DNA of 64,000 nucleotides from Escherichia coli (GTDB lineage: Bacteria; Pseudomonadota; Gammaproteobacteria; Enterobacterales; Enterobacteriaceae), in the NCBI RefSeq assembly GCF_009931435.1, contig NZ_CP043414.1. The stretch is one strand, 5' to 3'. The number at the start of each line of letters is the position of its first letter. Positions within the stretch are counted from its first letter, which is position 1. The translations under genes were made by a program, and so were the position numbers. The notes below the pieces were generated by a model, which saw only the letters and a program-made list of their open reading frames with translations, did not search any database and was not told the origin of the DNA. Shown here piece by piece: positions 1-64,000 of this stretch.

Positions 1-10021: not shown

Positions 10022-11005
10022 ATGGAAGGTAAGTTAATTTTTTGTTCCGATGCAATACTACGGTTTCAGTCCGATTACGATGAAACCGCTGCCGTTCCAT
10101 TGCTATCCATCCAGAACGTCATAGCCGATACCGATCCGTTCTTTCTTCTCCGTTTCTTCCACCATACCGTTCTGATTGAAGAAGGAACAACGCTGGCAAG
10201 TATCTTTCTGGCAATAGAACCGTGGAAGGCTTTGTTAGCGGCTTATCTGGACAGAGATGTTGGTGCTTATATAGATGAGGTAAGAAAACCGTCCGGGCCA
10301 ACGACATGGGATATTGAATGGATTGGGATTGATCGTCGTAGCATGGTTTACCGCGCTTATAAACGTCAGGAGATGCAGGATGGAGAGGATTTTTCTGACT
10401 ATTTAAACCGGGAACGCGTTCTGACCGATGAATTTGAAATTGAAAGTGGCTGTGAGGCTTCTGGCTACATTAAAGGTGATAAAGAACGCTGGAGCATCAG
10501 TGGTGATGTTCACGAGATAAAGAATCTGCCTGTAATCCTCTATAGCAAACAGACATTGATGACTTCACCGAAAGACGGTTTGCTGAAGAAAAACGTATCG
10601 GGTGTGAAGAGTTCCAAGCACAGTTGCTTCGTTTATGGCGATACCTCGTTTTCATTGAGAGAGGTTATGGAAGCCATCTACATTAGCGGGCTGTTCTTCT
10701 ATGCGCCAAGAGACGCCGCCAGTAGTCTTGATGCGCTGAAAGCGAGTGTGGCTGGACTGGAAGACGAACTGACCGAGGTGCCTGAAACAGAATCGGATAA
10801 TAATGAAACAGATGAAGAACCTACCATCGTCGTAGCCGACGGTGCTTTTGATTCGCTCGCTGCTCACATGGAGTCTGAAAAAGCGGAGTGGCAATACATT
10901 AAGAAGTTGTGCCAGCAAGATAGCGAGCTGCCCATACGTATTGGTAGTATCAGAATAGCTGAGCCTGCGGAGCTATGTATTGGCGGGAAAATCTTACATG
11001 AATAG
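10022..11005 (+). CDS. Hypothetical protein (327 aa) with acidic C-terminal region; higher GC than neighbours
   Basis: Very strong RBS (AGGAGGAGGA) upstream of ATG 10022. Confidence 0.6.
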   Translation: MEGKLIFCSDAILRFQSDYDETAAVPLLSIQNVIADTDPFFLLRFFHHTVLIEEGTTLASIFLAIEPWKALLAAYLDRDVGAYIDEVRKPSGPTTWDIEWIGIDRRSMVYRAYKRQEMQDGEDFSDYLNRERVLTDEFEIESGCEASGYIKGDKERWSISGDVHEIKNLPVILYSKQTLMTSPKDGLLKKNVSGVKSSKHSCFVYGDTSFSLREVMEAIYISGLFFYAPRDAASSLDALKASVAGLEDELTEVPETESDNNETDEEPTIVVADGAFDSLAAHMESEKAEWQYIKKLCQQDSELPIRIGSIRIAEPAELCIGGKILHE

Positions 11006-11171
11006 GTACAGGCAACAGTTAGCATTGTGGTGAAAGGATATGGTGTATGTTTGCTCACTTTTTTGTGTTATCTCCTGATCAACCCTATGTCGACTATGGT
11101 AAAATTCCCAACTTTAACACCAACGTAGCAAGTGTTTTATGAGCGCGTAGTCAACCAGTAAGGACATTGAA

Positions 11172-12089
11172 TTGAACATTAACGCAACACCAGTATTAAT
11201 TACACTTGTCTACGAAGCGCTTTTAAGATCCTTTTGGCGTAAACCCGCACTCAAAAAATTTTTGTTATCGTCGCATATTTCTGAAAGCTTCATTTCAACT
11301 TGGAGAGAAGATGAATCAAAAAGAAATTTTTTAGATCGTTTGTTCCCTAAATTACAAAGTAGTGCAAAAGGAAAAAATGTTATCTGCCATATGGCAGTTA
11401 ATCTTTCTGAACAGACTTCTTTTCCTGATTTAAAAGGCTGGGAAGATTCTCTACAAATGATTCAATCTGCAACTGATGCCATAAAAGATTTAAAAAACTA
11501 TATAACAAAACAAAATGAAGAACATCAGACTGAAAAAGAAAAACAAGAGTTCAGAGCACGAGCAGAAAAAGAGAGAACTGAAATAAAACGCTCTGAGACG
11601 GATTTGATGAAATTAAAGAATGAATTTGAGTGTTTGCATAATGAAATAGGAACTCAAAATGGTGGCTACGCATTTGAAAAGTGGTTTTTTAAACTTGTAG
11701 ACTACTGTGAAATTGTCTGTAAAAAACCATATAAAACTAATGGTAGGCAAGTAGATGGAGCCATAACTATTGAAGGCACTACGTACCTTGTTGAATTAAA
11801 ATTTCAGAAAACACAGGCTGACGCCATCGACATCGACTCATTAAAAGCTAAAGTGAGTAAAATGGCTGATAACACGATGGCTGTAATGATTTCTGTATCA
11901 GGTTATTCCTCTGTTGCCATAACTGAATCATCGGGTAGTCGAACCCCTTTATTATTATTAGATTATAGCCATTTATATTTATTCTTGAGTGGTGGAATGA
12001 GATTTGATGAAATAATTACACGGATAAGACGCCATTCTTCACAAACAGGAGAATCTTACCTATCTGTAAATTCATTTGGTGGATTTTAA
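11172..12089 (+). CDS. Putative nuclease: N-terminal domain plus coiled coil plus C-terminal Mrr-like PD-(D/E)xK restriction-endonuclease fold
   Basis: C-terminal GYAFEKWFF...RQVDGAITIEGTTYLVELKFQK fits the Mrr G-x-x-FE / D / E-x-K pattern; apparent TTG start at 11172 with AGGA 7 nt upstream. Confidence 0.55.
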   Translation: MNINATPVLITLVYEALLRSFWRKPALKKFLLSSHISESFISTWREDESKRNFLDRLFPKLQSSAKGKNVICHMAVNLSEQTSFPDLKGWEDSLQMIQSATDAIKDLKNYITKQNEEHQTEKEKQEFRARAEKERTEIKRSETDLMKLKNEFECLHNEIGTQNGGYAFEKWFFKLVDYCEIVCKKPYKTNGRQVDGAITIEGTTYLVELKFQKTQADAIDIDSLKAKVSKMADNTMAVMISVSGYSSVAITESSGSRTPLLLLDYSHLYLFLSGGMRFDEIITRIRRHSSQTGESYLSVNSFGGF

Positions 12090-12149
12090 ATAAACAATAA
12101 TGCTGTATGAAGTAATCTCAGCATTATTGTTTCCAATAATTAATGTTGG

Positions 12150-12527
12150 TTAATCCATCAAGCCGCGTGAAGTCTTACTTGCAGTATGACGAAAATCATA
12201 ACGTTCCACAACATCACCCTTAAACCAGATATCCAGTGATTTAATATGTGCTGTGCTGCTATTGGTCAACAGAGCAAGGCCCGGTATGTAGTTAGATAGC
12301 TGGCTTTCTCCCGTCATACTTGAGTAGTTCCACATCTCCTGTCCATCATTCGTAGCGCGTGTCTGAGGCTCTCCAAAGGCAGCAAGAATTTCTTGTTGGG
12401 TTGTTTTTCCATTGACGATTTTAACTTTAACCGTCTGATGATTTTCATCAGTTAGGGATTTATTACCATGAACGGTACAGCCACTAAGTGGTAATATGAT
12501 AAAAATAGCAAATAACAATTTTTTCAT
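12150..12527 (-). CDS. Lipoprotein, BamE/SmpA-OmlA-like fold (putative)
   Basis: Lipobox MKKLLFAIFIILPLSGC; GKTTQQEILAAFGEPQ resembles the BamE core motif. Confidence 0.55.
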   Translation of the reverse strand: MKKLLFAIFIILPLSGCTVHGNKSLTDENHQTVKVKIVNGKTTQQEILAAFGEPQTRATNDGQEMWNYSSMTGESQLSNYIPGLALLTNSSTAHIKSLDIWFKGDVVERYDFRHTASKTSRGLMD

Positions 12528-12558
12528 TTTAGTTCCATAAATAGATGATAGATGAGAC

Positions 12559-13032
12559 TCAGAAAACATACTTTTTGAATACCAGCATCCATCGCTCGCA
12601 AAGTTCGTGATTTGAAGTGCTTTTATTTTTTAGGGGAACATTAACTTTCCACATGGGATTTTTAATATCATCGGTTAAAATATTGAGGCCAGACCGTTTA
12701 TTCGCTGAAAGTTGTTCTCTCCAGTTAGCAATAGCCGCATTATTCATACCTCGTAATGTTCCATTGCCGTAAAACTTACCACCCTCTGAAAGCGTGTAAT
12801 TTATTTCCCGGATTTCATCAAAAGTATATGTGCTGTCTTTATCTTTATTGAAAATACGGACAGTATGTTTTTGAGTATCAATTACAATACCTGTCTGCTG
12901 GCATTCATAAGAAAGAATGTCGCCGTCCAGAACTTCCGTAAAGCTGTTGTAGTGCTTTTTCTTCTGTATATCTGCTGCGGTCATGATAATGACGAAGAGC
13001 ACCACTAAAAATACGATACCTGTTGCTTCCAC
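12559..13032 (-). CDS. Membrane-anchored hypothetical protein (N-terminal TM helix)
   Basis: GTG start at 13032 preceded by GGAGGAA RBS gives an N-terminus running straight into a hydrophobic helix (IVFLVVLFVIIMTAA); the ORF track's upstream ATG at 13047 lacks an RBS. Confidence 0.5.
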   Translation of the reverse strand: MEATGIVFLVVLFVIIMTAADIQKKKHYNSFTEVLDGDILSYECQQTGIVIDTQKHTVRIFNKDKDSTYTFDEIREINYTLSEGGKFYGNGTLRGMNNAAIANWREQLSANKRSGLNILTDDIKNPMWKVNVPLKNKSTSNHELCERWMLVFKKYVF

Positions 13033-13166
13033 TCTTACTTCCTCCATGTAAATGAGTTAAAGAGACTGAACCCGCTCACAGAGCTTTGCTTCGTTTTATA
13101 CGTGCTACAGCACCAAACTCATGGCGTCGGTCTCGGCGTTGCAAGGCTATCAGAACTTGAAATTAT

Positions 13167-13392
13167 GATCGATATAAAAGATCGATAATTTGTTATTGAT
13201 AGATAATAACGATTGAAAGCGCGATATCGATCGGTGCTTAATTGTTATTATCGATCGAATATCTATTTATGATAGTTGTAAGCTATCGTGCGGTCGTTTT
13301 TGATCGTTTTAAACGATATGACGAGACGCTAAAAGAATTGAATCCTATCAATTGGTTAAGCGGTGGTTTTGCCATGTGATATCAGCCGGATC
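13167..13392. promoter_or_regulatory. Divergent intergenic region with six GATC (Dam) sites and several short palindromes
   Basis: GATC at 13167, 13180, 13229, 13253, 13302 and 13389 within ~225 bp, between divergently oriented envelope-protein genes. Confidence 0.5.
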
Positions 13393-13464
13393 CCGCAACA
13401 ACTCTAGCCCTGACCGGATTAGGTCAAAAATTTAGGCACTTTGATTATCAGGATGGATAAGCAG

Positions 13465-13995
13465 ATGAAGAAGATTTTACTCGTTGCTGGCGCAGCTCTG
13501 GCACTGGCGGGATGTGGTGAGAAAGGTGAGTTTGAGAAAGCGATTAATGCCAAGATTGGGCAAGACAAATACTGCTTCTCGCTGGATAACAATAACACCA
13601 GCTTCCCTATCCGTCTTGCCAAGCCACTACTTGATTCGACTGGCACAGGGACGAATTCAGTGATCCTCGATGGTTTTATTGAGCAGGGCCTGATGGTTTT
13701 TGAGCAGGGTTATGATTCGAATGTATTAGGGATAACAGAGGAAGGCAAAAAAGCCAAAGTCTGGAGCACAACAGACGGTGCCTGTGTTGGTCGTCGTGCT
13801 GTTGACGATATTAAGGAATGGACTGAGCCGGGCAACGGTAATCAGAAAGTCGTTCGCGTGTCTTATACGTGGAAGCTGGTTGACGTTCCGGGCTGGATTG
13901 ACAAAAAAGCGTTCGCCAACGTCAAAGGAATGAATGAACCTGCTGATGGTGCAATAAATCTCGTTAAAACCAGTAATGGCTGGAGAGCTAACTAA
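13465..13995 (+). CDS. Lipoprotein, hypothetical (176 aa)
   Basis: Signal/lipobox MKKILLVAGAALALAGC. Confidence 0.6.
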   Translation: MKKILLVAGAALALAGCGEKGEFEKAINAKIGQDKYCFSLDNNNTSFPIRLAKPLLDSTGTGTNSVILDGFIEQGLMVFEQGYDSNVLGITEEGKKAKVWSTTDGACVGRRAVDDIKEWTEPGNGNQKVVRVSYTWKLVDVPGWIDKKAFANVKGMNEPADGAINLVKTSNGWRAN

Positions 13996-14087
13996 AAGGA
14001 TGCTGGATCGTTAAATGCCCCTGCTACGCTGTGGAAAGTGACAGAAGGGGCATGAATTGTATTTCATTTAATGTAGTGAATGATATT

Positions 14088-14663
14088 TTATTGTATCGAT
14101 TTGTTAGATACTTTCATCAATTTCTCTTGAATTTTTCTTATTCTTTCAAGTTCTTCAACAATGGGATTTTTCTCGCCTTCACTTTGCATGAAAGGGCTTA
14201 AGTCTATATTGTTTTTTTCAACAACTTCTTTATTCATATAACTGTACGTTGCGGTTATTGTAAATTGTTGTGGTAACGGATTTTTCGATTCTCCAAAAAT
14301 AACCCAACCTTGACCAAGGGCGAAGAATAACTCTTGATTGGGCGCTAAGCTATCAATAGTCGATGTAAAAATACTTGTTTCTTTTAGGTTTTTAGTTGGC
14401 TCATCGAACTGATAAAAATCCTTATCTAATTCTAATTTTACATTCAGGGCTGGTGTCTTACCGCTATTATAAATTTTCAGGTATAGGAATTGCGAGTGAG
14501 GTCTTACCATTGGCTGGATTATTATATAAGGACGAGACATTGCCTCGGTTTGCTCATTCATTATCTGAGCTGTTCGTTCGCTTATTCTCGACATCTTGTA
14601 TGTCAAAAATGCATAAATTCCTGTAATGATAACAAGAATTGCTGTAAGTATTTCCATTGTCAT
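14088..14663 (-). CDS. Single-pass membrane protein, hypothetical (191 aa)
   Basis: AGGAG RBS 6 nt upstream of ATG; N-terminal TM helix ILTAILVIITGIYAFLTY. Confidence 0.6.
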   Translation of the reverse strand: MTMEILTAILVIITGIYAFLTYKMSRISERTAQIMNEQTEAMSRPYIIIQPMVRPHSQFLYLKIYNSGKTPALNVKLELDKDFYQFDEPTKNLKETSIFTSTIDSLAPNQELFFALGQGWVIFGESKNPLPQQFTITATYSYMNKEVVEKNNIDLSPFMQSEGEKNPIVEELERIRKIQEKLMKVSNKSIQ

Positions 14664-14709
14664 GATTAACTCCTAAGTATAATGATTCATACCAGTAAGG
14701 TATAATATT

Positions 14710-15204
14710 TTAACTATTATTGCATTTTTTTCTGTTGAATAGTTGATTATATCCAAGTTCCATTTCTTCAATAAAATCTTCATTAAATGTTGGAAATCCA
14801 CACGCCAGTGGTTCTTTCCCTCGAATTTTGAATAAGTTATAAAGATAACTACTTTCTTTATATGCGACATGAATGGCAGGATATGGCCTATTTTTTATAA
14901 TCTTATTGTTTAGTTCCTTATCATTGATAATGTTATATTGATCCCCCGTTATATCAACTACAATATTATCTATCTCAAGCCAGTAATGGGTTATTTGACT
15001 ATTTTTTCCGGTAGTTGCGCTAACTCCTTTTAGCTCACATTCAGGCCATAGGGTCAGAAAATGGTAAGAAAGAAGCATTGAGGTAAGCTTACAACTCATA
15101 ACAGGAAAACAGTCTATAACAAGACTGGTGTTCTTTTTATCACAACTTTCAATTAATCTACGAAGCTTAACTGCTTCTTCTTTTATTTCGATAATGGTTG
15201 GCAA
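14710..15204 (-). CDS. Hypothetical cytoplasmic protein (164 aa), TTG start
   Basis: AGGGAG RBS 6 nt upstream of TTG 15204; no family recognised; contains one R-x5-H (RPYPAIH), a weak HEPN-like hint only. Confidence 0.5.
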   Translation of the reverse strand: MPTIIEIKEEAVKLRRLIESCDKKNTSLVIDCFPVMSCKLTSMLLSYHFLTLWPECELKGVSATTGKNSQITHYWLEIDNIVVDITGDQYNIINDKELNNKIIKNRPYPAIHVAYKESSYLYNLFKIRGKEPLACGFPTFNEDFIEEMELGYNQLFNRKKCNNS

Positions 15205-15282
15205 GATCAGCTCCCTAACTACATGATGTGCCGAGCATTTAATATATACGATACATAGGTCATTAAAAAGTATGTTCTAAAT

Positions 15283-16764
15283 TTAGTGTTTCTTATGGCT
15301 CGGTGGACTCAGTTTTGGCGCGCTTCCTTGCCTCATGTGTTCTGGTGGCATTGAAGGTGTGAGATTTATGCTTCTATTAACTTCCGGCTGTTCCTGATTA
15401 GGACGGCTTGGTAAACGTTTGATTTCATCAGGTGTTAATTTATAGTCACCATTGTTAAATTTGGTACGTTTTTCAAACTCCGAGCGTGGAACATTGACAC
15501 CCAGCACTTCATCATAGACATAGTTCTCTGCGATACGCTTATCATGGTCAGCATCAATGGTATCGGGTTTCCTTCTGGCCCATACAAATCTCTCTTTGAA
15601 GAAGCCCACCACAAGCAGTGTGAAACGCTTAAACAAACCATTTTGTCGTGGCTTAGTCTGTTTCCTACTTCTCATCGGAGCACGGTTTATCGCTCTGGTG
15701 TTTCGAGAAGAAGGGGTTTCCAGTTTAGTGGATGCAGTTGGTTCAGGAACAATCAGAACGGGAGATTTCTTCCCTGAAATACTTACTTTACTGACCTTAT
15801 TAGGATTACGGTATGATTTTGCTGCTGGTCTTCTGCTTGTAGTTGCTGTTGCCACAATCGGCTGTTGTTCTACTGTTACCGGGTCGTCTGGAAGAACAAT
15901 CTCTTCGGGGTCAGGAAGAATTGTTATCTCAAAGCTTCTGACATCAACAACGATCTCCAGTGGTAGCTCACTGAATGTGGTGTAGACCTTCTTGGCCTCT
16001 TCAATTTGATGATCGCGTTGAGCTTGTTCAACAGATCGCTGTTCCTGAGACTCTTTGTCATTCCATTTAGCACGATGAACACGTTGCATTGCCGGGCGGT
16101 TAGTTTCCGTTGCTTTGGCAAGCCAGAACGCTTTTTCTTCAGCGCTGAATGCTTCTTCTGCCTGAGCAAGGGCATCAGCACATTGAGTTCTGAGAGAACG
16201 GTGATCGATACGTTCTTCACTGCCTGCAGTCTCAAGGTAGCTGTTTGACATCGTGGCCCATGACTCACGCCACTGAACAACCATCTTCTTATCATTCCAG
16301 CTTCTGTCTTTTTTACCGAAGCCTTCGGGACCGATAGTTTTCAGGGTTAACATGACGTGAGCATGGGGATTCTTACCATCTAAATCGTGGAATGCGATAT
16401 CAGCAATCATTCCTTTATCAGCAAAGTTCTTCTGGCAGTATTCGGCAACTAATTTTTTCTTGTCATCATTGCTGAGTTCTACGGGAATAGCGACATCAAA
16501 ATAACGGGCTGTTTGACCATTGTTCTGGCGTTCCACTCTTTCAACTTCATTCCAGAGTGCTGACGAGCTTTCAACAATATGAGCAGGTGCGGAAACAGGG
16601 GCTAATATAATATGACCATGAAGATCTGTTCTGTGGCTGAAATCAAATGTCTCGCCAATGCGATCATCTTTAATACGTGTACGGGCATGGTAGGCAGCTT
16701 TCGCAACAGAAGTCATGCCTTCGCTTCGTTTCACAATTTTAAAATCCAGATGAAAAATCGCCAT
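15283..16764 (-). CDS. mobA: MobA/MobL-family (MOBQ) conjugative relaxase
   Basis: N-terminus MAIFHLDFKIVKRS...AKAAYHAR with candidate catalytic Tyr; three-His motif HDLDGKNPHAHVML (H-x-D-x4-N-x-H-x-H). Confidence 0.85.
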   Translation of the reverse strand: MAIFHLDFKIVKRSEGMTSVAKAAYHARTRIKDDRIGETFDFSHRTDLHGHIILAPVSAPAHIVESSSALWNEVERVERQNNGQTARYFDVAIPVELSNDDKKKLVAEYCQKNFADKGMIADIAFHDLDGKNPHAHVMLTLKTIGPEGFGKKDRSWNDKKMVVQWRESWATMSNSYLETAGSEERIDHRSLRTQCADALAQAEEAFSAEEKAFWLAKATETNRPAMQRVHRAKWNDKESQEQRSVEQAQRDHQIEEAKKVYTTFSELPLEIVVDVRSFEITILPDPEEIVLPDDPVTVEQQPIVATATTSRRPAAKSYRNPNKVSKVSISGKKSPVLIVPEPTASTKLETPSSRNTRAINRAPMRSRKQTKPRQNGLFKRFTLLVVGFFKERFVWARRKPDTIDADHDKRIAENYVYDEVLGVNVPRSEFEKRTKFNNGDYKLTPDEIKRLPSRPNQEQPEVNRSINLTPSMPPEHMRQGSAPKLSPPSHKKH

Positions 16765-17409
16765 TAAAAATATAACCTCAAATAAAAGTAATGCTGTTAG
16801 TTTTTCGTAAGAAAAACTTCGGGGTTGACGTTGACCTTGGTTTTACTTTTAGCCTGCGGCAGCAACCGTCGGTAGACCCCACACACTGCGTAGCAGTGTA
16901 TAGGTGGGCATTGTCTTTAAGAAAATAAGCCAATGTAAAATGCCCCTCTTATTAATTAATACGAAATATATGTATGGTTGTAAAATAATACGCCGGAATA
17001 AGCGGCGCAAACTGGATTAAAGGTGTAGGTTTCACGTCCACAGAACAAAAAGAGTAAAGAAAAGGCCCGTAAGGGCAAAAGAAATATTAATTATTCCCGC
17101 CGTAAGGCGGGATAGCTAAATTTGATGGAAAAAAACCAATAAAACAGAGAGTGTTATGTGTTGCACAATTCACAGGTTGAGATTGGAAAATAGAGTTTAA
17201 AATTGACAGGTGAAAATAAAAGCACAAATGCGCAAAAATAAGTAACGCGGAGAGTGCCAGATGTTTTTGGTTAGTGAATACTATCATATGCGTTGCACAT
17301 ATTTATAAAGAAATGTATCAGAATCATTCTCTCTGACAAAACAGACTAAATTTGACGTTATTTATCTTTGTGATAATTAAAATAAGATATAATAATAGAA
17401 GGAGGTAGT
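16765..17409. other. Candidate oriT region between divergent relaxase and mobC-like genes
   Basis: Hairpin acactgc-gta-gcagtgt at 16883-16899; two GTAA(G)-loop hairpins (gccc-gtaa-gggc, cccgcc-gtaa-ggcggg) at 17064-17108; geometry mirrors RSF1010 mobC-oriT-mobA. Confidence 0.4.
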
Positions 17410-17715
17410 ATGGATAATGAAAGTAAAAGACCAAGAACAGAAAAAACATTAAAGCAAAAGGTTGCTTTTGCTCAGCTTGAACTTAATCGTCTTAAGTCTC
17501 TGGAAAAATCAGAGCGAAAGAAAGTTGAAACAAGACTCAAGATTATACTTGGTGCGGAAGTGGCTAAGGCTATGAATTGTAGTGTCGAACAGGTGGATAA
17601 AGAGCTTGTTATGGGGATTTTGCTTTCAGCATCTGACCTGAATGATATTGAAAAAATAACATATATAAAAGCAGGCAGTAAGTTTCTCGCGCAAATGGAG
17701 GGAAGACAAAAATAA
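17410..17715 (+). CDS. MobC-like relaxase accessory protein (putative)
   Basis: 101-aa charged coiled-coil protein transcribed divergently from the relaxase; assignment is by position and size only. Confidence 0.35.
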   Translation: MDNESKRPRTEKTLKQKVAFAQLELNRLKSLEKSERKKVETRLKIILGAEVAKAMNCSVEQVDKELVMGILLSASDLNDIEKITYIKAGSKFLAQMEGRQK

Positions 17716-17976
17716 TAATATTTAAATTTATTTTGATTCAGGTATTGATATCTGATTATTATCTGTTATCTATATAAAAGAACAGAACGCAGGATCATCC
17801 TTTATTAATATTTTTTCCTTTTCAATCATGCGTTCTGTTCGACCAGTAATCTGTTAATTTTTATCTTTATGTAGTGAACGTTATTATTACTTTTTTATCA
17901 GATATGATAAATATCCCATGAGGAAGTAATAATAACAGTAGTAGTGATAACAAATGTTGTTTTTAAATCTCCCGGA

Positions 17977-18002
17977 AGGCAAAGAGAAATCTTTGCCTTT
18001 TT
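17977..18002 (+). terminator. Rho-independent terminator (ggcaaaga-gaaa-tctttgcc + TTTTTT)
   Basis: Perfect 8-bp stem, tetraloop and U-tract, about 110 bp upstream of pilS. Confidence 0.6.
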
Positions 18003-18112
18003 TAATTCATCCGTCTGTCAGATAGAATTAAATATATCTTTCTATTTCTATTGCCAGATATGAGAGAAGCGTTATAACAGGAGTTATCATTAAAACAAAA
18101 AAGGAGATGATA

Positions 18113-18670
18113 ATGGTTTTATTAAATAACAAAAGAAAAGGCAAGAAAGGTTTCTCACTACTCGAGCTATTACTTGTTTTAGGCATCATTGCTGCATTAG
18201 TGGTAGCGGCTTTTATCGTTTATCCCAAGGTTCAGGCTTCACAAAGAGCACAGGCCGAATCCAATAACATTGCCACCATACAGGCAGGTGTTAAAGCGTT
18301 ATACACATCGGCTTCAAGTTTTACTGGCCTGACAAATACTGTGGCTGTTCAGGCAAAAATCTTCCCTGACAATATGTTAAGTGGGTCAGGAACGGCTGCT
18401 AAACCCATCAATGCCTTTAAAGGTAATGTGACGCTGGCTGCTACAGCTACAGGACCATCATCAGCGGCTGGCTCTTCTTTCACTATCACATACGATAATG
18501 TGCCAGCAGCGGAATGTGTGAAGATTGCGACAGCGGCAGCAGGTAATTTCTACATTACCACGGTTGGAACCAAGGTTGTTAAAGCCGCAAGAGGAACACT
18601 TGATGTGGCAGCTACGGCAGCGGCCTGTAATAACGCCACAAGTAATACATTAGTTTTCACGTCTATCTAA
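18113..18670 (+). CDS. pilS: Type IV prepilin, PilS-like major pilin (type IVb, IncI-thin-pilus-like)
   Basis: Long basic leader then G-FSLLELLLVLGIIA (prepilin peptidase motif with Glu+5); AAGGAG RBS 6 nt upstream of ATG 18113. Confidence 0.75.
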   Translation: MVLLNNKRKGKKGFSLLELLLVLGIIAALVVAAFIVYPKVQASQRAQAESNNIATIQAGVKALYTSASSFTGLTNTVAVQAKIFPDNMLSGSGTAAKPINAFKGNVTLAATATGPSSAAGSSFTITYDNVPAAECVKIATAAAGNFYITTVGTKVVKAARGTLDVAATAAACNNATSNTLVFTSI

Positions 18671-18722
18671 TGAAGAGGGCGCAGGCCCTTTTCTTTCTTA
18701 TTGCTAAAACAGGGAGATAATT

Positions 18723-20186
18723 ATGATAAAGAATAAAGGATTTACCTTACTGGAAGTCAGTATTGTGTTAGGCATTGGAACACTTATCGCTTTTATGAAG
18801 TTTCAGGATATGAGAAACAATCAGGAAGCGGTATTGGCTGATAATGTTGGAACACAGATTAAACAGCTTGGCGAAGCTGTTAACCGCTATATCAGTATTC
18901 GCTATGACAAGATTTCCACACTGTCATCATCCAACAATCAAAGTAGCGATCCGGGGCCAAGAACATGTTCGGCTGCTGGTTGTGAAATCACTTACCAGAC
19001 GTTAATTAATGAAGGTCTGTTGCCTGTCGGCTATACAGGAACTAACGCGCAAAAAGCATCTTACAAGATTGTGTTAAAGCGTTCAGGAACAGCGCCTGAT
19101 TACGTTATTAATGGTCTTATAACAACCGCTAGCCCGTGGGAAGAAGGTGGTCGTATTCGTTATGATCTATTAGGTAAAGCGGTTCAGGCGGCAGGTGTTG
19201 ATGGTGGTATGAGCAGAAACACCAAGATAGCTTCCGGCTATGGTGGTCAGTGGAGTGAGAACTCTAATAGCTACAGCAATATCACGGGTGGTGGATTGCT
19301 GGCTTACCGCGTGGGGTATAACTCTTCAATGTATTCTGTTTATCTGCGTCGTGATGGAACGTTGCCAATGACGGGTGATCTGAATCTTGGTGGGAAGAGC
19401 ATCAAAAACATCAAAGATATGACAGCATCAGGGACAACAACAACCGGAGCACTTAAGACAACGGGTAATGCGTCTGTTGCGTCAGATCTGAGTGTGGGTG
19501 GAACCTCGACCCTTAATGGTCCTGTAAATATCAACAACAACCTGAAAGTAAAATTTGATACCTATCTTAATACGCTATCAACAACAGGTCTGGCGAAGTT
19601 TGGTAGCCGTATTGCGACGAACGGACTTAATCCAAACGATCTGCCCGCTGGCTGGGCTGGCGGTGTTCGCACCTATGATTTGTATGCGTCGGGGACTGTT
19701 GGTGTTGGAACCGGTAAAACAGTTAAAGCTTACATGAACAATGCGGGTAATATTTATGCGTCAGGTAATCTTACCGCCGGGACGATAAAATCCAACGGAA
19801 CAATTGAATCAACAGGCAGAATCAAAGCAGGTGAATATCTCCACCTGAATGGTCAGGCAACGTTGAATGCGAAATGTACGCCTAATGGTTTGGTGGGACG
19901 AGACAGTACAGGTCGAGTGTTATCGTGTGTTAACGGTAAATGGCAGACAGCAAGTGGTGATGGCCTGAAAGGTATTTTTATAACGATAACAGATCAAATC
20001 TCTGGTTATAAATGCGTTATACCGAATAGTGATACTGGAACATGTGCCTGTCCGGGATCAACGTATAGTCCTCAGTTTGGTTATATATCTGGAACCCTTA
20101 TTGCAGAATATAATGAGGAGCGTTGTAGTGGTGGTAGGAATACACATTGTTATAGTAATTTCAGAAGGTTATATGCATGTCGGTAA
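18723..20186 (+). CDS. pilV: Type IV prepilin-like minor pilin/adhesin, PilV-like (487 aa)
   Basis: N-terminus MIKNKG-FTLLEVSIVLGIG (prepilin motif) followed by a large G/T/S-rich, Cys-containing domain. Confidence 0.7.
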   Translation: MIKNKGFTLLEVSIVLGIGTLIAFMKFQDMRNNQEAVLADNVGTQIKQLGEAVNRYISIRYDKISTLSSSNNQSSDPGPRTCSAAGCEITYQTLINEGLLPVGYTGTNAQKASYKIVLKRSGTAPDYVINGLITTASPWEEGGRIRYDLLGKAVQAAGVDGGMSRNTKIASGYGGQWSENSNSYSNITGGGLLAYRVGYNSSMYSVYLRRDGTLPMTGDLNLGGKSIKNIKDMTASGTTTTGALKTTGNASVASDLSVGGTSTLNGPVNINNNLKVKFDTYLNTLSTTGLAKFGSRIATNGLNPNDLPAGWAGGVRTYDLYASGTVGVGTGKTVKAYMNNAGNIYASGNLTAGTIKSNGTIESTGRIKAGEYLHLNGQATLNAKCTPNGLVGRDSTGRVLSCVNGKWQTASGDGLKGIFITITDQISGYKCVIPNSDTGTCACPGSTYSPQFGYISGTLIAEYNEERCSGGRNTHCYSNFRRLYACR

Positions 20187-20221
20187 TCTCGCTATGGATG
20201 ATTTCATAAATTACAGGTAAG

Positions 20222-20239
20222 AAGGGCCGATAGGCCCTT
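20222..20239. terminator. Hairpin between convergent pilV and Lamassu-like operon (aagggcc-gata-ggccctt)
   Basis: Perfect inverted repeat in the 60-bp convergent gap. Confidence 0.45.
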
Positions 20240-20246
20240 TCAGCTA

Positions 20247-21998
20247 TTATGAGGTTTGTAATAAAGAGAAGGCGTCATCCAATAGAATTTTCTCGCTATT
20301 GTTTATCTCTTTATTTAATAGAAATGATCTCACTGATTTTGCATTACCGATACAAATTTGTTTCGCTTTTCCTGCGAAATATTTCTTATTTATTTCATTG
20401 ATATCAAAAAGTGGATTGTCATTAATTTCGTTTTTTTTATATTCTGCTACGGTAAATAGCATTTGCTCATTATTACCAGATTCATTTCCTAAGAACTTAA
20501 AAATAAGATCTCTATTTCCAATATCTATATCTTCTTTGAATATAGCATCTAACAAAAATGGAAATTTATGGATTGTTTTTCTTTTATTGATTAATTTAAT
20601 AAAGGAAAAATGATAAGCCATGATTATTTTATGTAATTCAACCCCTTGGAAGGGGAAGGATGTAATGGAATAAAGATTTTGATACCTTGGATTATTAGGT
20701 ATTATTATCTTCAAAGCTTTTGCTTTTTCGCTGAAAATAGTTAAAAATTCCTTGTCAATGTTGTTTCGGAGAGAGTTAATTTGTGAATCTGTGAGTAGGT
20801 TGTCAATTTGGGTGTTAAGGTTTGATATTTTTTCGACATAATTAGCTTCTTTAATTTTAATATCATTTAAAATGGTGATATTTGCACGGTGATTAACCCA
20901 ATGGTCAAAGTCAATATTTTCGATTCTCGATTCTTTTAACACCTCATACTCAAGCTTTATTTTTTCACTATCGTGTTTGATCTTTCTTTCAACAGAATTT
21001 AATGATGACGAAACATTTTTAATTTCTTCAGTTATACGTTCTTTTTCTCGTAACGCATCGTTAATATCTTGAGTATAGATATATAATTGTCTAAGATCGC
21101 CGGGTAGCGTTTGTTCGCATACAGGACATGTGTCAACGCTGGGTTTTTGAAGTTTTAAATTTCGAATAGTTTGTAAAAGTACTTTTTGACGCCCACGTAA
21201 CATACTGAGTTTATTGCATAGTTTTTCATAATTAGCTTCTTCCGTAATCAGATTTTCTGCTAATATGTTGTATTTTTTTAAGTAATCAATTGCTTCCCCT
21301 TTGAATCGAGACTCTAATATCTCAGAGATTTTAAGAGAGCTATCTTTTGTTTTGTATTGAATTAATTGCTCTCTTTCATATTCAATTTGTTGTTTTTCTT
21401 TTTGCAACATATATTTTTGCAATCTGTCCGTACGATCTTTTATGCCTGCGTAGTAATCAAGGTAGTCATATTTGAAGTCTTTATAAAATCTATAATCACC
21501 TATTGATTCTCTTAGATAAACCCAACCAACAGATTGAGATATATAGAATGGCAAGAATGCAGCTTCTATCGGTGCATCAGTAAACTTAGTTTGGTTCTGT
21601 AATGTTAGATTAAAGTCAAATAAGTGGTTAAATAATTTTTTGTATCTTGCATATTCATATGAGTTATTTCCATTAATGCCATCAAACCGTAGGGGGACTC
21701 TATCATCAATGCGAACGACGAGAGTATCATCAAATCGAACAAATACAACCGTATGAGATGATTTTACTTTTATTATTTCACACTCAAGACGAAAGAGTAC
21801 TCTTTCTGTAAGAATGTCGTGCAAATTTTCTTTGGAATCATTAACACCCATTGTGTACAAAATTGATTGCATTAATGTACTTTTCCCTGATGTGTTCCTC
21901 CCGTGAATAATATTGACTGAGTCACCAAAATCAGTGCAAAAAAAACCTTTATTATTCATAGAGTATGCTAAAATGCTTTTCAGAATTAATTTAGACAT
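20247..21998 (-). CDS. SMC/Rad50-like ABC ATPase with coiled coil and CxxC hook (Lamassu LmuB-like)
   Basis: Walker A GRNTSGKST near N-terminus; long heptad-rich middle; CPVCEQ in mid-protein; start ATG 21998 with GAGGAA RBS overlaps upstream stop (ATGTCTAA). Confidence 0.65.
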   Translation of the reverse strand: MSKLILKSILAYSMNNKGFFCTDFGDSVNIIHGRNTSGKSTLMQSILYTMGVNDSKENLHDILTERVLFRLECEIIKVKSSHTVVFVRFDDTLVVRIDDRVPLRFDGINGNNSYEYARYKKLFNHLFDFNLTLQNQTKFTDAPIEAAFLPFYISQSVGWVYLRESIGDYRFYKDFKYDYLDYYAGIKDRTDRLQKYMLQKEKQQIEYEREQLIQYKTKDSSLKISEILESRFKGEAIDYLKKYNILAENLITEEANYEKLCNKLSMLRGRQKVLLQTIRNLKLQKPSVDTCPVCEQTLPGDLRQLYIYTQDINDALREKERITEEIKNVSSSLNSVERKIKHDSEKIKLEYEVLKESRIENIDFDHWVNHRANITILNDIKIKEANYVEKISNLNTQIDNLLTDSQINSLRNNIDKEFLTIFSEKAKALKIIIPNNPRYQNLYSITSFPFQGVELHKIIMAYHFSFIKLINKRKTIHKFPFLLDAIFKEDIDIGNRDLIFKFLGNESGNNEQMLFTVAEYKKNEINDNPLFDINEINKKYFAGKAKQICIGNAKSVRSFLLNKEINNSEKILLDDAFSLLQTS

Positions 21999-23079
21999 AC
22001 ATTCCTCTTGTCTCAACATATGCAGCTATTATCGCAAATGCAATCATGTGTTTTTCTAACCTTGAATTATATGTGTTAATATAAGTTTGATATAATTCAG
22101 TAATACAATCTGCTTCATCTGTATGTTTATAATCTATTTGTGTGTTTTCTGATACAAATTTATAAATCTTTTTGTATTCTACTTGTTGAAAATCTTTAAA
22201 AAAATCGAAACAGTTATCTAATAATTCTTGCGCTCTTCTTTTTATAGGGAGCTTAATTGATAATCCTTTCGCCAATTTATCTGCATGAGAACGCCAAAAG
22301 TTGAAAGCTTTTTTACTTTCTTGGAACATACTGAATGTTGCATCAATTTTTTGTTTGGTCAAACGCTTTGACCTATCTGTAAGTAAAGCATATCCAGCAT
22401 TATTATATGTTAACTCAACATCTTGCAATAAAGCCATTAGAGTTGTTATTACAGCGTCATGATCACTAACCTTACAACCTAGAACCTCAGTAGATAAACC
22501 TGTTAGCGTTCTTCTCCACCCTTTATAAGTTTGAGGAAGGTCAATGAAACTAAATTTTACATTAGAGAGTTGCTTAAAATCTGCAATTTCTCCATCTATT
22601 AGTTTTGATTGAATGTTTTCTTTGATTTCATCATGTAGATCAGAATAATTTTTAGAGATGTTTGTTACTTGTATTTTTTCTACTTTGCATTTTTTACCTT
22701 TTTCTTTCTTACCCTGAAGTATAATATTTCGATTTGTCAAGAAAGATAGAGTGTGTTTGTAATCATCAGATTTGGGGTGTTTATCGTTGATAAGTTCATT
22801 TCCAACAAGCGATATTTTTCCGATGATCTCACAAAATTTTTGATCCGTTTTCCAGTCATCTCTTGATTTTTTAGCTTGATAAGTATCAATGCGACTAATG
22901 TCACCATTTTCATCAACAAAGGCAAAAAGAAAATCTTCATGGTGTTCAACACATATAAAATAATCTAGCAATGGAGAGTTTAGTTTTTCGTAATCATCAA
23001 AAAGAAGGTATACAACACAACAACGTTGGAATGTATATCCTGAGCCTCCCTCAACTCCTGAGTTGACGCTTTCTGACAT
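21991..23079 (-). CDS. Mrr-like PD-(D/E)xK nuclease-domain protein (Lamassu LmuA-like effector, putative)
   Basis: N-terminal GYTFQ ... VEHHEDFLFAFVDENGD ... IDTYQAKK fits the Mrr-type G-x-x-FE / D / (Q/E)-x-K pattern; translationally coupled to the downstream ATPase. Confidence 0.5.
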   Translation of the reverse strand: MSESVNSGVEGGSGYTFQRCCVVYLLFDDYEKLNSPLLDYFICVEHHEDFLFAFVDENGDISRIDTYQAKKSRDDWKTDQKFCEIIGKISLVGNELINDKHPKSDDYKHTLSFLTNRNIILQGKKEKGKKCKVEKIQVTNISKNYSDLHDEIKENIQSKLIDGEIADFKQLSNVKFSFIDLPQTYKGWRRTLTGLSTEVLGCKVSDHDAVITTLMALLQDVELTYNNAGYALLTDRSKRLTKQKIDATFSMFQESKKAFNFWRSHADKLAKGLSIKLPIKRRAQELLDNCFDFFKDFQQVEYKKIYKFVSENTQIDYKHTDEADCITELYQTYINTYNSRLEKHMIAFAIIAAYVETRGMYV

Positions 23080-23348
23080 TTTTTGTTGCCCCTGTTAATC
23101 AAATCATAGCGTAAATCTATTAATACATATTTAACATTGGCTTTATGTATGAAATACGCATTCTCCTTAGCTAAAGGATATTATAAAGTGGACTAAAAAT
23201 CATCTAACACCTTGCAAAATGTGAAGTTTTTCTTCATGTAAAACTCATAAATAACGTTACTATTCTGTTAGTAACGAAATAATCGGGAAACTTGCTATTT
23301 ACGGTTTACAGGAATCTTAATCAAAGTTGTGTAAAAGTTTAATCTTAC

Positions 23349-23606
23349 TTATTGAGCAAATTCAAACTGCCTGACCATCCCATCCCGGTTAGCATCAAGA
23401 AAATCTGCCCACCACTGTAGCATTAACCTTCGCTGCTCAAGATGCTTGGCCTTATGGGTATAGGCAGCACGAACACTGTTGCTTTCCTTGTGGATCATCT
23501 GGAGTTCCACCGCATCTTCAGACCATAGCCCTGATTTAATCAGAGCACTACATGCCAGTGTGCGGAAACCATGACCAGAGATGTCCTGTGTGGTGTCATA
23601 GCCCAT
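23349..23606 (-). pseudogene. C-terminal remnant of a second P4-type tyrosine integrase
   Basis: 85-aa ORF aligns with the last ~80 residues of the adjacent intact integrase (…RxxYxHK…LxxRRxMLQWW…) but is divergent from it and lacks everything upstream. Confidence 0.6.
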
Positions 23607-23624
23607 TTATGCATTCTCTTGTTA

Positions 23625-24854
23625 TCAAGCAGCCATAGCCCTATACTTTTGCGCCTTAACGTAATCTCCCCACCATTGCATAAGCACTTCTCGCTCCCCT
23701 AAATATTCAGCTCGATTGTAGGCTGCTATGATTTCAGTGCTTTTGGTATGGGCCAATGCTGCTTCAAGAACTTCTGTTCTGAATTTGCCACTCTCTTCGG
23801 CGGCTGTTCTGGCAATAGAACGCATACCATGAGCTACCAGTTCACCACCCAACCCCATACGAATCAATGCGGCGTTGGCTGTCTGCTCATGCATGTGGGC
23901 CAATGGTGTTTTTATGCTGGGAAATACCCATTCACGATGACCGCTGATAGGCTGCATGTTTTCCAGAATGCGAAGTGCCTCTTTGCTTAATGGCACTTTA
24001 TGAGGCCGTTTCATCTTCATAAACTCTGGTGGGATGTTCCAGATTTTATTCTCTGTATCGATGTCAGCCCAACGAGCACGAACAGCCTCACCGGGGCGAA
24101 CCCATGTCAGCAGTTGCCATTCAATCAGCATACGGGTTTCCAGACGGATGGATGCGTTTGCCAGTGCAATCATAAACCGGGGGATTTCGCTTGGTGGTAA
24201 TGCTGGCATATTTTGTTTTTTGGGCTTACTGAAACGTTGACCAAGGTTGTCGGCTGGGTTGAACTCAATGAGTTCTTCTGTGGCAGCATAGCGAAAAATT
24301 TCATTCAGGCGGGAAATGATGCGACGTAGAGTTTCAAGCACACCCCGTTGTTCAATTGGGTCGAGATGCTGCTTGAGCATTTTGGGGCGGATCTCTTTGA
24401 TAGGGACATCACCCAGAGTGGGAAAGATGTTCCGTTCAAGGCTACGCCAGATGTCTTCTGCATGATCTTGGGATATACCGGAAGTCTTAATCTTTTCATC
24501 CAACCACTTTCTTGCAACAGCCTGTAGCGTGTTTTCAGTCGCATCTTTTAGTGCATTGGCTTTTTCGTTGTTATGGACTTGAGGATCGATACCGTTGGCA
24601 AGTAGGGAGAGATACTCATCCCGCAAAGTTCGTGCCTTAGCCAAGGTAAGGTGAGGGTAGGTTCCAAGACTCATTTTTGTGCGTTTTTTGGTCACTGGCA
24701 CTGAATACCTGAAATACCAGTTTTTCTTCCCTCCTTTTGTGTCTGGCGCTATGCGTAGCAGTAATCCATCTCCATCAAAGAGGTTGATTTCCTTATCGCC
24801 GGGTTTGGTATTTTTGATTTCAGTATCAGTAAGTTTTTTTGCGAGCTTTGCCAT
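23625..24854 (-). CDS. intA: P4-type tyrosine integrase (IntA-like) adjacent to ssrA
   Basis: 409 aa; C-terminal catalytic region ...VAHGMRSIARTA...ALAHT...AAYNRAEY; sits directly downstream of the tmRNA 3' end as in CP4-57. Confidence 0.9.
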   Translation of the reverse strand: MAKLAKKLTDTEIKNTKPGDKEINLFDGDGLLLRIAPDTKGGKKNWYFRYSVPVTKKRTKMSLGTYPHLTLAKARTLRDEYLSLLANGIDPQVHNNEKANALKDATENTLQAVARKWLDEKIKTSGISQDHAEDIWRSLERNIFPTLGDVPIKEIRPKMLKQHLDPIEQRGVLETLRRIISRLNEIFRYAATEELIEFNPADNLGQRFSKPKKQNMPALPPSEIPRFMIALANASIRLETRMLIEWQLLTWVRPGEAVRARWADIDTENKIWNIPPEFMKMKRPHKVPLSKEALRILENMQPISGHREWVFPSIKTPLAHMHEQTANAALIRMGLGGELVAHGMRSIARTAAEESGKFRTEVLEAALAHTKSTEIIAAYNRAEYLGEREVLMQWWGDYVKAQKYRAMAA

Positions 24855-25018
24855 TTGGGACCCTCAAGTTTTGGACCCTTTCCGTTGGGTCCCAAAAAGG
24901 GTGCCATAAGTTGTGGTTCTCAGCAATTCTCCCTGAACTATAGTGAACGTAAAAAAGCCCGCAGAGCTTGTGCTGTGCGGGCTTAGTGAACTTCACTGAA
25001 CGTTAGTGTATCAATATT

Positions 25019-25381
25019 TGGTGGAGCTGGCGGGAGTTGAACCCGCGTCCGAAATTCCTACATCCTCGGTACTACATGCTTAGTCAGTCTTTACATTCGC
25101 TTGCCAGCTGCGGACGGACACGCCACTAACAAACTAGCCTGATTAAGTTTTAACGCTTCAACCCCAGGCAGGGCTTCCACGCGATCTCTTTTGGGTTTGA
25201 CCTCTCTTGATCCCCGTCCTAAGAGCGGAGGCTAGGGAGAGAGGGCTCTAAGCAGGTTATTAAGCTGCTAAAGCGTAGTTTTCGTCGTTTGCGACTATTT
25301 TTTGCGGCTTTTTACGAGGCCAACCGCCCCTCGGCATGCACCTTGGGTTTCGCAAATCCCGTCGAATCCAGAATCAGCCCC
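25019..25381 (-). ncRNA. ssrA: tmRNA (SsrA), 363 nt
   Basis: Reverse complement reads GGGGCUGAUUCUGGAUUCGACGGG ... GCAAACGACGAAAACUACGCUUUAGCAGCUUAA (tag reading frame) ... GGUUCAACUCCCGCCAGCUCCACCA. Confidence 0.97.
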
Positions 25382-25595
25382 AATGTGTAACGGTAAGTAT
25401 ACCAGATTCATGAGTGCCATGACCAGCCTCAATGGCGTTATCGTTAAAGATTTAGCACCCGTGTAGCCTGATTTTTATTCGATTAAGCAATGGGATGGCA
25501 ACATTTGGGTCGGATGTGATAGCCAATAAGATGTTCATTCGCGCCGCCGGAGAGGGTGGCGCGGTGAGGAACCGGTCAATAATTGGAGTGCAGAT

Positions 25596-26078
25596 TTAAC
25601 GGTGGGCGTTTTTCATGATACGCGCTTTATCCACCTGCCATTCGCGTTCTTTGATGTCTGAACGTTTATCGTGCTGTTTCTTACCTTTAGCGACGCCGAT
25701 TTTCACTTTGCACCAGGCATTTTTCCAGTACAGGGAGAGCGCCACTACGGTATAGCCTTCTCGATTGACGCGACCGTACAATGAGTCCAGTTCGCGCTGG
25801 TTGAGAAGTAACTTGCGGGTACGGGTAGGATCGCACACCACATGCGTGGATGCCACAGCCATTGGCGTGATGTTAGCGCCAAACAGAAATGCTTCTCCAT
25901 CACGTAGAAGGACGTAGCTGTCGCTGATATTGGCTTTTCCTGCGCGCAGGGATTTAACCTCCCAGCCTTGCAGGGCAAGTCCCGCTTCGAACTCTTCTTC
26001 GATAAAGTATTCGTGACGGGCGCGCTTGTTAAGCGCGATGGTCGCTGAACCAGGTTTATGTGCTTTTTTCTTCGTCAT
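25596..26078 (-). CDS. smpB: SsrA-binding protein SmpB
   Basis: 160-aa product [43 protein letters not shown]... Confidence 0.97.
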
Positions 26079-26209
26079 AAGCGTTGTGAATCATCGGTAA
26101 TCTGAAATCGAAAACACCCCATATCAATCCTGCGGGGGACAAGGCTCTATCTTAGCATGAACCCGATGTTACCCAGCGCCGGGATAGCGTTTTTTTTACA
26201 GCAGGATAA

Positions 26210-26686
26210 ATGATATTATTTGTTGGATTTTTGTTGATGGAAATTGTTATGCCTCAGATTAGCCGGACCGCACTGGTACCCTACAGCGCGGAGCAAATGT
26301 ATCAGTTAGTGAATGACGTTCAGTCTTATCCTCAGTTTTTGCCGGGTTGTACCGGAAGTCGGATTCTGGAGTCCACTCCTGGGCAGATGACCGCGGCGGT
26401 AGATGTCTCTAAGGCTGGGATCAGCAAAACGTTTACTACCCGCAACCAGTTGACCAGTAACCAAAGTATTCTTATGAATCTGGTGGATGGGCCGTTCAAG
26501 AAATTGATCGGTGGATGGAAGTTTACGCCGCTGAGCCAGGAGGCGTGTCGTATCGAGTTTCATCTCGACTTTGAGTTTACCAATAAGTTGATTGAACTCG
26601 CCTTTGGCCGCGTGTTTAAAGAGCTGGCGGCTAATATGGTCCAGGCTTTTACGGTTCGTGCGAAAGAGGTTTACAGTGCCAGGTAA
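26210..26686 (+). CDS. ratA: Ribosome association toxin RatA (YfjG)
   Basis: Product matches the K-12 RatA N-terminus and length (158 aa). Confidence 0.9.
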
Positions 26687-26966
26687 AATTGCCGTTGAGG
26701 TGGCTTATGCTCTACCTGAGAAGCAGTACCTGCAGCGCGTGACGCTGCAGGAGGGCGCGACGGTTGAAGAAGCTATTCGCACCAGTGGCTTGCTGGAATT
26801 GCGTACCGATATCGATTTAACTAAAAACAAAGTCGGCATTTACAGCCGTCCGGCAAAACTGAGCGATACCGTGCATGATGGCGATCGGGTGGAGATTTAT
26901 CGTCCTCTCATTGCCGATCCGAAAGAGCTTCGCAGGCAACGAGCAGAAAAATCAGCGAATAAATAA
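26676..26966 (+). CDS. ratB: RatB (YfjF), GTG start overlapping ratA 3' end
   Basis: Product (M)[31 protein letters not shown]... 96 aa. Confidence 0.85.
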
Positions 26967-27028
26967 CAGACGTTAAAAAAGGTGCTCATTGAGCACCTTT
27001 TTTAACGTCTTTGAGAGCAACTTTATTA

Positions 27029-27370
27029 TTAGTTACCACTCAGCGCAGGTTTGTTATCAATGTTGGTCAACACCCCGCTACTGTTAAAGGTCAGCGTCAG
27101 CGTTTGCTGCGTTACACCTTCATGACCTGGTTGCTGGCGGAAGACATAGAACCAGGTATTCGTACCAAATGGATCGGACATCAGCGGTGTACCCAATGCG
27201 TACGCAACTTGTTGTTGCGTCATGCCAACACGTATTTTGGATACGTCGTTAGCGGTCAGATAGTTCCCCTGGTTGATGTCAGGACGGTAAACCACTCGCT
27301 CCAGAGTGGAACAGCCTGCGGTCAACATCAATAGTACTGCTGCTGCAGCAGTCAGCGTTTTACAGCGCAT
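27029..27370 (-). CDS. bamE: Outer membrane protein assembly factor BamE (SmpA)
   Basis: 113-aa lipoprotein [38 protein letters not shown]... Confidence 0.95.
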
Positions 27371-27518
27371 AGTGATTTGATTCCTTTTCGGGCCCGAGCA
27401 GTACGTGGCTCATCTGTAATATGCCGATGATAATAGACCTTTCATCACTTTAAAACCTTTTGCTTTCCGGTCTTACGGCGTTTTGCTGTTTACTCTGACC
27501 GTGAAGCAGGAAAAAAGT

Positions 27519-29180
27519 TTACGCCGCAAGCAGTTCTTTCGCATTCGCCAGTGTGTTACGTGTGACTTCACTGCCACCAAGCAGGCGCGCCAGCTCTTGT
27601 AACCGCGCTTTTTTGTCCAGCGACTCCATATGCGTTTCTGTCATCGCACCATCGGTTTCTTTGCTGACAAAATAGTGTTGATGACCACATCCCGCGACTT
27701 GTGGCAGGTGGGTAACACACATCACCTGAGTTGATTCGCCGAGTTGACGCAGCAGTTTGCCGACAACTGCCGCTGTTGGACCGCTAATCCCTACATCCAC
27801 TTCATCAAAAATCAGTGCCGGGGTTTCCATTTTACGCGCTGTGATGACCTGAATTGCCAATGCGATGCGGGACAATTCACCACCAGATGCGACTTTGGCA
27901 ATAGGCTGCATTGGCTGACCTGGGTTGGTGGTTACCCGAAACTCAATACGATCAGCGCCGTCAGCGCCCAAGTGATGCTCGTCAAATTTAACATCAATCG
28001 TAAACTGCCCATGCGGCATAGAGAGTGCATGCATACTATCGGTGATCAGCTGTGCCAACTCATTTGCATAATGCTGGCGTTGCTGGTGTAACGCGCGTGC
28101 CGTTTCCAGTGCTTGCTGATGATGTTTCGTTACCGCCAGCGCGAGCGTTTCTTGTGAGTCGGCCTGATCGTCCAGTTGCTGCTGTTCTTCCAGTAGCGAC
28201 TGGTAATACTGTGGCAATACCTCAGGGCTGACGTGATGTTTACGTGCCAGCGAAATCTGTTTTGAGATGCGCTGTTCAAGTTCAAACAGTCGGTTGGGAT
28301 CGAGATCCAGACGATCGCAGTAGTGGCGTAGTTCGTCGCTGGCTTCAACAATCTGGATGGTAGCTTCTTCCAGCATATCAAGTACGCCGGACAGTTTGCT
28401 ATCCATGCCAATCAATTCGCTCACCAGTTGTTTAGCCGTGTAAAGCTGGCTTTGCAGGTTTGCGTCTTCGCCGTCGGCCATTAATGCCAATGCATTCTGG
28501 CTGGTGGTCAGTAATTGACCGCTGTTCGCCAGACGTTTGTACTCTTCGTCGATTTGCTCAAACTCTCCGGGCTGCGGATTAAATTCGTTAAGTTCTTTTA
28601 ATTGGTATTGCAGCAGTTCCGCACGAGCGGCGCGTTCCTGACTTAACTGTTGATGATGCGCGAGGTCACGGCAGCTCTGATGCCACAACTGATAACGTGC
28701 GGTCATTTCCTGGAGCAGAGAGGTTTCATTGGCATAGCCATCAAGCAGGAATTTTTGGTGCTCGGGTTTGGTGAGTAATTGATGGGCGTGCTGACCATGG
28801 ATCTGAATGAGCAACTGGCCCAGTTCGCGCAGTTGTGACAGTGGAACAGCTGTACCGTTGATAAAACCACGAGAGCGACCATCGCTACTGATTACGCGAC
28901 GAAGCAGGCATTCACGGCCATCTTCCAGTTGGTTTTCTTCCAGCCAGCGCAGTGCTGCGGGTGTATCTTTCAGAGAAAAACGGGCGCACAGATCTGCGCG
29001 AGCAGCTCCGGTACGCACCATGTCGGCTTCAGCGCGACCGCCGAGACAAAGGCCCAGGGCATCTATTGCAATAGATTTACCCGCGCCAGTCTCGCCGGTG
29101 ATTACGGTCATGCCGCTGTGAAAATCAATCTCAAGCTCACGAACGATAGCAAAGTTGCTGATGGTCAGTTGTGCCAACAT
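27519..29180 (-). CDS. recN: DNA repair protein RecN
   Basis: 553 aa; Walker [12 protein letters not shown]-like coiled coil. Confidence 0.97.
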
Positions 29181-29209
29181 AGTTGTTTTCCTGTATGAAA
29201 AACCATTAC

Positions 29210-29247
29210 TGATATTGTGTACAGTATAAACTGGTTTTATATACAGT
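29210..29247. promoter_or_regulatory. Two LexA (SOS) boxes in the recN promoter
   Basis: CTGATATTGTGTACAG (29210-29225) and CTGGTTTTATATACAG (29232-29247) fit CTG-N10-CAG. Confidence 0.8.
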
Positions 29248-29265
29248 AAAGAGGCTGGCGTAAAA

Positions 29266-30861
<1,596 letters not shown>

Positions 30862-30915
30862 TTTCTGCTTTCGTAATAAATCACGGCCCAGCATGCGAAT
30901 GCCGGGCCGTTTTCG

Positions 30916-32178
30916 TTACTCCGCCACACTCTCACGCAGCGGTTTTACAGGAAAAACTTTTACCTGTTTAATCATATTGTCCTGTACGTCGAGAATATCG
31001 ATATCGTACTCGCCAATACGCACGCGAGTTCCTGCGACAGGAATCTCTTCCAGTGCCTCAAGAATGACGCCATTAACCGTTCGTGCATCATCTTCCGGTA
31101 GATGCCAGTTAAAGGCTTTGTTGATTTCCCGCACGTTGGCAGTGCCATCGATAATCACCGAACCGTCGTTTTGCGGCGTGACCTCTTCGGCGAGCGTTGG
31201 CGACATCGACGTGGTGAAATCACCAACAATCTCTTCGAGAATATCTTCGACCGTCACCAGCCCCTGAATATCTCCATACTCGTTGACGACCAGGCCGACT
31301 TTCTTTTTGTTGCGCTGAAACTTCACCAGCTGCGTGCTGAGCGGCGTACCTTCCGGGACAAAATAGATTTCGTCCGCGGCGCGTAGCATGGTTTCTTTGG
31401 TGAACTCTTTTTTCTCCGACATCAACCGCCAGGCTTCACGCACACGCAGCATACTGATGGCATCGTCCAGCGAGTCACGGTAGAGCACGATGCGTCCGTG
31501 AGGTGAGTGGGAGAGTTGGCGGAGAATCGATTTCCAGTCATCGTTGATATCAATACCGATAATTTCACTGCGCGGCACCATGATGTCATCGACAGTCATT
31601 TTTTCCAGATCGAGTACCGACAACAGCATATCCTGATTGCGACGGGAAATTTGTGACCGCGATTCGTGCACAATGGTGCGTAATTCTTCTTTGCTTAAAG
31701 AGCCACTAACCACGATATCGGTTTTGATGCCCATCATGCGCATTAACATGCGGGTAATAGCGTTTAGCAACCAGACCAGCGGCATCATCAAAATTTGCAG
31801 CGGTGCCAGCAGAAAACTACTTGGATAGGCGACTTTTTCCGGGTACAGCGCGGCAATGGTTTTCGGCAATACTTCAGCAAAAACCAGTACGACAAAAGTA
31901 AGCACACCAGTCGCAATTGCCACGCCCGCATCCCCGTACAAACGCATCCCCACAATAGTGCCGAGCGCGGAGGCAAGAATATTGACCAGGTTATTGCCGA
32001 TTAACACCAGGCTTATCAGGCGGTCTGGCTTACGCAGCAATTTTTCGACACGTTTGGCCGAGCGATTACCCTGTTTCGCCATATGCCGCAGACGATAGCG
32101 GTTGAGGGTCATCATTCCGGTTTCGGACCCGGAAAAATAGGCTGAAATGACCACCATGATGATCAGAATAATGATCAA
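30916..32178 (-). CDS. yfjD: Inner membrane protein YfjD (DUF21-CBS-CorC/HlyC family)
   Basis: 420-aa multi-TM N-terminus plus CBS pair plus CorC C-terminus. Confidence 0.9.
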   Translation of the reverse strand: MIIILIIMVVISAYFSGSETGMMTLNRYRLRHMAKQGNRSAKRVEKLLRKPDRLISLVLIGNNLVNILASALGTIVGMRLYGDAGVAIATGVLTFVVLVFAEVLPKTIAALYPEKVAYPSSFLLAPLQILMMPLVWLLNAITRMLMRMMGIKTDIVVSGSLSKEELRTIVHESRSQISRRNQDMLLSVLDLEKMTVDDIMVPRSEIIGIDINDDWKSILRQLSHSPHGRIVLYRDSLDDAISMLRVREAWRLMSEKKEFTKETMLRAADEIYFVPEGTPLSTQLVKFQRNKKKVGLVVNEYGDIQGLVTVEDILEEIVGDFTTSMSPTLAEEVTPQNDGSVIIDGTANVREINKAFNWHLPEDDARTVNGVILEALEEIPVAGTRVRIGEYDIDILDVQDNMIKQVKVFPVKPLRESVAE

Positions 32179-32222
32179 CGTGGTAGTAGATATGTGTTCC
32201 AGGGGAAACTCCTTTTCTGGGG

Positions 32223-33014
32223 TTAGCTGATTAACTGCTGGACAATTCGGCTACCGAAGTAGGCCAGTGTCAGAATGACCGCACCCGCAACGTTAAACCA
32301 GACGACGCGGCGTCCACGCCATCCTTCATGATAATGTCCCCACAGCAGCACAATATAGACAAACCACGCCACGATAGAGAGCACGGCCTTGTCGATATTT
32401 TCCATGCTAAATAAGTTGTGCATGTAGAAGAGACCAGTGCAAAGAGTGAGCGTTAACAGCACCACGCCAATCTGCGTGATGTGGAACATTTTACGCTCGA
32501 TACTCATCAACGGCGGCATTTCCTGGTTAAACGCCAGCTTCTTGTTCTTCAGTTGGTAATCAATCCACGCCAGTTGTAATGCATACAGAGCGGCGATAAT
32601 CAGCGTGGCATAGGAAAAGAGCGATAAGCCAATGTGAACCAGCATCCCAGGCGTTGCTTCCAGATGGGTGATGTATTCATTGGGCATAAAGGTGGCCAGC
32701 GCCAGGTTGATAAGCGCAAAGGCATAGACAATGGGTAGCAGTAACCAGCCACGATTGCGGGAAGCCACGATGGTCATTACCGTACAGATCATCAAACTGA
32801 CCAGCGAACCAACGTTCAGTAAGCTGAGGTTTTGTCCGCTATCACCGTCGGGCAGGATGCGGGCTTCCAGAGCGATTGCGTGGCAGACCAGCGCGATGAC
32901 CGCAGAAATAATAGCCATGCGCCGCCAGCCGCCGTTTTTTTGCAGCAGACCGGGAACAATCAGCGCAAGACTGACGGAGTAGGCGACAAGCGCGAGCAGA
33001 GCAAAAACGGGCAT
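32223..33014 (-). CDS. ypjD: Inner membrane protein YpjD
   Basis: 263-aa polytopic membrane protein starting MPVFALLALVAYSV (internal start of the 288-codon ORF). Confidence 0.85.
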   Translation of the reverse strand: MPVFALLALVAYSVSLALIVPGLLQKNGGWRRMAIISAVIALVCHAIALEARILPDGDSGQNLSLLNVGSLVSLMICTVMTIVASRNRGWLLLPIVYAFALINLALATFMPNEYITHLEATPGMLVHIGLSLFSYATLIIAALYALQLAWIDYQLKNKKLAFNQEMPPLMSIERKMFHITQIGVVLLTLTLCTGLFYMHNLFSMENIDKAVLSIVAWFVYIVLLWGHYHEGWRGRRVVWFNVAGAVILTLAYFGSRIVQQLIS

Positions 33015-33180
33015 AGTAATGTCGACAGTTTGAGCAATAAGAAAGAGAAGCAGTATAGCGTCAGGTGAACGCTGCTCCAACCGTTGCATAACAACAAAGA
33101 CGCCTTCATGTTATACTGCGGCAAAATACTGATGATGTGTCGCGATTGCGGCCAACCGTTTCCACCCCAGGCGAGAGACA

Positions 33181-34542
33181 ATGTTTGATAATTTAACCGA
33201 TCGTTTGTCGCGCACGCTGCGCAATATCAGTGGCCGTGGACGCCTCACTGAAGACAACGTAAAAGATACGCTGCGCGAAGTGCGCATGGCGCTGCTGGAG
33301 GCGGACGTCGCCCTGCCGGTAGTGCGTGAGTTTATCAATCGCGTAAAAGAGAAAGCGGTTGGTCATGAAGTTAATAAGAGCCTGACGCCGGGGCAGGAGT
33401 TCGTCAAAATCGTCCGTAACGAACTGGTTGCGGCGATGGGCGAAGAGAACCAGACCCTGAATCTGGCTGCGCAACCGCCAGCGGTGGTACTGATGGCGGG
33501 CCTGCAAGGTGCCGGTAAAACAACCAGCGTGGGCAAGCTCGGTAAGTTCCTGCGTGAGAAGCACAAGAAGAAAGTGCTGGTGGTTTCTGCTGACGTCTAT
33601 CGCCCGGCGGCAATCAAACAGCTTGAGACGCTGGCAGAGCAGGTGGGCGTTGATTTCTTCCCTTCTGATGTTGGTCAGAAGCCGGTTGATATTGTTAACG
33701 CGGCGCTGAAAGAAGCCAAACTGAAATTCTACGACGTGCTGCTGGTGGATACCGCTGGTCGTCTGCACGTTGACGAAGCGATGATGGACGAGATCAAACA
33801 AGTCCATGCGTCGATTAACCCGGTTGAAACCCTGTTTGTGGTTGACGCCATGACCGGTCAGGATGCGGCCAATACGGCAAAAGCATTCAATGAAGCGTTA
33901 CCGCTGACCGGTGTGGTACTGACTAAAGTCGACGGCGATGCTCGTGGCGGTGCGGCGCTCTCTATTCGTCACATTACGGGCAAACCGATCAAGTTCCTCG
34001 GTGTTGGCGAGAAAACCGAGGCGCTGGAGCCGTTCCATCCGGACCGCATCGCTTCCCGTATTCTCGGCATGGGCGACGTGCTGTCGCTGATCGAAGATAT
34101 CGAAAGTAAAGTTGACCGCGCGCAGGCAGAGAAATTAGCCAGCAAGCTGAAAAAAGGCGACGGCTTCGATCTCAACGACTTCCTTGAGCAACTGCGCCAG
34201 ATGAAAAATATGGGCGGCATGGCTAGCCTGATGGGCAAACTGCCGGGCATGGGGCAGATCCCGGATAACGTCAAGTCGCAGATGGACGATAAAGTGCTGG
34301 TGCGTATGGAAGCCATCATCAACTCGATGACGATGAAAGAGCGCGCTAAGCCAGAAATCATCAAAGGTTCGCGTAAACGCCGTATCGCTGCCGGTTGCGG
34401 TATGCAGGTGCAGGACGTTAACCGTCTTCTGAAACAGTTCGACGACATGCAGCGCATGATGAAGAAAATGAAGAAGGGCGGAATGGCGAAGATGATGAGA
34501 AGCATGAAAGGGATGATGCCGCCGGGATTTCCTGGTCGCTAA
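33181..34542 (+). CDS. ffh: Signal recognition particle protein Ffh
   Basis: 453 aa; GTPase motifs GLQGAGKTT, DTAGR; Met-rich C-terminal M domain. Confidence 0.98.
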   Translation: MFDNLTDRLSRTLRNISGRGRLTEDNVKDTLREVRMALLEADVALPVVREFINRVKEKAVGHEVNKSLTPGQEFVKIVRNELVAAMGEENQTLNLAAQPPAVVLMAGLQGAGKTTSVGKLGKFLREKHKKKVLVVSADVYRPAAIKQLETLAEQVGVDFFPSDVGQKPVDIVNAALKEAKLKFYDVLLVDTAGRLHVDEAMMDEIKQVHASINPVETLFVVDAMTGQDAANTAKAFNEALPLTGVVLTKVDGDARGGAALSIRHITGKPIKFLGVGEKTEALEPFHPDRIASRILGMGDVLSLIEDIESKVDRAQAEKLASKLKKGDGFDLNDFLEQLRQMKNMGGMASLMGKLPGMGQIPDNVKSQMDDKVLVRMEAIINSMTMKERAKPEIIKGSRKRRIAAGCGMQVQDVNRLLKQFDDMQRMMKKMKKGGMAKMMRSMKGMMPPGFPGR

Positions 34543-34600
34543 ATGACCTTATGCGACAGAGTTATTAACTGCTGATTGCATTTTCTCCAGAAATCAGTAA

Positions 34601-34927
<327 letters not shown>

Positions 34928-34945
34928 TCTGTCACGGTGGTCATG

Positions 34946-35494
34946 ATGAGCAAACAACTCACCGCGCAAGCACCTGTTGATCCCATCGTTTTGGGAAAAA
35001 TGGGTTCGTCTTACGGTATTCGTGGGTGGCTCAGAGTGTTTTCTTCCACCGAAGACGCCGAAAGCATTTTTGACTATCAGCCCTGGTTTATCCAGAAGGC
35101 GGGTCAGTGGCAGCAAGTCCAGCTGGAAAGCTGGAAGCACCACAATCAGGACATGATCATCAAGCTGAAAGGCGTTGACGATCGTGATGCGGCGAACCTG
35201 CTGACGAATTGTGAAATTGTCGTGGATTCATCGCAGCTGCCTCAGCTTGAAGAGGGTGACTACTACTGGAAAGACCTGATGGGCTGCCAGGTAATAACCA
35301 CTGAAGGCTACGATCTCGGTAAAGTCATCGATATGATGGAAACCGGATCTAATGACGTTCTCGTCATTAAGGCAAACCTGAAAGATGCGTTTGGTATCAA
35401 GGAACGTCTCGTACCGTTCCTCGATGGGCAGGTTATCAAGAAAGTCGATCTCACTACTCGTTCAATCGAAGTAGATTGGGATCCTGGTTTTTAA
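34946..35494 (+). CDS. rimM: Ribosome maturation factor RimM
   Basis: Product [35 protein letters not shown]... Confidence 0.95.
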
Positions 35495-35524
35495 ACCACC
35501 GGATAAACGGTAAAAGACGGCGCT

Positions 35525-36292
35525 ATGTGGATTGGCATAATTAGCCTGTTTCCTGAAATGTTCCGCGCAATTACCGATTACGGGGTAACTGGCCGGGCAG
35601 TTAAAAATGGCCTGCTGAGCATCCAGAGCTGGAGTCCTCGTGACTTCACGCATGACCGGCACCGTACTGTGGACGATCGTCCTTACGGCGGCGGACCGGG
35701 GATGTTAATGATGGTGCAACCTTTACGGGACGCCATTCATGCAGCAAAAGCCGCGGCGGGTGAAGGCGCAAAGGTGATTTATCTGTCACCGCAGGGGCGC
35801 AAGCTTGATCAAGCAGGCGTCAGCGAACTGGCAACGAATCAAAAATTGATTCTGGTGTGCGGTCGCTACGAAGGTATAGATGAGCGCGTGATCCAAACCG
35901 AAATTGACGAAGAATGGTCAATCGGCGATTACGTTCTCAGTGGTGGTGAGTTACCAGCAATGACGCTGATTGACTCCGTTTCCCGGTTTATTCCGGGAGT
36001 ACTGGGACATGAAGCTTCGGCAACGGAAGATTCCTTTGCTGAAGGATTGCTGGATTGCCCGCACTATACACGGCCTGAGGTGTTAGAAGGGATGGAAGTT
36101 CCGTCAGTGTTACTGTCGGGCAACCATGCTGAGATACGTCGCTGGCGTTTGAAACAGTCGCTGGGCCGTACCTGGCTTAGAAGACCTGAACTTCTGGAAA
36201 ACCTGGCTCTGACTGAAGAGCAAGCAAGGTTGCTGGCGGAGTTCAAAACGGAACACGCACAACAGCAACATAAACATGATGGGATGGCGTAA
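35525..36292 (+). CDS. trmD: tRNA (guanine37-N1)-methyltransferase TrmD
   Basis: 255-aa product [31 protein letters not shown]... Confidence 0.97.
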
Positions 36293-36330
36293 GCCCCCGA
36301 GATATCAGTTTACCCAGGATAAGAGATTAA

Positions 36331-36681
<351 letters not shown>

Positions 36682-36711
36682 GATTTCGCTTAAGCGACAT
36701 CCTGTTAAGAA

Positions 36712-36740
36712 GGGCTGGCCAATTGGCTGGCCCTTTTTTT
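36712..36740 (+). terminator. Rho-independent terminator of the rpsP-rimM-trmD-rplS operon
   Basis: GC-rich palindrome gggctggccaattggctggccc followed by TTTTTTT. Confidence 0.8.
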
Positions 36741-36757
36741 ATCTGTTTGCTCGTGTT

Positions 36758-37240
36758 TTAAGGGGTAGTAATCACTACTGCGACGCGGCGGTTCTCGGCG
36801 CGGCCCTGGGCGGTCTTGTTACTGGCTATGGGATATTTTTTTCCTAAACCCTGTGTGGTGAGGTTGCTGCGCGGAATTTGTCCACCTATAGCCCATGCAT
36901 CGGCCACAACATTCGCCCGTTTCAATGATAAGGCTTCGTTGTAACTGTCTTCACCATAGTTGTCGGTGTGTCCATCCATACGGGCATGCGTTAGCCCTGT
37001 CGAGGCCAATTTGGCTGCCATGGTTTGGATCTGTTGCTGGCTTTCCGGGAGCAATTTGTAGTCATTTTTTGCGAACAGAATGGCATCTGATAATCCCAGC
37101 GACCAGTCGCCGGCGGATTCAGTAAATCCATAAGATTGCATAGCGGCAACTTGCTCAGGAGTAAACTTTCCCTGAGGGGACTGGCAGCCAGTCAGTACTA
37201 GCGAGGTGAAAATCAGGGGTGCTACCAGGTGCTTTATCAT
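36758..37240 (-). CDS. yfiB: OmpA-family lipoprotein YfiB
   Basis: 160 aa; lipobox LTGC; C-terminal OmpA-like peptidoglycan-binding region. Confidence 0.92.
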   Translation of the reverse strand: MIKHLVAPLIFTSLVLTGCQSPQGKFTPEQVAAMQSYGFTESAGDWSLGLSDAILFAKNDYKLLPESQQQIQTMAAKLASTGLTHARMDGHTDNYGEDSYNEALSLKRANVVADAWAIGGQIPRSNLTTQGLGKKYPIASNKTAQGRAENRRVAVVITTP

Positions 37241-37255
37241 ATCGATATATCCTTG

Positions 37256-38482
37256 TTATCTCACCAGCTTTTCGGCACGCTGGTGTTTGGCCTGATACAT
37301 ATTGTGATCGGCCAGCTCTTGTAATTTTTCCGCAGAGGCATGCTCAATGGTCATCGCGTAACCAATGCTTAATGTCATGGTGGTCTGATGACCATTATGA
37401 AGATCAAACGGGCGATTAAAGATTTGTGTCAGTGCTGAGCATATCCGCTGCACTTCAGATTCCGACTGTACACCATAGAGCACCATCGCGAATTCATCGC
37501 CGCCTATGCGGTATGCTTTATGTTGCAGCCCGCCAAATTCTGCTAACCGTTTTGCTACCTCAATCAAGACCCGATCGCCCGTCGCATGACCCCAGGTATC
37601 GTTGATATATTTAAAATTATCGCCATCAAGAAACAGTAACGCCGACGTTTTTCTGGCATCGGAACTGCTCATCAACGTGTTGATGCCGCTACGAAACGCA
37701 GCCCGGTTCGCCAGCCCGGTTAATGGGTCATGTAGCGCGGTACGTAGAAGCTGCGCATTTTTGGCCTGTAAACGAAGCTGCCACTCTTCCATTTCATCCA
37801 GCAGACTGTTGAAGTCGAGAGCGAAGCGGTGAAACTCAGCGATACGTTCTTCCGAAACTCGTCGGGAAAAATTGCGGTTGGAACGCACATCATGTACGAC
37901 ATCGGTGATATTTTTCAGCGCTTCCACCAGGCCATTGTGCAAATGGCGGGTGAGGGTAATTGCGATGCCTGATGCCAGCAGAATACAACCGGTCAGGACA
38001 GCGAGCGAAAACCAGATAAAATGGCTGATCGAGCTGTCGCGAGCGGTTAAGCGTACTTCGCCAATGGTTTCACCATTGTGACGAATCGGCTGAGTGATGG
38101 GGGCAGGGAAGAGCCAGTGGCTTATGAAATTGCTGAAAGTATCGCCTGGATCCTTACGGGTGTAATGCCAGGATGCCAGAATATTTTGCTGCTTATCACG
38201 CACTTCTGCAGTTGAAAATTGCCCTTGCTTCCCCAGCGCTGCCAGTGTTTGAGTTGCTGCAGGGCCATCGGCAAAAACGACCGCTGCTTCCAGACTGTAA
38301 GTCATTGTTGCTGCTGTCAGTGCCAGGTTTTTTTGCGCGTACTGTTTCAGGGTCAGCACCGAGGTCACGGAAAGCAGCAACCAGATCAGCATCATAGTGA
38401 TAAATATGCTGGTCATACTGATGTTGCGTAATGCTCTTTTAAACGTGGGGCGCTTATTAAGAGAATTATCGTTATCCATCAT
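37256..38482 (-). CDS. dgcN: Diguanylate cyclase DgcN (YfiN)
   Basis: 408 aa; TM/HAMP N-terminus plus GGDEF domain (RIGGDEF). Confidence 0.95.
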
Positions 38483-38990
38483 TTTTCTTCCGTGCGAGCA
38501 TTAAGACATCTGGGTTCACCTTTACACCGCTACGCGATAAGGCATCCAGGTTTACGGCAAATCTGACGTCATTATTGTGGATGATCAGACAAAAGGCGCT
38601 GCCAATAATGCACTCGGCATTTTGTTCGGCAATTAATAATAACGCCTTTGACGGATATTGTTCGGTTAATTCCATCTGGAATGTTGGTGACTCGTTGCCA
38701 AAATAAAAACCATTGCAGCCTGATATCATCGCCTCTTGTTGAGAGTGAATGATGACAGGCAGATAAGGCAAAGATGTCGCGCCATTCTCTTGTAGGGCGG
38801 TACTAAAACGTGAAGATGAAAAGATACATAACTTTGGTAGGCCTGATAGCGCAGGCCAGCGAGTGTAACTGACAATACCGGAAACCATCGTACGCACGTT
38901 TTTCGCAACGTCTGAAGGTTCCTGAGCGAGTATTGGTGCTCCCGTCAGGAGGAGAATCAGCAGTAAGAACAGACGATGAGAAAAACGCAT
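38472..38990 (-). CDS. yfiR: Periplasmic DgcN regulator YfiR
   Basis: 172 aa with signal peptide [22 protein letters not shown]. Confidence 0.92.
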
Positions 38991-39139
38991 TCAGGGATCC
39001 TCACCATCTTCGCTTGCAATGCATCGATAATTTTTCAGAATGCTCATTAAAATATCATTCTTTCATGCGGTCGTCATCAATGTGAGAAATAAAACACAAT
39101 GAGTAGAATCTCATGTTTAATTTATTTGTGGGGGGTTAA

Positions 39140-39505
39140 TTAATTTAATCGTATTGTGCTGGCATTTTCATCAGCCCCTTTTTGCCATACTTCATGCAGT
39201 TGGCTGGCATTTTCAACATTGTTGCAGCTGGCAGGAAAGCTTTTACCGGAAAGTCCTCGGGCATAAGTAAAATCGGTCTGGCAAGTTTTCTTTTGTCCTT
39301 CGGCATATCCTTTAAGGTATAGACCGCGATCCGCCTGTGAATCGCTAAATGCATCGTCATCTTTTATGGCGTTGCCCGATATCGCATCTTCCATACCAAC
39401 ATCATACCAGTCGGTGCTGGTCAAGGTTGGCGCGTGAGTATAAGGATCAATCTGACATCCGCTAACCAGTAAAGCCAACAAGGGGGCGATAAACTTTTTC
39501 ATCAT
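39140..39505 (-). CDS. yfiL: Lipoprotein YfiL
   Basis: 121-aa product MMKKFIAPLLALLVSGC... (internal start of the longer ORF). Confidence 0.85.
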   Translation of the reverse strand: MMKKFIAPLLALLVSGCQIDPYTHAPTLTSTDWYDVGMEDAISGNAIKDDDAFSDSQADRGLYLKGYAEGQKKTCQTDFTYARGLSGKSFPASCNNVENASQLHEVWQKGADENASTIRLN

Positions 39506-39550
39506 TTCTTTCTCCTTTTTCAAAGCATAGCGGATTGTTTTCAAAGGCGA

Positions 39551-39643
39551 TGTAAATTTATTTATACATAAACAAGGATTAAAAGCGCGAATAAATTGCT
39601 TGTGTAAAGAAAAATGTACGAAATATGGATTGAAAACTTTACT
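39551..39643. promoter_or_regulatory. TyrR-box cluster in the aroF promoter
   Basis: TGTAAA-tttatt-TATACA at 39551-39568; two weaker TyrR-like boxes at 39603-39620 and 39626-39643. Confidence 0.65.
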
Positions 39644-39714
39644 TTATGTGTTATCGTTACGTCATCCTCGCTGAGGATCAACTATCGCAAACGAGCATAA
39701 ACAGGATCGCCATC

Positions 39715-40785
39715 ATGCAAAAAGACGCGCTGAATAACGTACATATTACCGACGAACAAGTTTTAATGACTCCGGAACAACTGAAGGCCGCTTTTCCATT
39801 AAGCCTGCAACAGGAAGCCCAGATTGCTGACTCGCGTAAAACTATTTCAGATATTATCGCCGGGCGCGATCCTCGTCTGTTGGTAGTATGTGGTCCTTGT
39901 TCCATTCATGATCCGGAAACTGCTCTGGAATATGCTCGTCGATTTAAAGCCCTTGCCGCAGAGGTCAGCGATAGCCTCTATCTGGTAATGCGCGTCTATT
40001 TTGAAAAACCCCGTACCACTGTCGGTTGGAAAGGGTTGATTAACGATCCCCATATGGATGGCTCTTTTGATGTAGAAGCCGGGCTGCAGATCGCGCGTAA
40101 ATTGCTGCTTGAGCTGGTGAATATGGGACTGCCACTGGCGACGGAAGCGTTAGATCCTAATAGCCCGCAATACCTGGGCGATCTGTTTAGCTGGTCAGCA
40201 ATTGGTGCTCGTACAACGGAATCGCAAACACACCGTGAAATGGCCTCCGGGCTTTCCATGCCGGTTGGTTTTAAAAACGGCACCGACGGCAGCCTTGCAA
40301 CGGCTATTAACGCTATGCGTGCCGCCGCCCAGCCGCACCGTTTTGTTGGCATTAACCAGGCAGGGCAGGTTGCGTTGCTACAAACTCAGGGGAATCCGGA
40401 CGGGCATGTGATCCTGCGCGGTGGTAAAGCGCCGAACTATAGCCCTGCGGATGTTGCGCAATGTGAAAAAGAGATGGAACAGGCGGGACTGCGCCCGTCT
40501 CTGATGGTAGATTGCAGCCACGGTAATTCCAATAAAGATTATCGCCGTCAGCCTGCGGTGGCAGAATCCGTGGTTGCTCAAATCAAAGATGGCAATCGCT
40601 CAATTATTGGTCTGATGATCGAAAGTAATATCCACGAGGGCAATCAGTCTTCCGAGCAACCGCGCAGTGAAATGAAATACGGTGTATCCGTAACCGATGC
40701 CTGCATTAGCTGGGAAATGACCGATGCCTTGCTGCGTGAAATTCATCAGGATCTGAACGGGCAGCTGACGGCTCGCGTGGCTTAA
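39715..40785 (+). CDS. aroF: DAHP synthase, Tyr-sensitive (AroF)
   Basis: 356-aa product [30 protein letters not shown]... Confidence 0.97.
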
Positions 40786-40795
40786 GAGGTTTATT

Positions 40796-41917
40796 ATGGT
40801 TGCTGAATTGACCGCATTACGCGATCAAATTGATGAAGTCGATAAAGCGCTGCTGAATTTATTAGCGAAGCGTCTGGAACTGGTTGCTGAAGTTGGCGAG
40901 GTGAAAAGCCGCTTTGGACTGCCTATTTATGTTCCGGAGCGCGAGGCATCTATGCTGGCCTCGCGGCGTGCAGAGGCGGAAGCTCTGGGTGTACCGCCAG
41001 ATCTGATTGAGGATGTTTTGCGTCGGGTGATGCGTGAATCTTACTCCAGTGAAAACGACAAAGGATTTAAAACGCTTTGTCCGTCTCTGCGTCCGGTGGT
41101 TATCGTCGGTGGTGGCGGTCAGATGGGACGTCTGTTCGAGAAGATGCTGGCACTCTCGGGTTATCAGGTGCGGATTCTGGAGCAACATGACTGGGATCGA
41201 GCGGCTGATATTGTTGCCGATGCCGGAATGGTGATTGTTAGTGTGCCCATCCACGTTACTGAACAGGTTATTGGCAAATTACCGCCTTTACCGAAAGATT
41301 GTATTCTGGTCGATCTGGCATCGGTGAAAAATGGACCATTACAGGCCATGCTGGCGGCGCATGATGGTCCGGTGCTGGGGTTACACCCGATGTTCGGCCC
41401 GGACAGCGGTAGCCTGGCAAAGCAAGTTGTGGTCTGGTGTGATGGACGTAAGCCGGAAGCATACCAATGGTTTCTGGAGCAAATTCAGGTCTGGGGCGCT
41501 CGGCTGCATCGTATTAGCGCTGTCGAGCACGATCAGAATATGGCGTTTATTCAGGCACTGCGCCACTTTGCTACTTTTGCTTATGGGCTGCACCTGGCAG
41601 AAGAAAATGTTCAGCTTGAGCAACTTCTGGCGCTTTCTTCGCCGATTTACCGCCTTGAGCTGGCGATGGTTGGGCGACTGTTTGCCCAGGATCCGCAACT
41701 GTATGCCGACATTATTATGTCGTCAGAGCGTAATCTGGCGTTAATCAAACGTTACTATAAGCGTTTCGGCGAGGCGATTGAGTTGCTGGAGCAGGGCGAT
41801 AAGCAGGCGTTTATTGACAGTTTCCGCAAGGTGGAGCACTGGTTCGGCGATTACGCACAGCGTTTTCAGAGTGAAAGCCGCGTGTTATTGCGTCAGGCGA
41901 ATGACAGTCGCCAGTAA
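40796..41917 (+). CDS. tyrA: Chorismate mutase / prephenate dehydrogenase (TyrA)
   Basis: 373-aa product [30 protein letters not shown]... Confidence 0.97.
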
Positions 41918-41924
41918 TAATCCA

Positions 41925-41952
41925 GTGCCGGGTGGCGTGTTTCACCCGGCAC
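41925..41952. terminator. Bidirectional terminator hairpin between convergent tyrA and pheA
   Basis: Perfect 10-bp inverted repeat gtgccgggtg ... cacccggcac. Confidence 0.8.
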
Positions 41953-41959
41953 GATTTCA

Positions 41960-43120
41960 TTATGCCGGATCGACTGGTACCACATTCTCGCTTGGGTAAC
42001 AGCCCAGGACTTTCATCGAGCGAGTGATTTCACCTAGCTCTTTCAACGCCTGTTGCATTTCCGCTGATTCCAGATTGGCCTGAATATCCAGATAAAACAT
42101 CTCTTCCCACGGGTTTCCGTGAATCGGGCGTGATTCCAGACGGGTCATAATCAGATTGTGGTTGCGCAGTACCAGCAACGCTTCAACCAGCGCACCAGCT
42201 TGTTGTCCGGTCGCCATTAACAACGTCGTTTTCGCCGGAACCTGGTCAGAAACGTTAATGGCTTTACGTGCCAACACCACAAATCGGGTGAAGTTTTGTC
42301 GCTGATTCGCTTCAATATGCTCCAGTACCTGCAAACCGTACAAAGTGCCGCCAGCTTCGCTTCCCAACGCAGCAACATGCGGTGATTTTGCCTGTGCAAC
42401 CTTTTCCATTGCCGCAGACGTACTTTCGGTATATTCAATCTTCCAGTGCGGATAACGATTAAGGAATTTGCTGCATTGCTGGAATGGCTGCGGATGGCTG
42501 TAGACCGTATTAATGGTGGATAAATCAGTAGTGCCGGAGACCAACAAACAATGATCGATAGTTAACGTCATCTCGCCAACAATCGACAAACTGGTATGTT
42601 GCAGCAGATCGTAAACGTCGTTTATGGCACCGGAGCTGGTATTTTCAATCGGTACGACGGCATAGTCGGCCTGGCCGGTTTCCACCTGATTAAAAATATC
42701 GGCAAATTTGGCGCAGCCACTTTCAATGAATTGCTCAAAGTGACGCGCAGCGTACTGACGAGCGGCAAGATGTGAATAGGAGCCTTTGGGGCCGAGAAAA
42801 GCGATGCGTGCTGAGTGCGGATTAATTTTATTGAGATGTTGCTGGAGCAGTGCCTGCTGAGTTAATACGGAATCTTCAATGATGAGTTGGAACAGGCGAG
42901 TAATGTAATGGGCGTCCAGATGGTGCACTTTACCGAGCGTAATTAATCTTTCCAGCAAATCGCGTTCGCGATCAATATCACGTACCGGGCGATGAGAGAG
43001 CAGTTTGGCTTTTCCCACCTCGACGGCCAGTTCGCGCCGCTCTGCCAGTAATGCTAATAATTTTTCATCCAGCGCGCTGATTTTCTCTCGCAGCGCCAGT
43101 AACGGGTTTTCCGATGTCAT
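41960..43120 (-). CDS. pheA: Chorismate mutase / prephenate dehydratase (PheA)
   Basis: 386-aa product [40 protein letters not shown]... Confidence 0.97.
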
Positions 43121-43141
43121 AGTGTTGCCTTTTTGTTATCA

Positions 43142-43172
43142 ATAAAAAAGGCCCCCCGGTTTGGGAGGCCTT
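43142..43172 (-). terminator. pheL-pheA attenuator terminator
   Basis: GC hairpin plus U-tract (minus strand: ggcctcccaaaccggggggcc ttttttatt) between pheL and pheA. Confidence 0.8.
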
Positions 43173-43218
43173 ATTGTTCGTCTTCGCATTCTGTTTCACA
43201 CGACGAAACGCCTCCCAT

Positions 43219-43266
43219 TCAGGGGAAGGTAAAAAAGAATGCGAAGAAAAACGGCGTGTGTTTCAT
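43219..43266 (-). CDS. pheL: pheA leader peptide PheL (MKHTPFFFAFFFTFP)
   Basis: 15-codon ORF with seven Phe codons immediately upstream of the attenuator. Confidence 0.9.
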   Translation of the reverse strand: MKHTPFFFAFFFTFP

Positions 43267-43349
43267 GTTTGTTTCCTTAGGTGACTTCAGTACAGTACCC
43301 GTACTGTTTTCTCGCTGTCAACAAAAAACGCGCCCGAAGGTGCGTTGTA

Positions 43350-43396
43350 AAACCCACTGAATTCAATGTTTTCCCTTTGTTTTCAGTGGGTTTTGT
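43350..43396. repeat. 13-bp perfect inverted repeat AAAACCCACTGAA / TTCAGTGGGTTTT just downstream of int; third AAAACCCAC copy at 43424; candidate int terminator and/or att arm site
   Basis: Seen directly in sequence at the prophage-chromosome junction. Confidence 0.5.
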
Positions 43397-43433
43397 TATT
43401 GGTGGGGGTTACTGATTACCCTATAAAACCCAC

Positions 43434-44456
43434 TTATGTGGATGAAATGTGGATGCCTCCTTTTAACGGATTAAGTGAAATTGCATCCTGGAGGAAATCA
43501 GGAGCGAGGTGCGCATAGGTCATAGTTTGCTGGATCGTGGCGTGCCCCATAATTCGCTGGAGCGTAAGTATATTTCCTCCATTAATCATAAAGTGAGCAG
43601 CAAAGGTATGGCGTAGAACATGTACAGCCTGTCCTTTTGGTAGGTCTGGCTTAACACTGCGAAGCACCTTGCGATATTCCTCATAATTGACGTCAAACAA
43701 AAGGCCGGATTTCTTTGTTTTGATCTCACTAACAACTTCATCAGAGACAGGAATAATTCGAACTTTTCCGTTTTTAGTTTTGTTAAACGTCACGCGATTA
43801 TTGATGATGTGTTCCGCGCGCAGATTTTTCGCTTCTCCCCATCTCGCCCCAGTACTGAGACAAAGTAGCGTAATCCGCCGGGCATCACCGCTTACTGCAT
43901 CCAGTAATTTGGCGATTTCTTCCATGGTGAGATACGTCATTTCGGGTGATTTTCGTTTCAAAGAGGGGAGGGCGCGGAGCGGATTTTCTCCGTGAAATTC
44001 CCCGGCATTTGCCAGGAGTGTAAACATTCCTCCGAGATCCGACTCATCACGCCGAACAGTAGACTCTTTTACTCCCAAAGATAAACGGGAGCTTCGATAA
44101 GCGGCCATGAAACGAGCATTAATCTGGCTAACCCTTGGATCATTCATTTCTTTGATGATTTTTTTCAACCTGGTTAGAACGCCGTTAGCATATGGCTTAT
44201 TGCGTCCACCCAATTCCCACCATAACGGAAGCAGATCTGAGAGATGACGTTGCTCTGTTGGCTTTTCAAGCCATTCCTTATCGTGCATGTGGCTGAGAAC
44301 ATAACGCTCAAAGGCCACTGCATCTGCCTTTTTCTTAAAAATCCGCTGAATCCGACGTCCACTTCGGCCACGCGGTCTAACATCCACTTTATACCGTCCA
44401 CCATCGAGCGCTTTAATTGCCATTGGCAAGCCCTCCGGTGAAACGAGGAAAGACAT
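43434..44456 (-). CDS. int: Phage tyrosine integrase (P2-type)
   Basis: 340 aa; catalytic region ...HVLRHTFAAHFMINGGNILTLQRIMGHATIQQTMTYAHL (R-H-x-x-R...Y). Confidence 0.9.
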   Translation of the reverse strand: MSFLVSPEGLPMAIKALDGGRYKVDVRPRGRSGRRIQRIFKKKADAVAFERYVLSHMHDKEWLEKPTEQRHLSDLLPLWWELGGRNKPYANGVLTRLKKIIKEMNDPRVSQINARFMAAYRSSRLSLGVKESTVRRDESDLGGMFTLLANAGEFHGENPLRALPSLKRKSPEMTYLTMEEIAKLLDAVSGDARRITLLCLSTGARWGEAKNLRAEHIINNRVTFNKTKNGKVRIIPVSDEVVSEIKTKKSGLLFDVNYEEYRKVLRSVKPDLPKGQAVHVLRHTFAAHFMINGGNILTLQRIMGHATIQQTMTYAHLAPDFLQDAISLNPLKGGIHISST

Positions 44457-44489
44457 TTCCAGTTTGTAAAACGTAAGAATAATAAAGGG

Positions 44490-44792
44490 TTAGCCAATTT
44501 TCCTTTCGGATGGGGGTAAGTCCGTTGGCTCTTGCCCATAGTGTGCGAGAGCCGGAGCTATCTGCCCGGATTCAGGCGCAATTTTCCCAGTCATAAACCA
44601 CAACGCATATTTCTCAAATCTGGGGTTGTTTAGTATTTGCTCAATTACTTCAGCATTAGGGATAGTTTTACCGCTTTCATATCTCCACAGAGCATCACGG
44701 TTTAAACCAAGCATTTTTGCTGTATCCGGGAGGCTAGTAAGTCTCTCGCTTTCACGCATGATTTTTATGCGCTCTCCAATAGTCATACGCAT
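44490..44792 (-). CDS. Phage immunity repressor (C/CI-like, XRE-type HTH)
   Basis: Product MRMTIGERIKIMRESERLTSLPDTAKMLGLNRDALWRYESGKT; divergent from the cox-like gene. Confidence 0.75.
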   Translation of the reverse strand: MRMTIGERIKIMRESERLTSLPDTAKMLGLNRDALWRYESGKTIPNAEVIEQILNNPRFEKYALWFMTGKIAPESGQIAPALAHYGQEPTDLPPSERKIG

Positions 44793-44887
44793 GTTGCAAT
44801 TCTCCAACGTCTGTATTAATGTTTATACAAATGAGTTTGATTTGGGGCATCCGTCGCAAGAAATACCCCAAACAGGGAGATTATCAC
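44793..44887. promoter_or_regulatory. Lysis-lysogeny switch region (face-to-face repressor and early promoters expected)
   Basis: ~95-bp gap between divergent repressor and cox-like genes, as in P2/186. Confidence 0.5.
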
Positions 44888-45214
44888 ATGAATGAAGAAC
44901 TATTGAGGGCATTGTTTAAGATCCCAGACCCCATCACCGTCGATGAGTTTTCCCGCCGTACAGGTAAGACCGAATCAGCCGTAAGAAAGTTGGTAGAGCG
45001 TCGACTCATCCCTCTAACTACTGAGCGCGAGGTTTTAGGCGAGGAAGGGAGTTCGCGCCGTCTTCTCATCCTTTGGAATGAGTGGCTCGAAATGGTCTAT
45101 GACGCAACGAAACAGCTTCCTCCTGAGCGTAAAGATTGGCGCAATCACTGGCTTAAGAAAGCCAAGAAGCTGGCGGAAGATTTGGGATTAGGCTTTCTTA
45201 ATTTTGCTGCATGA
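44888..45214 (+). CDS. Cox-like early regulator/excisionase (putative)
   Basis: First early-operon gene, 108 aa, AGGGAG RBS; assignment mainly by position. Confidence 0.45.
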   Translation: MNEELLRALFKIPDPITVDEFSRRTGKTESAVRKLVERRLIPLTTEREVLGEEGSSRRLLILWNEWLEMVYDATKQLPPERKDWRNHWLKKAKKLAEDLGLGFLNFAA

Positions 45215-45232
45215 GATGCAGGGAGTTTTGAT

Positions 45233-45574
45233 ATGAAACAGCAACGTAATTCACGCTTTCGTAATGGTGCTGAACGCCACGCTAACCGTTTCGCTACCAG
45301 TGCATCACGCAGCAACATCCGCTACAGCCTGAGTGATACACACGCAACGCCGGATGGCTACCCAGTAAAACAAATCGGCGAGCACGCTTGGCTGATTGAG
45401 AAAGCTGGAATCGTGATCCACAAATGCCCACGCAATCCGTTTACCGGAAACCGCATTTTTGCATTGAGCTGTGGCGACAATCAGTTTGGGCAGGATTTCA
45501 CATTATACGAAGCACTTCGCACGGTTGATCGTCTGCTTCGCGGGCAAAGTTTTATTAAACAGGCTGATTTATAA
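45233..45574 (+). CDS. Hypothetical phage protein (113 aa)
   Basis: Early-operon ORF. Confidence 0.5.
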   Translation: MKQQRNSRFRNGAERHANRFATSASRSNIRYSLSDTHATPDGYPVKQIGEHAWLIEKAGIVIHKCPRNPFTGNRIFALSCGDNQFGQDFTLYEALRTVDRLLRGQSFIKQADL

Positions 45575-45584
45575 CGGGTGCTTT

Positions 45585-45872
45585 ATGACCAAAGACCATG
45601 CACAAGGTGTATTTATCCGCTTTATTGATTTTCGCGGTGAACTGTTATTACGTGCATCCGCTATTGACGGAGTGACTCCGGCGGGTAAAAACGGAGCCGA
45701 CGAAGCCACTTACGTTTATCTGAACGGCACGCGACTGCTTGTGGAACTTCCGTACCAGACCGTACGAGAAATCATTAGCGAAGCTGAAAAGGCACGCCAA
45801 GTTAATGGCGATGAACCCTATATCGAAATTATTTGTATGGATTCAGAAGCTGAAATACAGAAAGCAGATTAA
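45585..45872 (+). CDS. Hypothetical phage protein (95 aa)
   Basis: ATG at 45585 inside the longer ORF; early-operon position. Confidence 0.45.
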   Translation: MTKDHAQGVFIRFIDFRGELLLRASAIDGVTPAGKNGADEATYVYLNGTRLLVELPYQTVREIISEAEKARQVNGDEPYIEIICMDSEAEIQKAD

Positions 45873-45880
45873 AGGGCGTT

Positions 45881-46126
45881 GTGATGGGCAAAGAATATAA
45901 AACTCTCATTAACAAAGCACTTGAGCGTTTTTATTTTCGCTTAAGTGCATCAGGCGCTCATGCTGAACGTGCAGCCCGTGACTCATTGACCAGGGCAATC
46001 CGGAGTTTGTATGACGTCGCTTTTTACGCTGATGATCTGGATGCACTTAACGAACTTTCCGAGCTGATCTGTGCCGCAGAATGCGGGGAACATATTGAAC
46101 CGTATAAGCTGGGGAATATCGCATGA
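45881..46126 (+). CDS. Hypothetical phage protein (about 80 aa)
   Basis: Early-operon ORF. Confidence 0.45.
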   Translation: MMGKEYKTLINKALERFYFRLSASGAHAERAARDSLTRAIRSLYDVAFYADDLDALNELSELICAAECGEHIEPYKLGNIA

Positions 46127-46329
46127 GTATATTTATCTCATGGCTTGTTCTGATTATTTCGGTGGCCTGCGCCATTGGAATTATGCGAATTATTCATTCA
46201 GTAAAAAAGATTGAACGTTTTTTCACTGGTGAATAACGATACAAATAAAACATCAAATTAAATAAGAAAACGTGAAAACCATCCGTATTAACGGAGGTAT
46301 TCGCACACGCAAATAACGGAGATACAAAA

Positions 46330-46740
46330 ATGCACGCAAAAGAAGAAGGTATCATCAGAGCACTGAAAGAAATTTCAAAGACAGAAAACGAAGTAGCGAA
46401 AAAAGCCATAGCAAATAATCATATGGACGTCGCAACCCACACACTGATAGTCGCAAGAGTCACGGCAGAAGCAGCCGAAATTATCGCAAAACAGGATGCT
46501 GAACTGGCGGTTCTCAGAACACAACCAGTCACCGGACTGGATTTGTCTAACACCGGACGCCTTATTTACACAATTGGCTCGGAGCTACAGCGATACACCA
46601 TTATCGCCGGGTTACAGGATAAATACCTGATCACTCCTCACCCCATAAGGGAATCAGAAATTCTGACAAATCTCCGCCTGATAGAGCGCTCTCAAGTCGC
46701 ATTCATTGATGACGCACAGTGCACCGTATTTAACGCATAG
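46330..46740 (+). CDS. Hypothetical phage protein (136 aa)
   Basis: Early-operon ORF. Confidence 0.5.
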   Translation: MHAKEEGIIRALKEISKTENEVAKKAIANNHMDVATHTLIVARVTAEAAEIIAKQDAELAVLRTQPVTGLDLSNTGRLIYTIGSELQRYTIIAGLQDKYLITPHPIRESEILTNLRLIERSQVAFIDDAQCTVFNA

Positions 46741-46763
46741 AGTTACTGGACAAAGGGGGCGCA

Positions 46764-46967
46764 ATGGCAATTAAGCATTTTCCCGTCGTTCGCTTTACCT
46801 CCAGAGGGCGCGAATACGAGGTCGACGAACGCCTGATTACCACTATCGACAAACATCGTTCGGAAAAGGATGCACACCACATCTACCTCACTGACGGCAC
46901 TTACTTCTGCGCCACTAATGTGGCGCGGGTAAACCTTATCCGACAGGTACAGGAGCCACGCAGATGA
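46764..46967 (+). CDS. Hypothetical phage protein (67 aa)
   Basis: Stop overlaps next start (ATGA). Confidence 0.45.
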   Translation: MAIKHFPVVRFTSRGREYEVDERLITTIDKHRSEKDAHHIYLTDGTYFCATNVARVNLIRQVQEPRR

Positions 46968-47230
46968 CCATTCTGGACTACATCGCTACTCATCCGGGGT
47001 GTAGCGGCGGAGAGATCGCCGCAGCACTGAATACTCCAACCACAGCCATTAATGCTGAGTTACGCCAACTTTGGCGCGGCGGCTTAGTCATCAGAACAAA
47101 CCGCAGCACAGGTGGTCGCGCTCGCAAAACTGGAGGCCAGGCTTCTTACCACGTAAACCCGATGCCGTTCGGGTGTAGCAATCCACTTACTCACATGTTT
47201 AACCAGCTACTGAAGGAAGCCAGAACATGA
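46964..47230 (+). CDS. Hypothetical small protein, possible winged-helix DNA-binding (88 aa)
   Basis: Translationally coupled small ORF. Confidence 0.45.
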   Translation: MTILDYIATHPGCSGGEIAAALNTPTTAINAELRQLWRGGLVIRTNRSTGGRARKTGGQASYHVNPMPFGCSNPLTHMFNQLLKEART

Positions 47231-47526
47231 GCACCATCAACCACCAGAAGCTACGCGAACTGGCATTTGCCCTGCAACGAATGGCAACACCTCAAAAATT
47301 ACTGGCATTTCGCGCAATGCTCTCGCCGTCTGCTGTGCTGGCACTGCTGGATGAGCTGGAGCACGCCAGAACCATGGCTCCAGCCATTCGCCTGACGCTC
47401 CATCATGAAATCGCTGATTTCTGCGCACCACTGGGTTCGCCTGGTGAACCAGAAACGCCGGAAACAATGCAACGAGAGCTACTGCAACGCATCGACAAGG
47501 TTTTTGATTTTTTCCTTAACCAGTAA
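47227..47526 (+). CDS. Hypothetical phage protein (99 aa)
   Basis: Translationally coupled small ORF. Confidence 0.45.
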   Translation: MSTINHQKLRELAFALQRMATPQKLLAFRAMLSPSAVLALLDELEHARTMAPAIRLTLHHEIADFCAPLGSPGEPETPETMQRELLQRIDKVFDFFLNQ

Positions 47527-47537
47527 AGGACCGCGAT

Positions 47538-47750
47538 ATGAACAAAAAGACCTGGTTTCGCGCATACATGTGGGCGCTGGTATGCGTCCTCGTTTCTCTC
47601 ATTCTGTATGTGGGGCTACTTCCCAGAATGATTTCATCAGACAGCTCCTTCCTGGTATTGCTGGGCATTTTTGTCGCCTTGCTGTACCCGGCGGGCGTTG
47701 TTCGCTTTTTCAGTAACTACATCAAAGCAATTATGGAAACCAAACAATGA
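47538..47750 (+). CDS. Small membrane protein (70 aa, two hydrophobic helices)
   Basis: WALVCVLVSLILYVGLL and FLVLLGIFVALLYPAGVV segments; stop overlaps next start. Confidence 0.5.
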   Translation: MNKKTWFRAYMWALVCVLVSLILYVGLLPRMISSDSSFLVLLGIFVALLYPAGVVRFFSNYIKAIMETKQ

Positions 47751-48571
47751 AAAAACTATTACCACTCATCCCTCTCCTGATGACCACACTTCTGGTTGGC
47801 TGTGACCGCGTGGAGCCGGGCAATGTAGGCATCAAAGTCAACAAACTGGGCGACGATAAAGGCGTCGGTGAAGTAGTTGGCGTTGGCCGCTACTGGACAG
47901 GCTGGAATACAGAGGTTTACATCTTCCCGACTTTCAAACAAATGAAGACTTACGATGAGCCGTTCAACTTCCAGATGAGTGACGGCACAACCATCGGCTA
48001 TCACATCGGCGTGGCCTACAAAGTTGATCCATCCAAAGTTACCACTGTGTTTCAGACCTACCGCAAAGGCGTGGATGACATTACCGACACTGACCTGCGC
48101 CAGAAGATCGCCGATGCACTCAACCGACTGGCCAGCAAAATGACCACCGATAAGTTTATCGACGGTGGCAAGTCTGAACTGCTGGATTCAGCACTTAAAG
48201 ACATTCAGTCAGAAATGACACCTATCGGCATTCAGGTCATGAGCCTCTCTTATGTCGGTAAACCGGAATATCCGCCAACCGTTATCGACAGCATTAACGC
48301 CAAAGTCACGGCAAACCAGAAAACCCTGCAACGCGAACAGGAAGTCAAGCAACGCGAAGCAGAAGCCAACATGTTGCGCGCAGAAGCTGCCGGACAGGCT
48401 GATGCCATTCGCACAAAAGCCCAGGCTGAAGCCGACGCCATTCGTTTACGCGGTGAAGCTCTGCGCCAGAATCCCGGCGTTATGGAGCTGGAAGCAATCA
48501 ACAAATGGAACGGCACGCTGCCGCAATACATGACCAGCAACACCGCTGTTCCGTTTGTTCCGGTGAAGTAA
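47747..48571 (+). CDS. SPFH/band-7 (prohibitin/HflC-like) domain lipoprotein
   Basis: Lipobox LLVGC; central band-7-like region; C-terminal Ala/Glu/Gln-rich coiled coil (REQEVKQREAEANMLRAEAAGQADAIRTKAQAEADAIR). Confidence 0.65.
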   Translation: MKKLLPLIPLLMTTLLVGCDRVEPGNVGIKVNKLGDDKGVGEVVGVGRYWTGWNTEVYIFPTFKQMKTYDEPFNFQMSDGTTIGYHIGVAYKVDPSKVTTVFQTYRKGVDDITDTDLRQKIADALNRLASKMTTDKFIDGGKSELLDSALKDIQSEMTPIGIQVMSLSYVGKPEYPPTVIDSINAKVTANQKTLQREQEVKQREAEANMLRAEAAGQADAIRTKAQAEADAIRLRGEALRQNPGVMELEAINKWNGTLPQYMTSNTAVPFVPVK

Positions 48572-48577
48572 TTAAAC

Positions 48578-48623
48578 CCGGCCAGTGAAAATCGCTGGCC
48601 GGAGCAGTATCAGGATTTTTTTT
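48578..48623 (+). terminator. Hairpin (ccggccag-N9-ctggccgg) with distal T8 tract after the SPFH gene
   Basis: 8-bp perfect stem; U-tract starts 13 nt after the stem so terminator function is uncertain. Confidence 0.4.
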
Positions 48624-48741
48624 AGTATGCCGTTCTCACAAAAAAACCGCTTGCCATGCCGCAATCAGTCAGGTTACATTTCCGCTGCACCTCATAAAAC
48701 GGGTGCCGGGTTTCGCAGCCTGCTGACAACCAAAGCGCACA

Positions 48742-48761
48742 ACCGCGCCAGCGGTTTTTTT
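48742..48761 (+). terminator. Rho-independent terminator (accgc-gcca-gcggt + T7) in a non-coding gap
   Basis: Stem, tetraloop and U-tract; flanked by cgcaca/tgtgcg outer complement. Confidence 0.55.
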
Positions 48762-48802
48762 GTGCGTACTGTATTGCCACGTCTTTTTCGCACACGAATT
48801 AT

Positions 48803-48878
48803 GGCGGGGCGTACGGGGCCGACTTCGGTCGGGCCGGGTTCTTTGGTTGCCGGTACTGCGAACCCCGTACGTCTCGCC
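48803..48878 (+). ncRNA. Candidate structured RNA: 16-bp stem (14 Watson-Crick + 2 G-U on the plus-strand transcript) enclosing a UUCG-tetraloop hairpin
   Basis: ggcggggcgtacgggg pairs with ccccgtacgtctcgcc; inner ccgac-TTCG-gtcgg; the two G-U pairs would be C-A mismatches on the opposite strand. Confidence 0.35.
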
Positions 48879-48940
48879 ACCCACAGTTTCGCAGCTCTGG
48901 ATGGTGAGTTTTCAAAACTTACAACCAAAGAGGCTACACC

Positions 48941-49171
48941 ATGGCAAACCGCAAACAGCACCGCGCTATCGCGGAGCGTCGTCACATCCAGACTGAAATC
49001 AACCGCAGACTTTCCCGCGCATTCCGCGTCGCTAAAATCATGCACATCAATATGCTGCATGAGCGTAGCTGCGAACTTTCAAACCTCTACTCATCCGCTG
49101 TTTTCAGTTATCTGGCGGATGATCTGCGCGAGCTTCAGCAGCTCATCCAGCAGCAAAACAAACTCCATTAA
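48941..49171 (+). CDS. Hypothetical small basic protein (76 aa)
   Basis: ORF preceding the replication gene. Confidence 0.4.
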   Translation: MANRKQHRAIAERRHIQTEINRRLSRAFRVAKIMHINMLHERSCELSNLYSSAVFSYLADDLRELQQLIQQQNKLH

Positions 49172-49243
49172 TTCCTGTTCCGGGCCTTTCCTGCACCTTG
49201 CGGCGGGAGGCCTTCGCACATCTGTAACAAGAGGATTGCCGCA

Positions 49244-49609
49244 ATGATTCTCGCCAACGACTTTCTTGAATACCTGCTCAACACAGAGCGTGATCTTGCC
49301 GCTCGCGTGCGTGATCGTTATGACATGTACCTGAAATCCCTGCCTGTACCGCAGCTCGCTGACGGAAAGATTGTTATTGATGGTCGCTACATGATTGACA
49401 GCCACGAGGGAAATTACAGGCTTTCCCGCATTGAAGGTGGCACCCCGTCCGTTATTGGCATTTACCAGCGCCCATCCTCTGCAATCGTCGATGTGATTGC
49501 CGACAGCATCCGCATCACACATCGCCATGCCGACACAGAAGACACCGTGCTGGAAATTCAGCGGCTGGCTACAGTCTGCCGCGACACCCTGAATGGCATG
49601 ACGAAGTAA
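49244..49609 (+). CDS. Hypothetical phage protein (121 aa)
   Basis: ORF immediately upstream of rep. Confidence 0.5.
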   Translation: MILANDFLEYLLNTERDLAARVRDRYDMYLKSLPVPQLADGKIVIDGRYMIDSHEGNYRLSRIEGGTPSVIGIYQRPSSAIVDVIADSIRITHRHADTEDTVLEIQRLATVCRDTLNGMTK

Positions 49610-49615
49610 ATCACT

Positions 49616-52438
49616 ATGACGGCAGAGTACATCAGGGACTGGCAACAACCGCGCCACGCAGTGGGGCGTGAAGGAACGGGGATCCCCGCTCCTGAATCCG
49701 CGCTTTCCTCCTGGCTGGATGCCTACCGGGTAGAGAACGAGCGCCGCCAGGAAATGGCTGATGCGGCGTTCTCCGCCACGCCGCTGGGCAACCTGATTAA
49801 TAAAAGCCTGGACGCACAGGAAAAACAGGACAAAACCATCACACTGGCAGGAGACGCCAGAAAACAGGCACGCGGCGCAGTGGATGAAGCCATGACCTCG
49901 CTGCGCCTGCTGCCGTCCTATCTGCGCGATCCGCTTATTCGCCACCTCTCCTTCCTGCGCAAAAAACAGGAAGCCGATCGCCGGAAAGGCAAAAAGAGCT
50001 GGCAGGCGGAACGCTATGCACGCGGAACCCTGCGCAAAATATTCGAACGTCTGGACCGCACCGATCACCGCTGGCTGACACCGGGTTATCGCTCCCTTGC
50101 CGGACGCGAACGCCTGGACGATTTGCTTTACCTGCCGCAGCTCAACAAACACCAGATACAGACGCTGGCCACCATGACGGCGGCGATGTTCAGCAGCACC
50201 TTCGAAAAACTCTGCGATGGCTTTGGCGCGACTGATGGCGAACTGACCATGGATGTAACGCTGAAGGCGTATCAGATGCTGGCCCGCATGGCGTTACACC
50301 TGCACGCCATGCCTCCACATTATGACGCACTGACAACAGACAAAGACCGGAGGAACGAACCGGACACAGAGCTGCTGCCGGGCGCAATCCTTCGCCTGAC
50401 CTGTGCGGAATGGTGGAAACGCAAACTGTGGCTGTTACGTTGCGAGTGGCGGGAAGAACAACTCCGCGCCGCCTGTCTGGTTTCCAGAAAAACATCGCCC
50501 TATCTGAGCCAGGACGCGTTAAGCGAGTTTCGCGCACAGCGCGAGAAAACACGCGATTTCCTGAAAAGTTTCATGCTGGAAAACGAAGACGGGTTCACGA
50601 TTGATCTCGAGACAGTGTATTACGCGGGAGTAAGTAACCCGGTTCACCGTAAGGCAGAAATGATGGCCACCATGAAGGGACTGGAACTTCTGGCCGAAGC
50701 CCGTGGCGACAGAGCGGTGTTTCTGACTGTCACCTGCCCGTCAAAATACCACGCAACAACGGAGAACGGTCATCCGAACCCCAAATGGAACGGGGCCACC
50801 ATGCGCGACTCCAGCGATTACCTGGTTAACACGTTTTTTGCGGCGGTCCGCAAAAAACTGAACCGCGACGGCCTGCGCTGGTATGGCATCCGCACGGTGG
50901 AGCCTCACCATGACGGCACCGTGCACTGGCATATGATGGTCTTTGCTCATCCGGAAGAAATCGACAGCATCGTGGCCATCACCCGCGATATTGCCATTCA
51001 GGAAGACCGCCACGAGCTGGGCAATGATATTACTCCGCGCTTTAAAGTGGAGTATGTCGACGGCTCAAAAGGCACACCAACCAGCTATATCGCGACCTAC
51101 ATCGGGAAAAACCTGGACAGCCGCGCCGTGGATGGCATCGACCCGAAAACGGGCAAACCACGCGTTGACCACGAAACCGGAAAGTCAATGGCCGAGAGCG
51201 TGGAACGCGCCATCGGCTGGGCGCGCCTTCACCGTGTCCGCCAGTTCCAGTTCTTTGGTATCCCCTCCCGTCAGGTGTGGCGTGAACTGCGTCGCCTTGC
51301 CAGCCAGATGGCACGCAACCCGGAAGGCCCGCAACAGCTGAAGGATGACGCAATGGATGCGGTACTCGCTGCCGCTGATGCCGGATGTTTTGCCACCTAC
51401 ATAGAGAAACAGGGCGGCGTTCTTGTTCCACGCAAAGACTACCTGATTCGCACCGCCTACGACCTCGCAGATGAGCTGAACGATTACGGCGAACAGAGCG
51501 TACAGATTTACGGGATCTGGTCGCCACTCATCGGGGAATCCTCCCGTGTGTGCACGCATCCGGATAACTGGAAGCTGGTAAGACGTAAACCGGAAACGGA
51601 AGACAGCGCCCGCGAAAATGGTTTTGACCTTCAGGGCGGCCCTGCCGCCCCTTGGACTCGTGGCAATAACTGTCCCCGTGTACAGGAAACGGACAACAAC
51701 GGGACAGAACAGCCGGAAGAACGGCCAGCACCGTGGCCGCAGCTTCCTGACAGCGTTGACGTGAATGAATGGATGCGCTCACTGAAACGGCACGAACGCC
51801 GGGCGCTGATGCGTTCGCTGCGTGACAAACAGGCAAAAAACAGCAGTGATGAAATGCAGAACTGGACACAGAGCCGCAAACAGCCACGGCCTTTGCCTGA
51901 TAACCACGAGTTACTCGCTAAAGAATGGCGGGAGTCTGCTGAATCTCTCGGCCTGCATATTGGTGAACAGCAGATGCAGCACCTGTTACGGGGCGGCAGT
52001 CTGTACGTTGACGGCAGCATCATTGCACCGCAGGGATTTGAAATTGTACGCAAACCGGATACCCGCCCGGACAGCCGAATCACGCAGCTCTGGCAGCGCC
52101 TGAGCCGTAATCACGGCGTAAGCAGCACGGGGATCCGCCATAACCCGGTCGCCAGCTATCTGGAACAGCTGGGGGCATCAGACCCCGAAGCCGCCGCACG
52201 CCTGGCATCCACACTTCAGCAGGACCAGAACACCATGAAAACCCCCGTTACCGTGCTTTCTGACATGCTGCGCGCCATCCGTGACGCAGAGCACGCACAG
52301 AGAATCAGTGAAACAACTGAACGCGCCCGCCGCAAAGCAGACCTGCTGCGGGGTGGCCTGACCAGTGGAAACAAAAAACAGACAAAAACAGGATTCACAA
52401 ATCCCGTAAATGAGCAAAAAACGCGCCGTGATATATGA
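49616..52438 (+). CDS. Phage replication initiation protein (P2 gpA-family rolling-circle endonuclease), 940 aa
   Basis: HUH-type motif region VEPHHDGTVHWHMMVF; position after the early operon. Confidence 0.8.
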   Translation: MTAEYIRDWQQPRHAVGREGTGIPAPESALSSWLDAYRVENERRQEMADAAFSATPLGNLINKSLDAQEKQDKTITLAGDARKQARGAVDEAMTSLRLLPSYLRDPLIRHLSFLRKKQEADRRKGKKSWQAERYARGTLRKIFERLDRTDHRWLTPGYRSLAGRERLDDLLYLPQLNKHQIQTLATMTAAMFSSTFEKLCDGFGATDGELTMDVTLKAYQMLARMALHLHAMPPHYDALTTDKDRRNEPDTELLPGAILRLTCAEWWKRKLWLLRCEWREEQLRAACLVSRKTSPYLSQDALSEFRAQREKTRDFLKSFMLENEDGFTIDLETVYYAGVSNPVHRKAEMMATMKGLELLAEARGDRAVFLTVTCPSKYHATTENGHPNPKWNGATMRDSSDYLVNTFFAAVRKKLNRDGLRWYGIRTVEPHHDGTVHWHMMVFAHPEEIDSIVAITRDIAIQEDRHELGNDITPRFKVEYVDGSKGTPTSYIATYIGKNLDSRAVDGIDPKTGKPRVDHETGKSMAESVERAIGWARLHRVRQFQFFGIPSRQVWRELRRLASQMARNPEGPQQLKDDAMDAVLAAADAGCFATYIEKQGGVLVPRKDYLIRTAYDLADELNDYGEQSVQIYGIWSPLIGESSRVCTHPDNWKLVRRKPETEDSARENGFDLQGGPAAPWTRGNNCPRVQETDNNGTEQPEERPAPWPQLPDSVDVNEWMRSLKRHERRALMRSLRDKQAKNSSDEMQNWTQSRKQPRPLPDNHELLAKEWRESAESLGLHIGEQQMQHLLRGGSLYVDGSIIAPQGFEIVRKPDTRPDSRITQLWQRLSRNHGVSSTGIRHNPVASYLEQLGASDPEAAARLASTLQQDQNTMKTPVTVLSDMLRAIRDAEHAQRISETTERARRKADLLRGGLTSGNKKQTKTGFTNPVNEQKTRRDI

Positions 52439-52514
52439 AGCGCGCACAAAACAGGCGAAAACGGGATTTAAAAATCCTGTAACCGATTAATTAATCAACA
52501 TAAGGAAAAGCGAC

Positions 52515-53474
52515 ATGAAAATTTGTATCGACGACGGATCCACCAACATCAAGCTGGCATGGACTGAGAACGGCGAACGCCGCAACGCCATCAGCCCGAA
52601 CAGCTTCAAGTCAGAATGGTCTGCGCCGTTCGGTGGCACGCAGCCCGCGAACTACATGCTTGATGGCGTGCGCTATGGTTTTGATCCGGTCAGCGATCGC
52701 TTTGTCCAGACGACCGACACGCAATACCAGTACAGCGATGTGAATGTCATTGCCATTCATCATGCGCTGGTCAAATCAGGCATCACGCCACAGGAGGTGG
52801 ATGTGGTTGTCACCCTGCCACTGAGCGAGTATTTCGACACAAACGCACAGCCGGACATGGCCAACATCAACCGCAAAAAAGCGAACGTTATGCGCCCGGT
52901 GGAGTACCAGAACGGCGAGGCATTCACTATCCGTAACGTGCGGGTTATGCCTGAATCCATTCCGGCTGGCTTTAAAGCACTGGCTGACATGAGTCCGTTT
53001 GAATCCCTGCTGATTGTGGATTTGGGCGGAACCACGCTGGATGTGGCAAAGGTTCAGGGGCAACTGGCAGGTATCAGCCAGGTGTTTTGCGATCCACACG
53101 TAGGCGTTTCCCTGATGGCCGATGCCGTACTGTCGGTAATGGCCACTAACGGTATGCGCACCAGTCACCACATCGCCAATACCATTATCGAACATCGCCA
53201 CGATGAAGCCTGGCTGCGCCAGCACATCCACAATAACGCACATTACGCCAGCCTGATGGCTGTTATTCGTGAAAAGGAAGAAACACTGAAACAACGCGTG
53301 ATCCGCGCGCTGGCGGGTTTTTCGGGTTACGGGCGGGTGATGGTTGTAGGTGGAGGGGCAGAGATTGTGGCACCCGCTATCCGCGAAGCCTGCGGAGTTA
53401 ATGCGACTTTCATCGCGGACGGGGTGCCACAGTTTGCTCTGGTTAATGGGCTGTACGCAATGGACAAGGAGTAA
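52515..53474 (+). CDS. parM: ParM/StbA actin-like segregation ATPase
   Basis: Colinear similarity to plasmid R1 ParM: IDDGSTNIKL, ISPNSFK, YSDVNVIAIHHAL, RKKAN, VMPESIPAG, LLIVDLGGTTLD, GGGAE, LVNGLY. Confidence 0.85.
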   Translation: MKICIDDGSTNIKLAWTENGERRNAISPNSFKSEWSAPFGGTQPANYMLDGVRYGFDPVSDRFVQTTDTQYQYSDVNVIAIHHALVKSGITPQEVDVVVTLPLSEYFDTNAQPDMANINRKKANVMRPVEYQNGEAFTIRNVRVMPESIPAGFKALADMSPFESLLIVDLGGTTLDVAKVQGQLAGISQVFCDPHVGVSLMADAVLSVMATNGMRTSHHIANTIIEHRHDEAWLRQHIHNNAHYASLMAVIREKEETLKQRVIRALAGFSGYGRVMVVGGGAEIVAPAIREACGVNATFIADGVPQFALVNGLYAMDKE

Positions 53475-53478
53475 ATCA

Positions 53479-53793
53479 ATGACGACACCAACCAGACGGA
53501 TAAGTTTCTATCTGAAGCCCGCCGTCGTCAAGAGCGAACGGGAGGCGTGCAGTTACCTCGACAGCCTGCCAGCCTCCGAACGCAGCCGCGCACAACGCGC
53601 GGCTTTTCTGGCCGGACTGGCTCTTATAAAACGCACCCCCGCGTTGGCGTATTCGCTGGCAGAATGGTCAGAAGACGAAATACGGATGCCACCGCTACCA
53701 GTACAGCCTGAAAAACCGGCGCAACCAGCAGCAGACAGCGCCCCCCATATGCAGCAGGTGAAAAAGAATATTCAGGCGTTTTTCCCGAAGTGA
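53479..53793 (+). CDS. parR: ParR/StbB-like centromere-binding protein
   Basis: N-terminus RRISFYLKPAV...SYLDSLPASERSRAQRAAFLAGLALIKRTP resembles R1 ParR; immediately follows parM. Confidence 0.7.
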   Translation: MTTPTRRISFYLKPAVVKSEREACSYLDSLPASERSRAQRAAFLAGLALIKRTPALAYSLAEWSEDEIRMPPLPVQPEKPAQPAADSAPHMQQVKKNIQAFFPK

Positions 53794-53807
53794 AAACAGG
53801 AGTAACT

Positions 53808-54095
53808 ATGTCCACCATTACCAAAGAATGGTTACAACGTAAAATCACAGAGTTTAAATCGTGGCGCGAAGACATCCCGTTCGGTCTTGATGAAGACGAT
53901 CACAATATGTTAATCGCACTGGAAATCGCACTTGCATCACTGGAAGCAGAGCCAGTGGCATGGATGCACGCAAATAATCCTATTGGAATACCGGCGATAA
54001 CAAGAAGTAAAGATGTTGCAGACAGCTGGCGCTCTAAGGGATGGAATGTATTGCCTCTTTATTCACTGACCCGCTCCATCAATTTATGCCATTAA
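53808..54095 (+). CDS. Hypothetical protein (95 aa)
   Basis: ORF between parR-like and Rrf2-like genes. Confidence 0.45.
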   Translation: MSTITKEWLQRKITEFKSWREDIPFGLDEDDHNMLIALEIALASLEAEPVAWMHANNPIGIPAITRSKDVADSWRSKGWNVLPLYSLTRSINLCH

Positions 54096-54106
54096 TGGAA
54101 GTAATC

Positions 54107-54466
54107 ATGATGAAAGATAATTCCGGAAGCCAGCGTGCATCAGTTGCAGTTATGGTAATGATTAAATTTGTGAAACAGTACACCGGAAAGCCAATCTCGC
54201 TCCGGCAATTAAGCAAAGAAACCGTTTCACTGTCATATCTGGAGCAAATATTCAGATATTTACGGGAAAGTAGCCTGGTAAAAGCCACACGCGGCCCGGG
54301 TGGTGGATATATCCCGACAAAAGAAAATTACAGTGTTGGTGATATTGTCCGGGCAATGAAATGTTCCGGATTATATACACAGCACGTTATTCTGGCTGCA
54401 CTGGATAATATTTCTTTAACCAGCCTGCAGGAAGACACAAATTATCAGTTGTCTGCCATTGAATAA
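54107..54466 (+). CDS. Rrf2-family (IscR/NsrR-like) transcriptional regulator, apparently lacking the cluster-ligating Cys triad
   Basis: VSLSYLEQIFRYLRESSLVKATRGPGGGYIPTKENYSVGDIVRAM closely parallels the IscR core ISLSYLEQLF...GLV..VRGPGGGY; only one Cys in the C-terminal region. Confidence 0.7.
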   Translation: MMKDNSGSQRASVAVMVMIKFVKQYTGKPISLRQLSKETVSLSYLEQIFRYLRESSLVKATRGPGGGYIPTKENYSVGDIVRAMKCSGLYTQHVILAALDNISLTSLQEDTNYQLSAIE

Positions 54467-54534
54467 GAAAACCCGGAACGGGTGCGCAAATTCTTTGTGC
54501 GCCCGTTCCGGGTTGGACAAGCGAAGCGCGTCAG

Positions 54535-54792
54535 CTATCCGGCCTGCAACAACTCCAGAGCCATTTGTTTTTCTTCCGGACGCATCCGCTCAATCAACAG
54601 CTTTAACACACCATTCTCCAGCCCGCTGGGCACCAGTGTGTGCGAGTAGGTCAGATTCATCACCCAGGTATGTCCGCACTCGAGACGGGTGCAACGGTAA
54701 TACACATCAGCAAACTGATCGGTTTTCCAGGCTGTTTTCTCAATCACTGCATGTGCACCGCAGCAATGACATCGCGCTTTCTGTCTGCGCAT
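54535..54792 (-). CDS. Ogr/Delta-family zinc-finger late-gene activator (putative)
   Basis: CHCCGAHAV...YYRCTRLECGHTWVM (C-x2-C ... C-x4-C); GGAGG RBS upstream of ATG 54792. Confidence 0.6.
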   Translation of the reverse strand: MRRQKARCHCCGAHAVIEKTAWKTDQFADVYYRCTRLECGHTWVMNLTYSHTLVPSGLENGVLKLLIERMRPEEKQMALELLQAG

Positions 54793-54857
54793 TTTCCACC
54801 TCCCGGAACAGCGTTTTACTGCCACCGATTTTACCCGCTCTTTCCCCATACCGCACA

Positions 54858-55892
54858 TCACTCCATGGGTTCATCAAAATCAAGAATAAATTTCACCTCC
54901 CCCAGTCGTCTGATATCCGGGTCGCTGTTGATCCCCTCCATAATCAGGCGGCGCATCGGGATAACCTCATCCCTGTAATATGCCTCGCGGGATTTCAGTG
55001 GGTCACCAAGCCCGGCCGTATTTGCGGGAATGATGCCGGCAAGCCCGGGTGGAAAACGGTGCGCAACGAGCTGATCCTGGGCACTGATAGTTTTTATATT
55101 CAGGAACTCATCTTTTGTACCTGAATCTCCGATAGGGATCACCTTAACGCCTTCTTTGTCTCCGCCAGGTATATTGATAAACATGGATTTAAAATTGCCC
55201 GCCCCTTTTGACGCCTCTATCTTTTTACGGAATTCCGCCTCGAGCTCGGGATCCATGTCCGGGTCAGTGGAATACAGGATATAACCAAGATGTGCGCCGT
55301 TCTTGTAATACTTGCGGCGAAAGCGGGTGGCATCCACATTCAGCATGGCAGATTCCATCCCGTGAATATAATCCGGGACACCGTAAACCTGCTGTTGCGG
55401 GTCATAAATGGCCACGAACACTACTTCGCCTGGCGGGTAAACGAGATCTTCCAGTGCCGCCTGCACAATCACCGTGCCACCCTCGTTGTTACGCCGCAGG
55501 TACAGAGAAGGTAACGTATGCAGGCGCACCACTCGACCGAAGCCATTGCGCACTTTAAGCAACCCCATATCCCCGAATATCAGCAGATTGGTTACTGCTG
55601 CCGCCATGGCGGCGTGTGTCATACCACCACCCCCCCGAAAACCCTGCATGATCATATTGACGCGCGCACGCAATACCGCGCCGTGATACGGTGCGATATT
55701 GGACAACATGGCGAGATCCATGCGCTCAATGGGCGGCGTGTACCAGCCGTTATAGCCATCCCAGAGCGAGCCGTAATAACAGCCCCATGCAGCGACCGGT
55801 TCCGGGTCACCAAATTCAATAAAAGTCATTTTGCTGGCTGTTTTTTTTGCCACGCCATCGTGTAACACGGGGTATTTTTTCTTTTTACTCAT
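54858..55892 (-). CDS. Phage portal protein (P2 gpQ-like)
   Basis: 344 aa, same length and position as P2 Q, translationally coupled to the terminase gene. Confidence 0.75.
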   Translation of the reverse strand: MSKKKKYPVLHDGVAKKTASKMTFIEFGDPEPVAAWGCYYGSLWDGYNGWYTPPIERMDLAMLSNIAPYHGAVLRARVNMIMQGFRGGGGMTHAAMAAAVTNLLIFGDMGLLKVRNGFGRVVRLHTLPSLYLRRNNEGGTVIVQAALEDLVYPPGEVVFVAIYDPQQQVYGVPDYIHGMESAMLNVDATRFRRKYYKNGAHLGYILYSTDPDMDPELEAEFRKKIEASKGAGNFKSMFINIPGGDKEGVKVIPIGDSGTKDEFLNIKTISAQDQLVAHRFPPGLAGIIPANTAGLGDPLKSREAYYRDEVIPMRRLIMEGINSDPDIRRLGEVKFILDFDEPME

Positions 55893-57672
55893 CTGACAGG
55901 ATCCATGTTGATTTGCGCTTGTGCTTATAGTTCAGGGGTTCATTACTTGCGGCATGAGCTATGGCAAAGAAGATGTCAGCGTGCCCGGTTTCTTCGCTAC
56001 GTTCGGCGGTGAAAGTGACTTTATTGCCGCTGTTGGTGGATTCCTGACGAATGGCCAGGAACGATGCCGGAATATCCGTGGCTTCTTCATCCCACTCAAT
56101 ACGGTTGGCGTAAATCAGATCCAGCATCTTCATCACCAGGCGGTTTTTGGATTCCACGCTGTAATGAATGGCCACTGTTTCACGGCGGGCAAATCCCTGA
56201 ACCAGCTCAAAGACACCGTAGCCAAGACCGGTGACGTCAATGCCGATAAATGTCATGTTATAGCGCGCCTTAATGCTGCGGATACGCTCTGCCATAAACT
56301 GGAATGACATGCTGCGCCAGTGGTGTTTTTCCAGCACGCGGAATCGTTCTGCCGCAACCAGCGGCGGTGCCAGCACAACAAATGTGGCGTTATCGCCGGA
56401 GCGCGCAGGGTCAAAGCCGCCCCACACTTCACGGTTACCAAATGGCATGGGCTCTTCCGGGTGAAAATCCTCCCACGTACTGACATCAACACCACAACGC
56501 ACAAGATCATCGAATTTAAAGACGCTCTCTTTGTCATCCACAAACACACACATAAACAGCATATTGAACGCTGTTTCGTTGTATCGCTCGCGCAGCTCGT
56601 TGATGTCAGCAAGGTTAAAGCCGCCGGCAATGGCATCTTCCAGCGTAACCACATAGCGCCACTGACCATCCGGACATTCACGCCCACCATCGCGCAGCTC
56701 ATCAAAGGACGGAAACTCAACCCCTTTTCGTTTCGGATCGCCTTTGCGCCATTCATCGCCAGACCAGAACGGGTAACCCTGGTGTGTTTTGGATGACGGC
56801 GTGGAGAAATAGGTAATGCGCCAGTGTTTATGGGTGGCCATCCCTGATGCCACTTCATTGAGACGGCGAAAACCGGGGATCCACAGGTATTCATCAATAT
56901 ACAGGTGGCCGCTGTTTGACTGCGCTGTGTTACTGTTGGTCGCCAGAAAATACAGTTCAGCCAGATTACTTAACTTAACCGGATTGCCTTTAATGGGAAT
57001 GCCAAACTCTGTTTGTGCAATTTTTACAATATAAGTACGGAACACTTCGGCCTGACGTTTTGATGCCGATAAAAATATCTGTGTGTCGCCGGTTAATACT
57101 GCATCTTCAAATGCCTCAAACGCGAAGTAATACGTCGCCCCAATCTGGCGGGATTTAAGCAGGTTGCGTACACGGCGGAATTTGTTTTCACGCAGATGCA
57201 ACTGATAAGCAAACAACTTTTTCGTAAACGGCTCAAAACTTTCAGCAGTCAGTCCGGAAACGTCATTAGCTTTGCGGGGGCGCTCTTTCTTACCTGCACC
57301 TTTTTCTCCGCGTTCTTCTTTTCCATAACGACCAGACTGGGGAATATCCGCTCCCATTCGTTCAATCTCGGCCATTCGTTCCGTGTGCTTGTTCCTGACC
57401 GACATCAGTTTGACATGATGACCAATCAGGCGATCGAGTTCATCGTGCTCTTCCGGCGTTTTATGATCACGCTCCGCCAGTACAGCGAGACGACGGGCGA
57501 TAACATCCTCCACGCCTTCAGTATTAAGCTGTGTGTACCACTCAAACTTTGTCGCCCAGTAATAAACAATTCGCGGGCTGTTCAGTCCGAGCTTCTTTTG
57601 TATTTCTTTTGGTGTGTGTCTTTTCAGATAGAGCGATTTTGCAGCAGCAATCACCTCATCAGAATACGCCAT
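55885..57672 (-). CDS. Terminase large (ATPase) subunit (P2 gpP-like)
   Basis: 595 aa; position divergent from scaffold/capsid genes. Confidence 0.8.
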   Translation of the reverse strand: MAYSDEVIAAAKSLYLKRHTPKEIQKKLGLNSPRIVYYWATKFEWYTQLNTEGVEDVIARRLAVLAERDHKTPEEHDELDRLIGHHVKLMSVRNKHTERMAEIERMGADIPQSGRYGKEERGEKGAGKKERPRKANDVSGLTAESFEPFTKKLFAYQLHLRENKFRRVRNLLKSRQIGATYYFAFEAFEDAVLTGDTQIFLSASKRQAEVFRTYIVKIAQTEFGIPIKGNPVKLSNLAELYFLATNSNTAQSNSGHLYIDEYLWIPGFRRLNEVASGMATHKHWRITYFSTPSSKTHQGYPFWSGDEWRKGDPKRKGVEFPSFDELRDGGRECPDGQWRYVVTLEDAIAGGFNLADINELRERYNETAFNMLFMCVFVDDKESVFKFDDLVRCGVDVSTWEDFHPEEPMPFGNREVWGGFDPARSGDNATFVVLAPPLVAAERFRVLEKHHWRSMSFQFMAERIRSIKARYNMTFIGIDVTGLGYGVFELVQGFARRETVAIHYSVESKNRLVMKMLDLIYANRIEWDEEATDIPASFLAIRQESTNSGNKVTFTAERSEETGHADIFFAIAHAASNEPLNYKHKRKSTWILSDE

Positions 57673-57866
57673 AAATAAACCTCACCTGCTGATGCAATTT
57701 TAATTTATGCATTTTCAGCAAAGGATTTTTTAAAAACGAATATCGCTTTTCGGTATTTTTCGGATATATACGCATATCCGAAAGTACCGGAAATTAATCA
57801 GATGACGACATTTTTATTTCTCCGTTAAATAACGCCAGTTTAATTTTTATCAGCGGGTTAATTCAG

Positions 57867-58757
57867 ATGTCGAAACTGAAAACAGACTGGGTGGTCGTAG
57901 CCACTTCAGGCCCCACCATCGACGGTCGGGAAATTGATCCAAAGTGGCTGACGGATGCCGCCGAGGTTTATAACCCGGACGAACACACCGCCATGCTCTG
58001 GCCGTTTCATGCCAGCGCCGGCTGGCGTGCTTTCACCAATAACTATGGTCTTGTTGATGCACTGAAGGCGGAAAAAGTCGGTGATAAAGTGCAGCTGAAA
58101 GCCCGCCTGATACCCAACCGCTTTCTGACCGAAGCCAACGAGGCTGGACAAAAACTTTTCACCTCCATAGAGGTAAAGGAAAACTACCTGGGAACAGGCA
58201 AATTCTTTGTATCCGGTATCGCTGTGACTGACACACCGGCCAGCATCAACACCACCCGCCTGCAATTTTCGCAGGGAGATTCCATTCACATGGGGAATGC
58301 AGAAGAACTGAATTTCACGCTGCAGTCTGACGACGAGCAGGCCAAACGCAGTTTCTTTTCCGGCCTTTTCTCCGTGGGACGCAACAAACAGGAAAACGAT
58401 ATGAACGAAAAACAGTTCGGCCAGTTGATGGACGCTATCAACAAAACCGGCGAACGCCTGGACAAACTGGAAGAAAACGTCGCGCAGTTCAGCGCGAAGG
58501 ATGCCCCGAAAGATACCAGTGATAACAAGCCGGAAGGCAGCACCGGCGATCAGGGGCAGGACAACGCAGAACAGAACAACAAGGACGACAAAACCTTCAC
58601 GCTGACCACCGAGCAGGGCGAAAAGCTGTTCTCCACAGTGAACGCCATCGCGGAGAAGGTTACCAGTATGGAAACCGCATTTGCTGAACTCAGCAAGGAC
58701 GCCACGAAGCTGCCGGGCAACAATCCGGCCGGTGGCGAAACTTTTAACCTGGTGTAA
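57867..58757 (+). CDS. Capsid scaffolding protein (P2 gpO-like)
   Basis: 296 aa, acidic/coiled-coil C-terminal half; precedes the major capsid gene. Confidence 0.7.
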   Translation: MSKLKTDWVVVATSGPTIDGREIDPKWLTDAAEVYNPDEHTAMLWPFHASAGWRAFTNNYGLVDALKAEKVGDKVQLKARLIPNRFLTEANEAGQKLFTSIEVKENYLGTGKFFVSGIAVTDTPASINTTRLQFSQGDSIHMGNAEELNFTLQSDDEQAKRSFFSGLFSVGRNKQENDMNEKQFGQLMDAINKTGERLDKLEENVAQFSAKDAPKDTSDNKPEGSTGDQGQDNAEQNNKDDKTFTLTTEQGEKLFSTVNAIAEKVTSMETAFAELSKDATKLPGNNPAGGETFNLV

Positions 58758-58771
58758 CCGGAGAGAACGCA

Positions 58772-59785
58772 ATGAACATGACACCAGAAGCACAAAAGCT
58801 GGTTAATCAGTACATCAGCGAACTGCAAAAAACATTCAGTGACTGCGGGAAATCAAGCGATCGTTTCTTTTCGCTGACCGAGCCACGCAGTATTGCTCTG
58901 CATAAAGCCCTGCTGGAAAGCACGGAGTTTCTGAGTTTCATCACCTGCATGGACGTTCCGCACCCGCAGGGGCAGGTCGTCACCGTGGGCGAATCCACAC
59001 TGCGCACCGGTCGCGTGAAAAGCGGTCGTTTCGCTAAAGGTTCGGGCATCAAAGGCAACGAATTTAAACTCGTTGAAACTGATTCCTGCTGCGTGATCAC
59101 CTGGGAACAACTCGCCATCTGGGCGAATGCCGGCAGCCCGCAGGAATTTTTCAACCTGATGAACTCCGCCGCCGTCACCAACTTTGCGCTGGATATGCTG
59201 CGCATTGGCTTTAACGGTAAAACAGCAGCGGAAAACTCTGACCCGGAAAGTCACCCGAACGGCGAAGACGTCAACATCGGCTGGCATGAAATCGCCAAAA
59301 AGTGGGGAGAACAGCCCGGCAATACCTCCCGTATTCTGACAGACGCCGTTACCCTGGGCGAAGGCGGCGATTATGTCGGTCTTGATGCCATGGCCTCAGA
59401 CCTGATCCGCACTTACATCCCGGCACAGTATCACAACGACCCACGACTTACCGTACTGGTCGGCGCAGACCTTGTGGCTGCTGAAGAACTACGCCTCTAC
59501 AACAAAGAGGATAAGCCTACCGAAAAAGTGGCCGCACAGTTGCTGACGAAGAACATTGCAGGCCGCAAGGCCATCATTCCGCCGTTTATGCCGGGCAAAC
59601 GTATGGTGGTGACCATGCTGCCAAACCTGCAGATCCTGACGCTGAAAGGCTCCCGCCGCCGCAAGGCAGAAGATGTGGGCGATCGCAAACAGTTCGAAAA
59701 CTCATACTGGCGTTACGAGGGGTACGCCCTGGGCGATCCGGATTTATATGCTGCCGTAGATGAGTCTGCGGTCACCATCGCCTGA
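58772..59785 (+). CDS. Major capsid protein (P2 gpN-like)
   Basis: 337 aa at the N position of the O-N-M-L cluster. Confidence 0.75.
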   Translation: MNMTPEAQKLVNQYISELQKTFSDCGKSSDRFFSLTEPRSIALHKALLESTEFLSFITCMDVPHPQGQVVTVGESTLRTGRVKSGRFAKGSGIKGNEFKLVETDSCCVITWEQLAIWANAGSPQEFFNLMNSAAVTNFALDMLRIGFNGKTAAENSDPESHPNGEDVNIGWHEIAKKWGEQPGNTSRILTDAVTLGEGGDYVGLDAMASDLIRTYIPAQYHNDPRLTVLVGADLVAAEELRLYNKEDKPTEKVAAQLLTKNIAGRKAIIPPFMPGKRMVVTMLPNLQILTLKGSRRRKAEDVGDRKQFENSYWRYEGYALGDPDLYAAVDESAVTIA

Positions 59786-59802
59786 TAAACGGAGCGCACG
59801 GT

Positions 59803-60513
59803 ATGCCAACGCCAATGCAGCGACAACGTGCCCGACAGATGGATGAGCGCCGTGCGGCGCTCATGACCAGAACGGACGGGAGCGCCATCAGCACAGAGAG
59901 TCAGCACATTAAGCTGCTGGCACTGGATAACGACATCAGACAACTGCACAACATGGAGCTGCTGTCTGACAAGCTGGAATTCAAACGGAACACGCTGCTG
60001 CCCCGCTGGCTGCCACACGCACAGGCTTATCTGGAGGGGGAACGCGTCTATCAGAATCCCATTCTGGTGTACTGCATCATCTGGCTGTTCGATACCGGGC
60101 AGTTTGAGATGGCGCTGCGGTGGGCTGACATTGCCATTGAGCAGGGGCAAAAGACGCCGGAGAACTTCAAAAGCGAGCTGCCAACGTTTGTGGCCCATTT
60201 CATTCTTGAATGGGCAGAAACCGAAGCTGAACGTGGGAACAGTATCGCGCCATATTTTCAGCAGGTGTTTGAAAAAATCCGTGACAAATGGCGCGTGAAT
60301 GAACGCCTTGCTGCCCGCTACTGGCGCTTTGCAGGCGTCCTGCTGCTGCGCGGCGATGACGGTAAACCGCTGGCCAGTGCAATTAACGATCCGGAGAGAC
60401 TGCAACAGGCCGACCAGTGTCTGGAACAGGCTGCCTGGCTGCATCCAAAAATTCAGGTGAAAACCCTGCGCCAGCGCATTGCCGCAAGACTGCGCGCGTT
60501 GCAGGGCACGTAA
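59803..60513 (+). CDS. Terminase small/endonuclease subunit (P2 gpM-like)
   Basis: 236 aa at the M position. Confidence 0.7.
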   Translation: MPTPMQRQRARQMDERRAALMTRTDGSAISTESQHIKLLALDNDIRQLHNMELLSDKLEFKRNTLLPRWLPHAQAYLEGERVYQNPILVYCIIWLFDTGQFEMALRWADIAIEQGQKTPENFKSELPTFVAHFILEWAETEAERGNSIAPYFQQVFEKIRDKWRVNERLAARYWRFAGVLLLRGDDGKPLASAINDPERLQQADQCLEQAAWLHPKIQVKTLRQRIAARLRALQGT

Positions 60514-60612
60514 ACGACTCCCAACAACCGGGCGGGCGCGGTGGAGGTGTGCCGGCAAAAGCCATCAGCACACTGCGGAAACCGGTCAGCCCGCCTTTCC
60601 CCGGAGTGAGCA

Positions 60613-61106
60613 TGTTTGACGGGAAAAGCATTCACTATCAGCAGGCCATTATTCAGAACGATGGATTCTGGCCGGATATTGATGCCGGCGATTTTGAAAA
60701 GAGCCGCAGCATCTCCGCCGTCACGTCACACGAAACGGTGCTGACGGCGCTGCTTTGCGCGGTAACAGAGATTAACACTGAACTGGCTGCACGCCGTGAA
60801 TACTGGCAGGAACAGGGCCACATCCGGGCCGCTGATATTCCGGGTTACACCGTGTTGCAACCAGAGCCGCGCAATACGGATGCACAACCTGAACGGATGC
60901 AGAACCACATTACAGCACTGTACACCAAGGCTGTATATGCCCGCGCAAAGGCCGATCTTTTGCCGGAATCTGCCAGCGTGGGGCGGCGCGAGGCGCAGCC
61001 ATCATCAGAAGCCAGCGAAAGCCGCCGGACGTTGCTGGCTGAAGCGGCCATGGCGGTGCGGGCGCTGCTGGGCCGACCGCGTGCATCCATCGCGCTGATT
61101 GATTAA
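60613..61106 (+). CDS. Head completion/stabilisation protein (P2 gpL-like)
   Basis: Internal ATG of the longer ORF gives ~164 aa at the L position. Confidence 0.6.
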
Positions 61107-61115
61107 GGAAATGGT

Positions 61116-61589
61116 ATGACGCAACTCGCCAGCCTGACGGCATTCATTGAAAACAATCTGCCGGCACGCGCACGCATTCCGTTCACCAGTGACATGGATG
61201 ACATCACGCTCGTTCCGTTTACGAAGTCGCTGGGGCACGGGCAGTTATGTACGCAGGTCCGAAAATATACGGCTTTTCTGCGATGGGACGCATGGCCCTA
61301 TCGTCAGCTCAATCCGGATTTGGTGTTTTCTCTGGTTGAAGCCTGGCTGGCAGACAACGGCGGCGACCTGCGCCAGCGCCTGGCACCGGATGCGCCAGCC
61401 GTTGACGTCGAAGTGGATGATGAAAATGAAGTGGCATGGCTGGAAATCAGTCTGCCGCTGGTTGATCCCATCACCCTGGTTGAGGACGAAAACGGCCCCA
61501 TCCCCAGAGGCGGGAAACGTTACCAGCTGGAAAAGCCTGAAATCTGGGTGGCTCAGGCGCATCAGCTTCACTGCCAGGTGATGCCATGA
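61116..61589 (+). CDS. Phage tail completion protein (gpR-like, putative)
   Basis: 157 aa immediately after head completion gene; assignment by size and position. Confidence 0.4.
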   Translation: MTQLASLTAFIENNLPARARIPFTSDMDDITLVPFTKSLGHGQLCTQVRKYTAFLRWDAWPYRQLNPDLVFSLVEAWLADNGGDLRQRLAPDAPAVDVEVDDENEVAWLEISLPLVDPITLVEDENGPIPRGGKRYQLEKPEIWVAQAHQLHCQVMP

Positions 61590-62299
61590 CGCGCCCCGTG
61601 ATTAACGAGTCACAACTCCGGCAGGTTCGTCGCGCCATCAGAGAGGCAGAACTTCCGCCGGCAAAGGCCAGAAAGCTGCTGGTTCGCATTGCGAAATACG
61701 GCCTGATACCGGCTGCACGACGCAATGTGAAAGCACAGCGAACACCGGAGGGGGCAGCCTGGGCACCACGAAAAAGACCGGATAAAGCCGGCGGCAGGTA
61801 TAAAAACAAAATGCTGCTGGGACTGCCGAAACTGCTGGCCATCAGGGTTGACGGCAGCGGGAAAAGTGTCCGCCTTTTCTTCAAAAAAGGGGATTACAAC
61901 ACCGGCTCTCATGGTGGGGCGGTCGCGTGGGTGCAACAGCACGGCGCAACCATCAAAGGCCGCGCCACAAAACGCCGGGACAGCGAAGCCATGCGCACCC
62001 GTCCCGCCACACGACGGCAGGCAGAACGCCTTCTTTCTCTGGGCTTTCGCGCCCCCGTCGGCGCAGTCAACAAAAAAAACGGACGCAGGGGACGCAGAAA
62101 GCCTTCTCTGAAATGGATTATGGAAAACATGAGTATGGCGCAGGCCGGACTGGTGATCAGCATTCTGAAAGGCGAGCAGAAAAAACGTGTATGGGAAATC
62201 AAAATCCCCTCCCGCGCATTTCTGGGAGCCAGCGATGCTGAATTTGCCCGCATTCTGGAAGCGCAGCTGCGCAGCCTGCATTACGGCGGCACGAGATAA
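61586..62299 (+). CDS. Phage virion morphogenesis protein (gpS-like, putative)
   Basis: 237 aa, basic, overlapping start; assignment by position. Confidence 0.45.
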   Translation: MTRPVINESQLRQVRRAIREAELPPAKARKLLVRIAKYGLIPAARRNVKAQRTPEGAAWAPRKRPDKAGGRYKNKMLLGLPKLLAIRVDGSGKSVRLFFKKGDYNTGSHGGAVAWVQQHGATIKGRATKRRDSEAMRTRPATRRQAERLLSLGFRAPVGAVNKKNGRRGRRKPSLKWIMENMSMAQAGLVISILKGEQKKRVWEIKIPSRAFLGASDAEFARILEAQLRSLHYGGTR

Positions 62300-62319
62300 C
62301 AAAATCAGGAGACAAACCA

Positions 62320-64000: not shown

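What the first reader, a model, noticed from the sequence alone, without database searches (positions are those of the whole stretch)
12150..13995. Divergent envelope-protein genes (TM protein, BamE-like lipoprotein, second lipoprotein) as island cargo
A minus-strand pair (membrane-anchored 157-aa protein with a likely GTG start, and a BamE-like lipoprotein) is divergent from a 176-aa lipoprotein gene. All three are predicted envelope proteins of unknown function and have higher GC than the flanking cassettes, suggesting separate acquisition. Envelope-located cargo on mobile islands often mediates phage or conjugation exclusion.
Basis: inference. Interest (0 to 1): 0.45.

Follow-up and report, generated by a model that had tools for sequence, protein, structure and literature searches.

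The report
Island backbone lipoprotein genes with epigenetic switch
The three genes are real, but they are the already catalogued SEN1984/SEN1983/SEN1982 backbone genes of a ROD21-like mobilisable island rather than separately acquired cargo, and the DNA between them looks like a conserved Dam/OxyR on-off switch that nobody seems to have described.

Summary
The three ORFs exist as described: a 125-aa lipoprotein (12150-12527, -), a 157-aa DUF4755 protein with an N-terminal TM helix and a GTG start (12559-13032, -), and a 176-aa lipoprotein (13465-13995, +). All are under purifying selection. They are 94% identical in DNA to SEN1984-SEN1983-SEN1982 of Salmonella Enteritidis island ROD21.

The "separately acquired cargo" reading is not supported. 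Their GC (0.38-0.47) matches the island backbone (mobQ, pilS/V, integrase: 0.44-0.47). The low-GC flanks are the swappable cassettes. SEN1982-like genes lie within about 9 kb of a MobQ relaxase gene in about 30 of 40 loci from other genera. The DUF4755 gene is a facultative insert, and its domain probably faces the cytoplasm.

Function remains untested. SEN1984-like genes sit directly after cI in lambdoid phages, a position typical of exclusion genes. The SEN1982 domain gives a confident model with no close solved relative.

The unexpected result is a 202-bp non-coding block (13160-13361), conserved across 21 loci from about 16 genera. It carries five fixed GATC sites and OxyR half-sites (scores 9, 8, 10, 8 of 10) arranged as in the gtr and opvAB phase-variation switches. 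This suggests bistable expression of these envelope genes.

The parts
12150..12527 (-). SEN1984-family lipoprotein gene. 125 aa, lipobox LSGC, Thr at +2, so predicted outer-membrane sorting. Remote SmpA/OmlA (BamE-like) domain.
   Evidence: ORF and lipobox. Pfam BamE 14.6 bits against a cut-off of 23.2; 7 of 8 family members hit BamE sub-threshold, best 3e-5. 94.4% nt identity to the ROD21 locus. dN/dS about 0.05. 541 homologues in Enterobacterales and on other mobile elements.
12559..13032 (-). DUF4755 protein gene (SEN1983 orthologue). 157 aa from GTG (alternative ATG at 13047). N-terminal TM helix, with the domain probably cytoplasmic. Lies 31 bp upstream of the SEN1984-like gene on the same strand, so likely one operon.
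   Evidence: Pfam PF15947 53 bits against a cut-off of 27. SD GGAGGA before the GTG. Hydropathy. KKK after the TM helix in all TM-bearing homologues, and TM-less homologues in L002/L003/L018. Present in only 6 of the loci that carry a SEN1982-like gene.
13160..13361 (.). Conserved non-coding control block, a putative Dam/OxyR-type epigenetic switch. GATC at 13167, 13180, 13229, 13253 and 13302. OxyR-like half-sites: S0 13168-13182 (7/10), S1 13199-13213 (9/10), S2 13241-13255 (8/10), S3 13272-13286 (10/10), S4 13303-13317 (8/10). Predicted rightward promoter: -35 about 13310-13315, -10 13333-13338, TSS about 13345-13353.
   Evidence: 75% mean identity over 21 loci from about 16 genera, against 29% and 49% in its flanks. 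GATC sites kept in 17-21 of 21 loci. The three best matches to the 37-bp OxyR consensus in 64 kb are all here. It holds the only 10/10 half-site in the window. Same 8-10-8 triad and about 31-32 bp spacing as the validated P22 gtr sites. GATC spacing 49/24-25/49 against 50/23/50 in opvAB (PMC4856963). Best place in the window for alignment with the P22 gtr switch.
13465..13995 (+). SEN1982-family lipoprotein gene. 176 aa, lipobox LAGC, two further conserved Cys. The extracytoplasmic alpha+beta domain has no Pfam family.
11172..12089 (+). Context: variable cassette at the left boundary of the conserved module. 305-aa protein with a D...ELK motif, possibly a PD-(D/E)xK nuclease. GC 0.34.
   Evidence: Similarity to E. 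coli islands stops at 12150. The same slot holds SIR2+TIR in E. coli E1. The cassette recurs at 78-89% identity in Serratia (L009) and Cedecea (L024) islands. The motif was read from the translation.
14088..15204 (-). Context: variable cassette on the right. 191-aa DUF8453 protein and a 164-aa protein. GC 0.32-0.34.
   Evidence: Matches 0-2 of 40 loci. Annotation in E. coli E1.
15283..16764 (-). Context: MobQ (MobA/MobL) relaxase gene, the backbone partner of the SEN1982-like gene.
   Evidence: Pfam 184.8 bits. Found within about 9 kb (3-6 kb in most) of the SEN1982-like gene in about 30 of 40 loci.

Best explanation
SHOWN. The region holds the orthologues of SEN1984, SEN1983 and SEN1982 of the Salmonella Enteritidis island ROD21. 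They sit in a ROD21-like mobilisable island: MobQ relaxase, TraD-like protein, PilS/PilV pilin genes and no type IV secretion system. Here the island is inserted next to ssrA. The genes belong to the conserved backbone. The SEN1982-like gene is the constant partner of mobQ. The SEN1984-like gene is its usual divergent neighbour. The DUF4755 gene is an optional insert between them.

INFERRED FROM SEQUENCE. Two products are Lol-sorted lipoproteins that face the periplasm. The DUF4755 protein is anchored in the inner membrane with its domain in the cytoplasm.

INFERRED, MODERATELY STRONG. The 202-bp block upstream of the SEN1982-like gene is a Dam/OxyR-type epigenetic switch of the gtr/opvAB kind. 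OxyR would bind alternative pairs among half-sites S2-S3-S4. The outer sites carry GATC, so Dam methylation of one or the other would lock cell lineages ON or OFF. The lipoprotein would then be made in only part of the population. A second, weaker set (S1-S0 with the 13-bp GATC pair) may do the same for the leftward DUF4755/SEN1984 operon.

INFERRED, WEAK (about 0.3). What is switched is an envelope state that protects the resident element's host against incoming phage or DNA at some cost. This is the usual logic of phase-variable envelope loci and of prophage genes placed after cI.
For: Identity and backbone status:
- 94.4% nt identity over 1849 bp to a S. Enteritidis ROD21 contig with the same gene order.
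- ROD21 gene table (PMC3198454).
- 799 of 5426 E. coli genomes carry part of the region and 336 carry the whole trio, including CFT073, Nissle 1917, 536 and E2348/69.
- Homology breakpoints fall at 12150 and about 13165.
- Conservation map over 40 loci from other species.
- GC per gene.
- Lamassu and other cassettes occupy the low-GC segments.

Switch:
- The block is conserved far above flanking DNA, while synonymous sites are saturated.
- 5 GATC in 202 bp against 0.57 expected.
- The OxyR-consensus positions are conserved, while the N positions vary between genera.
- It holds the only perfect half-site and the three best full-site scores in 64 kb.
- About 8e-6 such A/C/D constellations are expected by chance in the island.
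- Scores and spacing match the experimentally validated P22 gtr sites under the same scoring.
- They also match the published opvAB geometry.
- The block ends at the predicted TSS.
- GATC-a is kept in 22 of 22 loci with a SEN1984-like gene on the left, but in 1 of 5 block-bearing loci without one (Fisher p = 3e-4).

Envelope and exclusion context.
Against: - No experiment: methylation state, OxyR binding, transcription start and bistability are all unknown.
- The promoter is only predicted (-35 matches 3 of 6), and the simple promoter scan did not list it.
- Half-site spacing is 31 bp, not 32.
- The site predicted at the opvAB 'B' position scores only 4-5/10.
- S0 scores only 7/10.
- ATC-N9-GAT/T-N11-A boxes fit LysR-type regulators in general, so the binding protein could be another regulator. 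GATC conservation could then be a by-product of the repeated GATCGATA box.
- For function: no homology to any known exclusion or defence protein.
- SEN1982-like genes are absent from phages.
- On IncX4 and other plasmids, SEN1982-like genes lie in maintenance regions, separate from the transfer genes.
- A transposon screen instead linked SEN1982 to systemic colonisation of mice (PMC6968874).
Confidence: 0.6

Rival explanations
1. One reading: the three genes are separately acquired, higher-GC cargo of the island that constitutively mediates phage or conjugation exclusion.
For: GC is higher than the immediate flanks. The products are located in the envelope. SEN1984-like genes occupy prophage exclusion-type positions.
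Against: GC equals that of the backbone genes. The trio is syntenic with mobQ across genera, while the flanks vary. The DUF4755 domain is probably cytoplasmic. There is no hit to exclusion or defence families.
Confidence: 0.1
2. The lipoproteins are host-interaction (virulence) factors. For example, they could protect the periplasm or outer membrane against host lysozyme, proteases or complement, as TraT, Bor/Iss, MliC or ecotin do. Phase variation would then serve immune evasion.
For: A transposon screen scored SEN1982 as needed for liver and spleen colonisation, as cited in PMC6968874 and PMC10655114. The SEN1982 domain's best structural neighbours are cystatin/latexin-type inhibitors. Carrier strains include many pathogens.
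Confidence: 0.2
3. The lipoproteins are accessory parts of the mobilisation machinery. They would interact with the helper plasmid's type IV secretion system or thin pilus (mating-pair stabilisation, or entry exclusion against the helper or sister islands). This would parallel the way SGI1 replaces IncC mating-pore subunits.
For: Tight linkage to mobQ, traD-like and pilS/pilV. Some relatives carry a lone DotA/TraY gene, the known target of IncI entry exclusion, next to the module. SEN1984-like genes lie next to the coupling-protein gene on Burkholderia conjugative plasmids. The SGI1 and IncI parallels are from my own knowledge.
Against: No homologue lies inside IncI, IncX or other transfer operons. 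Plasmid homologues of SEN1982 lie in maintenance regions or between IS elements. SEN1984-like genes also occur in phages, which have no conjugation.
Confidence: 0.15
4. The conserved 202-bp block is not a transcriptional switch but an origin of transfer, a replication origin for the excised circle (the island encodes a RepL-like protein), or a partition site.
For: The block is dense in palindromes and direct repeats, and the ssDNA fold has z = -4.9. GATC clusters also mark replication origins. A RepL-like gene lies at 7754-8311.
Against: A second conserved non-coding block directly abuts mobQ (16765-17250). It lies in the relaxase/traD divergent position where Ti-type oriTs lie. The conserved positions of the 202-bp block coincide with the OxyR consensus, and its geometry coincides with gtr and opvAB. 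The block travels with the SEN1982-like gene or operon, and stays upstream of an extra lipoprotein gene when one is present.
Confidence: 0.1
5. Published suggestions taken literally: SEN1982 is a DNA-binding, PadR-like lipoprotein, and SEN1984 is a BamE paralogue that works in the BAM complex.
For: Phyre2 hits reported in PMC10655114. Weak winged-helix matches of a 30-60 residue sub-domain. Sub-threshold Pfam BamE hits.
Confidence: 0.05

Closest known systems
SEN1982-SEN1983-SEN1984 of ROD21 (S. Enteritidis) and the ROD21-like (EARL) islands of Enterobacteriaceae
   Same: Same three genes in the same order and orientation, at 94.4% nt identity. They are followed by the same mobQ, traD-like, pilS and pilV backbone. 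NCBI already names the families 'SEN1982 family lipoprotein', 'SEN1984 family lipoprotein' and 'DUF4755'.
   Different: This island sits at ssrA, between a ypjA-like autotransporter gene and tmRNA. Its integrase is only 33% identical to the tRNA-Asn integrase of an E. coli island that carries the same backbone (L001). SEN1983 is intact here, whereas it is annotated as a pseudogene in the ROD21 reference. The cassettes on both sides differ. The small SEN1981A membrane-protein gene downstream of SEN1982 is missing.
Dam/OxyR phase-variation switches of gtr (phage P22 and Salmonella) and opvAB (Salmonella); also agn43 of E. coli
   Same: OxyR half-sites about 31-32 bp apart. A perfect, GATC-free central site is flanked by 8/10 sites that carry GATC. 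There is a GATC pair 13 bp apart, as in gtr. The four-GATC spacing is 49/24/49 against 50/23/50 in opvAB. The promoter-proximal site overlaps the predicted -35. The controlled genes encode envelope proteins on horizontally acquired DNA.
   Different: There are five GATC sites and at least five half-sites, lying between divergent genes. Single GATCs replace pairs in the right-hand triad. Spacing is 31 bp, not 32. The controlled products are lipoproteins, not O-antigen modifiers. Nothing has been tested experimentally.
BamE (SmpA/OmlA) outer-membrane lipoproteins
   Same: Small lipoprotein of similar length. It has a sub-threshold Pfam BamE match and the shared motif TQQxVxxAxGxP. Phyre2 reported a BamE-like fold for SEN1984 (PMC10655114).
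   Different: Below the family threshold. It is not the host BamE, which is encoded at 27029-27370. It is carried by islands, phages and plasmids.
Prophage- and plasmid-encoded exclusion lipoproteins (T5 Llp, phi80/N15 Cor, F TraT, RP4 TrbK) and genes at the lambda rex position
   Same: Small lipoproteins encoded by a resident mobile element. SEN1984 homologues lie directly after cI or as tail-region morons. The comparison with the named proteins rests on my own knowledge.
   Different: No sequence similarity beyond the signal peptide; the only PDB 'hit' to T5 Llp covers residues 1-30. No phenotype is known.

Membership tests
ROD21-like island backbone | Synteny of SEN1984-SEN1983-SEN1982 with the MobA/MobL relaxase, TraD-like, PilS-like and PilV-like genes | tested here: met
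EARL genomic islands sensu Pina-Iturbe 2018 (defined by the excision/integration module) | Integration at a tRNA-Asn gene with the conserved EARL integrase and RDF | tested here: not met
   The only RNA gene ARAGORN finds in the window is tmRNA, at 25019-25381. It lies next to the integrase gene (23625-24854). That integrase is 33% identical to the one beside tRNA-Asn in L001. The definition is taken from PMC6035254.
DUF4755 (PF15947) | Score above the Pfam gathering threshold | tested here: met
   53.1 bits against 27. 15 of 17 aligned relatives match.
BamE / SmpA_OmlA (PF04355) | Score above the Pfam gathering threshold | tested here: not met
   14.6 bits against 23.2. Relatives reach at best E = 3e-5.
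BamE / SmpA_OmlA (PF04355) | Orthology to the host BAM-complex subunit | tested here: not met
   The host bamE at 27029-27370 scores 95.9 bits. BLASTP between the two proteins aligns 12 residues.
BamE / SmpA_OmlA (PF04355) | BamE-like three-dimensional fold | not tested
Only the published Phyre2 result is available (PMC10655114).
Bacterial lipoproteins (both flanking genes) | Signal peptide ending in a lipobox L-[AS]-[GA]-C | tested here: met
   LSGC and LAGC. Pfam LPAM_1 scores 21.5 and 23 bits against a cut-off of 20. The Cys is invariant in the alignments.
LptM family (label given by PGAP to the 176-aa protein in some E. coli genomes) | Score above the LptM model thresholds beyond the signal peptide | tested here: not met
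   Pfam LptM_cons 14.6 against 27.3. NCBIfam 18.2 against 27.7. Both matches cover residues 1-21 only.
PadR-like winged-helix DNA-binding proteins (published suggestion for SEN1982) | Global fold match to wHTH regulators and a cytoplasmic location | tested here: not met
Dam/OxyR epigenetic switches (gtr, opvAB, agn43) | Two or more OxyR half-sites matching ATAGxTxxxAxCTAT, spaced for tetramer binding | tested here: met
   Scores 9, 8, 10 and 8 of 10, with centres 42, 31 and 31 bp apart. Conserved in 21 loci.
Dam/OxyR epigenetic switches (gtr, opvAB, agn43) | GATC sites inside or beside alternative half-sites | tested here: met
   GATC at 13253 lies in S2 and 13302 at S4. 13167/13180 flank S0. 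S3 has no GATC. The sites are kept in 17-21 of 21 loci.
Dam/OxyR epigenetic switches (gtr, opvAB, agn43) | Promoter-proximal site overlapping the -35 of a mapped promoter | tested here: inconclusive
   The promoter is only predicted (-35 13310-15, -10 13333-38). It was not listed by the consensus scan.
Dam/OxyR epigenetic switches (gtr, opvAB, agn43) | OxyR binding blocked by methylation, lineage-specific methylation patterns, and ON/OFF subpopulations | not testable with these tools
   Needs EMSA, a methylome and single-cell reporters.
Known exclusion and anti-phage defence proteins | Sequence membership in a described exclusion or defence family | tested here: not met
   None of the three proteins gave a meaningful hit in Pfam, NCBIfam or PADLOC. 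PDB profile searches of the SEN1984 and DUF4755 families also found nothing meaningful.

The most novel reading that the evidence does not exclude
The intergenic block is a functional, possibly bidirectional, Dam/OxyR switch carried by ROD21-like mobilisable islands across Enterobacterales. Through it, the island imposes heritable ON and OFF envelope states on its host. It would switch a structurally unclassified outer-membrane lipoprotein family (SEN1982) and a BamE-like lipoprotein family (SEN1984) that phages also place after cI. This would trade protection against incoming phage or DNA for a cost in the other state.
Probability: 0.2. Interest if true: 0.7.

Novelty: new member of a known kind. 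Interest (0 to 1): 0.45.

Why it matters
As first stated, the finding is ordinary. These are named, though uncharacterised, backbone genes of a well-known island family, not special cargo.

What could matter is the control region. A switch of the gtr/opvAB type has so far been tied to O-antigen and adhesin genes. This one would be conserved across some 16 genera, including Salmonella, E. coli (CFT073, Nissle 1917, EPEC E2348/69), Klebsiella, Yersinia, Pectobacterium and Dickeya. It would make a mobile-element lipoprotein phase-variable.

That would give a concrete reason for cell-to-cell and culture-to-culture variability in ROD21 gene expression and virulence read-outs. It would add a widespread locus to the short list of Dam-dependent switches. 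It would also provide locked-ON and locked-OFF alleles with which the function of two orphan lipoprotein families can finally be tested.

Tried and rejected
- AF2 of the 176-aa protein with 33 close homologues gave pLDDT 57 and was unusable. A 91-sequence alignment built from the profile search fixed this.
- PDB profile searches for the SEN1984 and DUF4755 families gave only signal-peptide or chance hits.
- PADLOC, NCBIfam and Pfam gave nothing functional for the trio.
- No paper mentions DUF4755. None links ROD21 or SEN1982 to phase variation.
- Searching for BamE-like superinfection-exclusion lipoproteins found nothing relevant.
- Rfam found no hit in 11900-17500.
- RNA/ssDNA structure reading of the block: strong folding z-score, but the covariation term is only -1, so I rejected it in favour of protein-binding sites.
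- oriT reading: the canonical MOBQ nick core AAGTGCGCCCT is absent from the island at 2 mismatches or fewer. The better oriT candidate is the block abutting mobQ.
- Genomic context of the FHA-TM-SEN1982-domain fusions was uninformative: one neighbouring Ser/Thr kinase gene.
- The DUF4755 protein is essentially absent from plasmids, and the SEN1982-like protein is absent from phages.
Full report
OBSERVATION

- The minus-strand lipoprotein is 125 aa from the ATG at 12527 (MKKLLFAIFIILPLSGC-TVH).
- The minus-strand membrane protein is 157 aa from a GTG at 13032. A GGAGGA lies just upstream and an in-frame ATG five codons further up. RefSeq annotators chose the same 157-aa form in E. coli.
- The plus-strand lipoprotein is 176 aa (MKKILLVAGAALALAGC-GEK).

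Hydropathy shows one N-terminal hydrophobic segment in each protein.

Against orthologues in other genera, dN/dS is 0.05-0.09 for the two minus-strand genes and 0.08-0.31 for the plus-strand gene. Synonymous sites are close to saturation. These are real, constrained genes.

GC is 0.40, 0.38 and 0.47, against 0.34 on the left and 0.34/0.32 on the right.

WHAT IT IS

The window carries a low-GC island from about 5.4 to 24.9 kb. It lies between a ypjA-like autotransporter gene (735-5396) and ssrA (tmRNA 25019-25381). A P4-type integrase gene lies at 23625-24854.

The island encodes:
- a RepL-like protein;
- the three genes of the finding;
- a MobA/MobL (MobQ) relaxase (15283-16764);
- a TraD-like protein;
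- PilS-like and PilV-like pilins;
- a Lamassu LmuA/LmuB pair.

This is the gene set of ROD21 of Salmonella Enteritidis and of the ROD21-like islands. In the published ROD21 table, SEN1982 is a 543-bp lipoprotein gene, SEN1983 a 488-bp pseudogene and SEN1984 a 378-bp exported-protein gene, in the same order beside the relaxase gene SEN1980 (PMC3198454).

A S. Enteritidis contig fetched through the SEN1982 protein shows the same arrangement. It is 94.4% identical to window 12150-13995 over 1849 bp.

Recent RefSeq annotation already uses the names 'SEN1982 family lipoprotein', 'DUF4755 domain-containing protein' and 'SEN1984 family lipoprotein'.

One difference from the islands described as EARL: those are defined by a tRNA-Asn integration module (PMC6035254). 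This island sits at ssrA. Its integrase is only 33% identical to the tRNA-Asn integrase of an E. coli island with the same backbone (L001).

BACKBONE, NOT CARGO

1. The GC of the trio equals that of the conserved island genes (mobQ 0.45, pilS 0.44, pilV 0.44, integrase 0.47). The low-GC segments are the flanks and the Lamassu pair at 0.30-0.31.

2. Similarity to E. coli islands begins exactly at 12150 and runs uninterrupted into mobQ. Immediately left of that point, E. coli E1 has SIR2 and TIR genes, ROD21 has a methyltransferase gene, and this window has a 305-aa protein. That protein recurs at 78-89% identity in Serratia and Cedecea islands.

3. I examined 40 loci from 40 other genomes, found through the SEN1982-like protein.
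   - A mobQ gene lies within about 9 kb (3-6 kb in most) in about 30 of them.
   - A SEN1984-like gene is the direct divergent neighbour in about 20.
   - The DUF4755 gene lies between them in only four of these 40 loci (plus the window and E. coli L001).
   - The right-hand genes 14088-15204 match in 0-2.

4. In E. coli, 799 of 5426 complete genomes hold part of the region and 336 hold the whole trio. In most of the remainder, similarity starts at about 13165. That is, they have the intergenic block and the SEN1982-like gene with other genes to the left.

So the SEN1982-like gene is the constant. The SEN1984-like gene is a frequent partner. DUF4755 is a facultative insert. The neighbours are the exchangeable cassettes.

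THE PROTEINS

SEN1984-like (125 aa)
- It has a lipobox and no Asp at +2, so outer-membrane sorting is expected (established Lol rule).
- It is a sub-threshold match to Pfam BamE (14.6 bits against 23.2). Seven of eight family members match at up to 3e-5.
- The host's true bamE is in the same window, at 27029-27370, and scores 95.9 bits. The two proteins share only [24 protein letters not shown].
- It is therefore BamE-like at most at fold level, as Phyre2 suggested for SEN1984 (PMC10655114). It is not a BamE.
- The family has 541 close members.
- Distant members (30-38% identity) are on 140 plasmids, mostly Burkholderia conjugative plasmids, where they lie next to the coupling-protein gene. 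They are also in eight phages.
- In E. coli phage PhiR26_1 the gene follows cI directly. In Salmonella phage S107 it follows cI after two small ORFs. In Klebsiella phage RAH1 and an E. coli phage-plasmid it is a moron just before the tape-measure gene.
- From general knowledge of lambdoid phages, these are positions where genes expressed in the lysogen reside, often exclusion genes such as rex, sieB or HK97 gp15.

DUF4755 protein (157 aa)
- It scores above the Pfam threshold.
- The N-terminus before the TM helix carries no positive charge, and the helix is followed by KKK or KKR in all TM-bearing homologues.
- Related islands that carry a lone DotA/TraY gene have 113-128-aa homologues without any TM segment.
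- The domain is therefore most likely cytoplasmic.
- Sequence searches of Pfam and PDB gave no further clue. It is almost absent from plasmids.

SEN1982-like (176 aa)
- Close homologues (296) are all from Enterobacterales and carry no Pfam domain.
- Besides the lipobox Cys, two Cys are conserved (C37 invariant, C107 nearly so). This fits a periplasmic disulfide.
- A profile search of 1.8 billion representatives found 396 families at E of 1e-3 or better. In several, the domain is the C-terminal, extracytoplasmic part of FHA-TM proteins.
- Distant lipoprotein homologues are backbone genes of IncX4 plasmids, next to hns/hha/topB. They also occur on MPF-I Klebsiella plasmids. A 48%-identical copy lies in an IS-flanked three-gene cluster on IncFIB/HI1B plasmids. 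None is in phages.
- With the deep alignment, AlphaFold gave pLDDT 92.9.
- The published idea of a PadR-like DNA-binding lipoprotein is therefore not supported. The fold is an alpha+beta roll without a close solved relative.
- The experimental notes in the papers read are that SEN1982 is transcribed in LB, and that a transposon screen scored it as needed for systemic colonisation of mice (PMC6968874).

THE INTERGENIC BLOCK

Conservation
- The 432-bp spacer contains a 202-bp stretch (13160-13361) that is more conserved than anything around it.
- Mean identity is 75% across 21 loci from about 16 genera. The flank to its left is at 29%, and the stretch between it and the ribosome-binding site is at 49%. 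Meanwhile synonymous sites in the adjacent genes differ at 60-85%.
- Rfam finds nothing.
- The stretch folds well as single-stranded DNA (z = -4.9), but alignment folding shows almost no covariation. The constraint is on sequence, as for protein-binding sites.

GATC sites
- There are five GATC sites (13167, 13180, 13229, 13253, 13302), against 0.57 expected.
- They are kept in 17, 21, 20, 21 and 21 of 21 loci.
- Their start-to-start spacings are 13, 49, 24 and 49 bp in the window. Across loci the third is 24 or 25 bp.

OxyR sites
- I scanned the whole 64-kb window with the OxyR consensus ATAGxTxxxAxCTAT (quoted in PMC2909390 and PMC4856963).
- The three best 37-bp full-site scores (17, 15 and 14 of 20; next best 13) all lie in this block.
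- The only perfect half-site of the window is ATAGTTGTAAGCTAT at 13272.
- Four of the 32 half-sites scoring 8/10 or better are here: 13199 (9), 13241 (8), 13272 (10) and 13303 (8). Their centres are 42, 31 and 31 bp apart.
- Between genera the unspecified positions of these sites vary freely, while the consensus positions stay fixed.

Comparison with known switches
- Scored the same way, the experimentally validated OxyR(A), (B) and (C) sites of the P22 gtr switch give 8, 10 and 8, with 32-bp spacing. The outer sites are bracketed by GATC pairs 13 bp apart.
- In opvAB the half-sites are 32, 41 and 32 bp apart, and the four GATCs are 50, 23 and 50 bp apart.
- The P22 switch sequence aligns better to this block than to any other place in the window: score 55, next unrelated 36, background 19-25 with sd 4.3.
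- The same block, with identical scores, is present in the ROD21 contig.
- It stays upstream of an extra lipoprotein gene when one precedes the SEN1982-like gene.

I therefore read the block as a Dam/OxyR-type epigenetic switch for the SEN1982-like transcription unit.
- OxyR would bind S2+S3 or S3+S4.
- Methylation of the GATC in the unoccupied outer site would make the state heritable.
- The promoter-proximal site S4 overlaps a predicted weak -35. The -10 is 13333-13338, and the block ends near the predicted start site.

The upstream elements are S1 (9/10) and S0 (7/10, between the 13-bp GATC pair). They align best with the gtr B-C sites in the opposite orientation.

The leftmost GATC is kept in 22 of 22 loci that have a SEN1984-like gene on the left. 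It is kept in only 1 of 5 block-bearing loci that do not (p = 3e-4). That hints at a second, leftward switch, but those sites are weaker.

I found no paper that connects ROD21 or SEN1982 with phase variation.

All of this is sequence inference. Another LysR-type regulator could be the binder, and no methylation or expression data were available.

HOW IT MOST LIKELY WORKS

Shown:
- identity with the ROD21 backbone genes;
- linkage to the mobilisation module;
- lipoprotein signals;
- a conserved control block with OxyR-consensus geometry.

Inferred:
- two periplasm-facing outer-membrane lipoproteins and one inner-membrane-anchored cytoplasmic protein are made by the resident island;
- at least the SEN1982-like gene is expressed bistably.

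Known Dam-dependent switches control envelope traits that carry a trade-off. SEN1984 relatives sit where prophages keep lysogen-expressed genes. The most likely role is therefore a switchable change of the envelope that protects the host of the element against incoming phage or DNA.

I give the switch about 0.6 and the exclusion role about 0.3. A host-interaction role (about 0.2) and a role in mobilisation (about 0.15) remain open.

VERDICT

The 'cargo, separately acquired' interpretation is wrong. The exclusion idea is untested but not unreasonable for the SEN1984 family. The genes themselves are already-named members of a known island family. The putative switch between them is the part worth an experiment.

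Noticed in passing
window 16765-17250: A second conserved non-coding block lies between mobQ and the traD-like gene and matches 18-30 of 40 loci. It is the better oriT candidate. The arrangement resembles Ti-plasmid traA / oriT / traCD. It contains the hairpin ACACTGC-GTA-GCAGTGT and the sequence GTAAAATGCCCCTC, which resembles the RSF1010 nick core as I recall it from memory.
   Followed up: partly
window 20247-23079 (-): A Lamassu defence pair: LmuB (590 aa, PADLOC 745 bits) and LmuA (362 aa, 457 bits). GC is 0.30-0.31. It sits between pilV and the integrase gene.
   Followed up: partly
window 11172-12089 (+): A 305-aa protein with a coiled-coil middle and a C-terminal D...ELK motif that looks like a PD-(D/E)xK nuclease. 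It occupies the variable slot where E. coli E1 has SIR2+TIR (Thoeris-like) genes and ROD21 has a methyltransferase. The same cassette is 78-89% identical in Serratia and Cedecea islands.
   Followed up: partly
window 23625-25381: A ROD21-like backbone is combined with an ssrA-targeting integrase that is only 33% identical to the tRNA-Asn integrase of an E. coli island with the same backbone. About 970 E. coli genomes match this integrase-ssrA junction over at least 80% of the query.
   Followed up: partly
L002 1-2338; L003 2668-5325; L018 (E. coli and Enterobacter islands): Related islands carry a lone DotA/TraY-family gene with no other type IV secretion genes in the stretches examined, next to the SEN1982 module. 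TraY is the target of IncI entry exclusion, so the islands may replace helper subunits. L003 also has the anti-phage gene apeA between the SEN1982 operon and mobQ.
   Followed up: no
P0198, P0224, P0230, P0252, P0254 (metagenome proteins): The SEN1982-like domain also occurs as the extracytoplasmic C-terminus of FHA-TM proteins, one of them next to a Ser/Thr kinase gene. This unclassified domain is much wider than the enterobacterial lipoproteins.
   Followed up: partly
L049 6911-7567 (IncX4 plasmid); L050 5803-6444 (MPF-I Klebsiella plasmid); L045 8449-10235: Distant SEN1982-like lipoprotein genes are backbone genes of conjugative plasmids. In IncX4 the gene lies directly after topB-hha-hns. 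On IncFIB/HI1B plasmids a 48%-identical copy lies in a three-gene cluster with another lipoprotein and a multi-TM protein.
   Followed up: partly
window 27029-27370 (-): The host's genuine bamE lies 14 kb from the island's BamE-like lipoprotein gene, in the usual bamE-ratBA-smpB-ssrA neighbourhood.
   Followed up: yes
window about 34781-35030: This is the only other 202-bp stretch of the window with five GATC sites. It lies in core chromosome and was not examined.
   Followed up: no
window 13338-13359: The invariant palindromic element TTGAATCCTATCAATTGGTTAA lies at or just after the predicted transcription start of the SEN1982-like gene. It is not explained by the OxyR model and could be a further operator or a 5'-UTR element.
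   Followed up: no

Follow-up and report, generated by a model that had tools for sequence, protein, structure and literature searches.

A candidate OxyR/Dam phase-variation switch upstream of the SEN1982-family lipoprotein operon in ROD21-like genomic islands

To our knowledge, the characterised Dam-dependent epigenetic switches are few: the pap type, agn43, gtr, opvAB, std, and sci1. The gtr switch (P22, Salmonella) operates through OxyR together with Dam (Broadbent et al. 2010, PMC2909390). It contains three half-sites. Each of the outer two holds a pair of GATC sequences 13 bp apart, and the central one is free of GATC; the pairs start at −110/−97 and −46/−33 (PMC2909390). The opvAB switch of Salmonella enterica also operates by OxyR and Dam (Cota et al. 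2016, PMC4856963). Its half-site centres are at −148, −116, −75, and −43, corresponding to spacings of 32, 41, and 32 bp, and their scores are 10, 8, 10, and 7 of 10. This spacing is called canonical for reduced OxyR, the weak sites overlap GATC, and switching is abolished when the weak sites are improved (PMC4856963).

The locus described here is a non-coding module found in a 64-kb stretch of Escherichia coli DNA, which is called the window below. The module sits in a ROD21-like (EARL) genomic island, upstream of a SEN1982-family lipoprotein operon. Judging from its sequence and from the comparisons below, it may well be an OxyR/Dam phase-variation switch that has not been described before and that serves this operon. 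The support is architectural and evolutionary. We infer OxyR as the binder, the block to its binding by methylation, the promoter position, and the identity of the ON state. In the literature that was searched (papers on ROD21 and EARL islands and methylomes of Photorhabdus, Klebsiella, and ST131), no experimental sign of binding by OxyR, of undermethylation, or of expression in two states was found for the locus. The features are listed in Table 1.

Table 1. Features of the module and its neighbourhood, in window coordinates. Dyad scores are matches out of 10 to the OxyR consensus, here and as the mean over 40 copies.
Feature	Coordinates	Strand	Score or conservation	Remarks
Core module, non-coding, ~195 bp	13165..13360	+		Holds 5 of 6 GATC
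Dyad Da, ATCGATATAAAAGAT	13168..13182		7/10; mean 6.65/10	GATC1 and GATC2 inside
Dyad Db, ATAGATAATAACGAT	13199..13213		9/10; mean 8.72/10	Without GATC
Dyad Dd, ATTGTTATTATCGAT	13241..13255		8/10; mean 7.85/10	GATC4 at right edge
Dyad De, ATAGTTGTAAGCTAT	13272..13286		10/10; mean 9.47/10	Without GATC
Dyad Df, ATCGTTTTAAACGAT	13303..13317		8/10; mean 7.97/10	GATC5 at left edge
Dyad Dg, AGAATTGAATCCTAT	13334..13348		7/10 here, 8/10 in most copies; mean 7.55/10	Weak
GATC1	13167..13170		GATC in 31/40; AATT in one subclade, 9/40	Left half of Da
GATC2	13180..13183		GATC in 38/40	Right half of Da; 13 bp from GATC1
GATC3	13229..13232		GATC in 38/40	Between Db and Dd, inside no scored dyad
GATC4	13253..13256		GATC in 40/40	Overlaps right half of Dd
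GATC5	13302..13305		GATC in 40/40	Overlaps left half of Df
GATC6	13389..13392		Common to closest relatives only	Beyond the conserved core
Near-invariant block AAACGATATGACGA	13311..13324	+		Includes right half of Df
−10-like hexamer AAGAAT	13333..13338	+	AATAAT in 30/40	Putative promoter element
IHF consensus WATCAANNNNTTR match, TATCAATTGGTTA	13346..13358	+		Predicted from sequence
SEN1982-family lipoprotein gene	13465..13995	+		Conserved downstream target of the module; lipobox LAGC
DUF4755 gene	12559..13047	−	Pfam DUF4755, E = 3.9e-14	Divergent neighbour in this lineage only

The first-pass annotation had drawn attention to this region as a concentration of six Dam sites in about 225 bp. 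All six are located as it described, and no other GATC occurs from 11337 to the first of them at 13167. Its remark that several of the sites lie in short palindromes also agrees with the sequence: GATCGATA/TATCGATC holds four GATCs, two of which are in CGATCG. The window contains 209 GATCs in total, so that about 0.74 would be expected in 226 bp, and six correspond to an excess of about 8-fold. The region 13167–13392, whose G+C content is 40% against 47% for the window, is the densest GATC cluster of the window, and the window itself is not GATC-rich overall (209, where shuffles average 230). The several-fold excess that had been claimed is there, but the count by itself lacks significance. 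Under uniform placement of the 209 sites, the scan statistic gives P = 0.13 for at least six in some 226-bp span and P = 0.17 for at least five in 139 bp; such a cluster is expected in 13% of 64-kb windows. The count was accordingly dropped as evidence. The cluster is taken as real because GATC1 to GATC5 are retained in evolution at fixed positions in the orthologous copies (Table 1), with start-to-start spacings of 13, 49, 24, and 49 bp. Only two extra GATCs are seen anywhere in the module across 40 copies, and the context of GATC3 is conserved as (T/C)GATCGGT. The sixth GATC, which had been counted as a member of the cluster, falls outside the conserved element.

The module behaves as a unit. 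It is matched separately, at 73–77% identity, in divergent island lineages of E. coli; the flanking DNA of these cannot be aligned, and query positions 118–312 are all that they have in common. The module is carried by 680 of 5426 complete E. coli genomes (~12%), with up to three copies per genome; E. coli ATCC 25922 is one strain that has it. With nhmmer, it is found in 35 of 37 loci of other Enterobacterales (E = 1e-24 to 1e-57), in about 20 genera. The module-bearing island family spans E. coli, Klebsiella, Serratia, Yersinia, Pectobacterium, Dickeya, and other genera, and its presence in Salmonella is known from the literature on EARL islands, which reports such islands in EPEC E2348/69, S. 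Enteritidis P125109, and K. pneumoniae ST258. In an alignment of 40 copies (A3), the mean column identity is 80%. The module is always on the plus side, and a plus-strand ORF, the first of the operon, begins 16–116 bp to its right in 38 of 41 copies. In the two loci without the module, its position upstream of this lipoprotein gene is filled by a divergent gene for an Xre-type regulator, which is what an exchange of regulatory cassettes would produce. Inside the near-invariant block, TATGACG(A/G) is present in 33 of 40 copies. The IHF consensus WATCAANNNNTTR fits 37 of 40 copies, of which 29 have TATCAATTGGTTA and 8 have TATCAATTGATTA.

The small ORF at 13242–13379 was rejected as coding, based on 1-nt indels in the alignment and the lack of codon periodicity. 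A role as RNA or single-stranded DNA structure, either a single-strand promoter of the Frpo type or a leader hairpin, was also rejected: the covariation term given by alifold for the module is negligible (−0.73), and the pair counts of the TGATAG-N7-CTATCA hairpins are not above those of shuffles. An excess of G·U-compatible changes was apparent by eye and disappeared when counted. The Rfam search of the module returned one match, which at 18.9 bits was below the gathering score of 50.

The module was scanned for 15-bp dyads, which were scored out of 10 against the OxyR consensus ATAGnTnnnAnCTAT. De is the sole 10/10 match within the window. Of the sites found by scanning the whole window, two of the five scoring at least 9 and four of the 32 scoring at least 8 lie in a stretch of about 135 bp inside the element, and five of the seven OxyR-compatible half-site pairs of the window fall inside the element. 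When the element was shuffled 20,000 times with its dinucleotides preserved, the probability of at least four sites scoring at least 8/10 is 4e-4, that of a 10/10 site is 2.5e-4, and the sum of the top four scores was never attained. Da and Dg are singly no better than chance, as shuffles give 2.4 sites of at least 7 per 200 bp; Da, weak alone, is backed by its 31-bp phase with Db and by the gtr-like register of its GATCs. The same scan applied to known operators gives 8, 10, and 8 for gtr A, B, and C of P22, with centres 32 and 32 bp apart, and 8 and 8 for the agn43 operator of K-12, with centres 32 bp apart.

The centres of the dyads are separated by 31, 42, 31, 31, and 31 bp, on one face of the helix. 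The spacing 31/43(42)/31/31/31 is kept in nearly all of the 40 copies. Over these orthologues, the dyad positions specified by the consensus are 95.6% conserved, the unspecified ones 67.4%, and the remaining core 77.7%. The per-position profile of De (in percent, A98 T98 A98 G95 n T85 nnn A78 n C98 T100 A100 T100) reproduces the OxyR consensus. A possible 22-bp partner of De, of the oxidised-form type, was noted at 13250; it scores 7/10 here, and its orthologue consensus is poor by eye. A seventh dyad, holding GATC3, was also considered.

The strongest dyads, Db and De, are free of GATC, and the weaker dyads flanking them, Da, Dd, and Df, hold four of the five conserved GATCs. Where a GATC arises from a non-consensus base, at position 13 of Dd, position 3 of Df, and position 13 of Da, that base is invariant in 40 of 40 copies. 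At position 13 of Db, the non-consensus G forms no GATC, and there the consensus T is seen in 8 of 40 copies. Position 13 of Df is invariant though it forms no GATC. The GATC-free dyads (GATAG...CTATC) conserve the outer G and C as well, the bases by which GATC is completed elsewhere, and thus this conservation is no proof of selection for methylation. The first-pass annotation had proposed phase variation dependent on Dam and a regulator, with oxyR among those listed. That four of the five conserved GATCs overlap OxyR-like dyads, arranged with the spacing of switches and with alternating strength, supports this proposal and points to OxyR as the probable regulator.

Several features are shared with gtr. 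Dd(8)-De(10)-Df(8), 31 and 31 bp apart, corresponds to A(8)-B(10)-C(8) of gtr, 32 and 32 bp apart: a perfect GATC-free centre with weaker GATC-bearing flanks. The two GATCs in Da are spaced by 13 bp and share the register of the pairs in gtr sites A and C. Db is identical at 13 of 15 bases to the gtr half-site B, ATAGATAAAAACTAT, and the context of GATC3, TTGATCGGT, recurs at the GATC1 of gtr. There are also differences. The module contains six half-sites and five GATCs, compared with three and four in gtr. Dd and Df have one GATC each, where the gtr sites have pairs. An upstream pair, Da-Db, offset by 42–43 bp, and a downstream dyad, Dg, are additional here. The genes downstream are unrelated, a lipoprotein operon here and glycosyltransferases in gtr.

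The upstream part of the array can be compared with opvAB. The spacing of Da-Db-Dd-De is 31/42(43)/31, against 32/41/32 in opvAB. In both, strong (10/10) and weak (7–8/10) sites alternate, the weak ones overlap GATC, all sites are on one helical face, and some GATCs are outside the half-sites, like GATC3 here. Both loci are horizontally acquired. The order of strong and weak sites from Da to De relative to the downstream operon is, however, inverted, and Df and Dg are additional.

The half-sites of agn43 (flu) of E. coli show the forms ATAG-N7-CGATC and ATCG-N7-CGAT, 32 bp apart. Df shares its form with the agn43 dyad ATCGTTTATATCGAT and with gtr dyads A and C, and the flu sequence GATCaATATCTATTTtAT resembles GATCGAATATCTATTTAT at 13253–13270. 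In agn43, however, there is only one tetramer site, which contains three GATCs, is located downstream of the transcription start, and serves for repression only; the module has six half-sites, which seem to precede the promoter. The pap family (Lrp, PapI, and Dam) shares with the proposed switch two alternative regulator-binding regions, each with GATC, and heritable methylation patterns. It differs in its GATC pair about 102 bp apart; no combination of GATC spacings here gives 102 bp, the contexts are not Lrp-like, and no papI- or papB-like gene is present among the neighbours.

The promoter side is less clear. The scan for sigma-70 promoters and terminators over 12950–13550 found no plus-strand promoter; its one weak minus-strand match is below the shuffle mean and lies in the non-conserved spacer. 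Because no canonical plus-strand sigma-70 promoter was found, it can only be inferred where the dyads stand in relation to the transcription start. The −10-like hexamer starts 16 nt after Df. If this hexamer is the −10 of the promoter, Dd, De, and Df would sit at about −97, −66, and −35, compared with −102, −70, and −38 in gtr.

By analogy with gtr and opvAB, an OxyR tetramer could occupy alternative pairs of neighbouring dyads. The series Dd (GATC4), De (no GATC), and Df (GATC5), 31 and 31 bp apart, would permit occupancy of either Dd and De or De and Df. At a bound weak dyad, OxyR would shield the GATC from Dam; at an unbound one, the GATC would be methylated and would then refuse OxyR. Each methylation pattern would be rebuilt once the DNA is replicated, so that the ON and OFF states are passed on within lineages. 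With the −10-like hexamer as promoter, OxyR on De and Df (or Df and Dg) would occlude the promoter (OFF), and OxyR on Dd and De would activate it (ON). The number of half-sites, six, is higher than in any characterised OxyR/Dam switch, so the simple analogy with gtr may be incomplete. It can be speculated, as a long shot, that the array is a multi-state epigenetic device of the mobile island. Methylation would be reset on conjugal arrival or in replication after excision, when the DNA is hemi- or unmethylated, and the lipoprotein operon would thereby be coupled to the history of transfer and excision; the array could also compete for OxyR with agn43 and gtr.

It seems unlikely that the module is instead an ordinary, population-wide operator array of OxyR or another LysR-type protein, with GATCs that are by-products of ATCG/CGAT variants or only tune affinity, and with no heritable states. 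Such an array would account for the flanking G and C at the GATC-free dyads, since a single base separates GATAG from GATCG, and for the subclade without GATC1, which keeps the half-site as ATTG. It would not account for the GATC-bearing dyads, which were never improved to ATAG/CTAT in any of the 40 copies, whereas the non-GATC deviation of Db was improved in eight. Improved weak sites are what abolished switching in opvAB, and strong dyads without GATC that alternate with weak ones carrying it, 31 bp apart, are the layout behind bistability in gtr and opvAB. ATC-N9-GAT, or T-N11-A, is the generic LysR-type box, and the dyads fit it; another LysR-type regulator, such as HdfR, could thus be the binder. 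The islands of the family also encode several small HTH and winged-helix proteins, including a RepL-family protein here, and the RepL-like SEN1990 is reported as a predicted DNA-binding regulator. That a dimeric protein of any of these kinds binds the dyads, with a merely convergent likeness to OxyR sites, is nevertheless decidedly unlikely. The two best dyads, at 9 and 10 of 10, have the OxyR-specific form ATAG...CTAT with T6 and A10 included, the evolutionary profile gives the OxyR consensus position by position, and the spacing is that of proven OxyR sites. The module is in about 20 genera with varying island cargo, whereas OxyR is a core protein.

GATC clusters conserved in position in an AT-rich non-coding element of about 200 bp recall oriC, and also P1 oriR, both bound by SeqA. 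Together with the RepL-family protein of the island and the IHF-consensus match, this might suggest a replication origin of the island or a SeqA-sequestration site, where the cluster would control firing or timing after excision. Such a role is highly improbable. No TTATCCACA-like DnaA box with up to two mismatches is present in 13140–13400, and there are no iterons besides the OxyR-like dyads. Linkage is with the lipoprotein operon and not with repL, which is separated from the module by 5 kb of cargo here and by varying distances in other lineages. The module is dispensable in two islands, which keep the lipoprotein gene without it, and in a published study the RepL-like gene had no effect on the replication or maintenance of excised ROD21. 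As the island is mobilisable and has an unmapped oriT, the inverted repeats of this conserved non-coding element, with its IHF-like site, might also recall the oriT of the MobQ relaxase, an idea that is scarcely credible here. The inverted repeats of the module show no covariation beyond shuffles, and mobQ is about 2–4 kb away with variable cargo between. A better candidate is the block 16765–17020, directly upstream of mobQ: it is conserved in 20 loci and contains an inverted repeat with a 7-bp stem followed by ATAGGTGGGC, the usual layout of MOBQ. The pac site of P1 contains TGATCR hexamers and IHF. A similar site was rejected here, as the island is without terminase genes and the blastn search of phages gave no matches to the module; the few matches in the plasmid search are all the same island or mislabelled chromosomes. 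That GATC is clustered by chance in this AT-rich intergenic DNA and has no function, as the scan statistic would allow for the count alone, is next to impossible: five of the sites keep their positions in about 20 genera, and the motif statistics are strong.

The candidate switch faces different genes on its two sides. The divergent layout of envelope-protein genes given in the first-pass annotation applies to the window, where the DUF4755 gene and the lipoprotein gene point away from the module, but not to other lineages, in which the left neighbour is different or co-directional. Both genes had been named as candidates for phase variation. The right-hand SEN1982-family operon remains a candidate; the left gene, varying between lineages, does not. 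The product of the lipoprotein gene is 58% identical in amino acids to a protein annotated as SEN1982 family. Its AlphaFold model, of good quality (pLDDT 81), has no PDB match with E < 0.01 or a query-normalised TM-score > 0.25. The RefSeq label 'LptM family' was set aside, as it reflects a sub-threshold match to the signal peptide.

If confirmed, the module would add one more OxyR/Dam switch to those known, with more half-sites than any of them, and would show a switch design that travels on mobile DNA and uses the OxyR and Dam of the host core. A SEN1982-family protein is reported to be required for systemic colonisation by S. Enteritidis, and phase-variable expression of the family, if true, would bear on heterogeneity in virulence. 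It would also bear on the interpretation of ROD21 expression studies in bulk culture. Cross-talk has been reported between ROD21 and the OxyR/Dam-controlled gtrA-gtrB-oafB operon, and competition for OxyR, if it occurs, might explain it.

Six GATC sites between divergent genes, several of them embedded in short palindromes, were described in the first-pass annotation as an excess that might underlie Dam/regulator-dependent phase variation. The cluster is confirmed: all six sites, at 13167, 13180, 13229, 13253, 13302, and 13389, are in the 418-bp intergenic gap between the DUF4755 gene and the lipoprotein gene, and four of the six lie within the 8-mer GATCGATA or its complement. The density here is ~8 times the window average (expectation 0.74 per 226 bp). 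The 64-kb window overall is not GATC-rich (209 sites). The statistical argument for an excess is nevertheless weak. When 209 sites are randomly placed in 64 kb, at least six fall within 226 bp in 13% of trials, so the count alone is unconvincing. The second densest cluster, five GATC in 148 bp (34835-34982), is coding DNA, apparently the end of rpsP (ribosomal protein S16) and the beginning of the gene that follows it. Three GATC spaced exactly 24 bp (4404-4455) are within the proline/aspartate-rich repeat (CCGGATCC...) of a ypjA-like autotransporter gene (735-5396); this is the periodicity of a coding repeat and not a regulatory cluster.

Matches to the intergenic region are seen in 680 of 5426 complete E. 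coli genomes, at up to three places in some. Divergent E. coli lineages (73-77% identity) have only query 118-312 in common, which corresponds to 13165-13359 and carries no annotation. In a five-lineage alignment the first five GATC sites (GATC1-5) are invariant, and the flanks are unalignable. This ~195-bp core, here called the module, was searched for in 37 lipoprotein-encoding loci from contigs of one genome per species (Escherichia, Sodalis, Enterobacter, Erwinia, Buttiauxella, Serratia, Yersinia, Brenneria, Citrobacter, Pluralibacter, Mangrovibacter, Dickeya, Klebsiella, Pectobacterium, Cedecea, Samsonia, and Rouxiella, among others). A core profile search found it in 35 of them (E = 1e-24 to 1e-57), every time in the same orientation as the lipoprotein gene. 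GATC1-5 are kept in 31, 38, 38, 40, and 40 of 40 aligned copies, in which only two extra GATCs occur; the sixth site (13389) is outside the core. Chance concentration of GATC is excluded by this conservation. The module is very probably a conserved protein-binding regulatory array with functionally constrained GATCs.

A plus-strand ORF begins 16-116 bp right of the module in 38 of 41 copies, and it is the lipoprotein gene or a ~188-aa gene ahead of it. The gene on the left points away from the module operon in some lineages and in the same direction in others. In the two module-less loci, Erwinia sp. OLFS4 (L008 1200-1970) and Serratia marcescens UMH3 (L010 3200-4005), a divergent Xre-type HTH regulator gene with its own intergenic region takes that position upstream of the same lipoprotein gene. 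Cedecea colo (L037) contains two module copies (3692-3897 and 7411-7617), 3.7 kb apart.

The conserved palindromes of the module have the form AT[A/C/T]G-N7-C[T/G]AT, the same as that of the OxyR half-site ATAGnTnnnAnCTAT, whose ten specified positions were scored throughout the window. Six dyads, Da to Dg, are recognized in the module, with centres spaced by 31, 42, 31, 31, and 31 bp, or 3, 4, 3, 3, and 3 helical turns. De (13272) is the single 10/10 match in the 64 kb. The module contains two of the five window sites scoring at least 9, four of the 32 scoring at least 8, and five of the seven OxyR-compatible half-site pairs. Of dinucleotide-preserving shuffles of the module, 0.04% contain four sites of at least 8/10 and 0.025% contain a perfect one. 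Two other pairs of OxyR-like dyads at the spacing of a tetramer, 23106 (9/10) with 23136 (7/10), 30 bp apart (23106-23150) just upstream of an ORF on the minus strand (21991-23079), and 8345 (7/10) with 8377 (8/10), 32 bp apart (8345-8391) upstream of the RepL-like gene, are not accompanied by a GATC cluster.

Features of the module and the surrounding island
Feature	Position	Strand	OxyR match	Remark
RepL-like gene	7754-8311	minus
DUF4755 gene	12559-13047	minus		left of gap
Da	13168-13182		7/10	GATC1, GATC2
Db	13199-13213		9/10	no GATC
Dd	13241-13255		8/10	GATC4
De	13272-13286		10/10	no GATC
Df	13303-13317		8/10	GATC5
Dg	13334-13348		7/10	no GATC
IHF-consensus match	13346-13358			sequence match
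Invariant block AAACGATATGACGA				in module
Lipoprotein gene	13465-13995	plus		right of gap
MobQ relaxase gene	15283-16764	minus
Integrase gene	23625-24854
tmRNA	25019-25381

Over the 40 copies, the mean matches from Da to Dg are 6.65, 8.72, 7.85, 9.47, 7.97, and 7.55 of 10, and the spacing 31/43(42)/31/31/31 is kept in nearly all. Consensus-specified positions are 95.6% conserved, versus 67.4% for unspecified positions. The profile of De (A98 T98 A98 G95 n T85 nnn A78 n C98 T100 A100 T100) practically restates the OxyR consensus. The non-consensus bases by which GATC arises, at Dd position 13, Df position 3, and Da position 13, never vary (40/40 at each). A comparable departure in Db, which creates no GATC, is back to consensus in 8 of 40 copies.

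In its sequence, the module combines features of three proven OxyR/Dam switches. In gtr, which has three half-sites, OxyR on A and B gives ON and on B and C gives OFF; A and C contain GATC pairs spaced 13 bp, B contains none, methylation blocks OxyR, and OxyR blocks Dam. Likewise, Dd-De-Df is a weak site with GATC, a perfect site without it, and a weak site with GATC; Da holds a GATC pair, also spaced 13 bp, in the gtr register, and Db is 13/15 identical to site B. In opvAB, four half-sites on one helical face are centred at -148, -116, -75, and -43 (spacing 32, 41, 32; matches 10, 8, 10, and 7 of 10). GATC sites overlap the weak half-sites, and switching is lost when these half-sites are improved. 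Da-Db-Dd-De are spaced as in opvAB, whose report calls the 32-bp distance canonical for reduced OxyR. Df shares its form with the agn43 dyad. As positive controls, the same scan gave 8/10/8 for gtr A/B/C (32 + 32 bp) and 8 + 8 for the K-12 agn43 operator (32 bp).

Regulation of the ordinary kind by OxyR or a LysR-type protein, with no bistability, is less probable, although the G and C completing GATC are conserved at GATC-free dyads as well. A different dimeric regulator could bind the dyads because ATC-N9-GAT is a box common to LysR-type proteins; the two best dyads are OxyR-specific, and this alternative is less probable still. The module is unlikely to be a replication origin: it has no DnaA boxes, is not linked to repL, and is dispensable in two islands. 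It is also unlikely to be oriT, for which a better candidate is the conserved block with an inverted repeat immediately upstream of mobQ. No support was found for RNA or single-strand structure of the module. The block upstream of mobQ (16765-17020), a second conserved non-coding block, is present in 20 related loci. Within it, the sequence ACACTGC-GTAG-GCAGTGT forms an inverted repeat, with ATAGGTGGGC after it. This block is probably the previously unmapped oriT of the island.

The module region is inside a ~19.5-kb island bounded by the ypjA-like autotransporter gene and ssrA. Homologous E. coli islands encode RepL, H-NS-like proteins, SEN1984- and SEN1982-family lipoproteins, MobQ relaxase, TraD, type IV pilin/PilV, and integrase, the gene set described for ROD21-like (EARL) islands. 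Two cargo slots are variable in this family (window 10022-12089; L001 12887-14951; L002-L004 7700-10300) and look like defence-gene hotspots. The slot from RepL to DUF4755 holds SIR2 and TIR in L001, and two ORFs of 327 and 305 aa without Pfam match in the window, which may be an undescribed system. The slot from the lipoprotein operon to mobQ holds TIR, TPR, ApeA, or reverse-transcriptase genes.

The lipoprotein shares 58% identity with a protein that carries the SEN1982-family annotation, and one published SEN1982 qPCR primer sequence was found by eye exactly in its gene. SEN1982 is reported to be necessary for systemic colonisation of mice. The AlphaFold prediction is confident (pLDDT 81), with no significant or informative match in PDB. 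RefSeq names close homologues "LptM family lipoprotein"; the NCBIfam LptM match covers only the signal peptide and is sub-threshold (18.2 vs. cut-off 27.7 bits). SEN1990, the ROD21 homologue of the RepL-like gene, reportedly has no effect on replication of the excised island, and its deletion is reported to lower expression of the SPI-17 operon gtrA-gtrB-oafB, which is subject to OxyR/Dam phase variation (PMC10655114). That effect could stem from clones differing in phase state, or from the six-site array of the island competing for OxyR.

Sequence architecture and conservation support the suggestion of phase variation and narrow it to OxyR and the right-hand operon; the left neighbour varies among lineages. 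We lean towards the module being a functioning OxyR/Dam bistable switch. By analogy with the proven switches, OxyR tetramers would pick among overlapping half-site pairs; a bound weak dyad would remain unmethylated, and an unbound one would be methylated and then exclude OxyR. A -10-like hexamer starts 16 nt past Df (AATAAT in 30 of 40 copies, AAGAAT in the window), and a promoter scan found no plus-strand promoter. If this hexamer is the promoter, Dd, De, and Df would be at about -97, -66, and -35, versus -102, -70, and -38 in gtr, and Dg would be over the start site. OxyR on De and Df or on Df and Dg would then mean OFF, and on Dd and De, ON. The open-access papers on ROD21/EARL that were consulted do not mention the module region, OxyR sites, or Dam, and no paper with open-access full text was found that links OxyR, Dam, and phase variation to ROD21, ICEKp258.2, or the serU island. 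This type of mechanism is already established; what is new is the locus, its breadth, and the array of six sites. The methylation pattern would be inherited and would carry with it the SEN1982-family operon's transcriptional state.

Follow-up and report, generated by a model that had tools for sequence, protein, structure and literature searches.

We consider it likely that positions 15283-17715 of the window, by which we mean the whole 64,000-nucleotide stretch of Escherichia coli DNA analysed here, represent the intact Dtr module of a ROD21-like (EARL) integrative mobilizable island residing in Escherichia ssrA. The sequence evidence supports what an earlier, sequence-only reading had also proposed, namely a MOBQ relaxase with an oriT upstream of it and a divergent accessory gene, serving a helper-dependent integrative mobilizable element. 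The backbone of the island is that of the published EARL/ROD21-like family, which has already been proposed to be mobilisable (PMC6035254). New here are the assignment of nic and the description of a conserved leading region of about 400 nt with G..A-loop hairpins. Since nic, strand and order of entry can now be predicted at the level of the base, "probably mobilisable" becomes a statement that is simple to test. Among complete E. coli chromosomes, about one seventh contain islands of this kind, which are also found in many other Enterobacterales and bring defence systems and virulence genes as cargo; the module itself is present in 803 of 5,426 complete E. coli genomes (about 15%), invariably on the chromosome.

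The island is inserted at ssrA, occupies about 5.7-25.0 kb of the window and carries a Lamassu system as cargo. A tyrosine integrase gene (23625-24854, minus strand; NCBIfam PRK09692, 450.8 bits) adjoins the tmRNA gene ssrA (25019-25381). Near the far end of the island, a 66-aa AlpA-like gene (6147-6347, plus strand) with a weakly matching excisionase domain (E 0.0037) is the probable excision directionality factor (RDF). The 10-nt ssrA core GGGAGTTGAA is present twice, at 5732-5741 and at 25032-25041; no copy of a displaced ssrA 3' end was found at the far junction, where the attachment repeat consists of these 10 nt only. The 64,000-nt window contains no T4CP or T4SS genes, as had been stated before, and its content is accounted for by the island ORFs, the core genes on the right-hand side and a P2-like prophage. 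With its own integrase/RDF, relaxase and oriT, and with mating-pair and coupling genes absent, the element would be an integrative mobilizable element that depends on a helper. Which helper this might be cannot be read from the pilin genes: pilS directly follows traD, PilV is 25-28% identical to IncI PilV, and both PilV and PilS are too distant from the IncI proteins to name one.

The prototype of the EARL family is ROD21 of Salmonella Enteritidis (PMC6035254, PMC3976249). Our island shares with the family the relaxase with a divergent TraD, a type IV pilin and a PilV-like protein, the tyrosine integrase and RDF at opposite ends, variable cargo and the lack of a T4SS. Over about 12 kb its backbone shares 91-95% identity with a sister E. 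coli island, and the relaxase domain is 97% identical to a S. Enteritidis protein. There are also differences. Insertion is in ssrA here instead of the Asn-tRNA gene used by the conserved P4-like integrase of the family, and the cargo is the Lamassu system. The integrase is 31-32% identical to those of the sister E. coli island copies (H1/L001 and L003); it resembles integrases linked to ssrA in islands of Citrobacter, Hafnia and Yersinia (86-90%). Two genes that many but not all members have, DUF6387/SEN1998 and the H-NS homologue, are apparently absent: no ORF of at least 90 aa lies between 5417 and 6401, a SEN1998-like 843-bp gene was not found beside the RDF, and nothing in the window corresponds to the segments of L001 that bear H-NS. 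The PIME family (IncP-type IMEs, bioRxiv 10.64898/2026.01.12.698999) was considered as a relative and set aside as unrelated, its gene set being different.

The relaxase gene (15283-16764, minus strand) encodes a protein of 493 aa that scores 249.7 bits on NCBIfam MobQ NF041496, for which the curated cut-off is 200 bits. Pfam MobA_MobL (PF03389) is its sole domain (residues 19-208, E 6.5e-54), and no primase fusion is found among its Pfam domains. The catalytic domain, residues 1-209, contains Tyr25 together with H126, H134 and H136, and HDLDGKNPHAHVML is exact at residues 126-139, so that the catalytic tyrosine and the three-His motif noticed at first sight are indeed in place. The tyrosine and the three histidines align with those of NES (4ht4, E 4e-25) and R1162 MobA (2ns6, E 1e-9), Tyr25 lying opposite NES residue 25 (Phe in the 4ht4 mutant) and MobA Tyr25, and the histidines do not vary among 11 relatives. 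In the C-terminal half, patches at about 375-455 are conserved, and the tail is basic (P-K/R-L-R-P-P). Compared with 38 homologues, mostly of 464-505 aa, the protein is full length. Its dN/dS values of 0.05-0.35, and of 0.05-0.16 in the catalytic domain, point to strong purifying selection. The predicted function is site-specific cleavage of DNA and covalent attachment to it.

Between the relaxase gene and the divergent small gene lie 645 bp (16765-17409) that are non-coding, as previously described, and hold no conserved ORF. To locate nic, this region was aligned to the canonical MOBQ origins of Ti traA, nes and pEC958B and to distant relaxase loci. The alignment finds a homologue of the nic hairpin at 16878-16908 on the plus strand, with an outer stem CCCAC/GTGGG, an inner stem ACACTGC/GCAGTGT, a GTA loop and a 3' bulge ATAG. 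The plus strand of the window reads CCCACACACTGC-GTA-GCAGTGTATAGGTGGG|CATTG, 144 nt upstream of the relaxase start. Ti traA, nes and pEC958B, as well as 27 of 40 distant relaxase loci, whose relaxases are 37-48% identical, are preceded by sequences of the type IR-GTATAAGTGCG|CCCTT. These canonical origins are on the antisense strand of the relaxase gene, at distances of 48-600 nt, mostly 50-300 nt, upstream of it. Cleavage is predicted between G16908 and C16909, that is GTATAGGTGGG|CATTG compared to the canonical GTATAAGTGCG|CCCTT. Five of the nine positions around the cut differ from the canonical core, and the exact bond that would be cut is extrapolated from other relaxases.

The assignment is supported by covariation of the stems and by an intermediate form of nic, ATAAGTGGGCATTG, in Izhakiella (57% identical). 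The change of the outer stem from CGCAC/GTGCG to CCCAC/GTGGG is compensatory, with pair 6-36 split between CG (11 sequences) and GC (11). In 23 sequences, 94.4% of cells pair and 42 cells change on both sides, a covariation score that was reached by none of 500 shuffles; the inner stems covary as well. The window has a single copy of the hairpin sequence. Conservation of positions 16790-16960 is about 90-100% across 39 loci, drawn from more than 20 Enterobacterales genera, while dS exceeds 1. A cognate oriT, as expected of a MOBQ system, lies near the gene, with hairpin and spacing conserved and with the variant core GTGGG|CATTG. Two nic candidates picked by eye, TGCGCC (minus strand, 17003-17008) and TGCCCC (plus strand, 16941-16946), which are inverted copies of one another, were dropped because the canonical hairpin of distant relatives aligns with 16878-16908. 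A possible sigma-70 promoter over nic, TTTACA-18-GACAAT (16939-16910), was also rejected, as its spacing is not kept in relatives.

The nearest plasmid relaxases are those of small enterobacterial MOBQ plasmids of the pEC958B type (about 45% identity), and NES, from staphylococcal plasmids of the pSK41-pLW1043 type, is the best structural-sequence match, with the E value given above. The origins of these plasmids resemble ours in having a G..A-loop hairpin with an ATAA-type bulge and in the cut falling 8 nt after the inner stem; in both, the bases immediately 5' of the cut are part of the outer stem. They differ in that the core is changed here, with the compensatory change of the outer stem, and in that our origin is chromosomal and integrative. 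With its altered core, the island could be used to study target recognition by MOBQ relaxases in a naturally occurring example.

The surroundings of nic are rich in inverted repeats. The sequence-only reading counted three hairpins, two of them with GTAA(G) loops; this was incomplete, as the intergenic region contains at least seven local hairpins, three of which have GTAA loops (16799-16818, 17065-17076 and 17096-17111). The first of these, hairpin H1 (AGTTTTTC-GTAA-GAAAAACT, plus strand), sits 90-110 nt 5' of nic, between nic and the relaxase start, and is predicted to be transferred last. Across 40 family loci its stem is nearly invariant, a single base being changed in L036, L039 and L044, and its loop is GTAA, GCAA, GAAA, GTGA or GTCA. 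Two copies of a GTTGAC hexamer follow at 16824-16835 (plus strand; one to three copies in relatives, L006-L045), which might be a binding site for an accessory protein. Directly 5' of the nic hairpin is a mini-hairpin GTC-GGTA-GAC (16868-16877, plus strand), which is CCC-GGTA-GGG in L026, L031, L035 and L041, a double compensatory change. On the other side, an inverted repeat CATTG...CAATG starts at nic+1 (16909-16935, plus strand) and is followed by a conserved TAAAA. Its five outer pairs are invariant in 19 sequences; the inner stems differ yet stay complementary (CATTGTT/AACAATG, CATTGTCT/AGACAATG and CATTGTTT/AAACAATG).

Beyond this repeat lies the non-coding leading region (16936-17300, plus strand), which is conserved across genera despite saturated synonymous sites and is predicted to be the first DNA to enter a recipient. 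It contains, all on the plus strand, a hairpin CGCCG-GAATAAG-CGGCG (16991-17007), hairpin B (GCCC-GTAA-GGGC, 17065-17076), hairpin A (CCCGCC-GTAA-GGCGGG, 17096-17111), a box GTGTTGCACAATTCACAGGTT (17158-17178) and a near-invariant box AAAATAAGTAACGCGGAGAG (17235-17254). Hairpins A and B keep fixed distances from nic, their loops are nearly all of the G..A type, and the stem of hairpin B covaries (GCCC/GGGC with GTCC/GGAC). An Rfam search of 15000-18200 gave no match, the leading region has no similarity to other plasmid DNA, and neither origin nor leader matches a real plasmid backbone. Two other explanations of these structures were discarded. If the GTAA hairpins were terminators of a minus-strand small RNA, the T-rich tail that they have in the window should be kept in other genera, and it is not. 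A long single-strand promoter hairpin resembling Frpo was sought in the leader and no long-range fold was found; the folding z-score is -1.6 for the plus strand and -3.0 for the minus strand, the latter from local hairpins only.

What these features might mean can be suggested tentatively. It is possible, and we put it no higher than that, that the ROD21-like clade has re-specified a MOBQ nic that elsewhere is almost universal, giving a private relaxase-origin pair, and that the leader hairpins act as single-strand DNA signals in the recipient. If correct, the change from GTGCG|CCCTT to GTGGG|CATTG, with the matching change of the stem arm, would insulate the pair from co-resident MOBQ plasmids, and the hairpins of the transferred strand in the leader may serve in priming or establishment in the recipient.

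The small gene across the origin (17410-17715, plus strand) encodes 101 aa and was initially described as a divergent, coiled-coil, MobC-like gene. Its size and divergent orientation stand, and an AlphaFold2 model is all-helical, with a first helix of 40 residues (pLDDT 81); the likeness to MobC does not. The sole Pfam match is TraD of the Ti-plasmid type (PF06412, E 1.5e-10), with no match to MobC and none in NCBIfam, and the protein aligns with Agrobacterium TraD through the motif TR.KI.LG..V.KA. The predicted structure has no significant fold match in the PDB and no recognisable DNA-binding fold. We presume that TraD is a relaxosome accessory factor or an autoregulator. In 35 of 40 family loci, traD and the relaxase gene are divergently oriented. 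The copy here has a strong ribosome-binding site AGGAGG, and no other ORF separates it from the origin. A promoter-like site TTGTGA-17-AATAAT lies upstream (17368-17396, plus strand), recognised by its match to the consensus in a stretch of low conservation. One E. coli copy of traD is frameshifted.

The arrangement recalls the Ti plasmid Dtr region (traAFBH / oriT / traCDG). TraA, TraC and TraD of Ti plasmids act at an oriT that is flanked by divergent operons (PMC4700958, citing Cho and Winans 2007). In both systems a MOBQ-type relaxase domain faces a divergent operon with a PF06412 gene, oriT lies between them, and nic is on the antisense strand of the relaxase gene. The island differs in that it lacks TraC and the TraG coupling protein and its relaxase lacks a helicase domain, in the 34-residue N-terminal extension of its TraD, and in its nic core, GTGGG|CATTG compared to TTGCG|CCCTT.

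If the module is for transfer, it would work as follows. The integrase and the AlpA-like factor would excise the island. The relaxase would bind the extruded plus-strand hairpin at 16878-16908, and Tyr25, with a metal held by H126, H134 and H136, would cut between G16908 and C16909, the relaxase staying on the 5' end at C16909. TraD, encoded divergently across the origin, might help in the assembly or regulation of the relaxosome. A co-resident conjugative plasmid or ICE would supply the coupling protein and type IV secretion, through which the relaxase-DNA complex would be exported. The plus strand would enter 5' to 3', the leader of about 400 nt first, then traD, pilS, pilV, Lamassu and int, with the relaxase gene last, and the relaxase would reclose the strand at the regenerated nic. 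Experiments with ROD21 bear on this scheme. ROD21 excises, its transfer rate between S. Typhimurium strains with pSLT is 1.1e-8, and transfer is lost when donor and recipient are both without this F-like plasmid (PMC3976249). Deletion of the relaxase gene SEN1980, the family's single experimental test, left transfer unchanged (PMC3976249). This speaks against the relaxase being required, and for this reason the function of the relaxase, and mobilisation by it, are what we infer.

The same deletion would fit another role, which we regard as unlikely and yet the best of the alternatives: relaxase and origin may mainly serve rolling-circle replication and maintenance of the excised island, with the plus-strand hairpins as a single-strand origin for the lagging strand. 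Conservation of the leader hairpins, their strand asymmetry and their fixed distance from nic would suit such a role, and a RepL-like replication protein annotated in sister islands suggests an extrachromosomal phase. Relaxase-driven replication is established for the ICEs ICEBs1 and SXT/R391. However, a separate replication gene would make relaxase-driven replication unnecessary, and a relaxase of this family with a TraD partner and a basic C-terminal tail is what one typically sees in transfer systems. The two roles are also compatible and do not exclude one another.

We consider it very improbable that a plasmid or ICE was captured in the chromosome and left this module behind as an inactive relic. 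Many database homologues are annotated as partial, mostly from contig ends; shorter forms exist among the 38 homologous relaxase ORFs, four with 307-380 aa and a fifth (L043) with 198 aa; and there is the frameshifted traD copy. Against this, the ORF here is intact with its catalytic residues conserved, purifying selection is strong, conservation of the origin across genera is far above neutral expectation, and the genes of the set stay together in 35 of 40 family loci.

RSF1010 nic carries GGTAAGTGCG. The label "RSF1010-style" given by the sequence-only reading, with nic at the GTAA(G)-loop hairpins of 17065-17111 and a MobC-like accessory gene, is hardly credible: the string GTAAG is a superficial resemblance to that nic and is not conserved, as the hairpin loops vary (GCAA, GAAA, GAA, GTGA), these hairpins have no GTGCG/CCCT-type core and lie 156-203 nt 3' of the much better, GTA-loop nic homologue, the small gene is a TraD, and the relaxase has no primase domain, matches NES far better than MobA and is also closer to the pEC958B type than to MobA. 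Compared to RSF1010/R1162 (mobA-mobB / oriT / mobC), in which the relaxase is the primase fusion MobA/RepB, the similarity is weak; what the island does share with it is the MOBQ superfamily, Tyr25 and HxH at equivalent places, and the general order of relaxase, origin and divergent accessory gene.

On sequence comparison, the mobilisation module is real and intact. It belongs to an island family already in the literature, the Enterobacteriaceae-associated ROD21-like (EARL) islands, in a variant moved to ssrA. The general idea of the sequence-only reading, a helper-dependent mobilisation module on an island, stands, and the finding is largely explained already. What is new here is a base-level prediction of nic with a re-specified core, and a conserved, structured leader.

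The MOBQ relaxase gene (15283..16764, - strand) encodes 493 aa. Its product scores 249.7 bits against the NCBIfam MobQ model (cut-off 200), N-terminal parts of Ti-type TraA models also match it in the NCBIfam search, and Pfam MobA_MobL spans residues 19-208. The solved structure most like it is NES, the staphylococcal nicking enzyme (4ht4, E 4e-25), followed by MobA of R1162/RSF1010 (2ns6, E 1e-9). Alignment to these structures puts Tyr25 and H126/H134/H136 (HDLDGKNPHAHVML) at catalytic positions, as expected from the tyrosine region and three-histidine motif noticed earlier. Truncation or inactivation relative to homologues, which would have spoken against the sequence-only reading, is contradicted by a length normal for the clade (most of the 38 homologues have 464-505 aa) and by purifying selection (dN/dS 0.05-0.16 for the catalytic domain, 0.13-0.35 for the C-terminal half). 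Identical copies of the relaxase, TraD, integrase and RecN proteins are recorded from Escherichia.

The small divergent gene (17410..17715, + strand, 101 aa), with an AGGAGG ribosome-binding site in front, had been taken for MobC-like. We reject this identity since the sole family match of its product is the Ti-type TraD, Pfam PF06412 (E 1.5e-10). The motif TR.KI.LG..V.KA aligns it with an Agrobacterium plasmid TraD of 71 aa, and an E. coli homologue is named 'conjugal transfer protein TraD' by the NCBI PGAP annotation pipeline. An AlphaFold2 model (pLDDT 81) has three helices, the first of 40 residues; the predicted fold matched no solved structure. Nor is the module RSF1010-style: unlike in RSF1010, the relaxase has no primase fusion and its accessory gene encodes TraD, and its nearest plasmid relatives, at ~45% identity, come from small enterobacterial MOBQ plasmids.

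Where the relaxase would cut was approached through 80 loci of its relatives, 40 from the island clade (57-96% identical) and 40 distant (36-48%; Firmicutes, cyanobacteria and other groups). Of the 40 distant loci, 27 have a classic MOBQ origin, for example CCGCACACATCG-GTA-CGATGTATAAGTGCG|CCCTT, and so have the upstream regions of the relaxase genes of Ti (traA), Staphylococcus (nes) and pEC958B, a 4-kb E. coli plasmid. The strand of these origins is antisense to the relaxase gene, and they precede it by 48-600 nt, in most cases by 50-300 nt. The + strand at 16878-16913, CCCACACACTGC-GTA-GCAGTGTATAGGTGGG|CATTG, aligns with them column for column. The same arrangement occurs in 39 of the 40 island-clade loci, that is, in all with enough upstream sequence, and the Izhakiella locus (relaxase 57% identical) has an intermediate form, ATAAGTGGGCATTG. 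The sequence-only reading had been reminded of MOBQ nic regions by two hairpins with GTAA(G) loops; comparison of 16765-17409 with known MOBQ origins did reveal a nic homologue, but these hairpins are not nic sites.

The two-part nic hairpin (16878-16908) is 94.4% paired across 23 sequences, with 42 cells changed on both sides; its covariation score was reached by none of 500 shuffles, and slid controls all fell to 21-52% pairing. Its outer stem, which takes in the bases directly 5' of the cut, changes from the canonical CGCAC/GTGCG to CCCAC/GTGGG, and this pair (CG in 11 sequences, GC in 11) is the most telling covariation. Inner stems vary among island subtypes with complementarity kept (ACACTGC/GCAGTGT, ACGCTCAC/GTGAGTGT, ACACTC/GAGTGT, ACATTGC/GCAATGT). 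The nic sites of NES and RSF1010 have been mapped, and by homology with them cleavage is predicted on the + strand between G16908 and C16909. The + strand would then enter the recipient with C16909 first, and the relaxase gene would be last to transfer.

Conservation reaches ~90-100% over 16790-16960 (39 loci, >20 genera), in comparisons that leave the synonymous sites of the adjacent gene saturated (dS 1.1-3.0). The last-transferred side, upstream of the nic hairpin, has a hairpin AGTTTTTC-GTAA-GAAAAACT (16799-16818), one to three GTTGAC hexamers (16824-16835; three in loci L030 and L035) and a mini-hairpin GTC-GGTA-GAC (16868-16877), which reads CCC-GGTA-GGG in four loci. Many relatives, though not the window, have an extra hairpin GTTTCC-GAAG-GAAAC between the GTTGAC repeats and TTAGCCTGC (loci L006-L011, L015-L017, L022, L023, L030, L035, L040, L041), with GGAG and CAAG as alternative loops; L036 and L042 have the related GTTTTCC-AGA-GGAAAAC and GTTTTTC-GTAG-GAAAAC.

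Downstream of nic, an inverted repeat CATTG...CAATG with covarying inner arms begins at nic+1. The ~365 nt beyond it, the leader, are conserved wherever the origin is present, even where 1-6 kb of cargo parts them from traD. Because many relatives have such extra DNA (L014-L016, L018, L024, L031, L037, L040, L041, L044), a cargo insertion point seems to exist between ~17300 and the traD promoter. Within the leader the two GTAA hairpins, B (17065-17076) and A (17096-17111), keep fixed distances from nic (+147 to +172, +163 to +204), the stem of B covaries (GCCC/GGGC with GTCC/GGAC), and there are two boxes, GTGTTGCACAATTCACAGGTT and AAAATAAGTAACGCGGAGAG, the latter near-invariant. Loops of the origin and leader hairpins vary, almost always as G..A on the + strand (GTAA, GCAA, GAAA, GTGA, GAA, GTA, GGTA); the exceptions are TAC in one nic hairpin (L034) and TGAA in one degenerate hairpin A (L042). 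Loops of this type form unusually stable DNA mini-hairpins, and the pattern suggests that the hairpins may have their effect on the single strand being transferred. For the leader, Rfam gave no match, no long Frpo-like fold appeared and other plasmid DNA showed no similarity. As a conjecture, the leader might have a part in establishment or in priming of the complementary strand, or provide binding sites for TraD.

EARL islands carry a MobA/MobL relaxase with TraD, a type IV pilin and pilus protein, a P4-like integrase with an RDF, and variable cargo (PMC6035254), and the window island shares this set. Among 5,426 complete E. coli genomes, 803 have the module (80-95% identity), in every case on the chromosome; one such island, L001, is 91-95% identical to the window over 6276-7109, 7178-10966 and 12150-19943. 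However, EARL islands are defined by insertion in an Asn-tRNA gene, whereas this one is in ssrA, and the EARL DUF6387/SEN1998 and H-NS genes are seemingly missing. Its integrase shares only ~32% identity with the integrase of L001, the sister E. coli island, and 86-90% with those of ssrA-linked islands of Citrobacter, Hafnia and Kluyvera, which points to a swapped integration module. At the DNA level the integrase-ssrA end (23620-25428) is 80-82% identical to Citrobacter and Hafnia islands (L023, L038).

As the sequence-only reading had it, the 64-kb window holds no coupling protein or type IV secretion genes. The EARL relaxase has been suggested to recognise its cognate oriT and recruit a helper's T4SS (PMC6035254). 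ROD21, the Salmonella prototype, transfers at a frequency of 1.1e-8; transfer is abolished when donor and recipient both lack the F-like virulence plasmid, and is unaffected by deletion of the relaxase gene SEN1980 (PMC3976249). No other experiment has been done on the family, and this one, the only direct evidence, is negative. Transfer at so low a frequency may be Hfr-like or by co-integration, in which case the module was perhaps untested. In E. coli and Salmonella, a 2026 preprint has defined 'oriT-comprising regions' upstream of MOBQ relaxases encoded on the chromosome (bioRxiv 10.64898/2026.01.13.699239).

The identity of the helper could not be inferred from PilV, the pilin or occurrence of the origin on plasmids. 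Of 72,556 plasmid records only three have the origin, two of them apparently megaplasmids or pieces of a chromosome. The remaining one, K. pneumoniae pINF177.2 (L086; CP110748.1 112286-140426, IncFIB/IncHI1B), has a complete island of the same type adjoining MPF_G ICE genes, a lead to the helper, not evidence. That island encodes DUF6387, AlpA, H-NS, a replication protein, MobA/MobL, TraD, restriction-modification and an integrase. In a 393-kb 'plasmid' of E. coli F17EC0245 (L003, CP088875.1) the island is flanked by the chromosomal genes hprR, msrPQ and zinT; this record may represent part of the chromosome or an assembly error.

The tyrosine integrase gene (23625..24854, - strand) adjoins the tmRNA gene ssrA (25019-25381). 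Ten nucleotides of the ssrA T-arm, GGGAGTTGAA at 25032-25041, recur at 5732-5741, which would make the island ~19 kb long (roughly 5742-25031). Confidence in this boundary is moderate only, because a search for ssrA-end copies at the far side found this 10-nt repeat and no displaced ssrA 3' end. A Prodigiosinella island has the same core in the corresponding position; in L035 (~16112-16121) the ssrA-end repeat reads TTCAACTCC. An AlpA-like gene (66 aa) is at 6147-6347.

Between traD and the integrase gene, and following traD, are genes (18107-20186, + strand) for a type IV prepilin (187 aa) and a PilV-like adhesin (487 aa), accompanied by no pilus assembly genes. The pilin is 48% identical to pilins of ~40-kb plasmids of the Klebsiella group and Citrobacter, PilV 25-28% to PilV of IncI plasmids, and the two products may decorate a pilus made by another element. 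The cargo between pilV and the integrase gene is a Lamassu defence pair (20247-23079, - strand), LmuB (590 aa, E 1.8e-224) and LmuA (362 aa, E 2.1e-137). Outside the island the window consists of core chromosome (nadK, ffh, dgcN, pheA, tyrA, aroF) and a P2-like prophage (46000-64000) with replication endonuclease, terminase, portal and P2-family capsid genes, 99.3% identical to one of a bovine E. coli. Just beyond the far end of the island is a gene for an Ag43/AIDA-I-type autotransporter adhesin of 1,553 aa (735-5396, + strand).

Follow-up and report, generated by a model that had tools for sequence, protein, structure and literature searches.

A conserved, structured element between traD and pilS of an EARL/ROD21-like island in Escherichia coli: a predicted traD 3'UTR that may yield a small RNA

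The traD-pilS locus and its island

The DNA analyzed here, referred to as the window, is a 64,000-nucleotide stretch of an E. coli chromosome whose pheA-aroF region matches a sequenced strain at 100% identity. A genomic island spans positions ~700-25000 of the window and adjoins the tmRNA gene (ssrA, 25019-25381). The genes of this island that frame the locus under study are the following.

15283-16764, minus strand: MobA/MobL relaxase (Pfam).
17410-17715, plus strand: traD-like gene of 101 aa, a small Ti-type TraD (Pfam PF06412 TraD, E 1e-10).
18113-18670, plus strand: PilS, type IVb major pilin (Pfam PilS PF08805, E 1.4e-28).
18723-20186: PilV (Pfam).
23625-24854: P4-type integrase, abutting the tmRNA gene (Pfam).

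Homologues of the traD-like gene in E. coli are annotated as "conjugal transfer protein TraD", and the gene order of the island is the same as that found in strain E2348/69 and in other E. coli islands. The Enterobacteriaceae-associated ROD21-like (EARL) islands have previously been defined as a family (PMC6035254), and the backbone by which they are recognized is present here in the form of a P4-like integrase, a MobA/MobL relaxase, a TraD homologue, a type IV pilin and a pilus-related gene. The island departs from the EARL definition in its site of insertion: the definition includes integration at Asn-tRNA, whereas the integrase of this island abuts ssrA; the E2348/69 copy is located at tRNA-Asn, and by alignment its traD-pilS element occupies ~2162618-2162841 of NC_011601.1. 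E. coli Nissle 1917, S. Enteritidis P125109 and K. pneumoniae ST258 are further carriers of the island. Because the gene order is that of the conserved EARL backbone, the studied locus is, as judged from its sequence, the traD-pilS intergenic region of an EARL/ROD21-like integrative mobilizable island at ssrA. The pilS and pilV genes of the island are not accompanied by assembly genes. In RefSeq records of homologous loci the traD-pilS spacer carries no annotation, and the EARL literature is silent on this intergenic region and states that the oriT of these islands is unidentified. A search of Rfam 15 with the traD-pilS element returned no family at gathering score, and at E values up to 10 yielded only chance-level matches (E of at least 0.3; eukaryotic miRNA models and similar).

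At ~16850-16915, beside the relaxase gene, lies a block that remains conserved in loci where TraD is only 39-64% identical to that of the window. This block contains an inverted repeat whose arms covary (alignment A5), reading CACTGC/GCAGTG, CGCTCAC/GTGAGTG or CATTGC/GCAATG, and is followed by GTATAGGTGGGCATTG, which is invariant across genera in the same alignment. These features are likely the signature of a putative MOBQ oriT. We take the invariant block to resemble the nick region of R1162, and the orientation of the oriT is presumed from the same analogy, which suggests that the plus strand is the transferred strand.

Three hairpins between traD and pilS

In the spacer separating traD from pilS, three consecutive plus-strand hairpins fold (HP1, HP2 and a terminator). 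Together with the flanking signals they are arranged as follows.

17716-17742, plus strand: variable spacer after the traD stop, with the highest column entropy and an identity of 0.59-0.96, like that of third codon positions.
17743-17779, plus strand: conserved block GTTGATATCT.ATTA.TATCTGTTATCTATATAAAAG, of low entropy and an identity of 0.73-1.00.
17780-17840, plus strand: HP1, a 12-bp perfect stem with a conserved, U-rich 37-nt loop (RNA fold -19.4 kcal/mol, z -5.3).
17839-17867, plus strand: candidate internal promoter P2, with -35 TCGACC (17839-17844), a 17-nt spacer and -10 TATCTT (17862-17867).
17880-17936, plus strand: HP2, a 57-nt hairpin of 9 + 9 + 5 pairs (fold, covariation and covariance model).
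17937-17973, plus strand: linker AGUAGUAGUGAUAACAAAUGUUGUUUUUAAAUCUCCC, predicted to be unpaired, with a U-rich tract next to the terminator hairpin.
About 17974-18003, plus strand: predicted intrinsic terminator with a 10-12 bp stem, a GAAA loop and T6 (sequence and fold).
18051-18078, plus strand: candidate pilS promoter, with TTGCCA (18051-18056), a 16-nt spacer and TATAAC (18073-18078) (hexamer conservation).
18085-18670, plus strand: pilS 5'UTR and coding sequence, with the Shine-Dalgarno sequence AGGAG at 18101-18105 and the ATG at 18113 or 18107.

Homologous loci were collected by way of TraD proteins, from annotated records and by scanning metagenomes with the pilS leader as anchor. 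Together these routes yielded 46 distinct sequences, the most divergent at 73% identity, from islands of E. coli, Salmonella and Klebsiella. The metagenome scan contributed 34 useful near-E. coli variants that could be aligned and two further matches that end at a contig edge; its other matches were set aside as chance matches outside the family or as too truncated. Of 5426 complete E. coli genomes, 525 carry the 397-bp traD-pilS spacer, with an identity of 95-99% in 498 of the carriers; the element also occurs in Salmonella and Klebsiella islands. The 2.1-kb neighborhood is mostly 90-95% identical. Relative to the window, identity is typically 0.84-1.00 for segments of the element, as compared with 0.56-0.89 for third codon positions of traD and pilS, and only the 27 bp directly after the traD stop evolve roughly neutrally. 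By this comparison purifying selection acts on the element, with the qualification that intergenic identity could have been raised over that of the flanking genes by mosaic recombination. Plasmid and phage collections do not contain the element apart from one 393-kb E. coli replicon. Additionally, most distant TraD loci recovered in a genome scan have neither pilS nor the element, and in two of them (L013 and L018; n=2) traD and pilS are separated by a non-homologous sequence that has hairpins and a terminator of its own, which is suggestive of an analogue of the element.

The first hairpin is built on GAACAGAACGCA (17780-17791) and its exact reverse complement TGCGTTCTGTTC (17829-17840), which are separated by 37 bp. 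This repeat had been described in an earlier note on this DNA, and the coordinates, the 12-bp arms and the 37-bp spacing given there are exact in the sequence. With one mismatch allowed the arms lengthen to 16 nt (17780-17795 / 17825-17840). Shuffling gives an expectation of 0.33 perfect 12-bp inverted repeats (spacer 3-60 bp) per 64-kb window (sd 0.73) and of 0.14 for the AT-rich island part of the window; the repeat is not a chance feature, since it is kept across 46 distinct homologous sequences. As for copies elsewhere, a point that the earlier note had raised, no second match to the arm with one mismatch or fewer occurs within the 64-kb window, and at two mismatches there are 11 matches against 6.0±2.3 expected. 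A MITE or dispersed repeat was considered and rejected, the repeat being single copy per genome and, by eye, lacking a target-site duplication.

Several features of HP1 bear on whether its repeat functions as RNA or as DNA. In the alignment of 19 sequences, 93.9% of its pair cells are paired, with one compensatory pair that forms the series C-G > U·G > U-A; beyond this single pair HP1 is mostly conserved in sequence. Among the 46 sequences, 33 cells are G·U-compatible on the plus strand only and 5 on the minus strand only, an asymmetry that when counted by sites amounts to 5 (plus) versus 3 (minus). The frequent variants (found in 15, 9 and 6 sequences) are all plus-compatible, whereas minus-compatible ones are rare (2, 2 and 1). 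The loop, and with it the spacing of the arms, ranges from 36 to 45 nt in the same set. The candidate -35 of P2 shares bases with the right arm, and a common variant, C17840T, keeps a G·T pair while improving this -35 to TTGACC. On the basis of the G·U asymmetry and the variable loop length we favor an RNA stem as the nature of the HP1 repeat; a DNA role is compatible with these data, and the two are not mutually exclusive. By-eye complementarities of the HP1 loop with the pilS Shine-Dalgarno sequence, of 17755-17764 with the pilS start region and of 17942-17958 with 18076-18092 were discarded as being of low complexity, uncompensated or invariant.

The 57-nt hairpin HP2 is built around another perfect inverted repeat, with 13-bp arms at 17880-17892 / 17924-17936. 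Its fold has an energy of -23.3 kcal/mol (z -8.7) on the plus strand versus -18.4 on the minus strand, 95.9% of its cells are paired in the 19 sequences, and 7 of its 22 pairs have changed on both sides. For example, AUUAC/GUAAU is replaced by AUCAC/GUGAU, and GUU/AAC passes through GUC/GAC to GCU/AGC. G·U-only cells number 146 on the plus strand versus 12 on the minus strand (46 sequences), and a covariance model comprising HP2 and the terminator (R1) scores 159 bits on the plus strand and 33 bits on the minus strand. When DNA parameters are used the covarying upper stem of HP2 does not form. From this sequence evidence HP2 is the best-supported RNA structure of the element. A search of 26 sources with the same covariance model recovered the window copy alone and no diverged copies in distant TraD loci. 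The earlier note makes no mention of HP2, even though it is the best-supported part of the element.

The third hairpin consists of the stem AAGGCAAAGA (17976-17985), a GAAA loop and the stem TCTTTGCCTT (17990-17999), followed by TTTT. The stem reaches 12 pairs from 17974 when two G·U pairs are included (-15.6 kcal/mol, z -4.8), and the T-run comprises six T (17998-18003), the first two of which are paired in the stem; it exists on the plus side only. In the 19 sequences 96.5% of cells are paired, and G·U-only cells number 73 on the plus strand versus 2 on the minus strand. A terminator that had been placed at 17977-18002 is therefore essentially right, the hairpin with its T-run occupying 17974-18003. 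A consensus terminator scan did not list this hairpin, probably as a result of the G·T-extended stem consuming part of the T-run. The scan found no other plus-strand terminator-like site between traD and 18003, and HP1 and HP2 have no U-tracts directly after them. The hairpin at 17974-18003 is, by sequence definition, the predicted intrinsic terminator of the traD unit, to which it is assigned because it is the first terminator-like site after traD. Since there is no earlier terminator, a traD transcript would have to run into the element, and every traD mRNA would carry a structured tail of ~290 nt.

Considered as a whole, the three hairpins form standard pairs in 95.5% of pair cells in alignment A3 (19 sequences) versus 44-54% when the partners are slid by 1-3 columns. 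Eight pairs have changed on both sides versus 3.6±1.3 in shuffles, with none of 500 shuffles reaching eight. In five transcript contexts, which range from the whole traD mRNA to a pilS read-through, all three hairpins are formed with a pairing probability of at least 0.98, the value for the terminator being 0.98-0.99 across these contexts, and a consensus fold of the element contains no competitor for the terminator arms. The G·U polarity, the strand energies of HP2, its fold with DNA parameters and the strand scores of the covariance model together indicate that the selected object is a plus-sense single strand, most simply an RNA in the sense of traD and pilS. A sense-strand structured RNA that ends in the traD terminator is the part of our interpretation that we hold with considerable confidence. 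Small ORFs and CsrA GGA motifs were also looked for in the element; by eye, indels break the frame of the former and the latter are not conserved.

The linker that joins HP2 to the terminator is 0.89-1.00 identical in 8 of 12 compared loci (1.00 in six) and 0.57-0.81 identical in the other four, with an entropy of 0.19-0.37 across 17948-17975. A U-rich tract followed by a terminator hairpin and a U6 tail is the arrangement of an Hfq-binding module, and this arrangement is present in the sequence as the U-rich UGUUGUUUUUAAAUCUCCC, then the hairpin, then UUUUUU. It is possible that the linker serves as a seed or as an Hfq-binding module.

Promoters, the proposed small RNA and rival readings

In 17 of the 19 aligned sequences the candidate pilS promoter occupies identical columns, and its hexamers vary at none of 12 positions versus 10 of 28 neighboring ones (p=0.015). 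In Klebsiella variants the sequence of the promoter spacer has diverged with the TTG and TATA.C positions retained. Given that these hexamers downstream of the terminator are invariant while their surroundings vary, pilS very likely has its own promoter there. The pilS 5'UTR is nearly invariant (entropy 0.08-0.14), and the pilS ATG was assigned with the use of PGAP starts of homologues.

A candidate internal promoter, P2, is the top plus-strand match to a sigma-70-like position weight matrix in 15 of 19 sequences, and its predicted start at ~17873-17874 is located just 5' of HP2. The P2 -35 reads TTGACC in 11 of 38 variants, a 6-nt deletion in one clade swaps TATCTT for TATGTT with the spacing unchanged, and T(G/T)CACA-16-TATTTT occupies the corresponding columns in more distant variants. 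The P2 hexamers vary at 1 of 12 positions, compared with 9 of 29 outside them (p=0.125), which amounts to no more than a hint of a promoter; its matrix score is reached by 24% of shuffles, and such promoter scores are not significant on their own. A further candidate upstream of HP1 (P1, within 17743-17779) is not supported, as conservation of its hexamers does not exceed that of the positions around them (p=0.74), and therefore an RNA containing HP1 would come from traD read-through, possibly after processing.

We propose that the HP1 stem would be the first of three consecutive sense-strand RNA hairpins that fill the non-coding stretch between traD and pilS. Each traD transcript would carry a ~290-nt structured 3'UTR that stops at the terminator, and the terminator would insulate pilS, whose own promoter would sit 50-75 bp further on. 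The module may be more than a passive 3' end and may yield a small regulatory RNA. Such an RNA could be ~130 nt long if started from P2, in which case it would be composed of HP2, the U-rich single-stranded linker and the terminator, or it could be ~225 nt long if released by processing at the HP1 base. It would act post-transcriptionally on transfer and pilin functions of the island or on a helper element. The whole statement, that of a structured and terminated traD 3'UTR which insulates a pilS gene with a promoter of its own and probably gives rise to a regulatory small RNA, has in our judgment somewhat better than an even chance of being correct; regulation in trans by the element RNA is, when taken by itself, a tentative component that we would not count as probable. 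That an RNA is made, where its 5' end would lie, that it would act in trans and on which targets are points that we infer.

Several published and predicted data sets were consulted with regard to this proposal. Among the chimeras listed from an EPEC Hfq RIL-seq study none names the traD or pilS gene of E2348/69 (E2348C_2108, E2348C_2109), and among the entries listed from a 3'-end mapping study none falls at the traD-pilS locus. The island may be silent in culture, a circumstance that bears on both of these negatives. Duplex-energy target prediction against 131 translation-initiation regions in the window did not make any island gene stand out.

The earlier note had suggested that a short transcript or regulatory element may precede the pilS promoter, and this is a fair description since conservation above that of synonymous sites, covariation and strand-specific G·U tolerance all point to a conserved, structured non-coding element with a terminator just upstream of the pilS promoter; the transcript itself is a prediction. 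A plainer account of the same element, which is possible though we would not expect it to prevail, is that the hairpins and terminator merely end or stabilize the traD mRNA and insulate pilS with no discrete small RNA and no regulation. Such a passive 3' end is in keeping with the terminator being the first one after traD, with the failure of duplex prediction to produce a target, with the absence of an Hfq chimera among the EPEC chimeras listed and with the weak support for P2. It does not, however, account well for the observation that the loop and the linker, and not just the stems, are conserved well above third-codon identity, and protection of an mRNA end needs less than a 12-bp stem, a conserved 37-nt loop and a covarying 57-nt hairpin. 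It had also been suggested that a repressor binds the repeat, in which event the arms would be a pair of half-sites for a regulator of an adjacent promoter, either P2 or indirectly pilS. The position of the right arm over the candidate P2 -35 still speaks for this reading, as do the perfect arms, which are conserved mostly in sequence with one compensatory pair only, and the C17840T variant, which keeps a G·T pair and makes the -35 TTGACC. We nevertheless regard a DNA operator as unlikely: the arm spacing of 36-45 bp among 46 variants breaks helical phasing, a dimer would not typically span the centre-to-centre distance of ~49 bp, no further match to the arm with one mismatch or fewer occurs in the window, the frequent variants are G·U-compatible on the plus strand only (33 cells versus 5), and P2 is itself only a candidate promoter.

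Control of pilS by termination and antitermination, which had been raised as well, fares poorly. Here a leader from upstream of the repeat would read into pilS unless the terminator formed, with the repeat participating in an antiterminator switch. The terminator does lie 110 nt upstream of pilS, and RNAalifold proposes a pairing of 17942-17958 with 18076-18092 around it. These long-range pairs are invariant, though, and so provide no covariation evidence, no fold competes with a terminator whose pairing probability is 0.98-0.99 in all contexts, the independently stable HP2 occupies part of the 135 nt that separate HP1 from the terminator, the terminator is that of traD, and the predicted, conserved promoter-like hexamers of pilS are downstream of it. 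An attenuator is thus very unlikely. Equally hard to credit, and in our estimate the least probable of these readings, is a function of the hairpins as single-stranded DNA during conjugative transfer, as a priming or ssi-like signal in a leading region. With a likely oriT at ~16850-16915 on the plus strand, traD and the element would enter the recipient first, and plus-strand G·T tolerance would fit single-stranded DNA as well as RNA. Against this, the upper, covarying stem of HP2 fails to form under DNA parameters, in both form and position the third hairpin is exactly what an intrinsic terminator would be, by eye no stem is long enough for a hairpin promoter, and the inverted repeat with a conserved nick region sits elsewhere. 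The HP1 repeat was likewise dismissed as an oriT, given that it is this other site that holds a covarying inverted repeat and an invariant nick-like block. The MOBQ oriT of R1162/RSF1010 and the HP1 repeat are both inverted repeats in the transfer module of an element with a MobA/MobL relaxase, but HP1 differs in having a 37-nt loop, in its position downstream of traD and in lacking a nick-like flank common to distant relatives.

Relation to known RNAs and significance

The structured traD 3'UTR that we propose can be compared with several described systems. A canonical Rho-independent terminator explains only 17974-18003 and not the conserved 200 nt that precede it. CpxQ, SroC, DapZ and MicL are 3'UTR-derived, Hfq-dependent small RNAs that arise by processing or from an internal promoter. 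The element is like them in having the intrinsic terminator of the parental gene, a U-rich tract before the terminator hairpin, a poly-U tail and a conserved single-stranded segment; it is unlike them in being longer and more structured (with a 57-nt hairpin), which places it nearer to ligands of the ProQ/FinO type. FinP (Rfam RF00107), which together with FinO is found in F-like plasmids, is antisense to the leader of its target. As with FinP, which controls conjugation genes of a mobile element, the element would be a structured stem-loop RNA with a terminator; however, its selected strand is sense, it has no overlapping antisense target and it gives no Rfam match at E values up to 10.

The closest functional likeness may be found in SGI1, the mobilization module of which needs sgm-sRNA, a small RNA from an mRNA 3' end that is essential for transfer (PMC9299015). 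Like sgm-sRNA, which comes from a longer primary or messenger RNA by way of its 3' end, the RNA proposed here would be a 3'-end-derived non-coding RNA encoded among the mobilization genes of an integrative mobilizable element, near oriT and left unannotated by standard pipelines. The island of sgm-sRNA belongs to another family and has a "relaxase" of the tyrosine-recombinase type, and sgm-sRNA is experimentally essential for transfer, whereas the traD-pilS element is known from sequence alone; the likeness drawn here is a functional and positional one.

The element appears to be a previously unannotated, conserved and structured RNA module that could be the source of a small RNA not described before. 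About one tenth of complete E. coli genomes contain EARL/ROD21-like islands, which are also found in Salmonella Enteritidis, in the form of the virulence-linked ROD21, and in the Klebsiella ST258 lineage, in the form of ICEKp258.2. If the element is merely a long, structured 3'UTR with a terminator it would be ordinary, yet it would still correct the idea of a terminator that attenuates pilS. A more far-reaching possibility, which we consider improbable at present, is that the element encodes a trans-acting RNA required for transfer of the island, perhaps by coupling expression of the pilin and adhesin encoded by pilS and pilV to the type IVb pilus or transfer genes of a helper plasmid. If this were true, the RNA would be a device by which a widespread island family hijacks its helper, and would constitute a second, unrelated case beside that of sgm-sRNA. 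A selected, structured and unannotated RNA module located between mobilization and pilin genes would in any event offer a handle on the control of the orphan pilS and pilV genes and on transfer of these islands.

A candidate transfer origin beside the relaxase gene

The block at window 16850-16915 (+) is likely the oriT of the island. It adjoins the relaxase gene and contains the inverted repeat ACACTGC-GTA-GCAGTGT, whose arms covary between genera and which is followed by the invariant GTATAGGTGGGCATTG. The block is kept even at loci whose TraD shares as little as 39-64% identity with that of the window. According to the EARL literature, the oriT of ROD21 is unidentified. An ORF of 113-121 aa overlaps the start of traD in many islands (for example at the related loci L033:2139-2504, L052:2632-2997 and L055:838-1188), but the window and E. 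coli E2348/69 either lack it or carry a degenerate form.

Variation around the pilin gene

A natural deletion equivalent to window 17867-17985 is present in E. coli PAR (L054, NZ_CP012379.1). HP2 is lost there, together with the terminator's left half, but HP1 and the pilS promoter region are retained, and the pilin gene downstream of the deletion is annotated as abnormally long. A distant traD-pilS clade, comprising L013:3791-4131 from Pluralibacter gergoviae and L018:3000-3336, carries a spacer that is unalignable with that of the window. Several hairpins nevertheless form in this spacer (z about -4.3), which also ends in a terminator of its own, GACCGAGAGTGAACTCGGTCTTTTT, so that the spacer may represent an analogue.

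Two further observations concern pilS and pilV. The perfect 8-bp palindrome GTTATAAC at window 18070-18078 (+) overlaps the predicted pilS -10, and the related hexamer GTTATC/GATAAC also occurs at 17764, 17946 and 18083. Immediately 3' of pilS and 5' of pilV is a terminator-like hairpin at 18672-18693 (+), which may act as a partial terminator that determines how much major pilin is made relative to adhesin.

Cargo, neighbouring features and integration site

The cargo of the island includes an AIDA-type adhesin, and a Lamassu anti-phage system (20247-23079, -) is located in the interval between pilV and the integrase gene. Outside the island are three Rfam matches, of which isrK and the C4 antisense RNA are neighbours, as in P4-like or prophage regions. 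The two other long perfect inverted repeats of the window look like ordinary terminators.

Additional features of the window
735-5396, +, AIDA-type autotransporter adhesin of 1553 aa (AIDA repeats, pertactin domain, beta-domain)
7754-8311, -, RepL-like gene
12092-12132, long perfect inverted repeat with 14-bp arms, at gene end
20247-22019, -, LmuB (E 1.8e-224)
21991-23079, -, LmuA (E 2.1e-137)
26968-27010, long perfect inverted repeat with 20-bp arms, at gene end
43142-43267, -, Phe leader
48687-48761, +, isrK sRNA
48797-48884, +, C4 antisense RNA

The island integrase abuts the tmRNA gene ssrA (window 23625-25381, -), whereas the homologous island of E2348/69 and the published EARL islands are located at Asn-tRNA genes. 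The window island has the same backbone as the Asn-tRNA EARL islands but a different integration site.

Follow-up and report, generated by a model that had tools for sequence, protein, structure and literature searches.

A pair of genes encoding a PilS-like major pilin and a large PilV-like protein, standing apart from any pilus assembly machinery in a 64,000-nucleotide stretch of Escherichia coli DNA (hereafter, the window), is best explained as belonging to an integrative mobilisable element of the ROD21-like type (EARL), of which it forms the pilin module. We tentatively favour, with a confidence just short of even, a reading in which a conjugative helper would provide a type IVb pilus machine in trans and the island would add to it a tip adhesin, and often a major pilin, of its own, and would so choose its recipients.

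The first gene, pilS (18113-18670, plus strand), encodes a major type IVb prepilin of 185 aa that matches Pfam PF08805 (1.8e-28), Bundlin (1.8e-8) and N_methyl. A second in-frame ATG at 18107 would give 187 aa; the start at 18113 is favoured because a Shine-Dalgarno sequence (AAGGAG) lies at 18101-18106 and RefSeq annotates the orthologues as 185 aa. The second gene, pilV (18723-20186, plus strand), encodes a large minor pilin and putative tip adhesin of 487 aa, recognised by a Shufflon_N match and by alignment with IncI2 PilV, and consists of a pilin domain (about aa 1-235), a repeat-rich stalk, a conserved junction running to W407 and a Cys-rich variable tip (aa 408-487). Both reading frames are intact rather than truncated pseudogenes, and both products carry the prepilin signatures ascribed to them in the original prediction (KKG/FSLLE in PilS, NKG/FTLLE in PilV), with matches to TIGR02532 and N_methyl. 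PilS has the class III signal peptide, Gly-1, Glu+5 and PilS-type globular domain of a type IVb major pilin, and weakly matches BfpA, TcpA and S. Typhi PilS in the PDB. The PilV leader is short (6 aa), and the N-termini of the pilins, with Phe+1 and Glu+5, look generic. No relatives of PilV were found among PDB sequences; its AlphaFold2 model has a mean pLDDT of 69 (below 50 in the tip), and a Foldseek search of this model against the PDB returned nothing at E <= 0.001, the best match being the T4 gp34 fibre (E 0.03), a weak hint. Between the two genes, a consensus scan located a terminator- or attenuator-like hairpin followed by a T-run (18672-18703, plus strand), which would yield major pilin in excess over minor pilin, fitting the ratio of the two in a pilus. 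A GC-rich, terminator-like hairpin, read directly from the sequence, lies at 20216-20240 between the convergent pilV and lmuB genes.

Homologues of a secretin, ATPase, platform protein, prepilin peptidase or Rci are absent throughout the 64-kb window, as the original prediction had stated, and no mating-pore genes were found there. A recombinase adjoining pheA (43434-44456) is the sole Rci-like match in the window, and was rejected as Rci since it is generic and Xer-like. The reported lack of sfx-like repeats also holds: the sfx consensus GTGCCAATCCGGTNNNTGG, derived in this analysis from IncI1 and IncI2 shufflons, has no match in the window with up to three mismatches allowed, and the pilV junction DNA differs from it at 6 of 16 specified positions. 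The island pilV accordingly has none of the sfx sites, alternative C-terminal segments and Rci that make up an IncI-type shufflon. The same picture emerged from our genome survey, where PilN, PilQ, PilR or PilU was found near PilV relatives in 0 of 38 enterobacterial species-level loci; the single Rci-level match among these loci (L025) is weak (27-28% identity) and stands without assembly genes. No intact pil operon was found on this island or on any related island in the survey. An exhaustive search for PilS relatives gave 2812 clusters, and the contexts examined held another orphan pilin or were contigs too short to judge.

The surrounding genes are those of a mobilisable island. A MobQ-family relaxase of 493 aa (15283-16764, minus strand; NCBIfam NF041496, 2e-74, 249.7 bits against a cutoff of 200) is present in the absence of mating-pore genes, as originally described. 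A candidate oriT is placed in a non-coding block (16846-16918, minus strand) that contains the inverted repeat CCCACCTATACACTGC/GCAGTGTGTGGGG, followed by TCTACCGACGGTTGCTGCCGCAGGCTAAAAG. The block is conserved in 26 of 26 related loci and individual 14-mers from it (<=2 mismatches) in 20-26 of these 26, some of them with a MobQ of no more than 33% identity, and an oriT at this position is plausible from the sequence. A small TraD-like relaxosome accessory protein of 101 aa (17410-17715, plus strand) is 93-95% identical to proteins annotated by RefSeq as 'conjugal transfer protein TraD'. Beyond pilV lies Lamassu defence cargo (20247-23079, minus strand), comprising LmuB (20247-22019; PADLOC 1.8e-224) and LmuA (21991-23079; 2.1e-137), then the 3' remnant of a tRNA-Asn-type (EARL) integrase (23349-23606, minus strand; 95% identity over 84 aa to the Asn-site integrase of E. 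coli KFu019), and an intact P4-type integrase of the ssrA-specific kind (23625-24854, minus strand). The latter shares 91% amino acid identity with integrases of Yersinia and Prodigiosinella ssrA islands, and only 33% with the EARL Asn-type enzyme. Its integration target, the tmRNA gene ssrA (25019-25381, minus strand), was identified by ARAGORN and Rfam (RF00023, 295.8 bits), and an Rfam scan of the island returned nothing besides this tmRNA. Near the presumed far end of the island, an AlpA-like ORF (6148-6345, plus strand), read from the sequence as a putative recombination directionality factor, has 54% amino acid identity to the AlpA of a Yersinia island, and its region is 89.6% identical in nucleotides to the part of the E2348/69 island that holds an HTH regulator. 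Neither a search for repeats nor pattern matching with the ssrA 3' end nor local alignment revealed an attR or flanking direct repeat; they gave only a 10-bp GGGAGTTGAA match (5732-5741) and a degenerate one (63-89). This gene content, with an integrase, a relaxase, a candidate oriT and no mating-pair formation genes, fits an integrative mobilisable element. The closest plasmid relatives of the relaxase, MOBQ plasmids of 3.5-4.2 kb (46-54% identity), give no pointer to a helper.

Orphan pilins in this setting are not new, but are already known as a hallmark of the ROD21-like island family. Published work describes the pilS-pilV pair, with a MobQ relaxase and TraD, as the core of the mobilisable islands called Enterobacteriaceae-associated ROD21-like (EARL); 52 of 56 of these islands have the pair in common (PMC6035254). 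ROD21 of S. Enteritidis, ICEKp258.2 of K. pneumoniae ST258 and the tRNA-Asn island of EPEC E2348/69 share one backbone of MobQ, TraD, a type IV major pilin, a PilV-like protein, an AlpA-type factor and a P4-type integrase, without a T4SS. Our island likewise combines a MobA/MobL (MOBQ) relaxase and TraD without a T4SS, its pilin pair is 96-98% identical in amino acids to pairs from E. coli tRNA-Asn islands, and positions 17409-23533 of the window are 96.9% identical to the KFu019 tRNA-Asn island. It departs from the family in abutting ssrA instead of tRNA-Asn, in having exchanged the family's own P4-like integrase, of which a stub is left, and in its Lamassu cargo. The original prediction overlooked the family link, the ssrA position and the exchanged integrase. 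Of 5426 complete E. coli genomes, 565 (~10%) carry copies about 93-95% identical, among them Nissle 1917, E2348/69 and ATCC 25922, and ROD21-like islands are also found in K. pneumoniae ST258 and S. Enteritidis.

In this family the pilins are linked to transfer genes. The pair lies directly downstream of traD/oriT/mobQ here, in KFu019, in E2348/69 and in Yersinia, and MobQ and/or TraD is encoded within 10 kb of PilV relatives in 26 of 39 species-level loci of the survey; the defence cargo differs between islands, while the pilin pair is a constituent of the transfer module. In about half of the islands PilV is encoded but PilS is not, so that for these the filament must come from elsewhere. 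Orphan pilins also travel on other hitchhiking elements: 144 records of non-conjugative plasmids contain PilV matches, a 5.8-kb Mob plasmid carries a lone PilV-like gene, and plasmids of 30-45 kb carry three orphan pilin genes along with an orphan DotA/TraY gene. Both island genes are under purifying selection, with dN/dS of 0.07-0.085 for pilS and 0.03-0.12 for pilV (dS 0.13-0.39).

Past W407, the C-terminus of PilV is a cassette that can be swapped. Conservation among PilV relatives ends at this residue, beyond which at least 16 unrelated tip families were distinguished, and in 519 pairs of PilV proteins the N-terminal domains are at least 90% identical while the tips are unrelated. In IncI plasmids the counterpart of W407 is the CQSGxW motif, encoded by the sfx site at which shufflons exchange their tips; the breakpoint matches the position of IncI shufflon recombination. 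Some tips of PilV relatives contain the phage Tail Collar domain PF07484, and SEN1977, a tip piece of ROD21, resembles T4 gp37 (PMC10655114), both of which point to receptors on bacterial surfaces. The tip encoded here showed no significant similarity to the IncI shufflon segments examined. Against phages it gave two matches only; the one examined (L050) was rejected as a phage, being a mislabelled integrative and conjugative element (ICE). This ICE carries a complete type IVb operon, and its PilV shares the Cys-rich motif C..PN..TG.C.CP with which the tip begins.

Comparison with complete pilus systems places the island pilins at a distance from all of those examined (24-28% identity). The thin pilus of IncI1 (R64) and IncI2 (R721/TP114-type) plasmids likewise combines a PilS-family major pilin with a large PilV that contains a Shufflon_N junction block, followed by a variable C-terminal specificity segment directly after a conserved C..G.W motif. 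In our comparison, which used IncI-gamma/K1 and IncI2 plasmids in place of R64 (AP005147), PilS was 27-28% identical to IncI1 and IncI2 PilS; PilV aligned over its full length with IncI2 PilV (26% identity, E 8e-23), whereas only the junction block aligned with IncI1 PilV, and Pfam Shufflon_N matched aa 346-405 alone (6.8e-12). Unlike these plasmids, to whose pilins its own are 26-28% identical, the island has no pilI-pilU, sfx sites, alternative segments or Rci. Tip variation here takes place between islands and not inside a single element. PilV of the SPI-7/PAPI-1-family ICE (L050) also aligns over its full length with the island PilV, at 24% identity, but this ICE brings PilP, ATPases and a platform protein with its pil operon, all of which the island lacks. 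The low identity to complete systems, like the generic N-termini, counts against assembly by a helper.

How such a pair could work without machinery can be outlined as follows. If the cell also carries a conjugative helper able to build a type IVb mating pilus, either an IncI-complex plasmid or an ICE of the SPI-7/PAPI-1 type, its prepilin peptidase and assembly machine would process and polymerise the island PilS, and the island PilV would be placed at the tip of the helper pilus; islands with PilV only would take their major pilin from the helper. The variable C-terminal tip would then bind a surface structure on recipient bacteria, and the choice of cells drawn into mating pairs would lie with the island instead of the helper. 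The linkage to transfer genes, the purifying selection, the modular tips of a kind suited to bacterial surfaces and the existence of PilV-only islands are best fitted by this mechanism, as are the orphan pilins on other hitchhikers, the tip motif shared with a complete ICE system and the hairpin between pilS and pilV. A broader version, somewhat more doubtful, is a 'distributed shufflon', in which a conserved PilV scaffold would receive recipient-binding tips exchanged between ROD21-like islands and some small Mob plasmids at the IncI Rci junction, retargeting the helper's type IVb mating pilus to recipients of the element's choosing.

An IncI helper, which the original prediction had in mind, is not specifically supported: the pilins are only 26-28% identical to those of IncI, the ICE PilV is equally distant at 24%, and IncI pilQ is not enriched among island carriers. 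IncI1/IncI2 pilQ occurs in 76 of 565 carriers (13.5%) and in 17.8% of non-carriers (OR 0.72, p 0.01; 5426 complete E. coli genomes, in a crude 2x2 comparison with phylogeny uncontrolled). Published transfer data also speak against a helper's type IV pilus, as the reported transfer of ROD21 (~1e-8) needed the IncF-like pSLT, without a type IV pilus, and was unchanged when the island relaxase was deleted (PMC3976249).

A serious rival, in our judgement unlikely, is that chromosomal machinery assembles the pilins, through the Hof/Ppd type IVa system or the type II secretion pseudopilus with GspO/PppA peptidases, to give an adhesin independent of any helper pilus. Such an adhesin could help in colonising surfaces or hosts, or could promote mating generically, whatever the helper T4SS. 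Generic pilin N-termini could be processed by chromosomal GspO/PppA-type peptidases, and the canonical G/F..E termini and short PilV leader are consistent with this, as is the lack of an IncI-type pil operon in 86.5% of island-bearing E. coli genomes. In E2348/69, pilS and pilV are intact though mobQ is a pseudogene with an internal stop, an observation that favours host machinery and counts against a helper. By contrast, PilS belongs to the type IVb PilS/bundlin fold family, and we know of no precedent for the Hof system assembling a pilin of this type; the pair is tied to traD/oriT/mobQ and not to cargo positions, and tail-fibre-type tips suggest bacterial rather than animal receptors. In a transposon screen, SEN1976 was listed with those genes of ROD21 that are required to colonise mice (Silva 2012, cited in PMC6968874), but SEN1976 is an annotated pseudogene in S. 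Enteritidis. The authors who described EARL prefer a benefit to the host (PMC10763509).

Interference is improbable. Here the pilins would poison or cap the type IV pilus of an incoming plasmid, or alter the cell surface, excluding IncI-like plasmids or pilus-specific phages in a defence or exclusion role matching the Lamassu cargo. The pair does adjoin this defence system, IncI pilQ is slightly rarer in carriers, and mobilisable islands that inhibit their helpers are known from SGI1; however, the pilQ depletion is weak, with phylogroup as a confounder, the pair sits in the transfer module while defence cargo varies between islands, and a diversifying, cassette-like adhesin tip is hard to square with a poison subunit. 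Simple decay, the other option of the original prediction, is rejected, and it is highly improbable that the pair is what remains, without function, of a formerly complete pil operon: the window has no pilus machinery, a few relatives are disrupted (short PilV ORFs in loci L009, L028 and L040) and SEN1976 is annotated as a pseudogene, but dN/dS is 0.03-0.12 at dS 0.13-0.39, intact ORFs are kept across many genera, the same arrangement without machinery is seen in 565 E. coli genomes and at 38 enterobacterial species-level loci, and the survey turned up no related island that has a full operon.

A conceptual parallel to assembly by a helper is SGI1, which remodels the IncC mating apparatus with its own TraN, TraG and TraH. 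As an analogy only, both would be mobilisable islands encoding replacement parts for a helper's transfer apparatus and biasing transfer their own way, with the difference that the SGI1 parts belong to the T4SS and those described here would belong to a type IV pilus. If the 'distributed shufflon' exists, this style of remodelling would extend from the T4SS to type IV pili. Should the pilins use host machinery instead, they would represent an overlooked adhesin of major pathogens. If the islands use the pair to supply an adhesin of their own to a helper's mating pilus, this would account for the spread of these islands and the recipients they reach and would give hitchhiking elements a further, new means of manipulating conjugation; the swappable tips would constitute a natural library of recipient-targeting modules.

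The window is E. coli chromosome, with a core segment (25000–33000) that matches essentially all 5426 complete E. coli genomes at 95–99% identity, and it carries a low-GC island (~5.4–25.0 kb) adjoining ssrA (tmRNA, 25019–25381), with smpB at 25596–26078. The island holds an AlpA-like gene (6148–6345), a MobQ relaxase gene (15283–16764; NF041496, 2e-74) divergent from a TraD-like gene (17410–17715), pilS (18113–18670), pilV (18723–20186), an 84-aa stub of a second integrase (23349–23606, minus strand), an intact P4-type integrase (23625–24854, minus strand) and several genes of unknown kind. The pilin genes converge on a two-gene Lamassu anti-phage system (20247–23079, minus strand; LmuB 590 aa, 1.8e-224; LmuA 362 aa, 2.1e-137), placing pilV beside Lamassu cargo; such a pair also adjoins the integrase in a Yersinia ssrA island (73–84% aa identity). 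Two 39-nt direct repeats (8722–8760 and 8861–8899; 85% identical, 139 bp apart, each with an internal palindrome) lie immediately upstream of an ORF (7754–8311, minus strand) with 33% identity to a protein annotated RepL in a Yersinia island; this repeat region is 91% identical to E. coli E2348/69, and the repeats may be iterons or a replication origin of the excised island. A 1553-aa autotransporter of AIDA/YpjA-like type, with a PNPKPDPKPDP linker, is encoded past the AlpA end of the mobilisable element (735–5396, plus strand), in a region of higher GC than the element, which is probably part of an older ssrA island layer.

The original prediction of a prepilin gene pair proved real and correctly described, as pilS encodes a PilS/bundlin-family type IVb prepilin (PF08805, 1.8e-28) and pilV a 487-aa prepilin with a Shufflon_N match at aa 346–405 and a full-length alignment to IncI2 PilV (26% identity, E 8e-23). 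Its claim that pilus machinery and the shufflon recombinase Rci are missing was likewise confirmed, since a tblastn search of the full 64 kb, using PilL, PilN, PilO, PilP, PilQ, PilR, PilT, PilU and Rci of IncI1 and IncI2 as queries, returned pilS itself, one Xer-like recombinase and nothing else. That recombinase (43434–44456, minus strand) was rejected as an Rci candidate, being a 340-aa Xer/integron-like tyrosine recombinase beside pheA; its surroundings are core chromosome, with slightly lower local GC. The predicted absence of sfx-like repeats also held: a consensus built from two real shufflons, GTGCCAATCCGGTNNNTGG, which encodes C-Q-S-G-x-W, had zero matches in the window at up to three mismatches. 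In the homologous pilV codons (TGT GTT AAC GGT AAA TGG), 6 of the 16 positions that sfx specifies are different.

The pilin pair is an instance of the published EARL (Enterobacteriaceae-associated ROD21-like) island family at a new attachment site, not a new kind of system. As described by Pina-Iturbe et al. (2018), 52 of 56 EARL islands have in common a type IV pilin and a pilus-related protein, a MobA/MobL relaxase with TraD and a P4-like integrase with RDF; the islands are without a T4SS and therefore mobilisable (PMC6035254). ICEKp258.2 of K. pneumoniae ST258 is also a member (PMC10763509). The traD-pilS-pilV segment occurs at 90–95% nt identity in 565 of the 5426 complete E. coli genomes, chromosomal every time, with E2348/69, Nissle 1917 and ATCC 25922 among the carriers; in strains KFu019 and E2348/69 it sits in tRNA-Asn islands with MobQ and an integrase. 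Positions 17409–23533, integrase stub included, are 96.9% identical to the KFu019 island, and the stub, which directly adjoins the intact ssrA-type integrase, is 95% identical to the tRNA-Asn EARL integrase. The working integrase is only 33% identical to that Asn-type enzyme; together with ssrA it matches ssrA-borne Yersinia relatives (81.5% nt, 91% aa). Because the body matches KFu019 while integrase and ssrA match Yersinia, the island is an EARL body with a switched integrase and attachment site. Integrase stubs likewise lie beside the intact integrase of KFu019. A search for the island's far attachment site found none. One Y. pseudotuberculosis record, the 502-kb 'plasmid' pYPSE1-1 (NZ_AP028969.1), carries fur, fldA, smpB, recN, grpE, sdhCDAB and sucA and looks like chromosomal sequence.

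Alignments of 24 and 115 relatives point to the PilV tip as a cassette, an architecture new in this analysis. The pilin domain (aa 1–235) and a junction block, GEYL.LNGQA..C.PNGL.GR..G..LSC.NG.W407, are conserved, and beyond W407 the sequences are unrelated, with tails falling into at least 16 unrelated families. In 519 pairs the N-terminal domains are at least 90% identical and the tips unrelated, and in 187 pairs a tip family is common to N-terminal domains less than 65% identical. The breakpoint is the exact position of the first sfx site in IncI plasmids. The phage Tail Collar domain (PF07484) is present in some tips, and the ROD21 tip piece SEN1977 is similar to T4 gp37 (PMC10655114). The tip in the window is Cys-rich and unrelated to the IncI segments with which it was compared; its opening motif, C..PN..TG.C.CP, is found again in the PilV of MT835540.1, where the type IVb operon is complete and ICE-borne. 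The label of this record, 'UNVERIFIED: Bacteriophage sp.', is wrong: it is a fragment of an SPI-7-type ICE rather than a phage, with genes for PilP, two pilus ATPases, a GspF-like platform protein, pilins, PilV and an STY4534-family ICE replication protein.

The non-coding stretch at 16791–16918, upstream of mobQ, shows very strong conservation and is a candidate for both oriT and the mobQ control region. Within it, a non-coding block (16846–16918) comprising an inverted repeat and then a conserved stretch is shared by all 26 related loci, four of them with a MobQ just 33% identical, and is a plausible oriT, as originally predicted.

A genome-collection scan with a single genome per species gave 39 loci, 38 of them enterobacterial. 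At 26 of the 39, MobQ and/or TraD is encoded no more than 10 kb away, many have a P4-type integrase downstream, and roughly half carry pilS and pilV and half pilV alone (for example, Yersinia ssrA islands). The sole true operon is that of Trinickia (25% identity), and the sole Rci-level match among enterobacterial loci is weak (L025, 27–28% identity).

The most economical reading of these sequences is that a conjugative helper would provide a type IVb pilus machine in trans, to which the island would contribute a tip adhesin and, in many cases, a major pilin, both island-encoded, its PilV tip setting the choice of recipient. This reading is supported by the fixed position of the pilin genes beside the candidate oriT, by PilV tips of a bacterial-surface-binding kind, by the terminator-like hairpin that separates pilS from pilV, and by PilV-only islands, for which the filament must be borrowed. 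Orphan pilins on further non-self-transmissible elements also support it. A 5.8-kb K. aerogenes Mob plasmid (NZ_CP103670.1) with MobC and a putative relaxase carries a lone PilV-like gene (1013–2185; 37% identity to the island PilV). A 42.7-kb plasmid (NZ_CP026209.1) and ~70 similar 30–45 kb records from Klebsiella, Enterobacter, Citrobacter and E. coli are typed 'non-mobilizable' and have three type IV major pilin genes, again orphan, whose products are 48% identical to PilS of the island; alongside them lie genes for an orphan DotA/TraY, an LPD7 protein and H-NS, as well as many methylases and a type III RM system, with pilus machinery absent from their annotation. In type IVb systems, large minor pilins such as TcpB and CofB are located at the pilus tip and prime assembly, so a foreign minor pilin would take over a pilus effectively. 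Our literature search found no paper proposing this role for EARL islands, whose authors suggest host benefit.

Against a helper pilus, the island pilins share just 24–28% identity with those of IncI plasmids and ICEs, and IncI pilQ is not enriched in island carriers (13.5% vs 17.8% in non-carriers, OR 0.72, p 0.01, phylogroup not controlled; 76 genomes with both, by inclusion-exclusion from 565 with the island, 941 with IncI1/IncI2 pilQ and a union of 1430). A search of relaxase relatives gave no pointer to a helper, and in E2348/69 mobQ (12995–14464) has an internal stop, with traD, pilS and pilV intact. Published ROD21 transfer was rare, pSLT-dependent and independent of the island relaxase (PMC3976249). 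Alternatively, host peptidases and machinery may handle the island pilins, whose N-termini are generic (G|F..E). Decay of a larger pil operon, the alternative raised in the original prediction, was rejected, as dN/dS against E. coli tRNA-Asn islands is low (pilS 0.074–0.085; pilV 0.033–0.123 at dS 0.13–0.39; PilV tip alone 0.06–0.20) and PilN, PilQ, PilR and PilU occur at 0 of 38 enterobacterial loci; PilV ORFs appear truncated at a few loci (L009, L028, L040). A proposed helper pilus, with no specific tie to IncI, is the best available mechanism. New in this analysis are the tip-cassette architecture of PilV at population level and the systematic lack of machinery across genera, which together make the question of pilin function directly testable.
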